Of a stretch of DNA of 64,000 nucleotides, positions 1 through 64,000 are shown piece after piece. How positions within the stretch are numbered: the stretch's first letter is position 1; each line of letters begins with the position of its first letter. The position numbers were made by a program, and so were the translations under genes. Below the pieces are notes generated by a model. That model searched no databases, was not told the origin of the DNA, and saw nothing but the letters and a program-made list of their open reading frames with translations. This DNA comes from Octopus sinensis (lineage: Eukaryota). The stretch is taken from the NCBI RefSeq assembly GCF_006345805.1, contig NC_043006.1, forward strand, positions 53,878,001-53,942,000. Direction: 5' to 3'.

Positions 1-879
1 ACACACACACACACACAACACACACACACACACGCACGCACGTTAGCTTACAATTTTATTTATATATTTGCGTGTCTATGTGTGGAAAGAGGAAGTGGGA
101 GGCAGAGTGAAAGAATCACTCACTACAGTAAGGGAATTACTTTCATTTTATTCGTTGCCCACTGTGTGTGTGCGTTTGCGTGTGGTGTAAACCAGACTAA
201 GAAAAGCATTTGACACACACACCAGAATGTGAGTTTTCTGTTTTCTGTAAATTTTGCTTAATTGGAGTTTAATTTTAAAAACTGGACCTGGCATGACGCG
301 ATGCATTGTACTCTTAAAAATGGTAGGTAAATTGTAATTGAAGAAATCCTATATTGTAGATTTGTATAACTCCCAAAGGGAGGCAGATAAAATCTGCCTT
401 TTATAATAAGAGATATACATCCTTGAAATAAGATCAAATTGATATAACGATGTGCATATTATTTACGCTGTACCTAAAAACGTTGAATGTACAGATGGTC
501 AAGGTGATGTGTAGTGTGACCGTCTAATAACGACTCTTATCAGAAGGCTGAAATAATACATATGATGTGCCAATTGGAAAAGAGGGATACACAACAGCGT
601 AGAATGCTTATGAAAAATTTATTGATATATTTATATGTATCTGTGTGGGTTGTATGTTAGCTGTTAACCATGGTGAAGTAGTTCATGAACAGTGCTATGT
701 TAGAGCCTGTGCAGTGTTGCCGATGCTGTGTACGTAGCGATGTTGTTGACGACGTTGGTGAGGAACATAATGGTGACGACGAAGATGGAGGTCGCTGTAA
801 TGCTGTTGGACGGGTGTTATCTGGCGTTGTCGCTGGAACTGGTTGTGTCGTGTGGTCAGGGGCTAGACCTTAGAAGGTC

Positions 880-1010
880 TGAAACCAAAGACTTTGAGAC
901 AAGAAGTAGCTGGGTTTTTATAGGTAACAGTAGGCTGAAAATGGGGTTTAGAACAGACTGTCTCCCGTGATTTATTTGGAGGCTGCGATTGGTTAGGTTG
1001 CATATTGGCG
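880..1010 (-). promoter_or_regulatory. CCAAT-CCAAT-TATA promoter-like module (minus strand)
   Basis: ATTGG at 988-992 and 1004-1008 (CCAAT on minus); TATAAAAA on minus at 922-915; CpG-rich sequence downstream (685-875). No ORF or family assigned. Confidence 0.3.
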
Positions 1011-1208
1011 CGATAAAGTAAGAGTCAAATTGCGCTAGTACCAACCAGTCAGAGTGGTGGACACAACGAGGTTCAAATAGCGGTCAAAGGTTATCTGCTA
1101 CGTTCAGATGTATGTATATATAATAAGGGGAGTCATTTCACTAGAATATACGCTTCAACTGGTTCAAGCTGTCATAATCTATCTCAGAAAAACTTCTCTT
1201 GCAAGACT

Positions 1209-1430
1209 TTAACCCTGTAGCATTTGAACCGGTCATATTCAACCAAAATATTCAGCCTGTTTATTTTAAACCAACCATATCCTTCTTCTCACATCTACCC
1301 TACAATGTCATTCTAAAAATAAAATAGTTACTTCATCAAAATCTTGAAACTACAAGATAATTCGGGATTAATTCAAAACAATTTGAATAAATATCACATT
1401 TGACAGAATAATTTGAATGCTAAAGGTTAG
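1209..1430. mobile_element. piggyBac-like MITE
   Basis: TTAA-CCCTGTAGCATT...AATGCTAAAGG-TTAG: short TIRs with TTAA-type flanks; a decayed relative lies at 24122-24305. Confidence 0.6.
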
Positions 1431-1574
1431 GACACAAAATCTTTTAAGAGGAGTTTCCTTGGGACAAAATGAATCAGGTAGTACCGTCCTACATATGTAT
1501 ATATGTCATAAATTATATGCGCTTCGTTATATTAGTTTTAATATTTCATTTTCTATAAAATATACTGATATACA

Positions 1575-1960
1575 GGCACATACATGGCCGTGTGGTTAAG
1601 AAGCTTGCCTTGCAACCACATGGCTTCCGGTTCGATTCCACTGCATAGCAAGTGTCTCACAATATCTTGTGAGTTAATTTGGTAGACAGAAACAGTATGG
1701 AAGTCCATCGTAGACAGACAGACAGACAGATGTGATGTATATTTCTGGTTGCATTTGACCCTCCACGTCATTTAACAACCGGTGCTGGTTGTTTACGTCC
1801 CTGTAATATATAAGTGCAGTATAAGAGATCGATAGAACAAGTAACAAACTTGAAAAGTAAACAAAGATAAGTACTCAGATCAATTTGTTCGATTAAAACC
1901 CTTCAAGTCATACTCCAGTATGGCCACAGACTAGTGACTGAAACAAGTGAAATGTAAAAG
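1575..1960 (+). mobile_element. SINE-A, diverged
   Basis: tRNA-like head GGCCGTGTGGTTAAG/GGTTCGATTCC and tail CCAGTATGGCCACAG...GACTGAAACAAG shared with many copies in the window. Confidence 0.75.
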
Positions 1961-2439
1961 ATATGAATAAATTTTGATAAAAACAATCTAAAAATATAAC
2001 GAAACTTCATTACGTTAAGACGCTTTTTTCTTATTTAGTTCTTTTTTTTTTTCTTTTTTCTTCCTCTTAACCAGAATTAATAGGAAAATTTGTATAACCT
2101 CATACCATATATCAAATGCATCCCCTTATTTCTGTCTCGATTTTTTATGAAAAATAACAAAGTGATGTTTTATGATATCGATTTCGAAAAAATAAAATTA
2201 TCAAATTTGTAAACATTGAAGAAATTAGAGTGATCTCCCTTAGAGCTAAATCGGTCGCTAAAATCTCCGGTTTATATTTTAGTTTCTTTCCAGTTATAAA
2301 TGGAAATTGAATTACTTTCTTTTTCGTTTTCTTTTCTCTTTCTTTTCTCTCATTACTTTTTCGTTTGAAAGTTCAGCTCAGGTTTCATTTGTAAATAGAA
2401 CAATAACCCATGCGATACACACACATTCTTTTTTATTAT

Positions 2440-2640
2440 CTTTTTTATGTGTTTCAGTCATAAGACTGTGGCCATGCTGGGGCGCCGCCTCGAGGAATAT
2501 TTAGTCGAATAAATTGACCCCAGAACTAACTTTTTTTTTTCCTAAGCCGGATACTTATCCTATCGGAGTTTTTTGCCGAATCACTAAGTTTTGGGGATGT
2601 AAACACTCCAATGCCGATTGTCAGGCGATGGCGGGGGACA
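2440..2640 (-). mobile_element. SINE-A 3' part
   Basis: Reverse complement of SINE-A tail (GTTTCAGTCAT...GGCCATGCTGG). Confidence 0.7.
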
Positions 2641-2780
2641 AACATTTTCCGTACCTAAGTACTCACCTGTACCTAGGTAAGCGTAATTTTAGTCCTTCAA
2701 AGCAAGATATTTAATAACTGAGAGTGCCCAGTAGGTCGATAAGTACTTGGTACTTTAATTGATATCTGTATGAATTAGAC

Positions 2781-3138
2781 CAGTGGTTCTCAACTGGGAT
2801 CCATATAATATTTTAGGGACTCCTAGTAAAATAGTACATTGGGGATCCACAGTAGTATTTTAAGGGTCCATGAGAAGGTTTCATTTATTGGGGGATCTGC
2901 AGTAGTATTTTAAGGTCCAGGAAAAGTTTTTATTTAAATGTACGTATTGCAAGAAACAGCTAGATTTATTTCTCTAACATTTTACATAGTTCAACCTATA
3001 CAAGTGAATAAGTGAATTACAAAATAGGAATTTTGAAAGAGGTATCTATAAAATTAGTTTTTAAACATCGAATGGCTGTGGGGTCCACCAGAGTGAAATG
3101 GTAAACAAAGGGGTCCATAGGTGAAAAATGGTTGAGAA
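2781..3138. mobile_element. hAT (Charlie-type) MITE
   Basis: Starts CAGTGGTTCTCAAC, ends GGTTGAGAA (right TIR clipped); internal GGGGATCC/GGGGTCC subterminal repeats. Confidence 0.6.
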
Positions 3139-3319
3139 AGTAGCTTCAAATACGATTTTGCAATGGCCATCAATGTAGGGTAAATGCTTGCTGATGAGAA
3201 TATAATGATTTTCTTATCAGCAACCGGTCATATAGTCAATCCTTCCTTTCCTGCCCGCGGTGAGGTTGAATAAACATGAGAGACGTTTACAACTGTCTTA
3301 TGTCTTTATTTATTATTAA

Positions 3320-3545
3320 TGCAGCAAGGCGACGAGGTTGCAGAAATGTTTCCGCACCGGACAAAATGCTTAGCGGCATTTCTCCCGACTCTTTTTATGT
3401 TCTGAGCTCAAATTTCACCCAGGTAAACTTTGCTTTTCATCATTTCGAGGTCAATAAAATAAGTACCAGTTGCGTACTGGGGTCGATCTAATCGACTGGC
3501 CCCCTCTCCCAAAATTTCGGGCTTTGTGCCTAGAGTAGAAAAGAA
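3320..3545 (+). mobile_element. SINE-B
   Basis: GCAGAAATGTT...CTGAGCTCAAAT...TTTCATCATTTCGAGGTC...AAGTACCAGT...GCCTAGAGTAGAAAAG matches the other SINE-B copies. Confidence 0.8.
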
Positions 3546-3960
3546 GAGATTAAGTACTGGTCAAGTACTGATTCGATGTAATCGAATAACTTCCTTCCCT
3601 GAAATATTGATCTTCTGCCAACTTTTGAAATCATTAATGCAGTAACGTTTGAATTATATGGATACATTCCACAGTAAAGTTTATTATGAATAATAAACGC
3701 GGCTGGTACATCTATAATTTAGACATACATAGACATATGTATATACTTCGTTTTAATACATAATGTTAAAATGAAGTTATCTTTTTAAAGCTAATTTTAA
3801 AATAACAACTGAACACTTATTGCTTCGTAGGAATTCAATACTGACAGTAGAGACAAGTGATTGAAAATATTGAAAGCTTGTGTTGACTGTGGCCTTACGT
3901 TATGTCTATCGGTTTACTGTTCTGCTTCAATAAGCTGAAGTCCTCTCAACACGAACTTTA

Positions 3961-4036
3961 TATGTGTGTGTGTGAGTGTGGGTGTGTGTGTGTGTGTGAG
4001 TGTGGGTGTGTGTGTGTGTGTGTGTTTGGGTGTGTG

Positions 4037-4104
<68 letters not shown>

Positions 4105-4129
4105 TGATGGATGGATGGATGGATGGATG

Positions 4130-4187
<58 letters not shown>

Positions 4188-4241
4188 CAGGCAGACAGAC
4201 AGATGATGGATGGATGGATGGATGGATAGATAGATAGATAG

Positions 4242-4320
<79 letters not shown>

Positions 4321-4706
4321 CTGAGAGAAGAGAGAGAGAGAGTTGAAAAGAGGTTAAGAATCCATACAAGTCAAATGTTAATGGTAAAAAGTAAAGGTGG
4401 AAACAGCACGTATGATTAAAGATTGTGTATATCCATTTTATCAAACATTAAAAATTCAAGATGAAGGATTAAGAAATGAGAAAATATTGGAAATTTAAAC
4501 AGTTTGTTCTCATATCCTGTATGTAGTTAAGAATATGCTTGATATTTCTTCTTAAAACCTCTTATATATGTTATCTATGTAGGGGTCTGGAATGGGGTTC
4601 AAAGCATCAATTAATTTTAAAATTCTATCGAATTGAAAAGCAGTATGTATCGTCCGGCTCTTCGTCGGTTACAACTGGATTACGAATCTACAATATACAT
4701 ACATAC

Positions 4707-4762
<56 letters not shown>

Positions 4763-4984
4763 AACACACAGAAACACATATAAACCAGGATGCGTTGCGT
4801 TCCATTACTTAACAGGTGAAAAAATGTCTCTTTTCATTTGTGCATTTACTACACATTTTTCCCGCGCGTGCGAGTGTGTGTATGTGTGTGTGTGTGTTTG
4901 CGTGCGCGTGTATGTGTGTGTGAGTGTGCATATATATATATATATGCACACACACGCACATATATGTATATGTATGTATGTGTG

Positions 4985-5033
<49 letters not shown>

Positions 5034-5034
5034 G

Positions 5035-5070
<36 letters not shown>

Positions 5071-5130
5071 AGTGTGGGTGTGTGTGTGTGTGAGTGTGGG
5101 TGTGTGTGTGTGTGTGTGTTTGGGTGTGTG

Positions 5131-5198
<68 letters not shown>

Positions 5199-5223
5199 TG
5201 ATGGATGGATGGATGGATGGATG

Positions 5224-5277
<54 letters not shown>

Positions 5278-5318
5278 CAGGCAGACAGACAGATGATGGA
5301 TGGATGGATGGATGGATG

Positions 5319-5408
<90 letters not shown>

Positions 5409-5783
5409 CTGAGAGAAAGAGAGAGAGAGAGTTGAAAAGAGGTTAAGAATCCATACAAGTCAAATGTTAATGGTAAAAAGTAAAGGTGGAAACAGCACGT
5501 ATGATTAAAGATTGTGTATATCCATTTTATCAAACATTAAAAATTCAAGATGAAGGATTAAGAAATGAGAAAATATTGGAAATTTAAACAGTTTGTTCTC
5601 ATATCCTGTATGTAGTTAAGAATATGCTTGATATTTCTTCTTAAAACCTCTTATATATGTTATCTATGTAGGGGTCTGGAATGGGGTTCAAAGCATCAAT
5701 TAATTTTAAAATTCTATCGAATTGAAAAGCAGTATGTATCGTCCGGCTCTTCGTCGGTTACAACTGGATTACGAATCTACAAT

Positions 5784-5869
<86 letters not shown>

Positions 5870-6091
5870 AACACACAGAAACACATATAAACCAGGATGC
5901 GTTGCGTTCCATTACTTAACAGGTGAAAAAATGTCTCTTTTCATTTGTGCATTTACTACACATTTTTCCCGCGCGTGCGAGTGTGTGTATGTGTGTGTGT
6001 GTGTTTGCGTGCGCGTGTATGTGTGTGTGAGTGTGCATATATATATATATATGCACACACACGCACATATATGTATATGTATGTATGTGTG

Positions 6092-6140
<49 letters not shown>

Positions 6141-6141
6141 G

Positions 6142-6176
<35 letters not shown>
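3961..6176. repeat. Near-identical ~1.09 kb tandem duplication rich in compound microsatellites
   Basis: GATATTTCTTCTTAAAACC... at 4541 and 5630; unique blocks 4320-4700 vs 5408-5790 and 4760-4920 vs 5866-6030 appear identical outside repeat-length differences. Confidence 0.9.
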
Positions 6177-6177
<1 letters not shown>

Positions 6178-6481
6178 GAGGCGCAATGGCCTAGTGGTTA
6201 GGGCAGCGGACTTGCGGTCGCAGGATCGCGGTTTCGATTCCCAGACCGGGCGTTATGTGTGTTTATTGAGCGAAAACACCTAAAAGCTCCACGAGGCTCC
6301 GGCAGGGGGTGGTGATCCCTGCTGTACTCTTTCACCACTCTTTCTCCCACTCTTTCTTCTGTTGGCCTGCTCGCTTAGCCAGCGGGGTGGCGTCATTCGA
6401 AGGCTAAAACAATGCGAACGCATTGTGACCAGCGATGTGTAACAACATCTGATGGTCTGGTCGGTCACGTGATCACGTGAT
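6177..6481 (+). mobile_element. SINE-C, full length
   Basis: tRNA-like A box (TGGCCTAGTGG) and B box (GGTTTCGATTCCC); tail ...GTCACGTGATCACGTGA; antisense copies at 27493 and 40525. Confidence 0.85.
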
Positions 6482-6522
<41 letters not shown>

Positions 6523-6580
6523 CAAATTGACAGTCGATAGACTGTTATAGAGAATGCTTCTACTGTTGCTCCATGAGTTG

Positions 6581-6623
<43 letters not shown>

Positions 6624-6917
6624 CAACAATAATAATAAGATACCAAATTAAGATGGTAGAATGGGGGAACTGTAAGAACGTCGGATTGAAAACTGTGAGG
6701 CAGTTGTTCGAGCTCCTTAGAGTCTGAGTTCAAATATCACCATGGCCATCTTAGATGGCAGATTTAACCCTGTCACTTAGTTTAACATCCCTTCCTAGCT
6801 CCCTTGGTGCCTTTAGCGGAGTCCAATTTGTTGCAAATATTTGGGCTCGCCTCCCAACTATCTCAGCGGTTTTATAACTGCTTTCCCTCCTGACTGAAAG
6901 AGGGGAAGAAGGAAAAA

Positions 6918-6962
6918 CGGCCAGGCAGCCAACCGGCCAGGCAGCCAACCGGCCAGGCAGCC
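6918..6962. repeat. 16-bp GC-rich minisatellite x~2.8
   Basis: CGGCCAGGCAGCCAAC repeated at 6918, 6934 and 6950. Confidence 0.75.
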
Positions 6963-7249
6963 AGCCAGTCATCCGTCATCCGAGAGCTGGTAAGACGTAC
7001 TATGCTTTCGCTAATTGTACCTACATGCTTTCAAGTGCAGTTTTACAGCTCATCATAGGCATTGTGTTGTTGGGGCAGTTACTGAATATCAAAGACCATT
7101 GTTCCCATCCTTTTTTTGACGCAGCCACATAACCAGGATGTGAAAGTTAGAGAGAGTGATGGCGGGAACTGAGAGAAGTGCACCAGCACTCCGCTGGTAC
7201 TCATATTCAGCTGAGTCAAACAACCTCGCCACTAAGTCACACACATTCA

Positions 7250-7337
7250 CTACATACATACATACATACATACATGCACACACACATACAGACACATACA
7301 TACATACATACATGCATACATGCACTCATACATACAT

Positions 7338-7368
<31 letters not shown>

Positions 7369-7400
7369 TACATACATACATACATACATACATACATACA

Positions 7401-7430
<30 letters not shown>
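7250..7430. repeat. (CATA)n/(CA)n microsatellite
   Basis: Direct reading; source of spurious HTYI-rich ORFs. Confidence 0.95.
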
Positions 7431-7431
<1 letters not shown>

Positions 7432-7514
7432 GAACATGTCTAGATATGCAACTATATGCATGAGAATACATAGATAAAACATATAAATCTGCACATACAT
7501 TGTATAAGTGTATA

Positions 7515-7725
7515 TGTTTATGTGTCTGTGTTTGTCCCCCAACATCGCTTGACAACCGATGCTGGTGTGTTTACGTTCCCGTTAACTTAGCGGTTCGGCA
7601 AGAGAAACCGATTGAATAAGTACTAGGCTTACAAAGAATAAGTCCTGGGGTCAATTTGCTCGACTAAAGGCGATGCTCCAGCATGGCCACAGTCAAATGG
7701 CTGAAACAAGTAAAAGAGTAAAGAG
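7515..7725 (+). mobile_element. SINE-A 3' half
   Basis: TTTGTCCCCCAACATCGCTTGACAACCGATGCTGG...GGCTGAAACAAGTAAAAGAG. Confidence 0.85.
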
Positions 7726-8054
7726 TAGGACCCACTGGCTATAAATTAAGAACTGAAAGTGGTTTCTGCACCTATAGCTTAATGAACAACTCAGACGGAA
7801 TCTACTTCATCACTTCTGCCATCTCTTCGATCAGTTCATAGTAAATATGCATAGAAAGATGGAGTGAGGACGCCTTCACTTCGTCAGAGTAAATGAAAAA
7901 TGGGAGTCGAAAAATATATTCATTTAAGAATACATTAAATGATGAATCCAGTGAATGTTGGTCAACTTGCTATCATTTTTCACAGGAAAGCTAAGGTACA
8001 TGTACAAATATACTCTGGGTACTATAACGTATGGCATAAATTTTGGTCGGCCGA

Positions 8055-8650
8055 ATGCGGTGAGTTGGCAGAAACGTTAGCGTGCCGGGCGAAATGCTTA
8101 GCGGTATTTCGTCTGCCGCTTCGTTCTGAGTTCAAATTCCGCTGAGGTTGACTTTGCCTTTCATCATTTCGGGGTCGATTAAATAAGTACCAGTTACGCA
8201 CTGGGGTCGATATAATTGATTTAATCCCTTTGTCTGTCCTTGTTTGTCCCCTCTGTGTTTAGCCCCTTGTGGGTAGTAAAGAAATAGGTATTTAGTCTGC
8301 CGCTACGTTCTGAGTTCAAATTCCGCCGAGGTCGACTTTGCCTTTCATCTTTTCGGGGTCGATTAAATAAGTACCAGTTACGCACTGAGGTCGATATAAT
8401 CGACTTAATCCGTTTGTGTGTCCTTGTTTTTCCCCTCTGTGTTTAGCCCCTTCAGGGCAGTAAAGAAATATGAAACGTTAGCATGCCGGGCGAAATGCTC
8501 AGCGGTATTTCGTCTGTCTTTACGTTAAGGTCGACTTTGCCTTTCATGCTTTCGGGGTCGATAAATTAAGTACCAGTCCCATAGTGAGGTCGCTTAATCG
8601 ACTGGCCCCCTCCCCCACAATTTCGGGCCTTGTGCTTAGAATAGGAAAGA
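8055..8650 (+). mobile_element. SINE-B trimer
   Basis: Three consecutive SINE-B units; the first two end ...GTAAAGAAATA, the third ends ...GGCCTTGTGCTTAGAATAGGAAAG; same layout at 58923-59528. Confidence 0.85.
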
Positions 8651-9793
8651 AATTTTGGTCACCCGTCTTGATCAATTACTGACCATCACATGTAATTTAA
8701 AATTAACTAAAAATAGAAGCTGGCTGTTTCAAGCCCAACAACTTCATCATCGACACAGTATTTTTGTAAGGATTTTCCCCTCATAAGATTATTAAATCAA
8801 AAGAACTGTTATTGAAACGATCACTCTTCGGAAATTTTTTTTTGCTTCAGGTACTCAAAAGAATTGCAGAAATGAAGCTTATTCATAATCGTTTCTCGCT
8901 ATAGTTGGAATAAAAGATACGCGAAACTGAAATTAATTATACTCTCTCGGCTGAAGCACCAGCTTAAAGGCTTTATAAGATTGTGAAGAAGAGGGGTCTG
9001 TGTCCGTTTCTGATTGAGATGCAAGCTGGCTACGGCGGATACCCACTGTATACATGGACACCTGGCGAAGAAAGATTCACGGCGACAATCGAACAAATGT
9101 TACTATTGGAATACCGTATTTGCCTGCGTATAGGACGCACTCTCACAAAGACAAACCCTAACTTTTTTCTTTTTGTGTGTATGTGTGTGGTGGAGATATA
9201 TTTTGTGGAAAAGCAAATTTAATGTTTCTCGCCATACACTAATACACTTGATATCCCATCCGTTATACGGTTGCATTAGTTGATTGACAATCTTTTGTTA
9301 CATTTAAGAAAAATAAAGCGCGTCTTATACACTGGCATATACTGTAGATAATCACGGAAGAGTCTTGTATTCGTTGCTGCTTTCAAAGATTTTCAAAATG
9401 GTGATCATTGTTCCATATTACAGTTGAGACAAATCGAATAATTATGTTTGCAAATACAACAAAGAAAGTAATCAAGCCGTTTTTTGGGGGGGGGGGTTTT
9501 CCACTTCAAAATCCAGACTCAAACCAGTCAGGCATGTAGACCACCTTTATTATTGAAGGAGTGAAATGGATTCTGAAATTTCTTATCGATTACGTTGCAA
9601 TCAGCAAAATGAGAGCTTAAAGAGGAATTTGTGGCGCAGCTACTACTGTCCACCAAGACTATTCTCAGCCCACTCCCTTCTGTGTTTTATAGTTCTCACA
9701 GCCTTAACAGAAGAACTTAAGACCAAACACACCACGTGATTTATCTGGGGGAAACACAGTAACAAGCGAACGAATCACCACCTCTGCACTTGA

Positions 9794-9838
<45 letters not shown>

Positions 9839-9979
9839 TGTGTGTGTGTCTGGTGTGTGTGTGTGTGTGTGTGTGTGTGAGTGTGTGTGTGTGTGTGCAC
9901 TCATACATATACCCTTTCATTTTTATTTTATTTTATTTTGCTTTGGGTAAGGGGCCACGCTCATCGTGTTTGCAGGCCC

Positions 9980-10410
9980 TTTAAGGCTGGTAAGAATAAG
10001 TTCAATATCTTTATGCTTAATAAAGTACAAATTGCTGATTGCAGGACAAACAATAGGCAGAGACAATCGATGTTCAGTGGAGAAAGGATTGGTTGGAGAA
10101 GTTCAGTGCGAGACTTGTGATGGTGGTGGTAATGGTGTAGGAGGATGCTATATGAGTGACATTGGGAGCGGGGACCAAAAGGTCAGGAGTGTCTGGGAGG
10201 CAGTGGCTCGATACCAGCCGGCACCAAGGTGCAGAGGGCGTTGCAGTAGCAGTGAGAAAGGTAGAGGACACACAGCAAGCATGTCACCCAAAGGTTGCGT
10301 ATGTTGGCAAGGGACTTCATTCCGATCGGTCGTCTGATCTTTGGGAGGACCAAATTCTACAATGTTTGTGTCGTAGCACTGGGGTCAGTGGTGGTAGCTT
10401 TGTACAGTGT
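9980..10410 (-). mobile_element. CR1/L2-group LINE ORF2 3' remnant
   Basis: Minus translation LYLSHCYCNALCT...KSRTELLQPILSPL resembles the FYRYYNGLCS...RT..Y..SF.PRT C-terminus of CR1-group ORF2; heavily decayed. Confidence 0.45.
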
Positions 10411-10639
10411 TAAATATTCATAAACTCACACATGCACACAAATAGCTATATTATTGATTCTGTTATTATCATTTTTAAATTGTTACCCTAGATAATAATA
10501 GAGTCAATGATATCTTCGCAAATCATTTTCTCGTGAATGATTTGCTCCGTATTAAAATTGTGTGTGTGTGTGTGAGTGTGTGAGTGTGCACGCACACGCA
10601 CGCACATATACACATCACCGATTTCCACCACATACATTA

Positions 10640-11300
10640 GACGTGGCTGTGTGGTCCGAAGCTTGTTTCCCAGTCATATGGTTCCGGGTTCAATCCTACT
10701 GCGTGGCACCTTTGCCAAGGGTCTGCTACTACAGCCTCGGGCTGACCAAAGCCTTGTGAGTGGATCTGGGCGACGGAAACAGAAAGAAGCCCGTGTTTGC
10801 GTTTGTCCCCACCAACGCTTGACAACAGGTGTTAGTGTTTTTACGTCCCCGTAACTAAGCGGTTTCAGCAAAACAGAAAGATAAAATAAGTACAAGGCCT
10901 GAAAAAAAAAGGTACTATTTAAGAAGAGTGGTCCCGGTGCGCGCACTCGCGTACTCGCGCATCCGCGGTAGCTAGTCGTGACTAGTCGATCCTTACTTTG
11001 TGTTATTGTGTTTTATTTACTTTGTTTAAAAAAAAAATTTACTTTGTGCAAAAATGTTATTTATTTTGTGTTTTATTTACTTTGCTAGGTAATAGCAAAG
11101 ATCGACTAGTCACGACTAGTAGGATCGACTAGTCACGACTAGCTAATGCGGATGCGTGAGTACGCGAGTGCGCGCACCGGGACCACTCTTCTTAAATAGT
11201 ACCAAAAAAAAACCAAGTCCTGGAGTTGATTTGTTCGACTAAAACCCTTCAGTGTGGTGCCCCAGCATGGCCGCAGTAAAATGACTGAAACAAGCGAAAG
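10640..11300 (+). mobile_element. SINE-A interrupted by a MITE
   Basis: Head at 10643 (GTGGCTGTGTGG); body resumes after 11212 (AAGTCCTGGAGTTGATTTG...GACTGAAACAAG). Confidence 0.85.
10911..11203. mobile_element. Mutator-like MITE with 83-bp TIRs and 9-bp A-tract TSD
   Basis: TIR 10911-10993 vs 11121-11203, 3 mismatches; A9 at 10902-10910 and 11204-11212; AT-rich core. Confidence 0.85.
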
Positions 11301-11324
11301 AGAAAATATATAAATAGGTATCAA

Positions 11325-11505
11325 ATTTTGGTACAAGCCCAGCAGTTTTGGCGAGGACTTAAGTCGATTGACTGGTACATATTTTATCGACCCAGAAAGG
11401 ACGAAAGGCAAAATTGACCTCGGCGGTAATTTGAACTCAGAGCACAAAGACGGACGAAACGTCGCTAATTATTTTGCCCTGCATGCTAACTGTTCTGCCA
11501 GCTCG
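11325..11505 (-). mobile_element. SINE-B
   Basis: ACTGGTACATATTTTATCGACCCAGAAAGGACGAAAGGC...TTTGAACTCAG is the reverse complement of SINE-B. Confidence 0.8.
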
Positions 11506-11591
11506 CCGCCTAGTATGCATATGCACATTTACAAATTTAATTACACGTACACACACAAATACATGCACACACTCACACTAAAATACTTAGG

Positions 11592-11945
11592 CGCAGGGGT
11601 GGCTGTGTGGTGCCGGGTTCAGTCCCACTGCGTGGCGCCTTGGGCGAGTGTCTTCTACTATAAGCCTCGGGCCGACCAAAGCCTTGTGAGTGGATTTGGT
11701 AGACGGAAACTGAAAGAAGCCCGTCGTATATATGTGTATGTATATGTGTGTGTGTTTGTCCCCCCCCCATCGCTTAACAACCGATGCTGGTGTGTTTGTA
11801 TCCCCGTAACTTAGCGGCTCGGCAAAGACACCGATAGAATAAGTACAAGGCTTATAAAGAATAAGTCCTGGGGTCGATTTGCTCGACTAAAGGTGATGCT
11901 CCAGCATGGCCGCAGTCAAATGACTGAAACAAGTAAAAGAATAAT
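11592..11945 (+). mobile_element. SINE-A, near full length
   Basis: GCAGGGGTGGCTGTGTGG...CCAGCATGGCCGCAGTCAAATGACTGAAACAAGTAAAAGA. Confidence 0.9.
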
Positions 11946-12354
11946 AAATCAATGCGCGTGCACACACACACACACACACCCCCGCAATTGTATACATAAT
12001 CGAACACATAGACACACGAATGCGTGCGCACGCACACTCATACATACACACAAACTTACGAATACTTATAAACATGCATATATATATATATATACATTGT
12101 AAACAAAAATAGACACACACACACACACACACGTACATACATAAACATGCGTATGTGTAGATACACGTAAACTTCCACACAAACACATACATACATACTA
12201 ACACACATGGACAAACATACATGCATGTATATAGACGCATAAACAACGTACACAGACATACATAAACAAGCACACACGTCCAGTAGAGAGAAAAAACGAC
12301 AATAACATTTCTGACAAAAGATTTCAATTCATAAAATACAGCTTACCTCGATCT

Positions 12355-12500
12355 CTTCACCGATTGGTCAACTGCTTAATTTAAGCTCCGCCTATCAAGG
12401 CGGGTCTTTCCACAAATATATGTTTCTGTCGGCGTGAAACTCGTAGTATTTTCATGTTTAACGTGTACCGCCAGTTGCTTGCTTCAAAGCCGGCTGTTTT
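12355..12500 (+). promoter_or_regulatory. Probable promoter of the bHLH-Zip gene
   Basis: Non-repetitive CpG-rich patch 300-450 bp upstream of ATG 12802 with ATTGG (12363-12367), CTCCGCCT (12386-12393) and AGGCGGGT (12398-12405). Confidence 0.5.
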
Positions 12501-12607
12501 TTTTTTAACTGGGGTTGTATTTTAACACCAAAGATCTTACACTGGAATTACACACATCAGTTTGAATTGCAACGTTTTTTTTGTAAACGTCTGAATTTTT
12601 TTGTGTT

Positions 12608-12647
<40 letters not shown>

Positions 12648-12801
12648 TATATATAATTATATTTATATATATATATTATACATGCACACATATTTTAAAA
12701 TCTGGCTTACTTTGAAGCGAAAAATTAACGTGCAAAATACATTGAACATATCACGCGTAAACTTTATTTAGTTAAAAGGACTATATATATAAACGCACAA
12801 A

Positions 12802-13471
12802 ATGAACGATAGAAAAAGTATGAGTGAAATAGCAGCAGATTTTATTGACCCCTCTACGTGGCCTTTACTTCATAATGATCCTACACTAGAAGAGTTCGAA
12901 TTCATGTCACAGTCTCTGGAGTTAAGTTCTGTCAACGACGAATGGCTATCGTCGTCGGATCCTTTCAGTGATTTCAACTTCGATAATTTTGAAATGTTAT
13001 TTGCAGACCCCGACTTTCTTGTTGCTAATCGTATTGACAATCACAACAGCGAAAACACAGACCGCAATAGCAGATCGACTCGTAATCCTAATCCTAACTT
13101 ATCATCTGCGAACCCTTCACCCACGCACACCAATTATGAGTCGGATTTCTTGGCAACTGGTCAAGACGAACAACAGACACCATCGCCATCATCTTCATCA
13201 CGAGAATTCTTCTCTTCACAAACTTCAGCACCACCGTCACCCTGGTCCCAACATTCTTCTGTCGGTTCCCCATTGTCAACACAACCAGATTCACCACTCG
13301 GATTAAACACATCTGAGAATTCTTTTGATTTTCGGACTTTACTAAGTAAATCAAATCTTCAAGTTCCAGTTGAACAGACCCCAAACAAACCCCAGCCTAA
13401 GGAAAAGGGGAAGAGAGGTCGACCTCCAAAGAAAAACCTCGACCGACGAATACAGAAAGGGAAAAGAAATG
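12802..13471 (+). CDS. bHLH-Zip (Myc/Mxd-network-like) gene, coding exon 1: acidic-aromatic N-terminus, Ser/Pro-rich region, AT-hook
   Basis: 223-codon complex ORF from AAAATG, ending at strong donor AATG|GTAAGA (phase 1); KGKRGRPPKK at 13405-13434; phase matches exon 2. Confidence 0.8.
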
Positions 13472-16400
13472 GTAAGATTCTTTTTTTTTTTTTTTTGTTC
13501 CGTTTCTAATCAAACCCTTCTTCGTTACTAAAATTAATTACTCCTTACCATAACTTTGTTATTTCTATTCAATACATATTAATTAACAAGGTAGTCTCTA
13601 TGTAATCGCTTGACCGGCGACGATCTTCTATATTACGACTGTAAACTTAATTTTAAAAAATTACAAATTACAATACAAACATGAACGTCACTGAATTAAT
13701 GCTTGAAACTTGTATAAAAAAACATATATTTAACAAGAATAGTCAATATAGCAGCGAGACTCCACTTCTGTTAGATGTAGGGTTTCTCGTTTCGATTCTT
13801 GTACAAGAATCTGGTGGAGTCAGTTACTAAATTAGAACAAATAATATATTAGTCAAATATATATATATTCAGATAATTACACTACCCAGAAGGTTCTTGT
13901 TCATAGATCTGCTCAATCAGAGCTACCATGGGCTAAACAATAATTTATCAGTTGTAAGTTAGATAACAGCATACACTTATACACTTACCCCACCACGGAA
14001 CATGTAGCCTCTTCTTTCACATTAATTTATACTTACACTATTCAAAAATTAGGGGTTCGAATAAACTCTTCACTCTGGACATTATTCAGTTTTTTGTCTC
14101 TCTTTCTGTCAACAAATAGCGTTTTCCTTTTGTTCTCAAAGCTTACTTTCTTTGTACCCTAAGGTACGCTGAGGTCAACCCTGATTAGCAAATGCCATAA
14201 TGGGTATGGGATGAGGGAGTACGTCCCATTTTTAAAACGGTAGGGTATAAGGAATTTGGCTGTTATTTCTAGCAGGTTGAATGGTCATGTAGAGGCTTCC
14301 TCGTTAGCTCGTTTAAACATACAATAGTGGTGGGGAAAGCAAACACTCCATTGATAACTAATGCTTGTAAGCGTATATTTATGAATGTATTTTGTTCATA
14401 ATGGTTAACTTTTACGACCAGTCAGTCTTACCATACCAGTTCTTTGTAGATTTGGACAAATTTTACCACAGAGCATTTTTGCTTTGTATAAGTTTATTTA
14501 TACATTTGGGTTACACTTTGTTAAAGTTAAAAGAAAAAAAAAGAATACTAAGGAAACTAGTCTTGGGATTCCCACACGAACCGTATTGAAGACACACTTT
14601 CCTTCCACCTCATGATTTTTGACAACCGGCATGACAACACACACACACACACACACTTACACTCACATACATCAGCATGGTGAAAAAACTGCCGGGGTAC
14701 TCTCTTCTCTTTTTTTTTTATACGTAACCCAGTCATTCCAAACGCCATAGCAACGAACGAAGCTCTAATACTTCTAACCAGCCAACCTTTTGTCTATGCA
14801 TTTTGTAACCAATCCCTCGTTCGTTTTTATTTAAGCTTGAGAGACGATGGGTCAAACTTCCTCGATCGTTACCAGTAAAATAAATAAATACCAGTGACAT
14901 TAATTCAAACAACTCTGTCCCTCATTCCCTGGTTGTATCCTGACAAATAAGCAAATTTTATTCAGACGATAAAAACAAAGTGTTATAGCAGAACTAACAA
15001 AGTTTAATTGTGTTAGTTTGTCTTTGTAGAGATACTATAGCGACTTACTTTTGAAACTGTCCCTTATACCCCCCTACGATCTCATAGTAGCTAGGTAAAA
15101 CTTTATTTTTCTTCATTCCATATCTATAAATGTAGACTCAGATTTATCGAAAACTAAGGAGAGATTTATTTTTAGCTGAAAACCTTATTCTCCTATGGGC
15201 ATACACGCCGTTTGTTGCTGCTATTCCCAGTGGAAACGAAACCAGGTCGCTGTATCTATTTGCAGAGAATTTACCTCTTAGCTTCATCGTTTCTCACAGC
15301 TGAGAGAGTTCTTTATGAAACACAGTCTCTTTATTTTTAATAAAATGTGATGACTGGATCTCGTCATAATGACTGGTGGCTTACTTTGTCTTTGATTCTG
15401 GCAAAGTCGAACTAGAAAAGCAACCTTAGTCTGATTTTCTTACCGTCTACACCGAATCCATTCCCTCTTTCTTTCTAAAGTGACTATCAATTCTCTTATC
15501 TCTTTTTATATGCACTTCTTTCTGTGAGTTGAATATACAATGTCAAGCATCCTAATTCACATTTCAACTGTCTCCCTCCCCCTCGCTTCCATCTGTTTCT
15601 CTAACAAGTATGATCTTTAAAAGGATAGATAAGTGAAAGTGATAGGTTGTACCTTACACGAAAATAGTCACTTAAACTGGGTTGTAGAGATGGCGAGTGG
15701 GGTGACTTTTGTATAACGTCTTTGCTGATAAAAAAAAAATATTCTCTAAAAAGTCTTTCGCAGAGTATCTCCCAAGACAACAGTTTAAAAAAATTAGCTT
15801 AAGGTCCCTCTAATGTTTTATATACTAAATAGAATTTAGTCCTTTTTTTTTAATACAGGAGATGAATAGGGCTGAGGTGTTGCCCAGTTAAAAGGGATGC
15901 GAGACGTTTCCTTTTGTCAGTTAATAACTTGTTTTGTAGTTTGACGTGAGTTAATATGTATATGTCACCTAATGTGTTAAGAAGTTTAATCTTCAATTTG
16001 TACTATGTTAATTAGTGTCAAATATTAAAAAGCAAACACATTCTGAAAATTCGCCCTAAAAGACTTTTGACATTCTGATTGATACGTGTAATAAATTCAC
16101 GGGCATAGTTTCCAATTTAGTGAAATAATTTCAGGCTCTCAGTTTAATTACAATTCCTGCCAGGGAATTAGATTCATCGCTATCGGAGGGTTTGCGCAGA
16201 ATATGGTCACTAGTTCCTTCCAGATTTAATGAAAAAATATCCCCCTAGGTGTTGAATACTGAATAAATAAAGATCAACTATATTCTATATCTCCCTCACC
16301 CGTTGCATGCTTGTGGTCTTGTGTCAATAAATGTTTTTCAATGCAACAGTTGTATTTTCGTCGTTATTTCATAATTAATCACTTTTTTTTCACTGAATGT

Positions 16401-18160
16401 TTCAGCGTTATCGTTAAAACAAACTTATTTCTTGTGTTCGCATAAAAAAATATAAGACAGTGGAAATTTTTAGAAAGTTTAGTTTGAAAGTTTATCGGCG
16501 CCTTTAATTTTGAACCTCAAAGTTAGAGGGAGCCTCTTATACGCCTTCGATTTTTAAGAAATAGCAGCTAAATTCCTTTCTACTATCTTAAATCAGTCTT
16601 GATGCAGTCCTATATATATATATATGTAAAATGACGGTGTTAATGACTGAAATACTTTTTGATCCATAAGTCTGCTCGATCATTTTTAGTTATAGTTGGG
16701 AGCTGAACAACCACTACAACCGCTCCTGCCATCAACTTGATCAACCGCAATACTTTCGACCCTTTTTAGATAAAGGAGTCGTGATATTTAGCGTTTATTG
16801 CAACAAACAGAGATTTGTCCCTATATTGGCACAAGAATAGATAAAATATTTAATATAAACACAAGGCCCTAAAATAGTTAGGGGATGGGAAAAGTCGATA
16901 TTGGTACTTTTATTTTGTCGACACCGGAGGGTTGAAAGCTCGGGATGAATGTAAACACCGAGTACAAATACCGTAATGCTTTTTTCATCTCCTCCTCCTT
17001 GCCGACTCTTTTGATCAACCATCGATTAAATGATGTTAGGAATTGAGTGTTGCTTTGATCATCGGGGTTCCTTCCCCAAATAAAATATTTTCTATAACTT
17101 AGGGAAAATATATTGTATTTATTCAACACTAGTTATGTAGTATAAGATATTAGTTAAATAAAGGTATTTCTCCTACAAGTACTTGCCGGAGTACGTAATA
17201 AACAAGCATTTTTATTGCAGTAAATTGAATTCATGAAAACAGTAAGGAAATTTTCAGTAAATAGTTTTTAGGTTTTTTTATTGTTTCTATAAAACATTGG
17301 GTTTTTTGTATGCCTGATACAATTATATAAATTGCACTCCTTGCGTCCATGTCATATTGTCAGTAAATGAGTTTCTTTATTAAATTCATAAAATATAACA
17401 GGTCATTTGCTTGTGTTTTTGTGGATCAATACTGTAGTAATTATCTGATCATACAATTCGATTCTATGTAGGTTTCGATTAAAACCAGTTAGCTCTACGT
17501 AGATCACCAATTCCGTCTGCATTCCCTTAAAATTTTTCAGGTTTCTACCCAAGTAGTAGTTTAAACCTAGGATGGCTCTAATCGAGCAGATCGTCTTAGT
17601 TTATCTTGGGTTAGGGTTAGGACAACATTATCTAAGACGGTAGAGGTGTCATTGGGGGGGGGGTGCTATCTCTAGCGGGTCAAGTGACTACATAGAGGCT
17701 TATTCCCTGGCTACCCAAACAGAAGTACGTCGAAGTGTATATATTAATCTTGTATTTGATCGTCGAAGATTGAGTTTATCTCCTTTTATGGTCGATTACA
17801 GTTTTTAAAAACACGATAAATGTGACACAATACATTTTAAAACTTTTGGTCATATATTGCCCCTATACGTTCTCAGTATTAAAATTCCGGGCTAGTTCAT
17901 CCTAACAAGATCGATCGATAAAATACGTACTCCTTTGAGTGTAATCGATTATAGAGCTGAATAGGCAGTGCTCCGGCATGGCCGCAGATTGAAATCTGTG
18001 CAAAAATATCCCATTGTTGTAGGTTCAATTCCCGTCTGCTTTGGCTTGGTAAATTTACTATTTCAAAAGATTGTATGTTGCATATCACTTTTCTTTATGA
18101 AGTAAAATAAAACGGTCTTTTTTTTATCATTTCGATTCCTTTTAGCTATCATTTCTCCAG

Positions 18161-18559
18161 AAATACTCGAAGACTCAATGGTGAGACTGTCCCACACAAA
18201 TCATACAAACACCAGTTGTAGTAGTAGCACACCAACAGCCGTAACAGAGAGAAAGAAACGTAAATGCATGACAGACGAAGAGAAGAAAATTCATAACGAA
18301 CTGGAACGAAGGCGCCGTGCTGCCATGTCTGTGCGTCTGGCACATTTAAAAGACTCTGTTGAAAAAATTCGCGATGATCCAAAAGCGTCGACAAAAAAAA
18401 TAGTCGATGAAGCAATTGTTGCTATTGAGGACTGTAAGCTCCATGAGCAGGAACTTCTGATCGAGAAACAGAATTTGGCAGATCACCGGCGGAGGCTAAA
18501 GGCGCGGATACAATCTATGGAAAACGGAACAGATTATTCTTTCACAGCAACGCTAACAG
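18161..18559 (+). CDS. bHLH-Zip gene, coding exon 2: basic helix-loop-helix leucine zipper
   Basis: Acceptor TTTCTCCAG|; phase 1 puts it in frame with ORF 18178. HNELERRRR...LKD...KASTKKIVDEA...EQELLIEK..L...RRRLK aligns ungapped to Myc and Mxd bHLH-Zips. Donor ACAG|GTACAT at 18560; 399 nt. Confidence 0.9.
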
Positions 18560-18569
18560 GTACATTTTA

Positions 18570-19290
18570 TCTTTCATGTTTTTGGGGTCGATAAGGCATT
18601 GCCCAAAATACTGGGTCGATTTAATCGACTAACCAATCTCTCTCTCTCTCTCTCCCTCTCCAGGAAATCGGGCCTTTATTATTTACTGTAAGGAGGGTGG
18701 CTAGACAGAATCGTTAGCGAATCACCCTTGTACTTCTTGCGACTCTTTACGTTTTGATTTCAAATCCCGCCAAGATCAACTTTGCCGTTTATCCCTCCGG
18801 GGTCAAATAGAGCAGTACCAGTCAAATATAGACTTACTCCCCTTTCCCCTTGAGCCCATGTCAGAAATACTTGGGAGGAGGAAGGAAGCGAGCCGGCAGT
18901 TGTCAGTCAGATTGTTGGGGCAATGCGTTGCAGCAATTTTCCCTGCTGTTTACATTCTTCGTTCAAATCTCGCCGAGGTCAGATTTGCTGTTCATAAGGA
19001 GGGCGGCGAGTTCGCTGAATTGTTTTTGCATGTGGGCGAGGGGTACATGATTGGCTTTTGTTCCCGGCTCATAACGCTTTGCATTCAAATCCTGCAGAGG
19101 TCAACTTTGCCTTTCCTCCATTCGAGACCGATTTAACAAACTACCAGTCAAGTAGTGAATCGATGTAATTTGCTGTCCCCACCCCTGCCCACTACCACTA
19201 ACAAATGCTGGCTATGTTGCTAAACAATCGGTATTTCTTCCGGCTCTTCACGTTCTGAATTCAAATAACCCCTCTGGGATCGATGTGACA
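18570..19290 (+). mobile_element. Array of 4-5 decayed SINE-B units
   Basis: Recurring CGTT..GA.TTCAAAT...GAGGTCAACTTTGC motifs near 18750, 18960, 19080 and 19250. Confidence 0.7.
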
Positions 19291-19294
19291 GTTG

Positions 19295-19462
19295 AGGTCC
19301 ATTAAGCTTTTTCTTATTTCTTTATTGCCCACAAGGGGCTAAACACAGAGGGGACAAACAAAGACAAACGGATTAAGTCAATTACATCGATCCCAGTGCG
19401 TAACTGGTACTTATTTAATTGACCCCGAAAGGATGAAAGGCAAGGTCCATTAAGCTTTTTCT
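19295..19462 (-). mobile_element. 5'-truncated SINE-B (128 bp) with 20-bp target-site duplication
   Basis: AGGTCCATTAAGCTTTTTCT at 19295-19314 and 19443-19462 flanks an antisense SINE-B tail. Confidence 0.85.
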
Positions 19463-20199
19463 GTTGCCAAATTTATTCAGTGTAGTCTTTTCATTTTTTT
19501 TAATCTTGCCATGACTGACTTGCTTATTTTGCTATTCAGGATCAAATTAATAAATAAAAATAAATTATATTTAATATGGTTGCCTGATTTGGCAAGAAAG
19601 TAAATTTTTAATCTCTTAGTCCCCACTGTCTGTCGTAAATGGCTGGTCAGTTCAGACAATGGGTAGGAGTCGAGGAGGTTCAGTCTTTTAAGCTTGTACG
19701 TTTAAGATTCAGTTTGCCTTATCTGGGGCCCTGTATGTGATACGCGTTCCTTTACTTTATGGCATTCTTGGAGTATGCGAATTAAAACATTTAAATTGGA
19801 AATAAGTAGAAAGGTAGTTCACCGCTATTTTCGTTAAATACATTAATGTACCTCTACTACAGATATTATTTACCTCTCCTTGCTCCATACTGCTACCCTT
19901 ACCTCTTCTTCCTTGTTTGGAGTCTCTGTGTGTGTGCGTGCGAGTTAGGTTTGAACTAGACAGAAATACAAAGATTATCCCAAACTAGGTAACCAAACGT
20001 GGTTACCCGACAAGCTAAGTGATCGCTGAGTCTTTTTCATATCTACATTGCACTGTCTCAAAAAGAAAAAGGAGTTCGCCAGCAAAAAACAAAAAACGCT
20101 GGTGTCCTAGCTGGAATGCCTTTTTTTTTAACAAAAGGTAGGGTAATAACTTCGGGCTAAACTATATAACAAAGGCGTTTAACATGTAAGGTAATGTTT

Positions 20200-20420
20200 T
20201 TCCTTACGTAATCATGACGTCTCAAATTCACATACGATATTCTAAATTATCGCCCCGTTCTCTAACTCCGCCTCTTCGGCGTTGTTGCAGTTGAAATGGC
20301 GGGAAAGCAGCAACCAATCAGCGTACGGAGTTCGTTTTCCTTTTTCTTCCTCTCCGTATAAGCCCGCGAAACTATTCTTCTTTGTCGAGGCTGCTTTCTT
20401 CGTCATACTTTTCAGATTGA
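20200..20420. promoter_or_regulatory. Intragenic CpG-rich promoter-like island (E2F/YY1/NF-Y/CRE-like motifs)
   Basis: TTACGTAA 20204, ATGACGT 20214, CTCCGCCT 20266, AAATGGCGGGAAA 20294-20306, CCAATCAG 20314, pyrimidine tract 20335-20355, GCCCGCGAAA 20362-20371; about 14 CpG in 170 bp. Confidence 0.6.
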
Positions 20421-20798
20421 ATAAGCTATATATTTTGCTGACATATTGGAGCATCTCCACTAAAAGTATATCGACTAAAAGATTTCATTTTGTATATATT
20501 TTATTGAAACGGTTAAGTCGGCATAATTTCATTGTCTAAATGTCTCAAATTAGGACATTAAAGCATTGTTCGACTCAACATGTAAGACATAAGAGCTACA
20601 CACACACACACACACGATGGTTTATCGCGCCATTTCCGTCTACAACGTTTCCCGCGTGTATACACATATATGTAATATATGTATGTGATGTATGTGTGTG
20701 CATATATATATATATATATATGCTTGTATGTATATAAAATGAACATAGCTGCATGTATTATATGTATAATCGTGAGGGAAAAATATGCTGGCCTTGAG

Positions 20799-20998
20799 CA
20801 GGGGTCCCCAAACATTTTAGACCATCGACCCCTTTATGGAATCTTTAACCCTTCATCGACCCCCTTCGTGGAATCCTTGACCCCCTCATCGACACCCCCC
20901 TCCAGGCATGTACAAGAAAATAAATAAATAATAATAATTAAGTAGATGTGCATTTATCGACCCCATAGGGTCGATATTGACCACTTTGGAGACTCCTG
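20799..20998. mobile_element. hAT (Charlie-type) MITE with 8-bp TSD
   Basis: CAGGGGTCCCCAAA...TTTGGAGACTCCTG; flanks GCCTTGAG / GCCTAGAA (6/8); internal TCGACCCC repeats. Confidence 0.8.
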
Positions 20999-21466
20999 GC
21001 CTAGAAGAATGCTTTGGTAGAATATCTTACATATGTATTTGTGTGTATAAGAACAAGTATGTTTCTTCTTGTATTGATATGATAGTTTGTAAACAAGCGT
21101 CACCATGTGAGTGTCCAGCAATCTTCCATGAAAAAATGTCTAGCCAACGGGAAGTTTTTTCCTTGCTTGGAACCTCATCGGTAACAGGAAGAGCGATCTG
21201 GCCTTGGAAAAGTGGGTATTAAATTGATGCATTTAGCATACTTAATTGAAATCCCACTTAAGCAATGTGATAAGTGTAATCCGTACCCAGTATGTAACTG
21301 GTACTTTTGTTTTATTGGCATTTGAAAAGAGGGAAATGAAGGTTGACCTTGTTGGGATTTGAACTCATTTCTGTGGCTACCTACCCTAAAGCATGTTTTC
21401 TGATGAGAGAGGACCCATACTGCAGTTTCAGTAGTCTTGAAATGAATTCACTTCACTCAAGTACAT

Positions 21467-21792
21467 TCTAAAGACTCCGCCGGTTACGACGACGAGGGTC
21501 CCAGCTGATACGATCAACGGAACAGCTTGCTCGTGAAATTAACGTGCAAATGGCTGAGCATTCCACAGACACGTGTACCCTTAACGTAGTTCTCGGGGAT
21601 AATCAGCGTGACACAGAGAGTGACAAGGCTGACCCTTTGAAATACAAGTACAACTCATTTTTGCCAGCTGAGTGGACTGGAGCAACGTGAAATAAAGTGT
21701 CTTGCTCAAGGACACAACGCGTCGCCGGGAATCGAACTCACAACCTTACAATCATGAGCCGAATGCCCTAACCACTAAGCCATGCACCCTCA
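21467..21792 (-). mobile_element. SINE-D with 13-bp TSD
   Basis: Antisense match to 39390-39712; CACTCAAGTACAT at 21454-21466 and 21793-21805. Confidence 0.85.
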
Positions 21793-22311
21793 CACTCAAG
21801 TACATATAGCCATGACCACATCTAGGTTTCCCACTTAGAAAAAAAAAGGTATTTTTTATGCAACTTATACGGTGTTTTATTGTTTTATAATAGTGGATCT
21901 ACTTACCTACATTTTCAATTAGGCCAACCGTTACATCTTGAACAGTTTGAAATTTATAATTTTGTTCTTACCCATTACTCTATAGGCTACCAGTGATTGG
22001 TTGAACAGTTACATAATAGTTTCCATGGTAAAATAAATGTTTTTGTCCCATCAAATTATACAGAAAAGCATGCTGACAAAAGACCTTCACATGTTATCAG
22101 GGAAAGTAGTGGATCAAAAGACCTAGCCTTCAGTGATACACGATTCATTCTTTTGTTCATTTTACATCCTTTTTTATCATGCTAGCATGAGTTAGATGAA
22201 TATTGTTTTACAGCTGAATACCCCTCTTGTTGATAATACCTGATCTTTTCAATAGGTGTCTTTCTTTCCACTCATCTTGTGCTGACAGACAATTTGTTAA
22301 TAGGAATAATA

Positions 22312-22449
22312 GGCATAGGAGTGGTTGTGTAGTAAGTAGCTTGCTTACGAACCACAATGGTTGCAGGTCCAGTCCCACTGTGTGGCACCTTGGGCAAGTG
22401 TCTTGTGGATTTGGTAGGCAGAAACTTAAAGAAGCCCGTCGTATATATA

Positions 22450-22504
<55 letters not shown>

Positions 22505-22710
22505 ATATAAGTATGTCTCTGCCCCCCCCCCTAACATCGCTTGACGAGATGCTGGTGTGTTTACATCCCCATAACTTAGTGGTACGGCAAAAGCGACCGA
22601 TAGAATAAGTACTAGGCTTACAAAGAATAAATCCTGGGGTCGGTTTGCTCGACTAAAGGCGGTGTTCCAGCATGGCCACAGTCAAATGACTGAAACAAGT
22701 AAAAGAGGAA
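22312..22710 (+). mobile_element. SINE-A
   Basis: GGAGTGGTTGTGTAGTAAG...GACTGAAACAAGTAAAAGAG, with some CpG-to-TpG/CpA changes. Confidence 0.85.
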
Positions 22711-24121
22711 TGTCAGACATCATTTGTAGCTTAGTGCAGGATGTAAAATGAGATAACAGGCTAGCTCTTTGGTGGTTCATGAGTAGGTTACATCAGGAAC
22801 CTTATAACACTATGGGTCATAGTCAATGTACACTATTTTAATATGTTCTGTGAAAATTGAGTGCAAAGGGGTTAAGAAAGAAAGAGTAGCGTGTGTTCAT
22901 CAGAATTGCACTGTTCAATGAATGTATGAGAGCCAAGGTATGTCAGTAGTTATGTGTGATAATTATTGAATAATTTATGCATGGATGCTGCTGTGTAAAT
23001 AAATATGTATCTTAGCTGAACGATAGACAAGAAATGTGAAGAAAAACGTTCAAGTCACATTATTAGGTATTCACTTTCAGATACTCAGCTCATTTTTAAC
23101 TCCAATGAATAACTTTCCTTTCTGGTGGTTCTTTTTCTTTTTGATGTCCTGAACTTTGGCTTTTACAGTGCTGTTGTATTCATTGTTGAACTCCTACCAC
23201 AGTTGGTATAAGTTTAGTTTTAGGATTAGATTTTACCTTTGTGTATATTATGGGCTCACCTTTTGACCCCTATGCTTCCACAGCATGCTGTGTGGGGTCA
23301 TGTCTTATGATTAAATATTCTTCTGTGTGTGTTCTGAAGAGAAATGATACAATTTCTTTTTCTTATTTTTCAATGGTTTCTTTCTTACATCTTCCAGACC
23401 AACAAACTAATTTGAAGCATCAGCTGGAGTGATTATATTTATGCTCACCCGCCTTGCTTGCACACACACACACACACACACACAGAAAGTCAGTAATGTC
23501 ATGATATATAAATAGGGTCTAATTTCAAGGACCTACAAACGCCTAATCTAAAAGCTAATGTTGTCTCACCTATAACAATTCGGCTAATCCATCTCCCTGT
23601 AACGAGTATGAGACAACTAGTGTAGGTCATTGGTCTGCAGCCATGCTGGGGAATTACTTTCAAGAACTGATTAATCACACCAGCCTATCGATCTCTATAT
23701 GTCAGACCATTTAAAAGGGACACAACACTGGTTCATAAATTTAGTCTTAACAATAAACACAAACACATATATTTCTGGATTCTCTCGTTACACAGTCCAA
23801 GGTCACACCAGAATCTGGTTAATACACTTTTTTTGCTCTCTGTTCAAATCTTGAAATGGTTGACATGTTTATATGGTCTGTGTTAAGTGTTCTGAAGTTA
23901 CACAGCAATGTGTCAGTCTGGCTACTATGTAAGTCTTCCATGCTGTTGTGTTACTCTTGGGGGTCTATGACTTCTTACTCAGTTGCCTAGCTTTATGCAT
24001 AGGCATTGAATATAGACAATATTATGCACTTGTATATATGTTACTAAGGAATTATATACATGTATTAGGATGGAAGCATAACGTCACAATCATGAATGCT
24101 TGAACCCTACTGAGTGGGATT

Positions 24122-24305
24122 TTAACTCTTCAGCATTGAAACTGGTCGAACTCAGGCTCTCTCTCAGTCTCCTACCATACAGCATTGTTGTAAAAATAAA
24201 CAGTCACATCATGAAAATCTTGAAGCTACATTAGCATGATTGCTACTTCAAAATAATGTGAATAAATAAGCATTGCATTTTATAGAGTAATTTGAATGCT
24301 TGAGT
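24122..24305. mobile_element. Decayed piggyBac-like MITE (family of 1209-1430)
   Basis: TTAACTCTTCAGCATT...AAAATCTTGAAGCTAC...TAATTTGAATGCT colinear with 1209-1430. Confidence 0.5.
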
Positions 24306-25057
24306 TGGACCAAAGTTTGAGAGTTCTGTTGAACAATACTGGAAGTGTGGGAGCCTTTCAAAGCAGTGCTCCAGCATGCTTGCAGGTTGATGGCTGATTC
24401 AATGATTAGGTAGTTCTGCTGGTGCCAGCCAATGCAAGTCTATTCGTTGTTTGGTGTATACACATGTTGGGTGGTGTTAGCAAAATCTCACATAAATCAC
24501 ACAAAAATGGTGAAGAAAATGTAACCATAGATGTCTCTAAAAGACTGGGTGGTTGTGGCTGAACACTTTTGATCATAAATCTATGCACATTCATAGTATT
24601 TTTTTCATATAGACTAGTTGTAATGTCTGTTACAAATAGTAAATATGGTGTGGAAGTTGTGAGCTTTATGTTTTATCAATCATTGACGCTCTAATAATTA
24701 TTACTACACACACACACACACATGTACATACAAATCTATATATATCTTTTATGCGTAAATTTGAAAGCTTCTATATTTGATGTTGGCTTTGAAATATAAT
24801 TTAATTTCCATTTGGAAGCTTTCGAGATACAACAAATATTAGGAACATACCAAACTCCATTCTCTCTTCTTATTTTATATGACCTTAATGATAAATAGTT
24901 TATATATATATATATATATAGGTACAGGCACAGCTGTGTGATTAAGAGCTATGATTTCAGGTTCAGTCCCACTACATGGCACTTTCTACTATAGCCTCAC
25001 CCCAGGCAGACAAATACCTTGTTGGTGAATTTTGGTTGATGGAAACTGGAAGCCTGT

Positions 25058-25103
<46 letters not shown>

Positions 25104-25109
<6 letters not shown>

Positions 25110-25165
25110 TTTATACGAGCACATTCATTCCCTTTCTCCTCATTATCTATCTATCTATATATATA

Positions 25166-25212
<47 letters not shown>

Positions 25213-25258
25213 TAGATAATGAGGAGAAAGGGAATTAATGTGCTCATATAAAACCTTA
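25104..25258. repeat. Foldback: ~52-bp inverted repeat around a (TA)n spacer
   Basis: TAAGGTTTTATACGAGCACATTCATTCCCTTTCTCCTCATTATCTATCTAT and its reverse complement, 2 mismatches. Confidence 0.85.
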
Positions 25259-25906
25259 TGGTTGAGGTATTAAAAGTATCAGCCATATACTGCAACTGAT
25301 TAAATTTTTGTTGTGCGTGTGTGTGCATATCCACTCATATGTAACTCAGTAGCTTATGTTCTTGCTTGCACCATCAGATTGAACAATATTGTCAGAGAGT
25401 GTCAAAATTGTGATGATATTTGGTTGGAGTTAAGTATGTTTGTGTCATTGGGAATGTTTGGGGGGGGGGGGTGTTCCTCTATATCCTTCTGTCATTACCC
25501 TGTGACACACAAACAATTCACACAGGATAAAGAATGCTTAGTAGCATTTCATTCCTCTTTATAGTCTGAGCTCTTGCCTTTTCAGAGATGATAAAATAAG
25601 TACTGGGGGTTCAATGTAAATTGCCTTCCCTCTCTCCTTAAAAACTGCAGACCCTGTGCCAAAATTTGAAACAATTATCGTTACAATTATAACAAGCACT
25701 CGGAGAGTGCAAACCTCTGCCAAATAAGTACCAGTTATGCACTGGGGTCGATGTAATCGACTTAATCCGTTTGTCTGTCCTTGTTTGTCCCCTCTATGTT
25801 TAGCCCCTTGTGGGTAATAAAGTAACAAAATTATTATAAAGATTGTGCATATGTCTGTATGTATATATAATTTACTTACCTTTTTGTTTTTTTCTCTCTA
25901 TTTCAG

Positions 25907-25953
25907 ACATGGACAGTGGTTTATCTGAAGATGAACATGTATCTGTTGTATAA
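25907..25953 (+). CDS. Probable terminal coding exon 3 of the bHLH-Zip gene (DMDSGLSEDEHVSVV*)
   Basis: Very strong acceptor (TTTTTGTTTTTTTCTCTCTATTTCAG|); phase 1 gives an acidic tail then TAA; followed by U-rich 3'UTR-like sequence. Linkage to exon 2 is inferred. Confidence 0.6.
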
Positions 25954-26281
25954 GTGCACTTCCAGAAAAGACATTACAGAAACCTCACCATTTTTACATA
26001 CTTTCACCAATTCATAAGACTGAAAACACTGCCATACCATCCACCCATCCATATACACATACATCCATCTGAATCAATTTTTTTTTTTTGTGAGCTGTAG
26101 ATTTTTTTATTTATTTATGTTTTATTAAAGTAGTTTTTGTTCAACTTTTGTATGCTCTTTTTTTTTTAACTCTTCCCAGTTCCTTCATATAGTTTCTTCT
26201 CCCTTCTCCGCCTCCTCATGTGTAAATACTTTTACTTGACTTGAGAAGTATATTTTTGTAGAAAGCTAAAAATAACAAAAA

Positions 26282-26320
26282 AATAAATTATTTTTATACA
26301 GTTATTTGTTTTTCTGTTTT
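26282..26320 (+). terminator. Candidate polyadenylation signal
   Basis: AATAAA at 26282-26287, ~330 nt after the stop, followed by a U/GU-rich tract. Confidence 0.45.
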
Positions 26321-26344
26321 TTCTCAGTGTTTACTCTTTATTCT

Positions 26345-26665
26345 TTTACTTGTTTCGGTCATTTGACTGTGGCCATTCTTTGTAAGCCTAGTACTTATCA
26401 GTCTCTTTTGCCGAACCACTAAGTTACGGGGACGTAAACACACCAGCATCGGTTATCAAGTGATGGTGGGGGGACAAACACAAACATACACGCACACACA
26501 CATATACATATATACGGCGGACTTATTTCAGTTTACATCTACCAAATCCACTCACAAGGCTTTGGTCGACCTGAGGCTATAGTAGAAGACATTTGCCCAA
26601 GGTGCCATGCAGTGGGATTGAACCCGGGGACATGTGGTTTGTAAGCAAACTACTTACCACATGTG
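26345..26665 (-). mobile_element. SINE-A with CpG decay
   Basis: Antisense SINE-A with CCGCTA>CCACTA, GCGATG>GTGATG and CCACGC>CCATGC changes. Confidence 0.85.
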
Positions 26666-26669
26666 TATG

Positions 26670-27090
26670 TGATCGTCGTCATCATCATCGTTTAACCTCT
26701 ATTTTCCATGTTGGTTTCTGATGGTTTGACTGGAGATGATATAATATGGAGGGCTACTGTGTTCATACACCTGTCTTCGTCTTTTTTCCTGTAAATTTCA
26801 GCTATATATATATATATATATTATATATATATATATATGTATACACACACACAAACACACATGTATATATGATATTGATTGGCTCCAGTTGGATTTCACT
26901 TGCTTTCTATGGCTGCCCTTTCCTTGGACCAACCACTTCACAGAGTGTACTAGGTGTCTTTTATGTGTCACTGGCACAAGTGTCATTTACTGGCCATGAT
27001 CATGATTCTACTTAGCTTGACTTGTTTTCTCAAGCACAGCAATTTGTCAAGTCCTGGTCACTTCTCATCACCTGCATGAGACTCAACATC
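26670..27090 (+). mobile_element. Decayed (CAT)n-tailed retroposon (family of 29965-30420)
   Basis: CATCATCGTTTAACC...GGCTCCAG...TTTTATGTGTCACTGGCAC colinear with 29965-30150, CpGs mostly lost. Confidence 0.6.
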
Positions 27091-27492
27091 TGAGTATATA
27101 TATATACAAGTACAAATACCGCAATACTTTTTCGTCTCTTTACCAACATTTTTGATCAACCATCGATAAAATAATAAACGAACATGGCTGTCATTTAGTG
27201 TTCTTTGTTTCCAATCTTCCGTGGAAACGTGTCTGACAGTGGGGATATTATTACCTTGCTTGAGAAAAGTGACGGTTGGCAACAGGAAGGCCATCAGAAG
27301 ATTTACCTCAACAAATTACATCTGTGTATATTGATTTATAGTGTAACCAAAAGTATTTTGAGAGACATAAGCAGGCATGCTTTGAAAATGAAAGAGAAGT
27401 TACAGACCTGAAATAACCAGTAAATGCTAAATTATTAGCCTGTATATATGTGAGAGGGTGTGTATATATATATATATTTATATTTATATATA

Positions 27493-27760
27493 TCACGTGA
27501 CCGACCAGTCCACCAGATCTAGTTACACATCGCTGGTCACAATGCGTTCGCATTGTTTTAGCCTTCGAATAACGCCGCCCCGCTGGCTAAGCGAGCAGGC
27601 CAACAGGAGAAAGAGTACAGCAGGGATCACCACCCCCTGCCGGAGCGTCGTGGAGCTTTTAGGTATTTTCGCTCAATAAACAACGCCCGGTCTGGGAATC
27701 GAAACCGCGATCCTACGACCGCGTGTCCGCTGCCCTAACCACTGGGCCATTGCGGCTCCA
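27493..27760 (-). mobile_element. SINE-C
   Basis: Reverse complement of 6177-6481 with internal deletions. Confidence 0.85.
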
Positions 27761-27764
27761 CGCA

Positions 27765-28250
27765 CATATATATGGCACGTAAAAGCACCGTCCGTTGCCA
27801 GCCTCGCCTGGACCCCGTGCCGGTGGCACGTAAAAGCACTATCCGTTCGTGGCCGTTTGCCAGCCTCGTCTGGCCCCCGTGCCGGTGGCACGTAAAAAGC
27901 GCCATCCGTTCGTGACCGTTGCCAGCGCCGCCCCGACTGGCCTCCGTGCCGGTGGCGCGTAAAAGCACCATCCGTTCGTGTCCGTTGTCAGCCTCGCCTG
28001 GCCCCCGTGCCGGTGGCACGTAAAAGCACTATCCGTTCGTGGCCGTTTGCCAGCACGGTCTGGCACCTGTGCGGGTGGCATGTAAAAAGCACCCACTACA
28101 CTCGCGGAGTGGTTGGCGTTAGGAAGGGCATCCAGCCGTAGAAACACTGCCAGATCAGACTGGGCCTGATGCAGCCTTCTGGCTTCACAGACCCCAGTTG
28201 AACTGTCCAACCCATGCTAGCATGGAAAACGGACGCTAAATGATGATGAT
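27765..28250 (-). mobile_element. (CAT)n-tailed retroposon with internal 61-67-bp tandem repeat
   Basis: GTGCCGGTGG units at 27817, 27879, 27946, 28007, 28069; ends ...GGACGCTAAATGATGATGAT. Confidence 0.75.
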
Positions 28251-28279
28251 GATATATATATATATATAATTTCTTTTAC

Positions 28280-28620
28280 ACCATGCTGGAGCACCGCCTT
28301 TAGTTGAGCAGATCGATCCAAGGACTTATTCTTTGTAAGCCTAGTACTTATTCTATCGGTATCTTTTGTCGAAACGCTAAGTTACGGGAACGTAAACACC
28401 AGCATCGGTTGTCAAATGATGTGGGGACAAACACGAACACACACACACACATATGTAATATGTACGACGGGCTTCTTTCAGTTTCCGTCTACCAAATCCA
28501 CTCACAAGGATTTGGTCGACCCGAGGCTATAGTAGAAGACACTTGCCCAAAGTGCCACGCAGTGGGACTGAACCCGGAACCATGTAGTTGGTAAGCAAGC
28601 TTACCATACAGCCACTCCTA
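28280..28620 (-). mobile_element. SINE-A
   Basis: CCATGCTGGAGCACCGCC...ACCATACAGCCACTCC. Confidence 0.85.
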
Positions 28621-28859
28621 CGGGTTGTTAGTGTAATTGACAGAGGGAGAGAGAAAAAAAGCGATTGCTGCTAAATATTGGGACATTTGCTTTCGTGGTT
28701 TTGCGGTGGATGTAAAAACTTGATTGGGGTGTATGTGTAATTTACATCCGCCCACGAAGGATTGGTGGGAAGAGTACTTTGCGGTAAACGACCAAAAGGT
28801 TAAGAAGTTCGCTTCGCAACGACAAGTTCTTGGGTTCGATCTTACTACGTGGCATCTTA

Positions 28860-29212
28860 CTTTTTTACTTGTTTCAGTCATTTGACTGCGGCCATGCTGG
28901 AGCACCGCCTTTAATCGAGCAACTCGACCCCAGTACTTATTCTATCGGTCTCTTTTGCCGAACCGCTAAGTAACGGGGAAATAAACACACCAGCATCGGT
29001 TGTCAAGCAATGCTAGGGGGACAAACGCACACACACGCATATACATATATATATACGATGGGCTTCTTTCAGTTTCCGTCTACCAAATCCACTCACAAGG
29101 TTTTGGTCGGCCCGAGGCTATAGTAGAAGACACTTACCCAAGGTGCCACGCAGTGGGACTGAACCCGAAACCATGTGGTTGGTAAACAAGCTACTTACCA
29201 CACAGCCACTCC
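28860..29212 (-). mobile_element. SINE-A, full length
   Basis: TTTTACTTGTTTCAGTCATTTGACTGCGG...TTACCACACAGCCACTCCTG. Confidence 0.9.
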
Positions 29213-29619
29213 TGGGGAAAATATTTTCTATAACCGTGGATTAACTGATAATTTGGGAATGAAGCTAGGTAGATGAAAACTATAGAAGATGGACGGGTGG
29301 ATTGTATCTGTAATTCAAAAGGATGTGGCTTATAATACTGCATCGCGTTGATTCTTCCTGCGTTTATGGAATACATAGCCACTTATATGTTAACTGATTG
29401 AACAAGTGAATACTTATCGAAACCGACGGAGATCCAACGGTACAGTAATTCTTGATATTTAAAATGTGCAAAAATGGCGGTACTTGTGGCGTCTGTTTGC
29501 TTGCAGAAAGTTATAATAGAACAGGTTTTTTGTAATTGGACGTGAAACAAGACAGGGAGTTGGAGAAGTTAGCTTGAAGAAAACCTCAAGCTTCAGTTCG
29601 TTTGCCAGACTATACAGTG

Positions 29620-29822
29620 CAGTGATTCTCAATCGTTGTTTGCCTGTGGATTCCTTTGATTTCTATTTTACCCAACTGGATCGCATGTTTAAAAAAATCC
29701 TATTATATTTGCAGGAATTGTGTTTAATAAATTGTTAAAGGACCTGGTGTATTGTAGAAGTATAAGTAGTTTATTACTCATAAATTTTAAAATCTTATGT
29801 GGACCCCGGTTGAGAACCAATA
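29620..29822. mobile_element. hAT-type MITE
   Basis: CAGTGATTCTCAATCG...CGGTTGAGAACCA terminal repeats. Confidence 0.55.
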
Positions 29823-29964
29823 ATAACCATGAGATTCTTCATTTTTGACATAGGTGCGTGTGTACACACACACACACATTTGTGTATTTTGATATGTAGT
29901 GTAACCAAAATTTTGAGAGACATAAGCATGCATGTTTTGAAAATGAAATAGAAATCATAGACCT

Positions 29965-30420
29965 GCAATCATCATCGTTTAACGTCCGTTTCCCGCGCTA
30001 GCACGGGTTGGATGGTTCGATCGGGGTCTGGGGAGCCAGGGGCTGCTCCAGGCTCCAGTCTGATCTGGCAGTGTTTCTACAGCTGGATGCCCTTCCTAAC
30101 GCCAACCACTCCGCGAGTGTAGTGGGTGCTTTTTATGTGCCACCAGCACAGAAGCCAGTCGAGGCGGTGCTGGCATCGGCCACGTTCGGATGGTGCTTTT
30201 TATGTGCCACCGGCACAGAAGCCAGTCGGGGCGGTGCTGGCATCGGCCACGTTCGGATGGTGCTTTTTATGTGCCACCGGCACAGAAGCCATTCGAGGCG
30301 GGGTTGGCATCAGTCACGTTCGGATGGTGCTTTTTATGTGCCACCGGCACAGAAGCCATTCGAGGCGGGGTTGGCGACTGAAATTTACTGGAAAAAAGAC
30401 GAAGGTGTATGAACAACAAG
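29965..30420 (+). mobile_element. (CAT)n-tailed retroposon with four 67-bp tandem units
   Basis: TGCTTTTTATGTGCCACC at 30127, 30194, 30261, 30328; inverse orientation to 27765-28250. Confidence 0.8.
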
Positions 30421-30429
30421 CAAGTGTAT

Positions 30430-30530
30430 TAGTTTGACGCTCGGGAAACTGAAAAGGTGTTTTGCGTTTCGAGCCTACGCCCTTTAACAGAAAGGAATAA
30501 GAGAAAATAAAAGAAAAAATTGTGGATTTA
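30430..30530 (-). mobile_element. Penelope-type terminal fragment with degenerate hammerhead-like motif
   Basis: Minus strand CTGTTAA-A-GGGC-GTAG-GCTC-GAAA-CG...GAGCGTCAAACTAATAC parallels 44741-44815. Confidence 0.4.
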
Positions 30531-31304
30531 GTGGTCAAACATGGCGACTATATACAATGTCGCTATCGTTATTCAAATTCTACATTTAAAAATCATAACT
30601 ACGAAAACTGAGGATGCTGTTCCAAATACCATACAAGATAGGAAACAACACACTTCTTTATAGTTTCACATCTAAATTAATTCATATTCTTAACAGTTTT
30701 CATTGACTATATATTTTAACTATGATAAAAATAAACAGTTCGATTTGTAAAGCATAATACCTGAATATTTTCGTGACACAAACAAATTTAAACCTTGTAA
30801 CAATGAAAGTATAGACAACTGGGGTTTTTCTTTTTACATCTATATTTAAAACGCTGTATTAACTTCTCGGAGATATAATTTTTTTTTAAATATGTATATC
30901 AATAAACACAGAGTTCTAATGTTGTTGTCTGCATAGTTTGAGTGAAATACAATTGTCTCCCGGTTTTATTAAGCGTAAATGATTTTATATCAATATATAC
31001 AAATTCAAATGGCAAAAAAAAAACCTTCATTGGTATCTGAAACCGCGTACAAGCTCTTCAAAGAATTTTAGTAGTAGTAGGAGGAGGAGGATGGAGGCAT
31101 GTGCTGTAACATCCACCATTTGTTGGTGATTCCCTACTACTGGCAAATTACACCTCTGCACCCAATGGTTTTGTTTGGACAGTCGTTGATGGTATTTTAC
31201 GAAATCGGAGTGCAGATCCTGCTATAACTTCTGTTAGATGCCTTCTCCAACACGCTGCTGAAATGTTGGGTTTATTCTTTAACATGCCGGTCCCCTCATA
31301 GCAC

Positions 31305-31420
31305 TAGAACCATGTGAAATGAAGTGTTTTGCTCAAGAACGCAACACGTCGCCCTGTCCGGGAATCGAACCCACGACCTAACGATCGTGAGTGCAGCAAC
31401 CTTGACCACAAGGCCACGTG
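31305..31420 (-). mobile_element. SINE-D-like tRNA head fragment
   Basis: TTGCTCAAGAACGCAAC...GGGAATCGAACCC...ACCACAAGGCCACGTGCC. Confidence 0.7.
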
Positions 31421-31794
31421 CCTTCAGACTTTTGTAACATTTTTTTTTAAATCTCAGACACAACCTGCATAAAGATTATAGTTCATCTTTTATTCTATGA
31501 CCCAGGTAGTTTTGAATAACGAATCTTGCCACAGATGACGCTTCTTAGAAGAGGATGCAGACAGACACAATCTTCAAGCAAGATATGGATCTCACAACTC
31601 TCATTTTCTATGCTTTTTCACTATTTTATTCTCAACGGCTTTGACATGATCACCTGGACGGCTAAAAAGAAGATACGTTGTAGAAAAAACCCCATTCGAG
31701 AGTTTAAAACCAAGCATTTATACTGACTCTGGTTGACACTTGTTAGGTCTTAGTATGAACTGTAGCTTTAGCTGTTAGGCTGCAGAAATAGATA

Positions 31795-32165
31795 GGCGCA
31801 GGAGTGGCTGTGTGGTAAGTAGCTTGCTTACCAACCACATGGTTCCGGGTTCAGTCCCACTGCGTGGCACCTTGGGTAAGTGTCTTCTATTATAGCCTCG
31901 GGCCGACTAAAGCCTTGTGAGTGGATTTGGTAGACGGAAACAGAAAGAAGTCCGTCGTATATATGTATATATATATATATGTGTGTGTGTGTCCCCCCAA
32001 CATTGCTTGACAACCGATGCTGGTGTGTTTACATCCCCGTTACTTAGCGGTTCGGCAAAAGAGGACGATAGAATAAGTACTAGGCTTACGAAGAATAAGT
32101 CCTGGGGTCGATTTGCTCGACTAAAAGGCGGTGCTCCAGCATGGCCACAGTCAAATGACTGAAAA
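31795..32165 (+). mobile_element. SINE-A, full length
   Basis: GGCGCAGGAGTGGCTGTGTGGTAAG...CAAATGACTGAAA. Confidence 0.9.
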
Positions 32166-32334
32166 GAGGCCCTTGGACTTTCCTCTAGTATCCGAAGAAG
32201 GGCAATCCACGAAAAGTAAAGTGGACCTCAGCGGCGGTCAACTTTATCATTCGCCCTTTCGATGAAATAACTACCAGTACAGCACAAGGGTTGATGTAAT
32301 CGACTAACCTCCTCCCCACCCCAAAATATCTCAG

Positions 32335-32800
32335 GCCGTAACTTAGCGGTTCAGCAAAATAGACCGATCGTTTGTACTAGACTTACAAAGAATAAGTCCG
32401 GGAACGGATTTGTTCGACTAAAGGTGGTGATTCAGCATGGCCGCAGTCAAATGACAGAAACAAGTATAAGAATAAAAGAATATATATACTAAAGCATCGC
32501 CTTTAGTCGGACAAATCCATCCCCGGACTTATTCTTTGTAAGCCTAGTACAAAATATCGGTCTATTTTGCCGAACCGTAAAGTTACGGGGCGTAAACACA
32601 CCAACATCGGTGTCGAGCGATGGTGGTGGGGGGGGGGGGACAACACAGACACAAAAATATACACACACACACTTATATATACGGCTTCTTTTAGTTTCCC
32701 TCTACCAAATCCACAAGGCTTTGGTCGGCTCGCAATGGGACTGAACCCGGAACCATGTGGTTGGGAAGCAAGCTTCCTACCACACAGCCACTCCTGCGCC
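32335..32800. mobile_element. Tail-to-tail SINE-A pair (3' part on +, deleted copy on -)
   Basis: 32335-32475 sense tail; 32495-32800 antisense copy ending ACACAGCCACTCCTGCGCC. Confidence 0.8.
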
Positions 32801-33673
32801 TATATATATATATATATATATATCTTTAGGTGTCATTAAATAGCTCTTTTATGATGAAATATACAAACACACAAATGTGTGTGTGTGGGGGGGGGTAATG
32901 ACACACACATAAACAATTACAGGTAAGAAGAATGTGGAAAGGTATATAAATAAACGAATTAAGAGAACAAAAGGAAATATCTAAAAATAACTTTCAGGTA
33001 TATTTTTGAAATTTCGAAACCCTTACTCAGTTTCGTGGCCAATTAGAATCACAAACCCACATACACACACACACACCACACACACACACACACACATATA
33101 CATACACACACACACCCACACACGCACTCGTACCTATATATCTATACATTGAAATATACCAAATGAGTAAGCCCTTTATCAAGTCACTTAATGCTTTACA
33201 TTCTATTTACTAATAAGTGTGTGTGTGTGTGTGTGTGTTTGTGCGTGTGCGTGTGTCAATGGTACTGTGAAAGATATTACTATCCGCTCCACAAGTTTTG
33301 TCTATACAAAACGAGTCCAAGTCTGTTACACTATTACACAGCATGCTCAACGTGCGCATCTGTTCCACTCCGACCGCCTTGCGTTTTCTTCTCATAATCC
33401 TTTCCCCCTCAATTTACTCATCCTTCTCCTCACAAGCTGTTTGTACTTTTTTTTCGCTCTGTCACTGAATTTCACTTCTGTCGTAGGAATGCGATGGCAG
33501 ACGCGTGTATGTATTTATGTATGTATTTATGTATGTATGTATGTATGTATGTATGTATGTATGTATGTATGTATGTATGTATGTATCCATGCATGCATGT
33601 ATGTATGGATGGATGGATGGACGAACAGACAGAAAGACAAAGAGATAGATAGATAGGTAGGTAGGTTAGTAGG

Positions 33674-33710
<37 letters not shown>

Positions 33711-34424
33711 TTCTTTACGTCTCTGTAATCTAGCTGTTCAGCAAGAAATACCACTAGAATAAGTACCAGTAAGTACTGGCGTCGTTTTTTTTTTTTTTTT
33801 CGACTAAACCCTTCAAGGCGATGCTACAGCATGGCCACAGCCCAATGACTGAAACAAGTGAGAGATAAAAAATATATGTTTAATTTCGCGTTGCTTCTAG
33901 ACTGGAAGTGATAAAGGACTGAATTTTGGGTTGGCATTCGAGTTTGGAAGAATCCCATAGACAGACTCTCAAACACAATGAGATAACCGAAATCCATCAG
34001 CGCTGATTGGAGGTGTCAACCATGGCATTTACCAGGTAAACTATCGCTATTTCAAAAAAAAAAAAGGGGGGGGGCGTACCGAATTACAGAAAACACAGTT
34101 CTATATCAGAAGTGCTAGGTGTGCATGTACGTATATATTTCAGTTTAATATTGAGTTGTCTAATGCTCATAGCAATGAAAATAACTTACCAAGTTCAGCG
34201 AGTTTCGTAAAACTTGATATTATAACGGTGTTATAGTAGACTTGTTTATGTGTAGTACAATATGAGCGTCATATTATAACTATAGTTGTGCGTTCGTTAT
34301 TTAAGGGCAATGAGACGTTGTGGCACAGCCGTTTTGGCGTCACTGATTCGTCAATGATTTACTTCACACCGATGCTTTGTTATTTCTTTTGTTCTACCCC
34401 CACCCCATCTCTCCCTCTCTTTCT

Positions 34425-34890
34425 CTGTCCCCCCAACATTGCTCGACAACCGATGCTGGTGTGTTTACGTCCCCGTAACTTAGCGGTTCGGTAAAAAAGA
34501 CCAATACAATAAGTACTAGGCTTACAAAGAATAAGTCCTTGGGTCGATGTGCTCGACTAAAGGCGGTGCTCCAGTATGGCCACAGTCAAATGACTGAAAC
34601 AAGTAGAAGAGTAAACAGTAGATGTATATGTCGTATAGTGTATATATATATATATGTATATGTATGTGTGTGCATATGTTTGTGCGTCTGTGTTTGTCCC
34701 CCCAACATTGCTTGACAACCGATGCTGGTGTGTTTACGTCCCCGTAACTTAGCGGTTCGGCAAAAAAACCGATAGAGTAATTACTAGGCTTACATAGAAT
34801 AAGTCCTAGGGTCGATTTTCACGACTAAAAGGCGGTGCTCCGGCATGGTCACAGTCAAATGACTAAAACAAGTAAAAGAGTAAAGAGTAT
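34425..34890 (+). mobile_element. Two tandem SINE-A 3' halves
   Basis: TGTCCCCCAACATTGC...GACT.AAACAAGT at 34425-34620 and 34690-34890. Confidence 0.85.
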
Positions 34891-34916
34891 ATATATATAT
34901 GATTTAACTTATTGAA

Positions 34917-35191
34917 CAGAATTCAACAAGAAATTCATATTTAAGAATCTGAGTTGTCATAAAATACTCGTCGGTAGTTGAAAAAACTAAAAATACGTTA
35001 GAAATTACATAGCTATGGTGTTCTTATTTGAATAGACATTTCTCCAAAAACAATAACACTATAAACTGATTAATAACACCATACCAATGTAATTGCTAAC
35101 GTCTTTTTTAGTTTTTCTTTTTATCATTTTAGGTACTGACGAGTACTTTCTGATAACTCAGATTCTTAAATATGAATTTTTTGTCTTTCTG
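34917..35191. repeat. Foldback element with ~100-bp imperfect inverted arms
   Basis: AAATTCATATTTAAGAATCTGAGTT...ATGGTGTT (34931-35022) vs reverse complement at 35074-35180; ~50-bp loop. Confidence 0.8.
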
Positions 35192-35276
35192 TATGAAACA
35201 ATTGTATAGCTACGTGAATAAAAAAAATGATCATCCATATTAACATCTAATCTCCTCCGTTTACGTCAATAACAAC

Positions 35277-36066
35277 GAGGCGTGGTTCTTGTATGGTCAG
35301 ACTTGTTTGTTTGGCCTTTTAAGATGGAGGAGGAAAAAGAAGAGAAAGGAAAAAGAATTATTGTATTTGAATTGGTCAAGGATTTAATTGAAAAACCAGA
35401 TGTTTTTGACTTTCTTGTGTACTACTACTCTTTCATTCTTTTATCTGTTTTAGTCATTTGACTGTGGCCATGCTGGAGCACCGCCCCCAGGACTTATTCT
35501 TTGTAAGCCTAGTACTTATTCTATCGGTTTCTTTTACGGGGACGTAAACACACCAGCATCGATTGTCAAGCGATGTTGGGTGGGGGGATACAAACACAGA
35601 CACACAAACATATACACACACACATATATATATACACATATATACGACGGGCTTCTTTCAGTTTCCGTCTACCAAATCCAGTCACAAGACTTTAGTAGAA
35701 GACACTTGCCCAAGGTGCTACGCAGTGGGACTGAACCCGGAACCATGTGGTTCGTAAGCAAGCTACTTACCACGCAGCCACTCCTACGCCTACGTGTATT
35801 GCTTTTTTTAAACTCCTTTTTGCAGACTGAAGGCTAAAAATCAAGAAGAACGGCTAAAATGACCAAAACTTTCCAAATTTATTTAACCACAGAGATGAAC
35901 CTTCAATTATATTAATTAAGTATTGTCCTGAAAAAATCATAACGTGTACATATGTATGTGTGCACAAATATGGACATGTACCTATATAGATGTCTTTGAG
36001 TGAGTGTGTGTACGTGTGTATGTATATGTATGTGTTTTTGTGTGTGGATATATGTATGTGTGTGTA

Positions 36067-36097
<31 letters not shown>

Positions 36098-36430
36098 GGG
36101 GGTGGGGCGGTATGTATATAGATATATAATTGCTGTGTGGGCGTATAGGGAACTCAAAAATCACTCTTTCGTAAACATCTAAAATTTCAGTGAGAAAAAG
36201 TTGACCACATCCATACAACTATTCTTTAATGAACACAAAAGAACAAGTCCTGGAAATGCAATTATAATCTTTTACTGAAGAAAGTCAAAAACAACATCTG
36301 GTTTTTCAATTAAAACCTTGACCAATCCAAATACAAATATTCTTTTTCCTTTCTCCTCTTTTCTCTCCCCTGCCTTAAAGGGCCACTAAGTACTAAACAA
36401 ACTAGTCTGACCATACAAAAACCATGCCTC
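35277..36430. repeat. ~140-150-bp inverted repeat pair (35277-35416 and 36278-36430)
   Basis: GAGGCGTGGTTCTTGTATGGTCAGAC...TTAATTGAAAAACCAGATGT...GACTTTCTT and its reverse complement, roughly 80% identical by eye. Confidence 0.8.
35440..35790 (-). mobile_element. SINE-A
   Basis: TTAGTCATTTGACTGTGGCCATGC...CACGCAGCCACTCCTACGCC. Confidence 0.85.
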
Positions 36431-36644
36431 TTTACCTTATCATCCATCTCAAACAAATTTTCTTCTTTTTTTCTTCTTCCTTGCTTGGCAAACCACAGAA
36501 AATTCTTTATAAAAAGGCCAAGAAATCTAAATTTGAGCCATTTTTTGATAAATCTGATAATGGAAAAAAAGCACAAAAAATGAAAATAAGATGTAAATAA
36601 ATAAAATATATATGTATAAAAATCATCCAGCATTCGGACTCCAG

Positions 36645-36960
36645 GGGTGGCTGTGTGGTAAGTAGCTTGCAGAACCACAGAGTTCTAGGTTCAGTCCTAT
36701 TGCGTGGCACCTTGGGCAAGTGTCTTCTACTATAGCCTCGGGCCGACCAAAGCCCGTCGTATATGTATATGTATATATATGTGTGTGTGTGTGTTTGTCC
36801 ACCCCCCTCAACATCGCTTGACAACTGATGCTGGTGTGTTTACGTACCCGTAAACTAGCGATTCGGCAAAGAGACCGATAGAGTAAGTACTAGGCTTACA
36901 CAGAATAAGTACTGGGGTCGATTTGCTCGACTAAAGGCGGTGCTCCAGCATGGCCGCAGT
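36645..36960 (+). mobile_element. SINE-A with internal deletion
   Basis: GGGGTGGCTGTGTGGTAAG...CCAGCATGGCCGCAGTC. Confidence 0.85.
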
Positions 36961-37481
36961 CATAAAAGAGTCTATGTATGTATGTGTGTGCGTGCGTGTG
37001 TGTGTGTCTGTGTATGTCTGTGCGTGTCGGAGAATGTAAAAAGGAGAAAAAGTAGAAAGTTTCTGTAATCTTCATATTTCAGGCGCAAAAGCCCATCTTC
37101 AAAGAATTTGAATGGGTTAACAGAACCTACATAACTGGAATGCTTTTTCCTCTGAAGATGGGTCTTTGTGCTTGAAATTAATAGGTTTTATAAAACATTC
37201 TGCATTGTGTATTTTCTCTCTTTTTATCTTCTTTGATATTACAATACTTCAACAAGCGAACTACAAAGCTCTTATATATGCGTGTGTGTGTGTGTGTTTG
37301 TGTGTGTGTGTCTGTGTGTGTGTGTTTGTGTGTGTGTCTGTGTGTGTGTGTGTGTGTGTGCGTGCGTGTGTGTCTGTCTTTTCTCATTTGCTCATTTAAG
37401 TCATTAGACTGCGGCCATACTGGGGTACCTTCTTGAAGAGTTCTTAGTCGAACGAATCGACCCCAGTATATTTTTTAAAGC

Positions 37482-39362
37482 CTGGACGACCTGTAGATAC
37501 GTTTTCAGGATGATAGTTTTTTTTACAAATTCGGAAACATACTGCTTGCCAACACAGCCTTTATGTCACTCGTAGAGATAGCCTTCTCCGCTACACTGTC
37601 CTCTTCCGGGGAACCAATCTCTTCCACCGCATCCGAATGCCGCTACTCCTGAAGCTGCAGGAGTTCATGTCGTCAACACCTCTGAGTGTTCCTCGACGAG
37701 ATCGTTAATGTCCCCATCGTCAACCTCGAGGTCCATGGACTTGCCAAGAGACACTATCTCCTCGACTTCGACTACAGGTGTCTCAGACTCAAACCCCACG
37801 AAGTCTCTTTCGGATACGCAGTCAGGCAACAGTTTCCTGCAGAATTCAGCGTTCTCCTCGTTACACCCTGCCATATTGATGATTTTCAGGAGGTTAACAA
37901 GATTGTAGTGTTCCTTCGAAAATTCACGAATGTTTAGATTTGTACTTTCGGTGAATTCAAAGCACCGACGAAACAGGTGTTTGGTGTACAATTTCTTAAA
38001 ATTAGAAACTACCTGTTGATCCATGGGATCAAATAGGAGTGGTGTTACGTGAACGGTATAGAACTTTTATGAATTTGAATTTGTCCAGGATATCATCTTC
38101 GAAGTTAGGAGGGTAAGCAGGAGCATTATCTAGGATGAGGAGAGCCTTGAGAGGAAGATCGTTCTCCAGAAGGTCCTTTCTCACAGCTGGTCCGAAGATA
38201 AGGTTGACCCACTCGGTGAGGAATTTGCCGGTGATCCAGGCTTTAACGTTTGCTCTACAAATGACCAGCAGCTCCTCCTTCAGGATTTTGGGGGATTTGA
38301 ACGCTCGTGGGTTTTCGGAATGGTAGACAAGGAGCGGCTTAATTTTCAAGTCTCCACTCGCATAGGTACAAAAGGCGAGAGTTAGTCTATCTTTCATAAG
38401 TTTGTGACCTGGCATTTTCTTCTCCTTTGCAGTTATGTAGGTTCTTCTGGTGAATTTTTTTCCCCAATAAAGGCCAGTTTCATCATAGTTAAATACTTGT
38501 TGTACGATGTACCCCTCGGCTGCGATGAGCTGACGGAATTCACACACGAAACCCCCAGTTGCTTTTGTGTCAGAATTCGCTGTTTCTCCATACTCGACGG
38601 TGCTATGAACACCAGCTCTCCACTTGAAATTATCAAACCAGCCGTGACTGGCCTTAAATGCGTCTGTTGATGTCTCCTCTGGCGATGTCCCAGGTCTCTG
38701 CTTCAGGAGATCCCCATACAGCGCTCGTGCTTTCTCGCAGATGATGGTCTCCATAATCGTATCCTCTGTGAGTTGCTTCTCGTTGATCCACAGAAGTAAT
38801 TTTTCCATCTCTTCGCGGATAGATGTGCGTTGATTTGAGAGTCTGGAGACACCCTTTGCCTTGATCGTATCGGCCTTGATCTCGTCCTTTTTCTTCAGGA
38901 TGGTGCAGATCGTCGACGTGCTTCGGTCGTATTCACGTGCTATGTCCACTACACGCACTCCTCTCTCATGTTTATCAATGATTTTTTTCTTCAATTCTAT
39001 CGTTATCAGCTTTTCTTCTTCCGGCACTGTTCTTTGCACTAATCTTCTTAGGACCCATGACTAACACAACTAATTATCATAAAATAATAGCAAAAAAATG
39101 TACAAAAGTAAAAAAACAAAACGCCACTTGGAAAAACACAACAAGGACGCTGCACAACGAGATAAAGACGCGAACTGAGCGAACAGAGGCTGCGCTTGTT
39201 GGGAGAGCGTGTGCGAGCTCAGTGCCGACTAGCGGTCGCTTGTATGAAACTCGCTCGTTCTGTGGATTTTCGCTCGTACTTCAAGACAAAAATTCGCACG
39301 AGCCTCGGCTCGTACAGCAAATTACTCGTACGATGGTGCACTCGAACTGCTAGGTTTTACTG
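37482..39362 (-). mobile_element. Tigger/pogo-type DNA transposon, 3'-truncated
   Basis: 5' end on minus CAGTAAAACCTAGCAG at 39362 with flanking TA (39363-39364); CTCG subterminal repeats; transposase on minus; no second TIR seen. Confidence 0.85.
37490..39039 (-). pseudogene. Tigger/pogo transposase (CENP-B-type HTH + DDE), frameshifted
   Basis: IELKKKIIDKHERG..., WINEKQL...CEKARALY, FKASHGWFDNFK, VFNYDETGL, KDRLTL, LLILDNAPAYP, NTTP /frameshift/ MDQQVVSNFKKLY. Confidence 0.9.
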
Positions 39363-39389
39363 TACATACATACAAACATATATGTACGT

Positions 39390-39712
39390 GAAGGCACGTG
39401 GATTAGTGGTTAGGGCATTCGACTCACGATTGTAAGGTCGTGAGTTCAATTCCCGGCGACGCGTTGTGTCCTTGAGCAAGACACTTTATTTCACGTTGCT
39501 CCAGTCCACTCAGCTGGTAAAAATGAGTTGTACCTGTATTTCAAAGAGCCAGCCTTGTCACACTTTGTGTTACACTGAATCTCCCTGAGAACTACGTTAA
39601 GGGTACACGTGTCTGTGGATTGCTCAATCACTTGCACGTTAATTTCACGAGCAGGCTGTTCCGTTCATCGTATCAGCTGGGACCCTCGTCGTCGTAACCG
39701 ACAGAATGCTCC
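39390..39712 (+). mobile_element. SINE-D, full length
   Basis: GGCACGTGGATTAGTGGTTAGGG...GAGTTCAATTCCC...GTCGTAACCGACAG; antisense twin at 21467-21792. Confidence 0.85.
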
Positions 39713-39726
39713 TCACACACACTATA

Positions 39727-39767
<41 letters not shown>

Positions 39768-40154
39768 GTTGAAGATCAAGTTTCGCCTATCGGCTTATTC
39801 CTCGAATGGTTGAGTTAGGCTTCACACTAAATTAGACTCTACTCTCTCTATAGAGTCACTGCCATCAGTAAATGATATGATGTCATTCTTAATAGTGCTT
39901 TAAAATAATGGTTTTGAATGAGGCACAAGGCCGCAAGTAATAGTAATTAGTTGATGCCATTGACCCCAGGAACTTTACTGATACTTTATTTTATTGAGAG
40001 CAAAATGACGAACAGGAAAAGTTAACCTCAACGGGATTTGAACGTAAAGAGCTGAAATTTAATATAGCATTTTGTCTGACATCCTAACGATTCTGCTAAC
40101 TCACCACCCGCCGCTTTTCATAACTTTCTTTCTTCTCTTGTTGTTTTTATTTTT

Positions 40155-40185
<31 letters not shown>

Positions 40186-40199
40186 TCTTTTAACCTTTA

Positions 40200-40410
40200 T
40201 TTCTTTTCAGTCATTTGCCTATGGCCATGCTGGGGCAGCACCTTGAGGAATTTTTTAGTGGAATGAATCAACCCTAGTGCTTCTTTTCTTTCGTTAGTTG
40301 TTTTGTTCTTTGTATTTTTGTAAGCCCGGTACTCATTTTATCGGTAACTTTAACCGAACCGTTAAGTTACGGGAACGTAAACATTCCAACACCGGTTGTC
40401 AATCGATGCC
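40200..40410 (-). mobile_element. SINE-A 3' part
   Basis: TTTCAGTCATTTG...GGCCATGCTGGGGCAGCACC...AACACCGGTTGTCAA. Confidence 0.7.
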
Positions 40411-40524
40411 GAGTGACAAACACACACACACACACACACACAAACACGTTTTTGTTTTTTTGTTTTGGCTTTTTTGTTTTTTCCCGTTTCAGCTCTTGAG
40501 CTGTGGCCATGCTGGGCAACCGCC

Positions 40525-40685
40525 ATTGTGGTGAAAGAGTACATCAGGGATCACCACCCCCTGAGCCTCGTAGAGCTTCTTTTTAGGTTTTTCGCTCAAT
40601 AAACACACACAACCCATCTGAGATCGAAACCGCGATCCTGCGACCGCGAGCCGCTGCCCTAACCACTAGGCCATTTGCGCCTCTG
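40525..40685 (-). mobile_element. SINE-C 5' part
   Basis: GGGATCACCACCCCCTG...GAAACCGCGATCCTGCGACC...CCACTAGGCCATTTGCGCC. Confidence 0.8.
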
Positions 40686-41170
40686 TATGTATTTTACTAA
40701 AGACCTGTCGTTCTTTCAGTTTCCGTCTACCAAATCCACTCACAAAGCTTCGGTCGACCCGGTACAATAGAAAAAGAAAGTTGCCCAAGGTACCATGCAG
40801 TGGGACTGAACCCGGAACCATTGCACAGCCAAGCCTGCGCCTATGTTTTTATCATTCTTTCTTCTACTTATTCTTTCTTTCTTTCCTTCTATTTGCAGAC
40901 AATTTTCTCTCCTTTCGCCTTTGTCCCAGAAAGACATTTCACATTTCGCTTCTTTCTTCCTCTTTTCTTTTCATTCCTTTTATTCTGCTTTCTTTCCTTC
41001 TTTGCCTTCTTCGCTTTAATTCATATATTTTCTTCCTTTTCGTATTTTCTTTCTTTCATCTGTTTTTTTTTCTTCCTACGTGTGTCTTCATCCTCGCTTA
41101 TCCTATTCCCGTTATAATTTTCCCTTCTTCCTTTTCCTTTCTCTTTTTCTTTTCCTCTCTCTTTCTTCCA

Positions 41171-41171
<1 letters not shown>

Positions 41172-41263
<92 letters not shown>
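41172..41263. repeat. (CT)n microsatellite at the end of a pyrimidine-rich tract
   Basis: Direct reading; source of RERE/SLSL ORFs. Confidence 0.95.
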
Positions 41264-41266
<3 letters not shown>

Positions 41267-41644
41267 CAGATTGGGCTGGTTCGTGGTCCCAAACGAAGGC
41301 CCCAATTAGAGACGAAACCAATCAGATCAAGAACGCTTTATCGGAGAGATAAAGAAGACATTTGTTTATATTTTCCAAGGTATATCTGATTACTAATCAC
41401 GCCGATAGTTAAAATTTGTATTGTTTATCACAAGATATACTTTACAGTACATTTCGAATTATGCAACATCCGCTGTTCAGTGCATCATTTATACATATAC
41501 ACAAACACACAAATTATATATATATACGATTACGGTGCACGTGCGTGTGTTTTGCTCTTGATCTTTTTTTCTTTTTGTTCCCCTCTGTATGTGTGTTTAT
41601 GTGTATAGCAGTGTGTGTGTGTGGCGGTGTGTAGCAACGTGTGG

Positions 41645-41709
<65 letters not shown>

Positions 41710-41718
<9 letters not shown>

Positions 41719-41830
41719 TGTTATATCAGTTAAGAATGCCTCCTCCTTTGATAAGTCTTTTATTTCGCAAGTACTTACGTAACATAGACGCCCATACATA
41801 CATACATACATACATACATATACATATATG

Positions 41831-41896
<66 letters not shown>

Positions 41897-42200
41897 AGTA
41901 TATATAAATATATACATACATATATATATATAGCATATACATATATATATATATATGCATATCATCTATATATATATGCACGTGTGTGCGTATGCATGTA
42001 TGTGTATATATGTGTGTGTATGTATGTATGGTATGTATGTATGGTATGTATGTATGGTATGTATGTATGTGTGCGTGTATGTATGTATGTATAATGTGTG
42101 TGCGTTTGAGTGTGTGATGCCATATCAGTTGGTAAGAATTCCTGCTTTGATAAGCCTCTCATTTCGCAACGAGTTACGTAACCTACACGCCCATATTTCT
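41710..42200. repeat. ~75-bp direct repeat pair separated by microsatellites
   Basis: TGTGATG..ATATCAGTT...CTTTGATAAG.CT...ATTTCGCAA..A.TTACGTAAC.TA.ACGCCC at ~41713 and ~42113. Confidence 0.75.
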
Positions 42201-42417
42201 TTGTCTAGCTGCTGCCATCTCTCTCCTTCTCTCTCCATAACACACATACCCCTCGTTCTGAAGACCGAAATACAAAACAAAACAAAATAAACAACAACAA
42301 AACGCTTCGTTATTTCTTTCTTTAGCTCTTTGTTATACTTACTTACATACACATACACACGCTTTCTCTCTTTCTCAACCACACACACACACAAGCACGT
42401 GTGCGGACACACACGCA

Positions 42418-42486
<69 letters not shown>

Positions 42487-42879
42487 CCATATGGCGTATC
42501 ATCAGACATTATATATTGCAAAAGAAACAGCTTCAGTGCATTAAAATGTGCAGTTATTGTTTGAAGGAAGTGGTTCATTTGCATTACCCCCTCAAAAGGT
42601 AAATGAAAACCGAATGAACAATGAACAATAAACAATGTCTTCACAATTCCACTGTTGCGCATGCTCATAATGTAAATCAGTAAATATATTTAATCAGTTA
42701 TCATCGTGATATAAATGTAATGTCTGATGTATGTAAGATGAGCCTGAATTCAGAAATAGGTCCTTGTGACTTCAGACAATTCTGTTTTATTAAAAAAAAA
42801 TAATAAATATGTAAAAATGTTTTAACAAGTCTACTCCAGGTATGTTTCCCAAGCTTCCTCCGAAGGACAAACATACAAG

Positions 42880-44400
42880 AAGAGAGAGAGAGAGAGGATG
42901 GAAAATGGCATAGATCTTATTCATAAGGGAGAACCTATCTCTCTGACTTCAGCTATCAGCCAAGTCATGGGACGGAACTAGTGTTAATACTCTCTGAGGA
43001 AAATTAGTTAAGCAACACTCAGCGCGTTTTCTGTCCAAGTAAAGCTACCTGGGGCAGCTTTTAAGGTGTTTTAAGCACGAGGCTAACAGTTTTGAAGGGA
43101 GGGGTTAGCCAATACTTTCTTTACTAGTACTTGTTTTTACGACCCCAGAGAGATGAAAGGCAAAGACGACTTCTGGCTGTATTGAACTCAGAACGTAAAG
43201 AGACGAGACAAATAACGTAAAGCATTTTTCCGACGTTCTAGCGATTCTGCCGACTCGCTGGCTTTCTGTACTACATAATAGCATTGACACAAAGTACTTA
43301 ATGTACCAGTAATTTATTAAAGTTGATATGGGCTAATATCACAAGCTACGGGATCTCAGCATAGCTGGAAAACTAGGACAGCGGTTGAATGATTTTATTA
43401 AGAAACAGACCAACGATACTCTCTGAATGGGAGTGCCTCAGGGAACTATCTTGCTTTCATTACGCTGTGTAATAGCTTTAACAGACATAAAAAAAATGTT
43501 ATGTTACTAAGATCTCCATTCTCACTAACTTTTCTGAAGATACCAAATTATTAAAAGAAAATGATCAACAATTCAAATTATGTCAACAGCCTTCCATTAC
43601 CCGTCGCTAATAAGGTGCACCGGACGACACTGTCCCCTCACTATTTAATGAAGCACCCTCAGATTTACAGTGGTACCCTTACTTCGTAATCCACTTTAAC
43701 ATTATTACAAATTAGTGCCCACCCAGAATATCCTAAGGCACTCCCAGTCACCAAAGTCTAGAGACGAGCCTGCAGCCTTCAGGAAAAACTATACCGCCGT
43801 ATGTAGGTGAAGAACTTATGTAAACAACATACAATTCGTTACTAGAAAGCTTCAAATACTTCGCTGTCATCTCTATGAACTCGTTATGGATACAGATGAT
43901 TGGATGAGATTGTAATTCTAGAATCAGGTCTGTACTAAACATAGAAATTATAATGAGTAACCATGCATTATTTCATAGACATATCACTAAGATGATAAAC
44001 GACTGGCCGGATGGATTCTGAGAATATTTAGTAAAAATGAACAAGAATTTATGTTGGTTCTATGGAGACAATTACTCACAGCTGTGACCTCTGTATAGCA
44101 CAAAGCCATCCAACTGTGTTACGTTAAGATGATTGCTTGTACAAAATGAAAACTTGGAACTGAAAGCTATATAAATTCTTGAACCTGATGACACAGTTTA
44201 ACTCCAAAATGTTCTCCTTTCGTGTCCCGAGTTAGAACTAAATAATGCAATAATTTGGAATTTGGGATTGATATGGACACAAATCTTCATCTTGTTACCT
44301 CGAAATATAAGTGAACTATATGAAGTTGATACCGATATATCCAAACAACTCTTGGATATTCTACATAGTAGAATTCTAGGTAAAGTTGCAACAGAGTTGG
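42880..44400 (+). mobile_element. CR1/L2-group LINE reverse transcriptase remnant (SINE-B inserted at ~43090-43260)
   Basis: PISLTSAISQVM; KVDMG.YHKLRDLSIAGKLG; GVPQGTIL; FSEDTK; LAGWILRIF...LVLWRQL; many stops and frameshifts. Confidence 0.8.
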
Positions 44401-44654
44401 AGATAAAGGTGAGAGATAAGGCATCAAAAGCCATAATTCTTCAAATATCAAATACAAAACAAGGGCTTCTACAAGCATTGGCATTGTTTTCCTATCATGG
44501 GAACAGAGGTGACAGGGTGGAATCAATAAAACGGTATTTATATATACATACACACACACACACACATAAACTTAGATAAACTTAGATATGTTTCGACCAA
44601 AAATTGGTCCAGGCCATGTCTAACTTAATAGCACCACCTGATAGGATTATCTAA

Positions 44655-44870
44655 ATCCTGTTTAGATACACAATGTGACCTCGTGTGTACCGTTGGCGAT
44701 TTTTTCCTCTGTCTTCCCTTCTCTGGATCTTTCCTTCTATGTTTCCGACGAAGAGCTCCGCTCGAAACGTTAAATCCTCCTTCTTTCCTTCTTTCCTGAG
44801 CGTCCAATAATACTATAGTTGTTCCACGTCCTCGCGTTGTTGTGTTTTTTTGTGCTTTCTTGTTTGGATT
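44655..44870 (+). mobile_element. Penelope-type terminal repeat fragment with minimal hammerhead-like motif
   Basis: GTTT-CCGACGA-A-GAGC-TCC-GCTC-GAAA-CG-TT-AAAT at 44741-44775. Confidence 0.5.
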
Positions 44871-44895
44871 AACTATATGTATATATACATACATT

Positions 44896-44938
<43 letters not shown>

Positions 44939-44942
44939 ATAT

Positions 44943-44991
<49 letters not shown>

Positions 44992-45299
44992 ATATACATA
45001 CATATATACATACATACACACACACATATATCTATGTATATAGATAGATACATATACAAAATGTATGTGTATGTGTGTGTGTGTGTTTGTATATTTGTGT
45101 GTATGTATGCGTATAGGTTCTATGAACAACATTATTCTCAATCGGATAGATTATTGCTCCCAGATGTGGTCGCCATGTGTGTGTGTGTGCGCGCGTGTGT
45201 GTAAGTATGTATGTGGGGGAGATGGTAATGTAGATGCACACGCTACTTATCCCACCCAGTACTTTTTCTTCTCAGGTGAGGAAATTCAAACATGCTGAA

Positions 45300-45470
45300 G
45301 CGTAGCTATTTTGTAAGAACAGTTTTGTTGTACTCGATTATATCGGTAAAAATTTCATCCGTATCTAGAACACTTTTTTGCAGCAAAACTGCTTGCTTAT
45401 TGACTCCACTGAACCCTCGTCGCTTGGATCTTTGGCTTCCTGTCAGCTCACCTATTTCATTGTGATCAGT
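45300..45470 (-). mobile_element. R4/Dong-type retroelement C-terminal fragment
   Basis: GVNKQAVLLQKSVLDTDEIF resembles the LQKSVLLGTA.IL end of restriction-like-endonuclease non-LTR elements. Confidence 0.45.
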
Positions 45471-45624
45471 GATAATGCGAAATTCCTCTCCCAACCATCT
45501 CCCCCCCCTCTCTCTCTCTCTTTGTCTCACTCTGATTATATTCAACCGGTCCTTCAATAAAGTACATAAACAATAAACAGTAAATAGTAAATTATGTGTG
45601 TGTTTGTGTGTGTGTGTGTGTTTG

Positions 45625-45830
45625 TGTGGAGGCGCGTGGCTTAGTGGTCAGGGTGTCAGCATCATGGTCGTAAGATTGTGGTTTCGATTCTTGGACTGGG
45701 CAACGCGTTGTGTTTTTGAGCAAAACACTTCATTTCACGTTGCTCCAGTCCACTCCAGCTGGGGAACACGTACGCTATAGAAACTGGGAAACCGGGCCCA
45801 TGAACCTGGCTAGGCTTTAAAAGGGCGCAT
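45625..45830 (+). mobile_element. SINE-D-like head with alternative tail
   Basis: GGAGGCGCGTGGCTTAGTGG...GGTTTCGATTC...TTGCTCCAGTCCACTC. Confidence 0.7.
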
Positions 45831-45838
45831 TTATTTAT

Positions 45839-45899
<61 letters not shown>

Positions 45900-46104
45900 T
45901 GTGTGTGTGTGTGTGCGTGCGTGTGTGTATGTTTGTTTGTCCTCCACCACCGCTTGATAACCGGTGTTGGTGTTTTTACGCCACCGTAACATAACAGTTC
46001 AGCAAAAAAAAAAAATAATAACTCGATAGAATAAATACCAGGCTTTTTTTTTTAAATCACTGAGGTCGATTCGTTCGGCTAAAGTTCCCCCAAGACGGTG
46101 CCCC

Positions 46105-46420
46105 AGCAAGGCCGTTATCAGGTCTTCTTCTGAGTTGGAAAGTTATTAGGCCAAGCCAATGATTCTCTAATTGTTAGTCCCAGATCTTTAATAATCGCCA
46201 GTGGGATGGTTTCAGTGACCAGATCGCAATTAGTGCGACGAAAATTTTGACTCAAAATAATAGACGTTTAAGTGAAGTTAACAGTCTTTGTGTGCCTCTG
46301 AATGTCTAGTATCTCTCTCCCGTGCAGTAATCGTTTTAGTTTCAACACACTTATCTCAGATTAAATCACTTGCCAGACAAGTACATAGACGAAGATCTAA
46401 TTTTCTGGATATATACATTG
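46105..46420 (-). mobile_element. CR1-group LINE fragment
   Basis: Minus translation IIKDLGLTIRESLAW matches the KDLG..I...L.W motif of CR1-group ORF2. Confidence 0.45.
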
Positions 46421-46624
46421 ATGTGTCAGATTGTGTGTGTGCGTGTGTGTGCGCGTGTGTTTAGAATAAATTACTCGTGTTATATTCTATAGAATTTAGT
46501 TTTCTTACATGCCTGGACAACGCCACAGGCCATTATGTCATAGCTGCTGGCACTGCAAATCTGTTGATAAGCAGGCATAGTTTTCTTGTTACTGAGATGA
46601 GGTTTTAATATTTCTCTTAACTCA

Positions 46625-46990
46625 GAAGGCGGTAGGCTGGCAGAATTGTTACCGCACAGGGCAAAATGCTTAGCGACATTTCGTCCGTCTTTACGTTCTG
46701 GGTTCAAATTCCGCCGGGATCGACTTTGCCTTTCATCATTTCGGGGTCGATTAAATAAGTACCAGTTGAACAGTGGGGTCAATGTAATTGACTTAGCTCC
46801 ATCCACAAAATTTCAGGGCAAATGCTAAGCGACATTTCGTCTGTCTTTATGTTTAGGTTCAAATTTTGCTGGGGTCGACTTTGCCTTTTATCCTTTCCGG
46901 GGTCGATAAGCCAGTTGAACACTGGGGTCAATGTAGTCGACTTATTCCCTCCCCGAACTTTCTGGCCTTGAGCCAAAATTTATAACCAAT
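46625..46990 (+). mobile_element. SINE-B dimer
   Basis: Two consecutive ...GCAAAATGCT.AGCGACATTTCGTC...TCGACTTTGCCTT units. Confidence 0.8.
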
Positions 46991-47174
46991 ATTTATTTTA
47001 ACGCTATTAAAGTATTGAATTTTCAATCTTAATTACACACCGTACATCCACGCACGCACCTATGATCAAATATCTATAGAAAAGAGAATCATCCAACTAC
47101 TGTGTAAGCTTCTGCTGATACAGAATTCCGAATGATACCAGAATTCCAAATCATTTCCAGTAATCAGGCTTACT

Positions 47175-47575
47175 TACTTTACTTGTTTCAGTCATTTCAC
47201 TGCGGCCATACTGGAGCACCGACTTTAGTCGAGCAAATCGACCCCAGGACTTATTCTTTGTAAGCCTAGTACTTATTCTATCGGTCTCTTTTGCCGGACC
47301 GCTAAGTTATAGGGACGCAAACACACCAGCGTCGGTTGTCAAGCGATGTTAGGAGGACAAACACAGACACACAAATATATACACACACGTACATATATAT
47401 ATATATTATCAGATATACGACGAGCTTCTTTCAGTTTCCGTCTACCAAATCCACTCACAACGCTTTGGTCGGCCCGCGGCTATAGTAGAAGACACTTGCT
47501 CGAAGTGCCATACAGTGGGACTGAACCCGGAACCATGTGGTTCGTAAGCAAGCTACTTACCACACTGCCGCTCCT
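47175..47575 (-). mobile_element. SINE-A, full length
   Basis: TTTTACTTGTTTCAGTCA...CACACTGCCGCTCC; explains the first half of ORF 47346-47843. Confidence 0.9.
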
Positions 47576-47789
47576 CCTCTTTCGTTTTATTGTTAGTTTC
47601 CGACATTTCTTCAGTCCAAAAGTTTTGGTTTGGTCTAATGAAAGAGTTGTGGCTATAGCAATGGAGAAGGCCTCTCAGACTAGTGAGATTGACCTGGTTA
47701 ATAATTCTCTTGAAAAGTTGAAAGTAAATGGCTTAAGGAAAGAAAAAAAAAGACATATCTTTCACTTGCATCAGCCATTAGATAACGAC

Positions 47790-47981
47790 CATGCTGGGGC
47801 ACTGCCTTGGGGGAACTTTAGCCGAACGAATCGACCCCAGTGACTTTTTTTTTTTAAAAAAGCTGGTATTTATTCTATCGAGTTTTTTTTTGTCGAACTA
47901 TTATGTTACGATGGCTTAAACACACCAACACCGATTATCAAACGGTGGTGGAGGACGGACAAACACACGTACGCACACACG

Positions 47982-48033
<52 letters not shown>

Positions 48034-48210
48034 CGCACACACATATATATATACTACGTGATTCTTTCAGTTTCCGTCTACCAAATCTATTCACAACGCT
48101 TTGCTCGGCCTGTAGCCATAGTAGAAGACACTTGCCCAAATTTTTATGCCGTGGAACTGAACCCGGGACCATGTAGTTGGGAAGCAAACTTCTTGCCACA
48201 CGGCCACACT
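47790..48210 (-). mobile_element. SINE-A, diverged
   Basis: CCATGCTGGGGCACTGCC...TTGCCACACGGCCACA. Confidence 0.8.
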
Positions 48211-48214
48211 TGCA

Positions 48215-48400
48215 CCAATAATGTAGGGAAATAATTCCAGAGGTTCGACGTTCTGGTATGGTTGCAGTGAGTGAAGTGGTTAATATGGGATAACAAAAGG
48301 TGGACGCAATACGTGTGACAAGAGGAAGAGGAACGACTGAGTGGAAAGGATGTGAATGAAAGTAGTACAAATGTAGACACACTTCTCGGTAGACATGTAC
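48215..48400 (-). mobile_element. CR1-group LINE 3' fragment
   Basis: MCLHLYYFHS...VTRIAS...IPERRTS similar in style to 9980-10410. Confidence 0.4.
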
Positions 48401-48429
48401 TGCATTGCATCAGGACGGCACACTAACCC

Positions 48430-48830
48430 TAACAAAATATATTTTGAGACACAATAACGGAACGAACCTGGTCTGCATACACTTAGCCACTGAAGCTTAA
48501 TTTCTGCAAGATGAAATTCTGTGATACGTATACGGGCATTCATCTGTCTTAGAAAATAAAAATGACAATGTGAAAGTGCTGCGGAACTTGAGCAGACGGA
48601 TAGACAAACAGACCACGGAATAACGTAACGAACTTGGTCTGAATACACCTACCAACTAACGTCTAACTTCATCAAGATAAAGCACTGTGTTACGTAGAGG
48701 AGACTTCAGCAGTCTTAGAAAATGAAAATTGACAATGTGAAAATGCTACGGAACTCGAGCAGACGTGCAGACAGACAGACAGACAGACAGACCAGCGTAC
48801 AGCGCGAAATAAAACTGAGATGTAAAGTGA
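48430..48830. repeat. ~165-bp tandem units with (CAGA)n, Helentron/HINE-like organisation
   Basis: GACAATGTGAAA.TGCT.CGGAACT.GAGCAGACG at ~48563 and ~48730; AACGAAC.TGGTCTG.ATACAC at ~48462 and ~48627. Family call is inference. Confidence 0.5.
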
Positions 48831-49214
48831 CAGTAACGTTTTAATTACTGACATAGCAATACTAAATTACTATAACGATAGGTAGATGTATGCAGAAAAA
48901 AGCTAATGAATTGCACAGACTTAGCTGTTGAACTAAAAATATAATGGCAGTTAAGGAATGTGTCTATCACTTCATTTATAATTGGCACAACTGGAATGGC
49001 ACACAATCTTATATTCTAAGGATAGACTTAGGCACGTTCCAGAAATAACATTACAAGGACCTGCAAACATTATTAGGATATGATCACACTAGCGTTCGTT
49101 AACCTTGAATATTTTCGCTCACTATGAATATCCTTGCTAACCTTCAACGCTTCAATGTATATTCTTCATGACGTAGCAAATTTCAAAAAGGGAAACACTT
49201 GATGCATTTCTCAA

Positions 49215-49270
49215 ACCAGTAGTGGTGGTGGTGGTGGTGGTGGTGGTAGTTGTGGTGGAGGTGGTGGTGA

Positions 49271-49306
<36 letters not shown>

Positions 49307-49405
49307 AGTAGTGGTGGTGGTGGTGGTGGTGGTGATAGTGGTGGTAGTGGTGGTGGTGATAGTGGTGGTGATGGTGGTGGTAGTAGTGGTGGTGGTAGCA
49401 GCAGC
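49215..49405. repeat. (GGT)n/(AGT)n triplet microsatellite
   Basis: Direct reading; source of poly-H/T/P ORFs. Confidence 0.95.
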
Positions 49406-49580
49406 AATTTAGCACCAAATTTAGCACAAGGGCAACTATTTCAGGGAGGGGAGTAAGTCGATTACTTTCGACCCCAGTGTTCAACTGGTACTTATTTTAT
49501 CGATCCCGGAAGGATGAAACACAAGGTCGACTAGAGCAAAATTTCACCTCAGAAGGTAAAGGGCCGAAACTAAATATTTA

Positions 49581-50020
49581 ATTGCAATGTTATTATCAAT
49601 CCGAATATGCTTGGTGCACGTTCGAACTTGAGAACAAGCTACTCACTGTGTTTTGTCACGAAGAATACATCTTGGTTGTTGGCAAATGGTGTGTATATAC
49701 CTAGATCAACTCGCAGCGCCATCCATCTAGACTGTGAGATACTAGCATTTCGGGGTAGTTATCTCCTCACCAGTTACAGACACTAAACAGACGACGCTAC
49801 GGGCTGAATTATGGTTAATGTCTGCGGCCGATGAAGAGATAATTACTTCGAAATGCTAGCATTTCACAGTTTAGGTAGATGGCGTTGTGAGCTGATCTAG
49901 ACGTATACACACCATTTGTCAACAAGCGAGATATATTCTTCGTGCCAAAACGCAGTGAGTAGCTTGTTCTCCAGTTCGAACGTGTATCAGGTATATTCGG
50001 ATTGATAATAACATTGCAAT
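49581..50020. repeat. Long foldback element: ~205-bp inverted arms, 28-bp loop
   Basis: ATTGCAATGTTATTATCAATCCGAATAT...CAGACACTAA (49581-49786) vs reverse complement 49815-50020; colinear, differences mostly transitions. Confidence 0.9.
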
Positions 50021-50459
50021 TTCACTTATCACTGCTTAGCACTCCCTCTTCGTAATAAATATTTAACGATTCTTTTCGTTCGACTCTTTAATGACTCTAT
50101 CAATCCATCACCCTCATAATATCAATATAATTATAACCGATATTACAAACGTTGGTTGATTGGTTGGTTCGTTGGTTCGTTGGTTGGTTCGTTTGTTGAT
50201 TAGTTTGTTGGTTGGTTTCTCCAGCTTCGCTTTACTTCGTATAGAGACAGGGAGAGAGAGGAGGAGAGAGAAAGAGTAAAGGTGAGACTCAGACAGAGTT
50301 AACGTAAGTGGGACAGGAAGTGTGTTCAGAGGAAAGCAATGAGTAAAAATGCTACCTATACACAGTAAGAGTGAAAAGAAAATCACAGAGACAGAGGAGA
50401 CAAAGGGGGGAGGGGGAGAAGAAAGAGGAGAGCATAAAAACCAATAAAATAATTCTGGA

Positions 50460-50934
50460 AAAGTGCCATAAGTGACACAAAAATCTTCGCATTACATGGA
50501 TTGATTTTTTTAAAGAAGGCGCTTGATAGCATTCCCTATAGCTGGAGTGAGAAATGCTTAGAAATCTATAAAATCTCTCTGGCTGTTGATAATTTTCTAT
50601 TTGAATGGCAACTCTAACACTGAATATAGAGGTAGGTACTGTAAAATGTCGGTGACATTTATATAAACTGTAGCACTTTTCAAGGTGATTCTCAATCACC
50701 AGTTTTCTCTTGCGCAGTTCTCATTCCCTTAAGTAAGCTATCGGTTGATACAAGACATGGGTACAGAATTTACGACAGATCTAAAGCTTTCGTGAAACAT
50801 GATCAGCAATCGAAAACGCTTGTAACTATAGTAAAACAAGTCTATGACGATAGTGAAGCAGAGTTTGGCCTTGATATATGTAATAAAGCTTCGTTTATTA
50901 ATGTAAAACTCTTGATAACCTATAACACACAACT
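50460..50934 (+). mobile_element. R4/Dong-type non-LTR reverse transcriptase remnant
   Basis: KKALDSIPYSWSEKCLEIYKIS; FQGDSQSP...LIPLSKL; DLKAFVKHDQQ...EFGLDICNKA; stops present, YxDD deleted. Confidence 0.75.
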
Positions 50935-51034
50935 NNNNNNNNNNNNNNNNNNNNNNNNNNNNNNNNNNNNNNNNNNNNNNNNNNNNNNNNNNNNNNNNNN
51001 NNNNNNNNNNNNNNNNNNNNNNNNNNNNNNNNNN
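50935..51034. other. Assembly gap (100 N)
   Basis: Run of N. Confidence 1.
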
Positions 51035-52370
51035 GACAGCAGCACTGATGTATGCAACCTCATTTGGTTGTACATCCTCGATACTAAAGAAGAAATTCCC
51101 CTCTGTCCACTCTGGTTTTTACAGAGATGATGTCCTTACAATCTCTAGAGAAGCTAACGGGCACACCCTAGATACGCTTAGGAAAGATCTGATTATCATC
51201 CTTAGCTCTAGAGGACTGAAAATTACAATCGGGACCAACTTCACTACCGAGGACTTCTTAGACGTTACGCCCGACTTAGGCCCTAGAACATACAGACCCG
51301 ATTGCAAGCCAAACGAGAGGCTGGCATATATCAACACAGCCTCCCGGTGAAAGGTGTCAGCAAGAGGATCTCGAATCTTTCTTCTAGCCAAAAGATTTTT
51401 GACGCGGCAGCGCCCTACTATAACGAGGCTCGAGCTGCTAGCGGGTTTAAGATCTCCTACATCCCGGGCCCTAACACTCACAGAAATATCGGGTTGTTTG
51501 CGCCCACCCACCCACCTTCTCCGTAAAGTAGGTAGGATATTCCTTAGATTAGTAGATAAACACTTTACACAATCACACACGTACGAACACATATTCATCA
51601 GACACAAGATTTTCTTTTAGCTGTTCCCCAATATTAAGAACATTTTAGTTAACACCCCTAGACCACAAGTGGAGGCGGAATACTCATACAGGAACTACAG
51701 CAAATGCCCAGTAGGAGGCCAATGGGAAACCAAGGGGATCGTTTACGAGGCTGAGGTGGTATCTGACCCTAAAAGCAGCATTGGTTTCCCCAACTACTTC
51801 TACAGAAGTATTATTAACGACAACGGCAGCAATTCTAAAGGAAATAGCAGCAGCACCATCACTAATGATAATGCTAATAATGATAACGATAATAACATCG
51901 ACAACAACAGTCATCACCAATATAACGCCGATAACGGCTCCAACAGCAAAGACGATGGCTATAGCAGAACCAACAGTGCTAACACCAACACCGCCACTGG
52001 TGATGTCCCCTACGCCAGTACTAACGACGCCAATACCAGCAACAGCTCCAGCGGAAGTAGCAGCGTCAACCACACCAGAAGCAGCATCGCCAGCAGCAGT
52101 GTTCGAAGATATATCGGATGTTCCGGAAACCCCTTCAAGCAGCACCTCTACAACCACAAATCCTCGTTCAGGATCCCGGACTTGAAGGATGGGACTTGAA
52201 GGATGAAGGGACTCCACACGTAATCTCATGGAAGATTCTAGAAGAACTGCCTCCCCCACTACATCAACGGGAGCAAGCGTTGCAAGCTGTGCGTAGCTGA
52301 ACGGGTAAGAATATCTCGATTTGAGAAACATCTTCAATTCCAGGACGTAAGTCTTCGGACCCTGGTTACA
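51035..52370 (+). mobile_element. Penelope-like retroelement: RT C-terminus plus GIY-YIG endonuclease, frameshifted
   Basis: GFYRDD; DFLDVT.DL...YRP..KPN; SKRISNLSSSQKIFDAAAPYY; GRIFLRLVDKHF; CP.GG...GIVY...YIG..NPFKQ.LYNHKSSFR; ISWKIL; KRCKLC. Confidence 0.85.
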
Positions 52371-52429
52371 CTTGAGGAGATTCCTATTGAAGTCCTTGGA
52401 CCCACAAGCCGACCGCATCGATTACGCAA

Positions 52430-53110
52430 AGCGGTCTCAGGAAGACAATCTTAGGGCCACATTAGAGCATACTGCCCTCTACAGAGGACAATGGCCGAGG
52501 AAAAAGTTGTGGAGACAGAAGAGAAAAGAGAGGAAGAAAAGACAGACGGAGGGAAGGAGGAAGAATGGAAAGTTACAGAGAGCGGAAAGAGAAAGAGAAA
52601 AAATGGAAAAACACTGAGTATGATGTGGTACCCCAGTCCAACTCCATCCCACCCAAGACCACTCAGACCCACCCTCCCCATACAGCCACCAATCCAACCA
52701 ACCTCATTTCCCCCACAAGAAAAAAAAGAAAAGGTGAGAACAGACACCACAAAATTTAGAAGACCACCCCCTCTCGGTGAAAAAGGTTACGAATGCATGG
52801 CGGAGAGAATGATGTCACTAAGTGATGGAGAAAGGTGAAAAAGGATTGGACTGAAGGAAAAAAAGGACTTAGGAGCCAGAGGCGGCTAGTGGTGTTACTC
52901 AGTGTGGGATGAATAGCACACTCTTCATATCATTTTCAGATATCATTCATGTTATCATATTTTAATTTGTTGTTCATGTTCATTTTCATGTGTCATTCAT
53001 TATATCATATTTTATTTTTATATTTTTAATTGTTATATGTCCCCCACATGTGTTATAGTGTCCCCCGCTGTGTAATGCCTTTATGGCAATTTAAAAGAAA
53101 TAAAGACGCT
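52430..53110 (+). mobile_element. Probable deleted retroelement (charged ORF1-like piece plus 3'UTR)
   Basis: EEEWKVTESGKRKRK/Pro-rich ORF 52491-52838, then a U-rich tract ending TGTAATGCCTTTATGGC...AATAAA, similar to the Tx1 tail near 58615. Confidence 0.3.
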
Positions 53111-53470
53111 TACTTCCCAACCAACATCGTTCCAGGTTTACTCCCACAGCGTAGCAGCTTGAGCAAGTGTCTTATACTATAGCTTCAGGCCAACCAAAGA
53201 CTTAAGATTGGATTTGGTAGACTGAAGTTGAAAGAAGCCCGTCGTATTTATGTATATTTGAGTACATCTATGTGTATGTGTCTGTGTGTCTGTGTCTGTC
53301 CCACAACACCGATTGACAACCGCTGTTAGTGTGTTCGCGTTCTCATAAAATAGCGGTTCGGCAAAAGGAACAGATAGAATAAGCATTAGGCTTTAAAAAC
53401 AATAAGTCCTGTAGTCGATTCATTCGACTAAAAACTTTTTAAAGGCGGTGCCCCAGCATGGCCACAGAGA
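53110..53470 (+). mobile_element. SINE-A, diverged
   Basis: GAGCAAGTGTCTT...GGATTTGGTAGA...GCCCCAGCATGGCCACAG. Confidence 0.8.
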
Positions 53471-53618
53471 TAAAAGATCTTTACACCTGTCCGTCTGGCT
53501 CTTTCTCTCTCCCTCTCTCTCTTTCACTATATATTATATATGTATATATATATATATATAATATATATATATATAATATAATATAATATTATATTTATAT
53601 ATATATATATATATATAT

Positions 53619-53669
<51 letters not shown>

Positions 53670-53672
<3 letters not shown>

Positions 53673-54085
53673 CTTGTTCCAGTCATTAGACTGCGGCACC
53701 AACTTGAAGAGTTTTTAGTCGAAAGAATCAACCCAAGTACATTTTTTAAGCCTCATATTTTTTCTCTCGGTCTGCGTTGCTGAACAGCAAAGTTACGTGG
53801 ACGTAAACAAACCAACACCGGCAGCCAAGCGGGGGGTGGGGAACAAACGCAGACATAAAAACACACATGCACGTGCACACACGCATGTATGTACACACGT
53901 GAGCACACATACGCACACATAATATATACGACGGGCCTCTCTCAGTTTTCAAATCCAATCACAAGGCTTCGGTCGGCCTGGAAGATATAGCTGAATATAA
54001 ATGCCCCAGCTGCTCAACAGTGGGACTGAACCTGGAACCATATGGCTGGGAAACAAACTTCTTTTTGCCACATAACCACGCCTAT
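53670..54085 (-). mobile_element. SINE-A, diverged
   Basis: TACTTGTTCCAGTCATTAGACTGCGG...GGGACTGAACC...CACATAACCACGCC. Confidence 0.75.
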
Positions 54086-54875
54086 ATAGCTTCAAATCAA
54101 CTTTAATCAGGCGGATTAAGATTAAAGACATTCCAGTCGTAACCAACTCATTTTTTTCTTTCTAGAGCATTAACCCATACGTTCTTTTTCTTTCCTTTTA
54201 TTATGAGTATGGTATTAAAGATTTGGCTGCTATATCTGACGGGGCAAACAACGACGTAGGGCCCGTCTCGTTGACCTGTGTGAGTGCGTGCCTCTGTGTG
54301 TGTGGGATATGTGTGTGTGTGTGTGCGCGCGCGCGCGTAAACGGGAGAGGGAGTAGGGGGAAGAAATTCCAAGAAGGCATGTTTCAGAGAAGTCATCGGA
54401 ACTGAGTGATGAGTCAGTGAGATGTGTGGTTAGTGAAGTGAGGCCCCACGTTACCACCTGACATCCATCCGTACATGTAAGTAATACTTCCTGTAAATAT
54501 GTCCATTTCCGGCGACCAACAATCAAATATTATAAGTCATAAATCCCCACAGTGTAGGGTGAATGGGAGATGTGTCAGTTATTAGTCACGACTCGTTTTC
54601 CACCGGTTTTCTACACACCACCACTACTATCGTCATGATCATCATCATTGTCATCATTGTCATCATTGTCATCATCGTCGTCGTTATCATCATCATCATC
54701 ACCATCATCACAACACTCCATTTATCTACACCTTAATCACCACCATCACCATCACCATCACCGCCATAACCATATAACCGTAATTAACAACCATTTGCTT
54801 TAAATAAATGTATGTATTAGATGTACGGCAACGATTAAGCATCTACAGATTAGACACCTACTTACATACACAAAT

Positions 54876-54914
<39 letters not shown>

Positions 54915-54915
54915 A

Positions 54916-54964
<49 letters not shown>

Positions 54965-55061
54965 TCATAAACACGCTCGCAAACAGGCATATACTCACGT
55001 ACGTACCAATAAATGAGCATATATATATATGTGCGTGCACGTATGAGTGAATACGCACGCG

Positions 55062-55099
<38 letters not shown>

Positions 55100-55289
55100 C
55101 GTTTAGTAAGTATCAGTAAAGCATCATAATTCCGTCCCCACCAAACACCCGCCTCACTTCCGGGAGTCTGGTCTCAACCAAAGCCTCCAGTGTTCTAATT
55201 TCAAGATACCAGAGAAACTGTCATCAGTTGTGTGATCTTCAGGGATTTACTAATGCCATAAAATTTTTTGGGTATTTTTAAAAAATGTG

Positions 55290-55302
55290 ATGCTACTGCT
55301 AC

Positions 55303-55343
<41 letters not shown>

Positions 55344-55520
55344 ATGATGACGACGGCGGCGGCGGCGGCGACGGCGGTGGTGGTGTTGATGGCGACGACG
55401 AGTCAGACAAGAAGAGGAAGAGGAAGAGAAGAAAGAAGAAGAAAGAAGAGAAGAAGAAGAAGAGAAGAAGAAGAAGAAGAAGAAGAAGAAGAAGAAGAAG
55501 AAGAAGAGAAAAAATGATGA

Positions 55521-55551
<31 letters not shown>

Positions 55552-55912
55552 AAGAAGGAGAGAAGAAGAAGAAGAAGAAGATGATGATGCTGAAGAGAAG
55601 AAGAAGAATGATGATGATGATGATGATGATGATAATGATGAATGAACAAGAAGAAGAAGAAGAAGAAGAAGAAGAAAAGAAGAAGAAGAAGAAAAAGATG
55701 ATGATAATGAAGAAGAAGAAGAAGAAGAAGAAGAAGAAGAAGAAGAAGAAGAAGAAGAAGAAGAAGAAGAAGAAGAAGAAGATGATGATGCTGAAGAAGA
55801 AGAAGAAGAAGGTGGTGGTGGTGGTGGTGGTGGTGATGATGATGATGATGATGATGATAATGATGATGATGAACAAGAAGAAGAAGAAGAAGAAGAAGAA
55901 GAAGAAGAAGAT
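55290..55912. repeat. ~620-bp compound triplet tract (GCT/GAT/GGC/GAA/GGT)
   Basis: Direct reading; source of homopolymer ORFs in all six frames. Confidence 0.95.
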
Positions 55913-55929
55913 TTAATGCGCTGAAAATT

Positions 55930-56065
55930 GTACCGGCACAATGGAATGCCAATGGAAAAAAGATTGTAAAATAACAAAGCAACCATACTTTGGGATATAC
56001 ATAAATAGAGAGACCAAGACTAATCGGCCAGATATGATCGTCAAGGACCACCAAGGAAAAAAGAT
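55930..56065 (+). mobile_element. R4/Dong restriction-like endonuclease fragment
   Basis: NNKATILWDIH /frameshift/ RETKTNRPDMIVKDHQGKK matches the ILWD...NRPDIV REL motif. Confidence 0.65.
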
Positions 56066-58635
56066 TCCTTCTTAGCGTTTCAGAACTAAGGTACGTTTAC
56101 TAAGCGAGGAGAGAACGAAAGCCACCATTCGGTCTTCGGTGGACCAGAACTGGTGTTCGAGCCGAAACAGATGTGTACGGTTTTTCAGCGGCACTTTGCT
56201 CAGCTGTTCGGGACGAATGGTAGGACGGATAACAGAGCAGACTGCGGTGTCTACCTGGACGGCCTGCCTCGACACTCGACGAGGCGGAGTGCTGTGAAAG
56301 GCCGATAACAGCCACCGAAATACAGGAAGCGATGAAGAGTTGTACGAGAGGTAGATCGCCGGGTTTGGATGGTCTGCCCTATGAGCTTTATATTTCGATA
56401 CCAGACTTGTTTGCGGGCCTCTTAGCAAATGTCTTCTGCAACTGGCAGCAAAACGGGAGAATTTCCACTTTGTGTGTCGAGAGGTAGTGGCATTGTTAAG
56501 AAAGGACCCAAACAAGGGGGACGTTATAGAGAATTTCAGGCCTATCACTCTGCTCAATGCAGATTTGAAGATTTTGGCCAAGGTGTTACCGTAGAGGTCG
56601 GCGCATGTCATGGTCAAGCTGGTTGGTGAGGTGCAAACTTGCGCCATCTCAACCAGGCGTGTTCACGATAACCTCCATCTTATGCGCTACATCATAAAGA
56701 GGGTGAGTAACGAAGTTGACATGGGTAGGACTCTGATCAATTTAGATCATTCTAAAGCTTTTGATAGGATCGACCATCAATACTTTGCGTCTGTCCTCAG
56801 GGCAGCCGGTTTCAGCCCAGTTTTCTGCAGTTGGATCGCTGCTTTATACAGCGGCATCTGCTCAGTTGTTCGGGTTAATGGTCACCTGTCGGAGCCATTC
56901 AGCATCTTGCATTCAGTCCGTCAAGGGTGCCCTCTCTCCTCCCTTCTCTATGTACTGACTCTTGAGCCATTACTGCGAAAGTTGGAGGGTTTGAGAGATG
57001 TCCCACGTGATCTAGAATGTGGGAGAAGTGTGTCTGCTTACGCTGATGATGTCACCGACATAGTGTCGAACCACAGGCATATAGACCTGATTGGCGAAAC
57101 ACTACAGGTATATGAAGCGGTGACAGGAGGTAAAATTAACGCAGAAAAGTCAGTGGGCTTGCAACTCGGCATCTGGAGAGGCAAGCCCATGCCGTCCAAT
57201 AGCGTGGCGGGGCACTCGACAGACGGTCCCGTTAAGTTGCTCGGACTTTGGTTTGGTCCGGATTTCCAGGTGGAAAAGAACTGAGACGAGGTGACGAGCA
57301 GGGTGGTCAATCTCACCCAGAAATGGACCAAAAGAAAGCTGTTCCTGAAAGGTCGAGCGGAGGTGGCGAATGCGTGCATCGCATCCGTCATCTATTACCG
57401 ATTGATTGTTGCCCCTTGCCCTGTTTGCTGGTTGACCAAGCTAGTGTGCTTACTCTTCCGCTTTCTGTGGAAGGGATGCGTTCCACTGGTCAGGCGCTCC
57501 ATCTGTTATCAACAGCCGCTGAATGGGGGCGGGCTGGGTATGCCGTGGTTACTGATGCGCAGACATGCGCTGAGGTTGCAGCATCTCCAGCGCTTCCTTG
57601 ATGCTGAGTAGGTGTGATCACCGTTTGTAAGACACGCTTTTCCACAGTTCGTCACTTTGACTGAGTTGCAATCCTGGATTGGAGGTAGACCGAGGTGGGG
57701 CGCCTGGCACCTCGAATGACGTCAAGCACTCACAGCCCTCCACCAGGCGGGCAATGCGGTCGGTGGTTTTTCTACCCTAGCGTTCTATAGAGGGCTAGAG
57801 GAGGGAAAGTGCGACGACGTTCTCGGGGAAATTCTGGACGTCGATGAAGATCAACTAACCCCGTCTGTTTCGGAGAACTTTCGGGCTTGGGCCTATGGAC
57901 AACTTCCACAAATCCCTTGCCTGGCAGTGCTACCGAGGGGCGCTGTCTGTTCGAGATCAACTTTACAAGCACGGAAGTGCCGTCAGCCGGGCCTGCTCGA
58001 GGTGCGCTTAGAACGATGAAACTGTTCTGCATGCCTAGTCCAGTGCCCGAGTATTGCTGACCTGTGGGTTTATGTCGAACACCTACTGTCGCGGGCAGGT
58101 CGAATCTGGCTATCAGCTAAATCCATTGTGAAATTTGGCCCGCCGCCCTCTTTTGGCCGGGTAGGGAGAGCAATTTTTATTTGTCTAGTGGCTGTAGCGA
58201 AAGAGGTAGTATGGTGGACTCGTTTGAAAGGGCTAAAGACAAGCACTTTCCTCTTTGGCCAAGCCCTCGATAACTTTTACAAGTTTCACTTGAAAAGGAA
58301 ATTGAGGGTGGAGAGGGAGGTGTTGCCTTGTAGCAAGTTTGTTGAAAGATGCGAGAATGTTGAAAGAATGGCCAGTATGAAAGGACCAATTCTGACAGTG
58401 CACCTGTAAACAAAAGGAGAAGGGCTCTTGCTCTGCTGTTCAGGCACCCGTGACTTTTGTGTGTTTTTTCACGAGGTCCTTGATGCGCCTCCCCTATTGG
58501 GAGTTTTAAATTGTTTAGTTTTTAATCGTTATATATAGTTTAGACGTTGTAAAATCCATTGTATCGTCCTGTTTTTGTCTTTTATGTTCTTGTATGTCTC
58601 TTAATGTAATTTTATGTAAGCCTTTATTATTATTT
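56066..58635 (+). mobile_element. 5'-truncated Tx1/L1-clade LINE (RT plus C-terminal Cys/His motif, 3'UTR), inactivated
   Basis: LDHSKAFDRIDH; SVRQGCPLSSLLY; SAYADDV; GGKINAEKS; GGLGMP; CSRC...ETVLH; multiple stops and frameshifts; U-rich tail after 58409. Confidence 0.9.
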
Positions 58636-58922
58636 TGCGCGTAAGCAAGACCAACAAAATTTTAAATATCCATAGGGAGGAGACATTCGAGGGCTGTTCA
58701 TGCAAAAAAAAAAAAACCCATAAAAAACCACGGGTAACCTGACTTTTGGGGCAGGTGCTTTTTTTTTAAATAAAAACAACAGCAACGACAACGACAATGT
58801 TTAAGTTCTCTTATTTACAAGAGAGACGACTGTGAGGACATGGAGAAGTTGCAAAAAATTATAAACTTCCACAGACCTTAAGACACAATGTGCACCTAAT
58901 GCAGTCAATATACCTTTTACAG

Positions 58923-59528
58923 ACGGTGAGCTGGCAGAAACGTTAGCACGCCGGGCGAAATGCTTAGCGGTATTTCGTCTGCCGCTATGTTCTGAGTTCG
59001 AATTCCGCCTAGGTCGACTTTGCCTTTTATCCTTTCGAGGTCGATTAAATAAGTACCAGTTACGCACTGGGGTCGATGTAATCGACTTAATACCTATGTC
59101 TGTCCTTGTTTGTTCCCTCTGTGTTTAGCCCTTTGTGGGTAATAAAGAAATAGGTATTTCGTCTGCCGCTACGTTCTGAGTTCAAATTCCGCCTAGGTCG
59201 ACTTTGCCTTTTATCCTTTCGAGGTCGATTAAATAAGTACCAGTTACACACTGGGGTCGATATAATCGGCTTAATCCGTTTGTCTGTCCTTATTTGTCCC
59301 CTCTGTGTGTAGCCCCTTGTGGGCAGTAAAGAAATAAGAAACGTTAGCAGAAATGCTTAGCGGTATTTCGTCTGTCTTTACATTCTCACTTCAAATTCCA
59401 CCGAGGTCGACCTTGCCTTTCATCCTTTCGGGATTGATAAATTAAGTACCAGTTGCGTACTGAGGTCGATCTAATCGACTGGCCCCCTCCTCCAAAATTT
59501 CCAGGCTGTGCCAAGAGTAGAAAAGAAT
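58923..59528 (+). mobile_element. SINE-B trimer
   Basis: Same three-unit layout as 8055-8650. Confidence 0.85.
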
Positions 59529-59883
59529 TTTGCCCTCCCTCTCTCTCTCTCCTCTTCCGCTTCCGCCTATATTTCGCCTCCTCTCTCTCCCTTTCTCTCT
59601 CTTCCCCTACCTCTCTCCCTTTTGTTTTCTTTTTATTGTATATGCTTTGATTCAGTGTTTTCAGAGCGTTTCAATTTTTTGTTAAAATTGTTTAACGCAG
59701 TTAAGACAAATCACTTGTTCACCGTATGATGGCCGACGTCACTATGGTTCGGAAGCAGAGCAGCATACACAGCATACACGTCCTCACGCGCGCACACACA
59801 CACACACACATATGTACAAAAATATATACGTACACATGCATTCGTACATGCTTGCACACATACACGCTACATATATAAATATT

Positions 59884-59921
<38 letters not shown>

Positions 59922-60013
59922 TGCGCGCGTATGTATGTACCTATGTACATACCTGTAACTGTCTATATCTCTCCATATCTATCTATCTATCTATCTATCT
60001 ATCTAACTATCTA

Positions 60014-60049
<36 letters not shown>

Positions 60050-60179
60050 AATATACACATACATACATACATACATATATACATACATACATACATACAT
60101 ACATACATACATACATACATACATACATACATACACATATGTATATATATGTATGAATGTATGTATATATGTATGCATG

Positions 60180-60219
<40 letters not shown>

Positions 60220-61067
60220 TGCACATATGTACACATACTCGCAAATACACATATGCGCACGAGCACACAACAGACACACAGAACCCAACACTCACATACA
60301 CATATTGTAATGAAAGCCCGACTGTGTTGTAGTTTTGTCTTTCTTACCATATTTACTCGTTCATATTTCCTGGAGTTCTTTGTTTGGAACAGTAAATTCT
60401 AACCATTAACATTTCGAGACCTTCACGGTCCCATCTTCTGAATGGAGTGGTTGAGGTTGCTTTGAATTACTATTATTGCATAATAGCTAGAGGCTATGAG
60501 AACATGCTTCATTCATTGGTGAGGTAAGCATCAATGTTTGACCGTTGGTCGTTAATCTCAACAGTCGGTGAAGATGGAAGGGTTGTTTTTGTCTTTGTTT
60601 TTGCTTTTTTGCGACTTGCATACAATTTCCGTACACTGTAGCACTGTACTTTGAAATGAATATCGGTAGTGTAATTAATCGTCAAGAACTGAGTGTGCGA
60701 AATTTTGTATAGTATGAATGTATTGCTTATTAATATATCTCTATTAAAGTTATATTTTCTATCGTGTGATGCATTATATTGCATTTGCTTGTTGTAAATG
60801 CACGGTCAGCCCACGGAAAAGTATGCTACTTAATGGCCAATGCAACAGTTATGTCGTGAAGTTTGCAATCATTTTAATACCAGTGTGATTTACAAATATT
60901 TTTGCGAGCAACAAAGTAGTAAACTTACAAAAAGGCAGCTGCAATGCACTGTAACAAGTGCATCGAAAACATTATAAGCAACACAACGAACTTCTATAGA
61001 AATCACAATCATCACACAACACAACATTAAAATCAACAAAATGTCTACTAACAGCAACAACAGCATC

Positions 61068-61133
<66 letters not shown>

Positions 61134-61135
<2 letters not shown>

Positions 61136-61693
61136 GCCCTGATGCAGTACCAGGCAGTGGCTCACATGGCTTCTGATCTTAATTGATTGGAAGTGTCATC
61201 ATTTACATTGTTTTGTCTTGGTATAAAAGATGGGCTACAGCAAATATCCTGCTCAGTACCACAGATTTGCTTGTCAGTTGTTTGACCTTAACCAGTTGAG
61301 CATGTCCCTTAGTGGCTGACGATATGTGCATCTCTGATCACGAGCAGAAGTAGTGGGAGAGCATCATAGCCATGTGTTGAGAGGGATTCTTTGGAGTTTG
61401 AATAATTCACCTCTGGAAACATGGGTGTTTCGTTCAACATCCTTAAACAACCCTTATTCAGGGACCTTTTGGACGGGATGGGTTACTCGACCAGAAGAAA
61501 ATTCTAACTAGGCCCCACCTGCAAGATCATGTGCTGTTTATCTTGATATGAGATCACCATGTCGCGCACATATGGTTGTAATACATGTGCCTAGTGTACT
61601 CTTATCATACGGGTAGTCATGATGGGTATACTGGGCTTCGTATATTTTACCCCAGTGTCACTTTGATGGCATGCACTGCTCTCTCACTCAATA
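61134..61693. mobile_element. Interspersed element embedded in (AAT)n
   Basis: 560-bp complex sequence bounded by (AAT)n on the left and AATAAT on the right; insertion into TAA repeats is typical of R4/Dong elements (inference). Confidence 0.45.
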
Positions 61694-61704
61694 ATAATAT
61701 TCCT

Positions 61705-62165
61705 ATCTACTATAGGCACAAGACCTGAAATTTGGTGGAAGGGGACTAGTCGATTACATCAACTCCAGTGTTTCACTGGTACTTAATCTATTGAGCCCGA
61801 AAGGATGAAAGTTAAAGTAATTTATATTACCACTCCAGAAGAATGAAAGAAAAGCCTAACTCCGGTGGAATCTGAATTCAGAACGTTAAGTGTCGGAACA
61901 TATACTGTAAAGCATTTATTCCGACTCTACCGATTCTGCCAGCTTGATACCCTGCAAATATTTATAATAATGATTTCTATCTAGGCATAAGACCAGTAAT
62001 TTGAGGGAGAGGATAGTCACAGTATTTGACAGATGCTTTATTTTATAGACCGAAGAAGGATGAAAGTGAAGGCGACATCGGTGGACTTCAAACTCGAAAT
62101 GTAAAGAGCCAGACCAAATACTGCAAAGCATCTTGTCCGTCAATCTACCGATTCTGCCATTTCAC
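61705..62165 (-). mobile_element. Array of decayed SINE-B units
   Basis: Repeated AAGGATGAAAG...GAA.TCA.AAC...GTAAAGCAT...CGATTCTGCC motifs. Confidence 0.7.
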
Positions 62166-62369
62166 TCACCGATAATGATAATCTTATCTCTAATCTTTTA
62201 AAAGAATCCTCGCATTTTCAGCACAAAAGTATTTAGCTGAACGACTAAACATTGTTCAATGATCTGCTGTTCCTTATGATCCATGGCATTGTCTATGCCG
62301 TGATTAAACTACACACTCGGAATGCGCACTGTTTGACTCTTTGCACGAGTTGTACTATCTTCATTATCA

Positions 62370-62607
62370 TTAACACATTATCTATCCTGTGTATTGCATG
62401 AAATACACAGGGTATATTTGCCTGGTATCTGTGCATCATATCAGATACACATTCACCAATTTTTTCAGTTACCAGATTGACTTGGGACATATGAAAGGAA
62501 AACTTATATTTCTCAGAACGTATGAAACAAAGGCTAATTAAGTCTGAAAACATGTATGGACGTAGAGGACAATCTTATGAAAATTCTTTGGACAGGCAAA
62601 GAATTAA
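62370..62607. mobile_element. piggyBac-like MITE, older copy
   Basis: Colinear with 62911-63151; ends GACAGGCAAAGAA-TTAA. Confidence 0.6.
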
Positions 62608-62910
62608 TAGAGACGTTGACGAGGACCTACACTAATGAAAAAAAAAATTAAAAGTAAAATTGTAGTAGAGAGTTGAATTTTTGATTAGTTTATGAAATTA
62701 GAAACTTCATATTCCAGCCTGTACTGATGGATTGTATGGAGTTCATCCGGGGTGATATTCTCGATGGTTTGTAGTCTCCTGATTATCACTATTAGACACG
62801 TCGAAGGAGATCTACACTAATAAAAAGAAATTCAATAGAAAATTGAATCTGTGATCGGTTTACAAAATTAATTAATCGTACCAATCAGACTCAACTGAAG
62901 ATATCATGAA

Positions 62911-63151
62911 TTAACATTTTGCCTGTCCTGTGTATCACATGTGACACACGGAACATATTTCTTTGGCGTCTATGCATTATATATGATACACAGTCCAAAT
63001 TGCTTTCAATTACCAGGGTAACTTGAAACTTATGAAAGAAAGGCTTTATATCATTCAGAACGTATAAAGCAAGGGCTGACTAAAAGTTTGAAAACAAGCA
63101 TGGTCGTTTAGGACAAACTTGTGAAAATGCTTAAGACAGGCAAAGGGTTAA
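62911..63151. mobile_element. piggyBac-like MITE
   Basis: TTAA-CATTTTGCCTGTC...GACAGGCAAAGGG-TTAA. Confidence 0.75.
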
Positions 63152-63814
63152 TTTGTACAAAGTATACGGGACGACATACAAGTGAGTCTAAGTGATCAAC
63201 TACTTGAAATAGCAACCAACTCTTTCAAAGAAAGGAAGGTCATGTTGGCTAATGTATTACTATATATACACGTAACAATGAATGGGCTCTGATGGAATGC
63301 CTTTGTTCATAGAACAGCTCGATCAGGACTGAATTGTAATGCAGTTAAACAACAACAGCAACAGCAGCAGAGACAGCAGTAGATGCCGAGAGAGCAGCAA
63401 CAGCAGCAATTTCAGTGATACATTTCTAATAAGTAAAACAACAGCTTGAACATAACTTTATCGAGATAATGATAGAAAGAACATGGCAGGCATAACCAAC
63501 AACACTATAAGCCTTACATTTTAACGTAACTCTATAACCCTCGTTCATCATACATGTCGTAGTAAAGTAAGCTATGATTATTTCTTGGGTTTAGAGGTGA
63601 AATGTTTTGGTTTACAAATGATAAATTGTTATGAATCTCGAGCTTTACAACTGATCTCAAGCAAGTCGTAATATTTGAAATAATAACAAAATACTACTGA
63701 AAGTTTCAGCAGCCGTTATTACTCGCAAATTACAGAAGTAACTAGATCCAAATCCAATTGTATACTTTGTCATCGGAATACTACATAACATTCGGGACAT
63801 GAGATATATATATA

Positions 63815-63850
<36 letters not shown>

Positions 63851-64000
63851 CAAAATGGGACAAGAACGCAAAACATTCAAATAGATGATACAAAAAACAC
63901 GGACGGGTCTTTCGAAGCCTCTAATCTTCAGTCAAGAACCGGATCATCCTCGCAATTTCGGCTGATTAATCTTGTACGTACACCTTGTTCTCTATATATA

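What the first reader, a model, noticed from the sequence alone, without database searches (positions are those of the whole stretch)
12802..25953. Atypical Myc/Mxd-network transcription factor: acidic N-terminus + AT-hook + bHLH-Zip + acidic tail
Seen: three phase-1-compatible exons (670+399+47 nt) give an uninterrupted 371-aa ORF. Established: His-x3-Glu-x3-Arg in the basic region (HNELERRRR) marks CACGTG-binding group B bHLHs, and the loop length matches Myc and Mxd without gaps. Seen: no Myc box I (KKFELLPTPP) or II (DCMW), no intact Sin3-interaction helix, but an AT-hook and a post-zipper extension. Inference: a lineage-specific Max-network paralog with an architecture I do not recognise from Myc, Mxd, Mnt, Mga or Mondo.
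Basis: partly seen in the sequence, partly recalled or inferred. Interest (0 to 1): 0.85.

Follow-up and report, generated by a model that had tools for sequence, protein, structure and literature searches.

The report
Cephalopod-only Myc-like bHLH-Zip gene
The three exons are a real, selectively constrained octopus gene that databases label "Myc", but it belongs to a transcription-factor family found only in octopus, cuttlefish and squid that has an AT-hook, has no detectable Myc boxes, and cannot be placed confidently in Myc, Max or Mxd/Mnt.

Summary
Exons 12802-13471, 18161-18559 and 25907-25953 (+) have GT-AG borders and give a 371-aa ORF. The window is identical to Octopus sinensis chromosome CM016868.1, and the gene is RefSeq XP_029641997.1, "myc proto-oncogene protein". 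RefSeq uses an acceptor 15 nt upstream (18146), which adds AIISP (376 aa).

- **Constraint:** dN/dS against O. bimaculoides is 0.11.
- **Structure:** AlphaFold2 predicts only the bHLH-Zip helices; the rest is disordered.
- **Distribution:** an exhaustive HMMER search of 1.84 billion representative proteins found relatives only in coleoid cephalopods. These are a second octopod paralog with the same three-exon, phase-1/phase-1 structure, a Sepia esculenta mRNA, and several decapodiform genomic copies.
- **Shared features:** a GRP AT-hook at the end of exon 1, a KRKCM cluster, an H-E-R basic region, a KAS-x-K-x-IVDEA loop/helix 2, and an acidic tail.
- **Missing features:** no Myc box and no Sin3-interaction domain is detectable by Pfam, by shuffle tests, or in the rest of the window.
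- **Placement:** the bHLH-Zip is 26-39% identical to Myc, Max, Mnt and Mxd alike, and tree placement is unresolved.

The most likely function is an E-box-binding, heterodimerising activator of the Max network. I could not test whether cephalopods also keep a canonical Myc, and that test decides how novel this is.

The parts
12802..13471 (+). Coding exon 1 (aa 1-223 plus 1 nt). It encodes an acidic, aromatic-rich N-terminus (aa 1-80: 18 D/E, 3 K/R, 11 F/W/Y), an S/P/T-rich linker, and a basic stretch at its end.
   Evidence: AF2 predicts it disordered. The N-terminal block aa 49-106 aligns with the Sepia homolog (E = 0.006).
13405..13437 (+). AT-hook KGKRGRPPKKN (aa 202-212; RGRP core flanked by K/R).
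   Evidence: A GRP core flanked by basic residues occurs at the equivalent place, the end of exon 1, in all seven family members examined. The expected number of RGRP by chance is 0.002 per protein. Pfam AT_hook is below threshold: Sepia scores 15 bits against a cutoff of 17.4, and the window protein gets no hit.
13472..18145 (+). Intron 1, phase 1, gtaag...tttag.
   Evidence: Paralog B has a phase-1 intron at the homologous position after the basic cluster.
18146..18559 (+). It holds a linker, the KRKCM basic cluster and the whole bHLH-Zip.
18247..18522 (+). ERKKRKCM cluster (NLS-like), followed by basic region H273-E277-R281, helix 1, a six-residue loop, helix 2 and a leucine zipper (L-L-L-M heptads). 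These are aa 258-349 of the 376-aa form.
   Evidence: Pfam HLH. Ungapped 80-aa alignment to human MYC 1NKP_A. AF2 helices 267-299 and 306-349 with block-mean pLDDT mostly 74-91, dipping to 67 around the loop.
18560..25906 (+). Intron 2, phase 1, gtaca...ttcag.
   Evidence: The homologous phase-1 intron occurs in paralog B and in O. bimaculoides and Argonauta. Decapodiform genomic ORFs read through a donor at the equivalent post-zipper site, and the Sepia mRNA is spliced there.
25907..25953 (+). Coding mini-exon 3, encoding the tail DMDSGLSEDEHVSVV plus TAA.
   Evidence: LSEDE(H/Y)VSVV is invariant in four octopod orthologs. The BLASTP alignment to paralog B runs through to its ...EDEECSVV.

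Best explanation
This is a genuine, expressed-type protein-coding gene of Octopus sinensis (RefSeq XP_029641997.1). It is one of two octopod paralogs of a bHLH-leucine-zipper family found only in coleoid cephalopods. Shown here: the gene has three coding exons under purifying selection. [quoted passage not shown] Every family member also carries one GRP-core AT-hook at the end of exon 1, a KRKCM basic cluster just before the basic region, and an acidic C-terminal tail. Inferred: the protein binds E-boxes as a dimer. The zipper has charged residues at core 'a' positions (K and R), and Arg sits where c-Myc has R424. This should disfavour homodimers and favour a partner such as Max, as in Myc. 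The acidic, aromatic-rich disordered N-terminus (DFNFDNFEMLFADPDF) acts as an activation domain. The AT-hook adds minor-groove contacts to AT-rich DNA beside the E-box. The KRKCM cluster serves as a nuclear localisation signal. On this reading it works like Myc, as a Max-dependent E-box activator, but without Myc boxes I/II and hence without their cofactor and degradation contacts. Whether it descends from Myc, Max or Mxd/Mnt cannot be decided from the sequence.
For: Gene model and identity. Constraint: dN/dS 0.108 and exon identity well above intron identity; between Argonauta and Octopus only exons 1 and 2 of the gene give collinear DNA alignments, and the other matches in the window are scattered repeat-like segments. 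Fold: Pfam HLH and AF2 helices 267-299/306-349 with everything else below pLDDT 50. Family restricted to coleoids: the exhaustive HMMER search gave 10 hits at E<=1e-3; 7 are cephalopod-type family members, two of them short unnamed ENA fragments assigned by similarity to the Sepia protein, and the other 3 are one Mnt-like, one Max-like and one MAD-like protein. The Sepia esculenta origin of P0008 follows from SRR runs named in PMC10141105 and PMC10571815. Further decapodiform copies. Shared architecture and exon structure. Basic-region position b10 is Arg, the Myc/Max type, where Mxd/Mnt have Lys (with PMC3177325). Zipper positions Z17-Z18 are His-Arg, aligned with c-Myc Arg-Arg, Max Gln-Asn and Mxd Glu-Gln. 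The loop aligns without gaps to Myc and Mxd.
Against: Nothing functional was tested: DNA binding, the partner, activation and the role of the AT-hook are all inferred from sequence. The start of the basic region is unusually poor in basic residues (E-K-K-I before His, where Myc has K-R-R-T). Paralog B and the decapodiform copies have different residues at Z17-Z18 (for example Glu-Asn), so partner choice may differ within the family and might include A/B heterodimers. Pfam does not call the AT-hook in the window protein. No transcript evidence for the octopus junctions was available.
Confidence: 0.75

Rival explanations
1. It is the true Myc (co-)ortholog. On this view coleoid cephalopods have no other Myc. 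The ancestral Myc evolved fast, lost MB0/I/II, gained an AT-hook and a tail mini-exon, and duplicated in octopods.
For: RefSeq and UniRef call it Myc. For the window protein itself the best PDB match is human MYC, ungapped over 80 aa (22.6 bits against 15.7 for Max). The gene plan matches a canonical Myc: a long N-terminal coding exon, a phase-1 intron, then the whole bHLH-Zip in one exon. The canonical Myc on L007 also has a phase-1 intron. b10 is Arg, H201 is Lys and Z18 is Arg. The N-terminal ADFIDPSTWPLLHND resembles MBIIIa (ECIDPSVVFPYPLND), with p about 0.02 in one of 55 tests.
Against: Pfam finds no Myc_N or Myc-LZ even at E<=10. No Myc-box match survives correction for multiple tests, and the MBIIIa match fails in Argonauta (p = 0.56). 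The family profile scores Max above MYC (51.5 against 44.7 bits). The NJ bootstrap places Myc as sister in only 11% of replicates. No canonical Myc reached E<=1e-3 in the exhaustive search, whereas Mnt-like, Max-like and MAD-like proteins did. H202 is Lys or Arg, not the Val that is invariant in Myc. Absence of a canonical Myc in cephalopods was not tested.
Confidence: 0.4
2. It is an extra, lineage-specific paralog. Cephalopods keep canonical Myc, Max, Mxd and Mnt, and this family arose by duplication of one of them in the coleoid stem and then diverged quickly.
For: The family is monophyletic (90% of NJ bootstraps) and is roughly equidistant, at 26-39% identity, from every canonical family. 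There are multiple copies: two in octopods and several, some possibly on one contig, in decapodiforms. This is typical of a lineage-specific expansion. Other molluscs have ordinary single Myc, Max, Mad and Mnt genes (PMC5381572).
Against: No canonical cephalopod Myc was seen in any result here, although no search could have found one reliably. The RefSeq naming suggests that the annotation pipeline had no better Myc candidate for this name, which is weak evidence.
Confidence: 0.4
3. It is a derived Mxd/Mnt-type repressor that lost its Sin3-interaction domain.
For: NJ places the family next to Mxd/Mnt in 47% of bootstraps. HNELE...RRA is the Mxd/Mnt wording. The best non-cephalopod hit of the paralog-A profile is a SID-bearing Mnt-like Hydractinia protein (42.9 bits). 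The Sepia tail SEEEHINVEV resembles the Mxd1 C-terminal REEIDVDVES (p about 0.02, uncorrected).
Against: b10 is Arg, not Lys. The TTL/SNL signature at L16-H201-H202 is absent. There is no SID (all p > 0.06). Human Mad1 is the weakest of the network hits to the family profile (30.9 bits). The bHLH-Zip is not split by introns, and the N-terminus looks like an acidic activator.
Confidence: 0.1
4. It is a mis-predicted gene, a pseudogene or a chance ORF.
For: No transcript junctions for octopus were seen here. There are two candidate acceptors for exon 2. The Argonauta model has an extra 63-nt exon with no counterpart in the window.
Against: dN/dS is 0.108. The ORF is intact with conserved exon borders in four octopod genomes. 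A full-length Sepia mRNA of the same architecture was assembled in at least four RNA-seq runs.
Confidence: 0.02

Closest known systems
Canonical Myc (human MYC; the invertebrate Myc found on locus L007)
   Same: A C-terminal class-B bHLH-Zip with an H-E-R basic region. Arg at b10, Lys at H201, and the same loop length. Charged residues at zipper 'a' positions, with Arg at the R424-equivalent position. A long disordered N-terminus encoded in one exon, a phase-1 intron, and the bHLH-Zip in a single exon.
   Different: No MB0, MBI, MBII, MBIIIb or MBIV is detectable, and there is no Pfam Myc_N or Myc-LZ hit. H202 is Lys/Arg rather than Val. Only 25-31% identity in the bHLH-Zip. It has an added AT-hook, a KRKCM cluster, and an extra 3' mini-exon encoding an acidic tail.
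Myc-box-deficient Myc paralogs of cnidarians (Hydra Myc3/Myc4; PMC10177328)
   Same: A Myc-labelled bHLH-Zip protein lacking all Myc boxes. It is a lineage-specific paralog family. Hydra Myc3 still dimerises with Max and binds E-boxes.
   Different: The Hydra Myc3 bHLH-Zip is clearly Myc-type and its N-terminus is short and inactive. Here the bHLH-Zip cannot be assigned to Myc, and the N-terminus is long, acidic and aromatic-rich, so it looks like an activator. An AT-hook is not described for Hydra Myc3.
Max
   Same: Max gives the highest profile score to the family (51.5 bits). It shares KAS in the loop and I(L/V)D(K/E)A at the start of helix 2, and the Sepia EKAQHNHLERERR resembles Max DKRAHHNALERKRR.
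   Different: Max is a short protein with no activation region. Its loop is one residue shorter and its Z17-Z18 is Gln-Asn. From memory, not checked here, its bHLH-Zip is split by an intron. Max is single-copy and extremely conserved, whereas this family evolves fast.
Mxd/Mnt repressors
   Same: The HNELE...RRA wording, weak NJ affinity, and a post-zipper acidic segment followed by a hydrophobic V-x-V motif.
   Different: No Sin3-interaction domain. b10 is Arg, not Lys. There is no TTL/SNL signature.
HMGA-type AT-hook
   Same: An R-G-R-P core (P-G-R-P in paralog B) flanked by Lys/Arg, lying in a disordered region.
   Different: A single copy attached to a bHLH-Zip factor. It falls below the Pfam threshold. 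Binding to AT-rich DNA is untested.

Membership tests
Myc | bHLH-leucine zipper at the C-terminal end with the His-Glu-Arg (CACGTG) basic region | tested here: met
   Pfam HLH 26.2 bits. H273, E277 and R281 are present. Ungapped alignment to 1NKP_A. AF2 helices.
Myc | N-terminal Myc boxes I and II (Pfam Myc_N PF01056) | tested here: not met
   No Myc_N hit at E<=10 for either paralog or for Sepia. Shuffle tests of MB0, I, II, IIIa, IIIb and IV gave no p-value that survives correction for 55 tests. No Myc-box-like exon anywhere in the 64-kb window.
Myc | Myc-specific bHLH-Zip residues: b10 Arg, H201 Lys, H202 Val (invariant), Z17 basic and Z18 polar (McFerrin and Atchley 2011, PMC3177325) | tested here: inconclusive
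   b10 Arg, H201 Lys and Z17-18 His-Arg fit. H202 is Lys/Arg, not Val. b1 is Glu.
Myc | Groups with Myc in a bHLH-Zip phylogeny or similarity ranking | tested here: inconclusive
PDB ranking differs by member: window MYC > Max, Sepia Max > MYC, family profile Max 51.5 > MYC 44.7.
Myc | Gene plan: N-terminal coding exon, phase-1 intron, whole bHLH-Zip in one exon | tested here: met
   Window gene and paralog B. The canonical Myc on L007 has a phase-1 intron just before MBIIIb. The 3' mini-exon is an extra feature.
Myc | Obligate heterodimer with Max | not testable with these tools
   Only inferred from charged zipper 'a' positions.
Mxd/Mnt | N-terminal Sin3-interaction domain | tested here: not met
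   Shuffle tests with four SIDs gave all p > 0.06.
Mxd/Mnt | b10 Lys and the L16-H201-H202 signature TTL (Mxd) or SNL (Mnt) | tested here: not met
   b10 is Arg, and the corresponding residues are T/Q-K-K/R.
Max | Short protein without an activation region; Z17-Z18 Gln-Asn; loop one residue shorter | tested here: not met
   376 aa with a 260-aa N-terminal region; His-Arg at Z17-Z18; one gap relative to Max.
AT-hook (PF02178) | G-R-P core flanked by basic residues, scoring above the Pfam threshold | tested here: inconclusive
   The pattern is present and conserved in all seven members. Pfam gives 15 bits against a cutoff of 17.4 for Sepia only, and no hit for the window protein.
Cnidarian Myc3-type (Myc-box-deficient Myc) | Clearly Myc-type bHLH-Zip with a short box-less N-terminus | tested here: not met
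   The bHLH-Zip is not clearly Myc-type and the N-terminus is long and acidic. This is an analogy, not membership.

The most novel reading that the evidence does not exclude
Coleoid cephalopods have no canonical Myc. Its place in the Max network is taken by this fast-evolving family, which dropped Myc boxes I and II (and with them the canonical degron and cofactor-docking sites), gained an AT-hook and an acidic tail, and then duplicated. The two octopod paralogs have different zipper core residues, so they may pair with Max or with each other.
Probability: 0.35. Interest if true: 0.75.

Novelty: new variant of a known kind. Interest (0 to 1): 0.5.

Why it matters
Myc, Max, Mxd and Mnt form one of the most conserved growth-control modules in animals. 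Nematodes lacking Myc and Mnt, and flies lacking Mxd, are the experimentally validated core-member losses cited by McFerrin and Atchley 2011. A clade-wide cephalopod family labelled "Myc" that lacks every Myc box and carries an AT-hook has two possible meanings. Either cephalopods rewired the activator arm of this network, or they added a new arm to it. Either outcome bears on which parts of Myc are dispensable for E-box-driven growth control. It also warns that the public "myc proto-oncogene" label on these genes is a best-hit name and not an established orthology. A single genome-wide search for a canonical Myc in cephalopods would decide which case applies.

Tried and rejected
1. The profile search with full-length alignment A2 was wasted. 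Low-complexity words filled the candidate list, and it did not even recover paralog B.
2. By eye I saw several motif resemblances. They were MBIIIa (ADFIDPSTWPLLHND against ECIDPSVVFPYPLND), a SID (AADFID against AADYLE), MB0 in paralog B (YLYCYD), MBIIIb or the WDR5-binding motif DEEEIDVVSV (PMC11308778) in the tail (SEDEHVSVV), and the Mxd C-terminus. Shuffle tests gave at best p about 0.015-0.02 among roughly 85 tests. I treat all of these as leads, not evidence. The MBIIIa-like and SID-like readings overlap the same residues, which shows how easily such matches arise.
3. Foldseek of the AF2 model against the PDB gave nothing below E = 2, because the model is two long helices plus disorder.
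4. The Rfam and tRNA scans of the window found nothing.
5. Literature searches for the accession numbers and for a cephalopod Myc found no paper on these genes.
6. The 63-nt extra exon of the Argonauta model has no counterpart in the window.
7. The canonical Myc locus L007 shares no repeats with any cephalopod locus. It cannot be used as evidence for a cephalopod canonical Myc.
8. The RKC resemblance to human MYC NRKCTSP was dropped, because the spacing differs and the motif is absent from the canonical Myc on L007.

Full report
**1. The observation**

Reading the window at the stated coordinates shows an ATG at 12802 and a gtaag donor after 13471. A ...tccag acceptor precedes 18161 and a gtaca donor follows 18559. 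A ...ttcag acceptor precedes 25907 and TAA sits at 25951-25953. Joined, the exons give 1116 nt, or 371 aa, with both introns in phase 1.

**2. What it is in the databases**

The protein is 99% identical to XP_029641997.1, "myc proto-oncogene protein [Octopus sinensis]", which is 376 aa. The window is base-for-base identical to O. sinensis chromosome CM016868.1 around that gene.

The only difference from RefSeq is the exon-2 acceptor. RefSeq uses tttag|CT at 18146, which adds AIISP. The O. bimaculoides model uses the same acceptor, with exons of 664+414+47 nt. Argonauta has AVLSP at this point. Octopus-Argonauta DNA homology begins at 18144, so it includes the 15 nt in question. Paralog B splits an Ala codon at the equivalent junction. 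I therefore take 18146 as the main or ancestral acceptor and 18161 as a possible alternative.

**3. Is it a real gene?**

Against O. bimaculoides the CDS has 20 synonymous and 8 non-synonymous differences, giving dN/dS = 0.108. Flanking and intronic DNA is only 82-88% identical. Against Argonauta, only exons 1 and 2 of the gene give collinear DNA alignments; the other matches in the window are scattered repeat-like segments. Pfam finds an HLH domain at 26.2 bits against a cutoff of 20.7. AlphaFold2 predicts two helices, 267-299 and 306-349, and nothing else; block-mean pLDDT in the helices is mostly 74-91, dipping to 67 around the loop. All other residues are below pLDDT 50. This is a constrained bHLH-Zip gene with long disordered arms.

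**4. Relatives**

A profile of the four octopod orthologs was searched exhaustively against 1.84 billion representative proteins. Only 10 proteins reached E<=1e-3.

- Seven are cephalopod-type: the Argonauta ortholog, an octopod genomic fragment, a second paralog ("B"), and a group of three (P0008-P0010). Two of that group are short unnamed ENA fragments, assigned to the family by their similarity to P0008.
- Paralog B is P0011 in O. vulgaris (455 aa). It corresponds to "uncharacterized LOC115228325" in O. sinensis and to P0007 in Argonauta (677 aa).
- P0008 is a 282-aa ORF on 1.3-1.9-kb RNA-seq contigs. Two of the runs are Sepia esculenta larval transcriptomes according to PMC10141105 and PMC10571815.
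- The other three hits are a SID-bearing Mnt-like protein of Hydractinia, a Max-like protein and a nematode MAD-like protein. No canonical Myc reached the threshold.

A second search with a bHLH-Zip-only family profile added more unannotated decapodiform-type exons, including two ORFs reported on an ENA contig of the same length (33,750 bp), so possibly the same contig. Locus L009 from that search shares nucleotide similarity with the Sepia mRNA and a repeat with an Octopus locus, so it is cephalopod. The family is therefore coleoid-wide and, as far as an exhaustive sequence search can see, coleoid-only.

**5. Shared anatomy**

All members have the following features:

- an acidic, aromatic-rich N-terminal region; the window protein and Sepia align there with E = 0.006;
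- one K-G/K-K-R/P-G-R-P-x-K AT-hook at the end of exon 1 (expected chance count of RGRP: 0.002);
- an invariant K-x-R-K-C-M cluster eight residues before the basic region;
- E-K-x-x-H-N-(E/H)-L-E-R-x-R-R;
- D-x-K-A-S-x-K-x-I-V-D-E-A spanning the loop and helix 2;
- a zipper;
- an acidic tail ending in V-x-V(V) or VEIM.

Paralog B has the same three coding exons with both introns in phase 1, at 733+567+68 nt against 670(+15)+399+47 nt for the window gene. In an NJ tree octopod A and B are sisters relative to the decapodiform copies. This suggests a duplication in the octopod lineage.

**6. Is it Myc?**

For Myc:

- the public name;
- the window protein's best PDB hit is human MYC, ungapped over 80 residues (22.6 bits against 15.7 for Max);
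- b10 is Arg, which McFerrin and Atchley (PMC3177325) give as the Myc/Max/Mga state, against Lys in Mxd/Mnt;
- H201 is Lys, and Z17-Z18 is His-Arg opposite c-Myc Arg-Arg;
- the gene plan fits. The canonical invertebrate Myc that turned up on locus L007 also has a phase-1 intron followed by the whole bHLH-Zip in one exon.

Against Myc:

- Pfam finds no Myc_N and no Myc-LZ at E<=10 in any member;
- no Myc-box exon is hidden elsewhere in the window;
- H202 is Lys/Arg, not the Val that is invariant in Myc;
- Sepia's best PDB hit is Max, and paralog B ties Max and MYC;
- the family profile scores Max 51.5, MYC 44.7, USF2 39 and Mad1 30.9 bits;
- pairwise identity is 26-39% to Myc, Max, Mnt and Mxd alike;
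- in 300 NJ bootstraps the family is monophyletic in 90%, and its sister is Mxd/Mnt in 47%, Myc in 11% and Max in 4%.

The placement is unresolved. The "Myc" label is a best-hit name, not a demonstrated orthology.

**7. Motif resemblances that did not hold up**

By eye the N-terminus ADFIDPSTWPLLHND looks like Myc box IIIa (human ECIDPSVVFPYPLND, L007 ECVDPSTVFPYPINE). The same residues also look like the core of a Sin3-interaction domain (AADYLE). The tail SEDEHVSVV recalls MbIIIb, DEEEIDVVSV (PMC11308778), and also the Mxd C-terminus.

Local-alignment scores were compared with 2000 shuffles per pair. The best results were p about 0.02 for MBIIIa in O. sinensis (0.56 in Argonauta), 0.47-0.75 for MBIIIb, above 0.06 for every SID, and 0.02 for the Mxd tail in Sepia. 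These were spread over about 85 tests. None is significant. I report them only as leads.

**8. Likely mechanism (inferred)**

- **DNA target:** the His-Glu-Arg triad predicts CACGTG-type E-box binding.
- **Dimerisation:** the zipper keeps L-L-L-M at the 'd' positions but has Lys, Arg and Ile at the 'a' positions. The Arg aligns with c-Myc R424, which packs against Max Gln-Asn. As in Myc, this should disfavour homodimers and favour Max. Paralog B has Glu-Asn at that point, so A/B or B/Max pairs are also conceivable.
- **Activation:** residues 1-80 contain 18 acidic, 3 basic and 11 aromatic residues. Together with the DFNFDNFEMLFADPDF block, this has the composition of an acidic activation domain.
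- **Extra contacts:** the AT-hook would add minor-groove contacts next to the E-box.
- **Localisation:** RKKRK looks like a nuclear localisation signal.

The working model is a Myc-like activator arm of the Max network that does without the Myc-box contacts.

**9. Comparison with what is known, and novelty**

The nearest functional analogy is Myc. The nearest precedent for a box-less Myc is the Myc3/Myc4 type of cnidarians, which still binds Max and E-boxes (PMC10177328). Those proteins, however, have a clearly Myc-type bHLH-Zip and a short inert N-terminus. Other molluscs surveyed have ordinary single Myc, Max, Mad and Mnt genes (PMC5381572); cephalopods were not in that survey. I found no paper on these genes. 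I rate it a new variant of a known kind.

The open question is whether cephalopods also have a canonical Myc. It is the decisive next step.

**10. Verdict**

- The gene is real, already annotated, and ordinary as a bHLH-Zip.
- Its architecture and its restriction to coleoids are genuine and undescribed.
- Its assignment to Myc is unproven.
- Interest is 0.5, rising to about 0.75 if cephalopods turn out to lack a canonical Myc.

Noticed in passing
window 38029-39039 (-): A 336-aa ORF with Tc5/pogo-type HTH domains and the start of a DDE_1 endonuclease domain (E = 1e-15). It is a pogo/Tigger-like DNA transposon remnant about 12 kb downstream of the gene.
   Followed up: partly
window 56610-57284 (+): A 224-aa ORF matching reverse transcriptase RVT_1 (E = 2e-19), a retroelement fragment. 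A long (AAG)n array at 55409-55811 creates spurious ORFs on the opposite strand nearby.
   Followed up: partly
window 8103-8470 and 58969-59336: The same 184-bp unit occurs as a two-copy tandem (92% match) at two places 50 kb apart. The unit (GGTCGAT...AAATAAGTACCAG) also matches Argonauta flanking DNA at about 75%. It looks like an octopod SINE-like repeat that inserts as dimers.
   Followed up: partly
window 27795-28163 and 30055-30375: Two tandem arrays of 62-67-bp units are reverse complements of each other (arms up to 104 nt, 94% complementary). They enclose about 1.9 kb, starting about 2 kb downstream of the stop codon. This looks like a transposon with tandem-repeat-bearing inverted ends. 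Related segments recur in the window and in the Argonauta locus.
   Followed up: partly
window 3914-6194: A block of about 1.09 kb made of (TG)n-(TAGA)n-(AT)n microsatellites is duplicated in tandem. The (TG)n-(TAGA)n part runs 3963-4320 in one copy and 5045-5408 in the other, and the duplication gives mirrored artefactual ORFs.
   Followed up: no
window 50935-51034: A run of exactly 100 N, which is an assembly gap.
   Followed up: no
L005 (O. vulgaris OX597841.1), gene at 10001-24202: Paralog B lies head-to-head, 320 bp from the start of a NIPA-type magnesium transporter gene. Its Argonauta ortholog is much longer (677 aa) and carries a second GRP-core AT-hook plus further Arg/Lys-rich AT-hook-like stretches. 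RefSeq leaves the O. sinensis copy 'uncharacterized'.
   Followed up: partly
L009 (ENA ERZ21867824 ctg83315l) 9619-11100: A decapodiform family member is very compact. Intron 1 is only about 100 nt, and sequence matching the Sepia mRNA downstream of its coding region lies about 600 nt after the bHLH-Zip exon. The octopus gene, by contrast, spans 13 kb. P0042 and P0043, two ORFs clustering at 90% identity with the family member P0036, are each reported on an ENA contig of 33,750 bp, possibly the same contig, which hints at tandem copies.
   Followed up: partly
L007 (ENA ERZ25067868 ctg79259_84x_l) 9233-10447: A textbook canonical Myc from an unidentified eukaryote. It has MBI HDIWKKFELLPTPP, MBII LIQDCMWNG and MBIIIa ECVDPSTVFPYP. 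A 177-nt phase-1 intron is followed immediately by MBIIIb EEEIDVVTIE, and the bHLH-Zip is in one exon. It was a useful yardstick, but the organism is unknown.
   Followed up: partly
L011 (Argonauta hians) 11433-11495: The Argonauta gene model contains an extra 63-nt phase-1 exon (GFNSTFKPVDSTTCIVKYTDT) between exon 1 and the bHLH-Zip exon. It has no detectable counterpart in the octopus intron, so it is either species-specific or a prediction artefact.
   Followed up: yes
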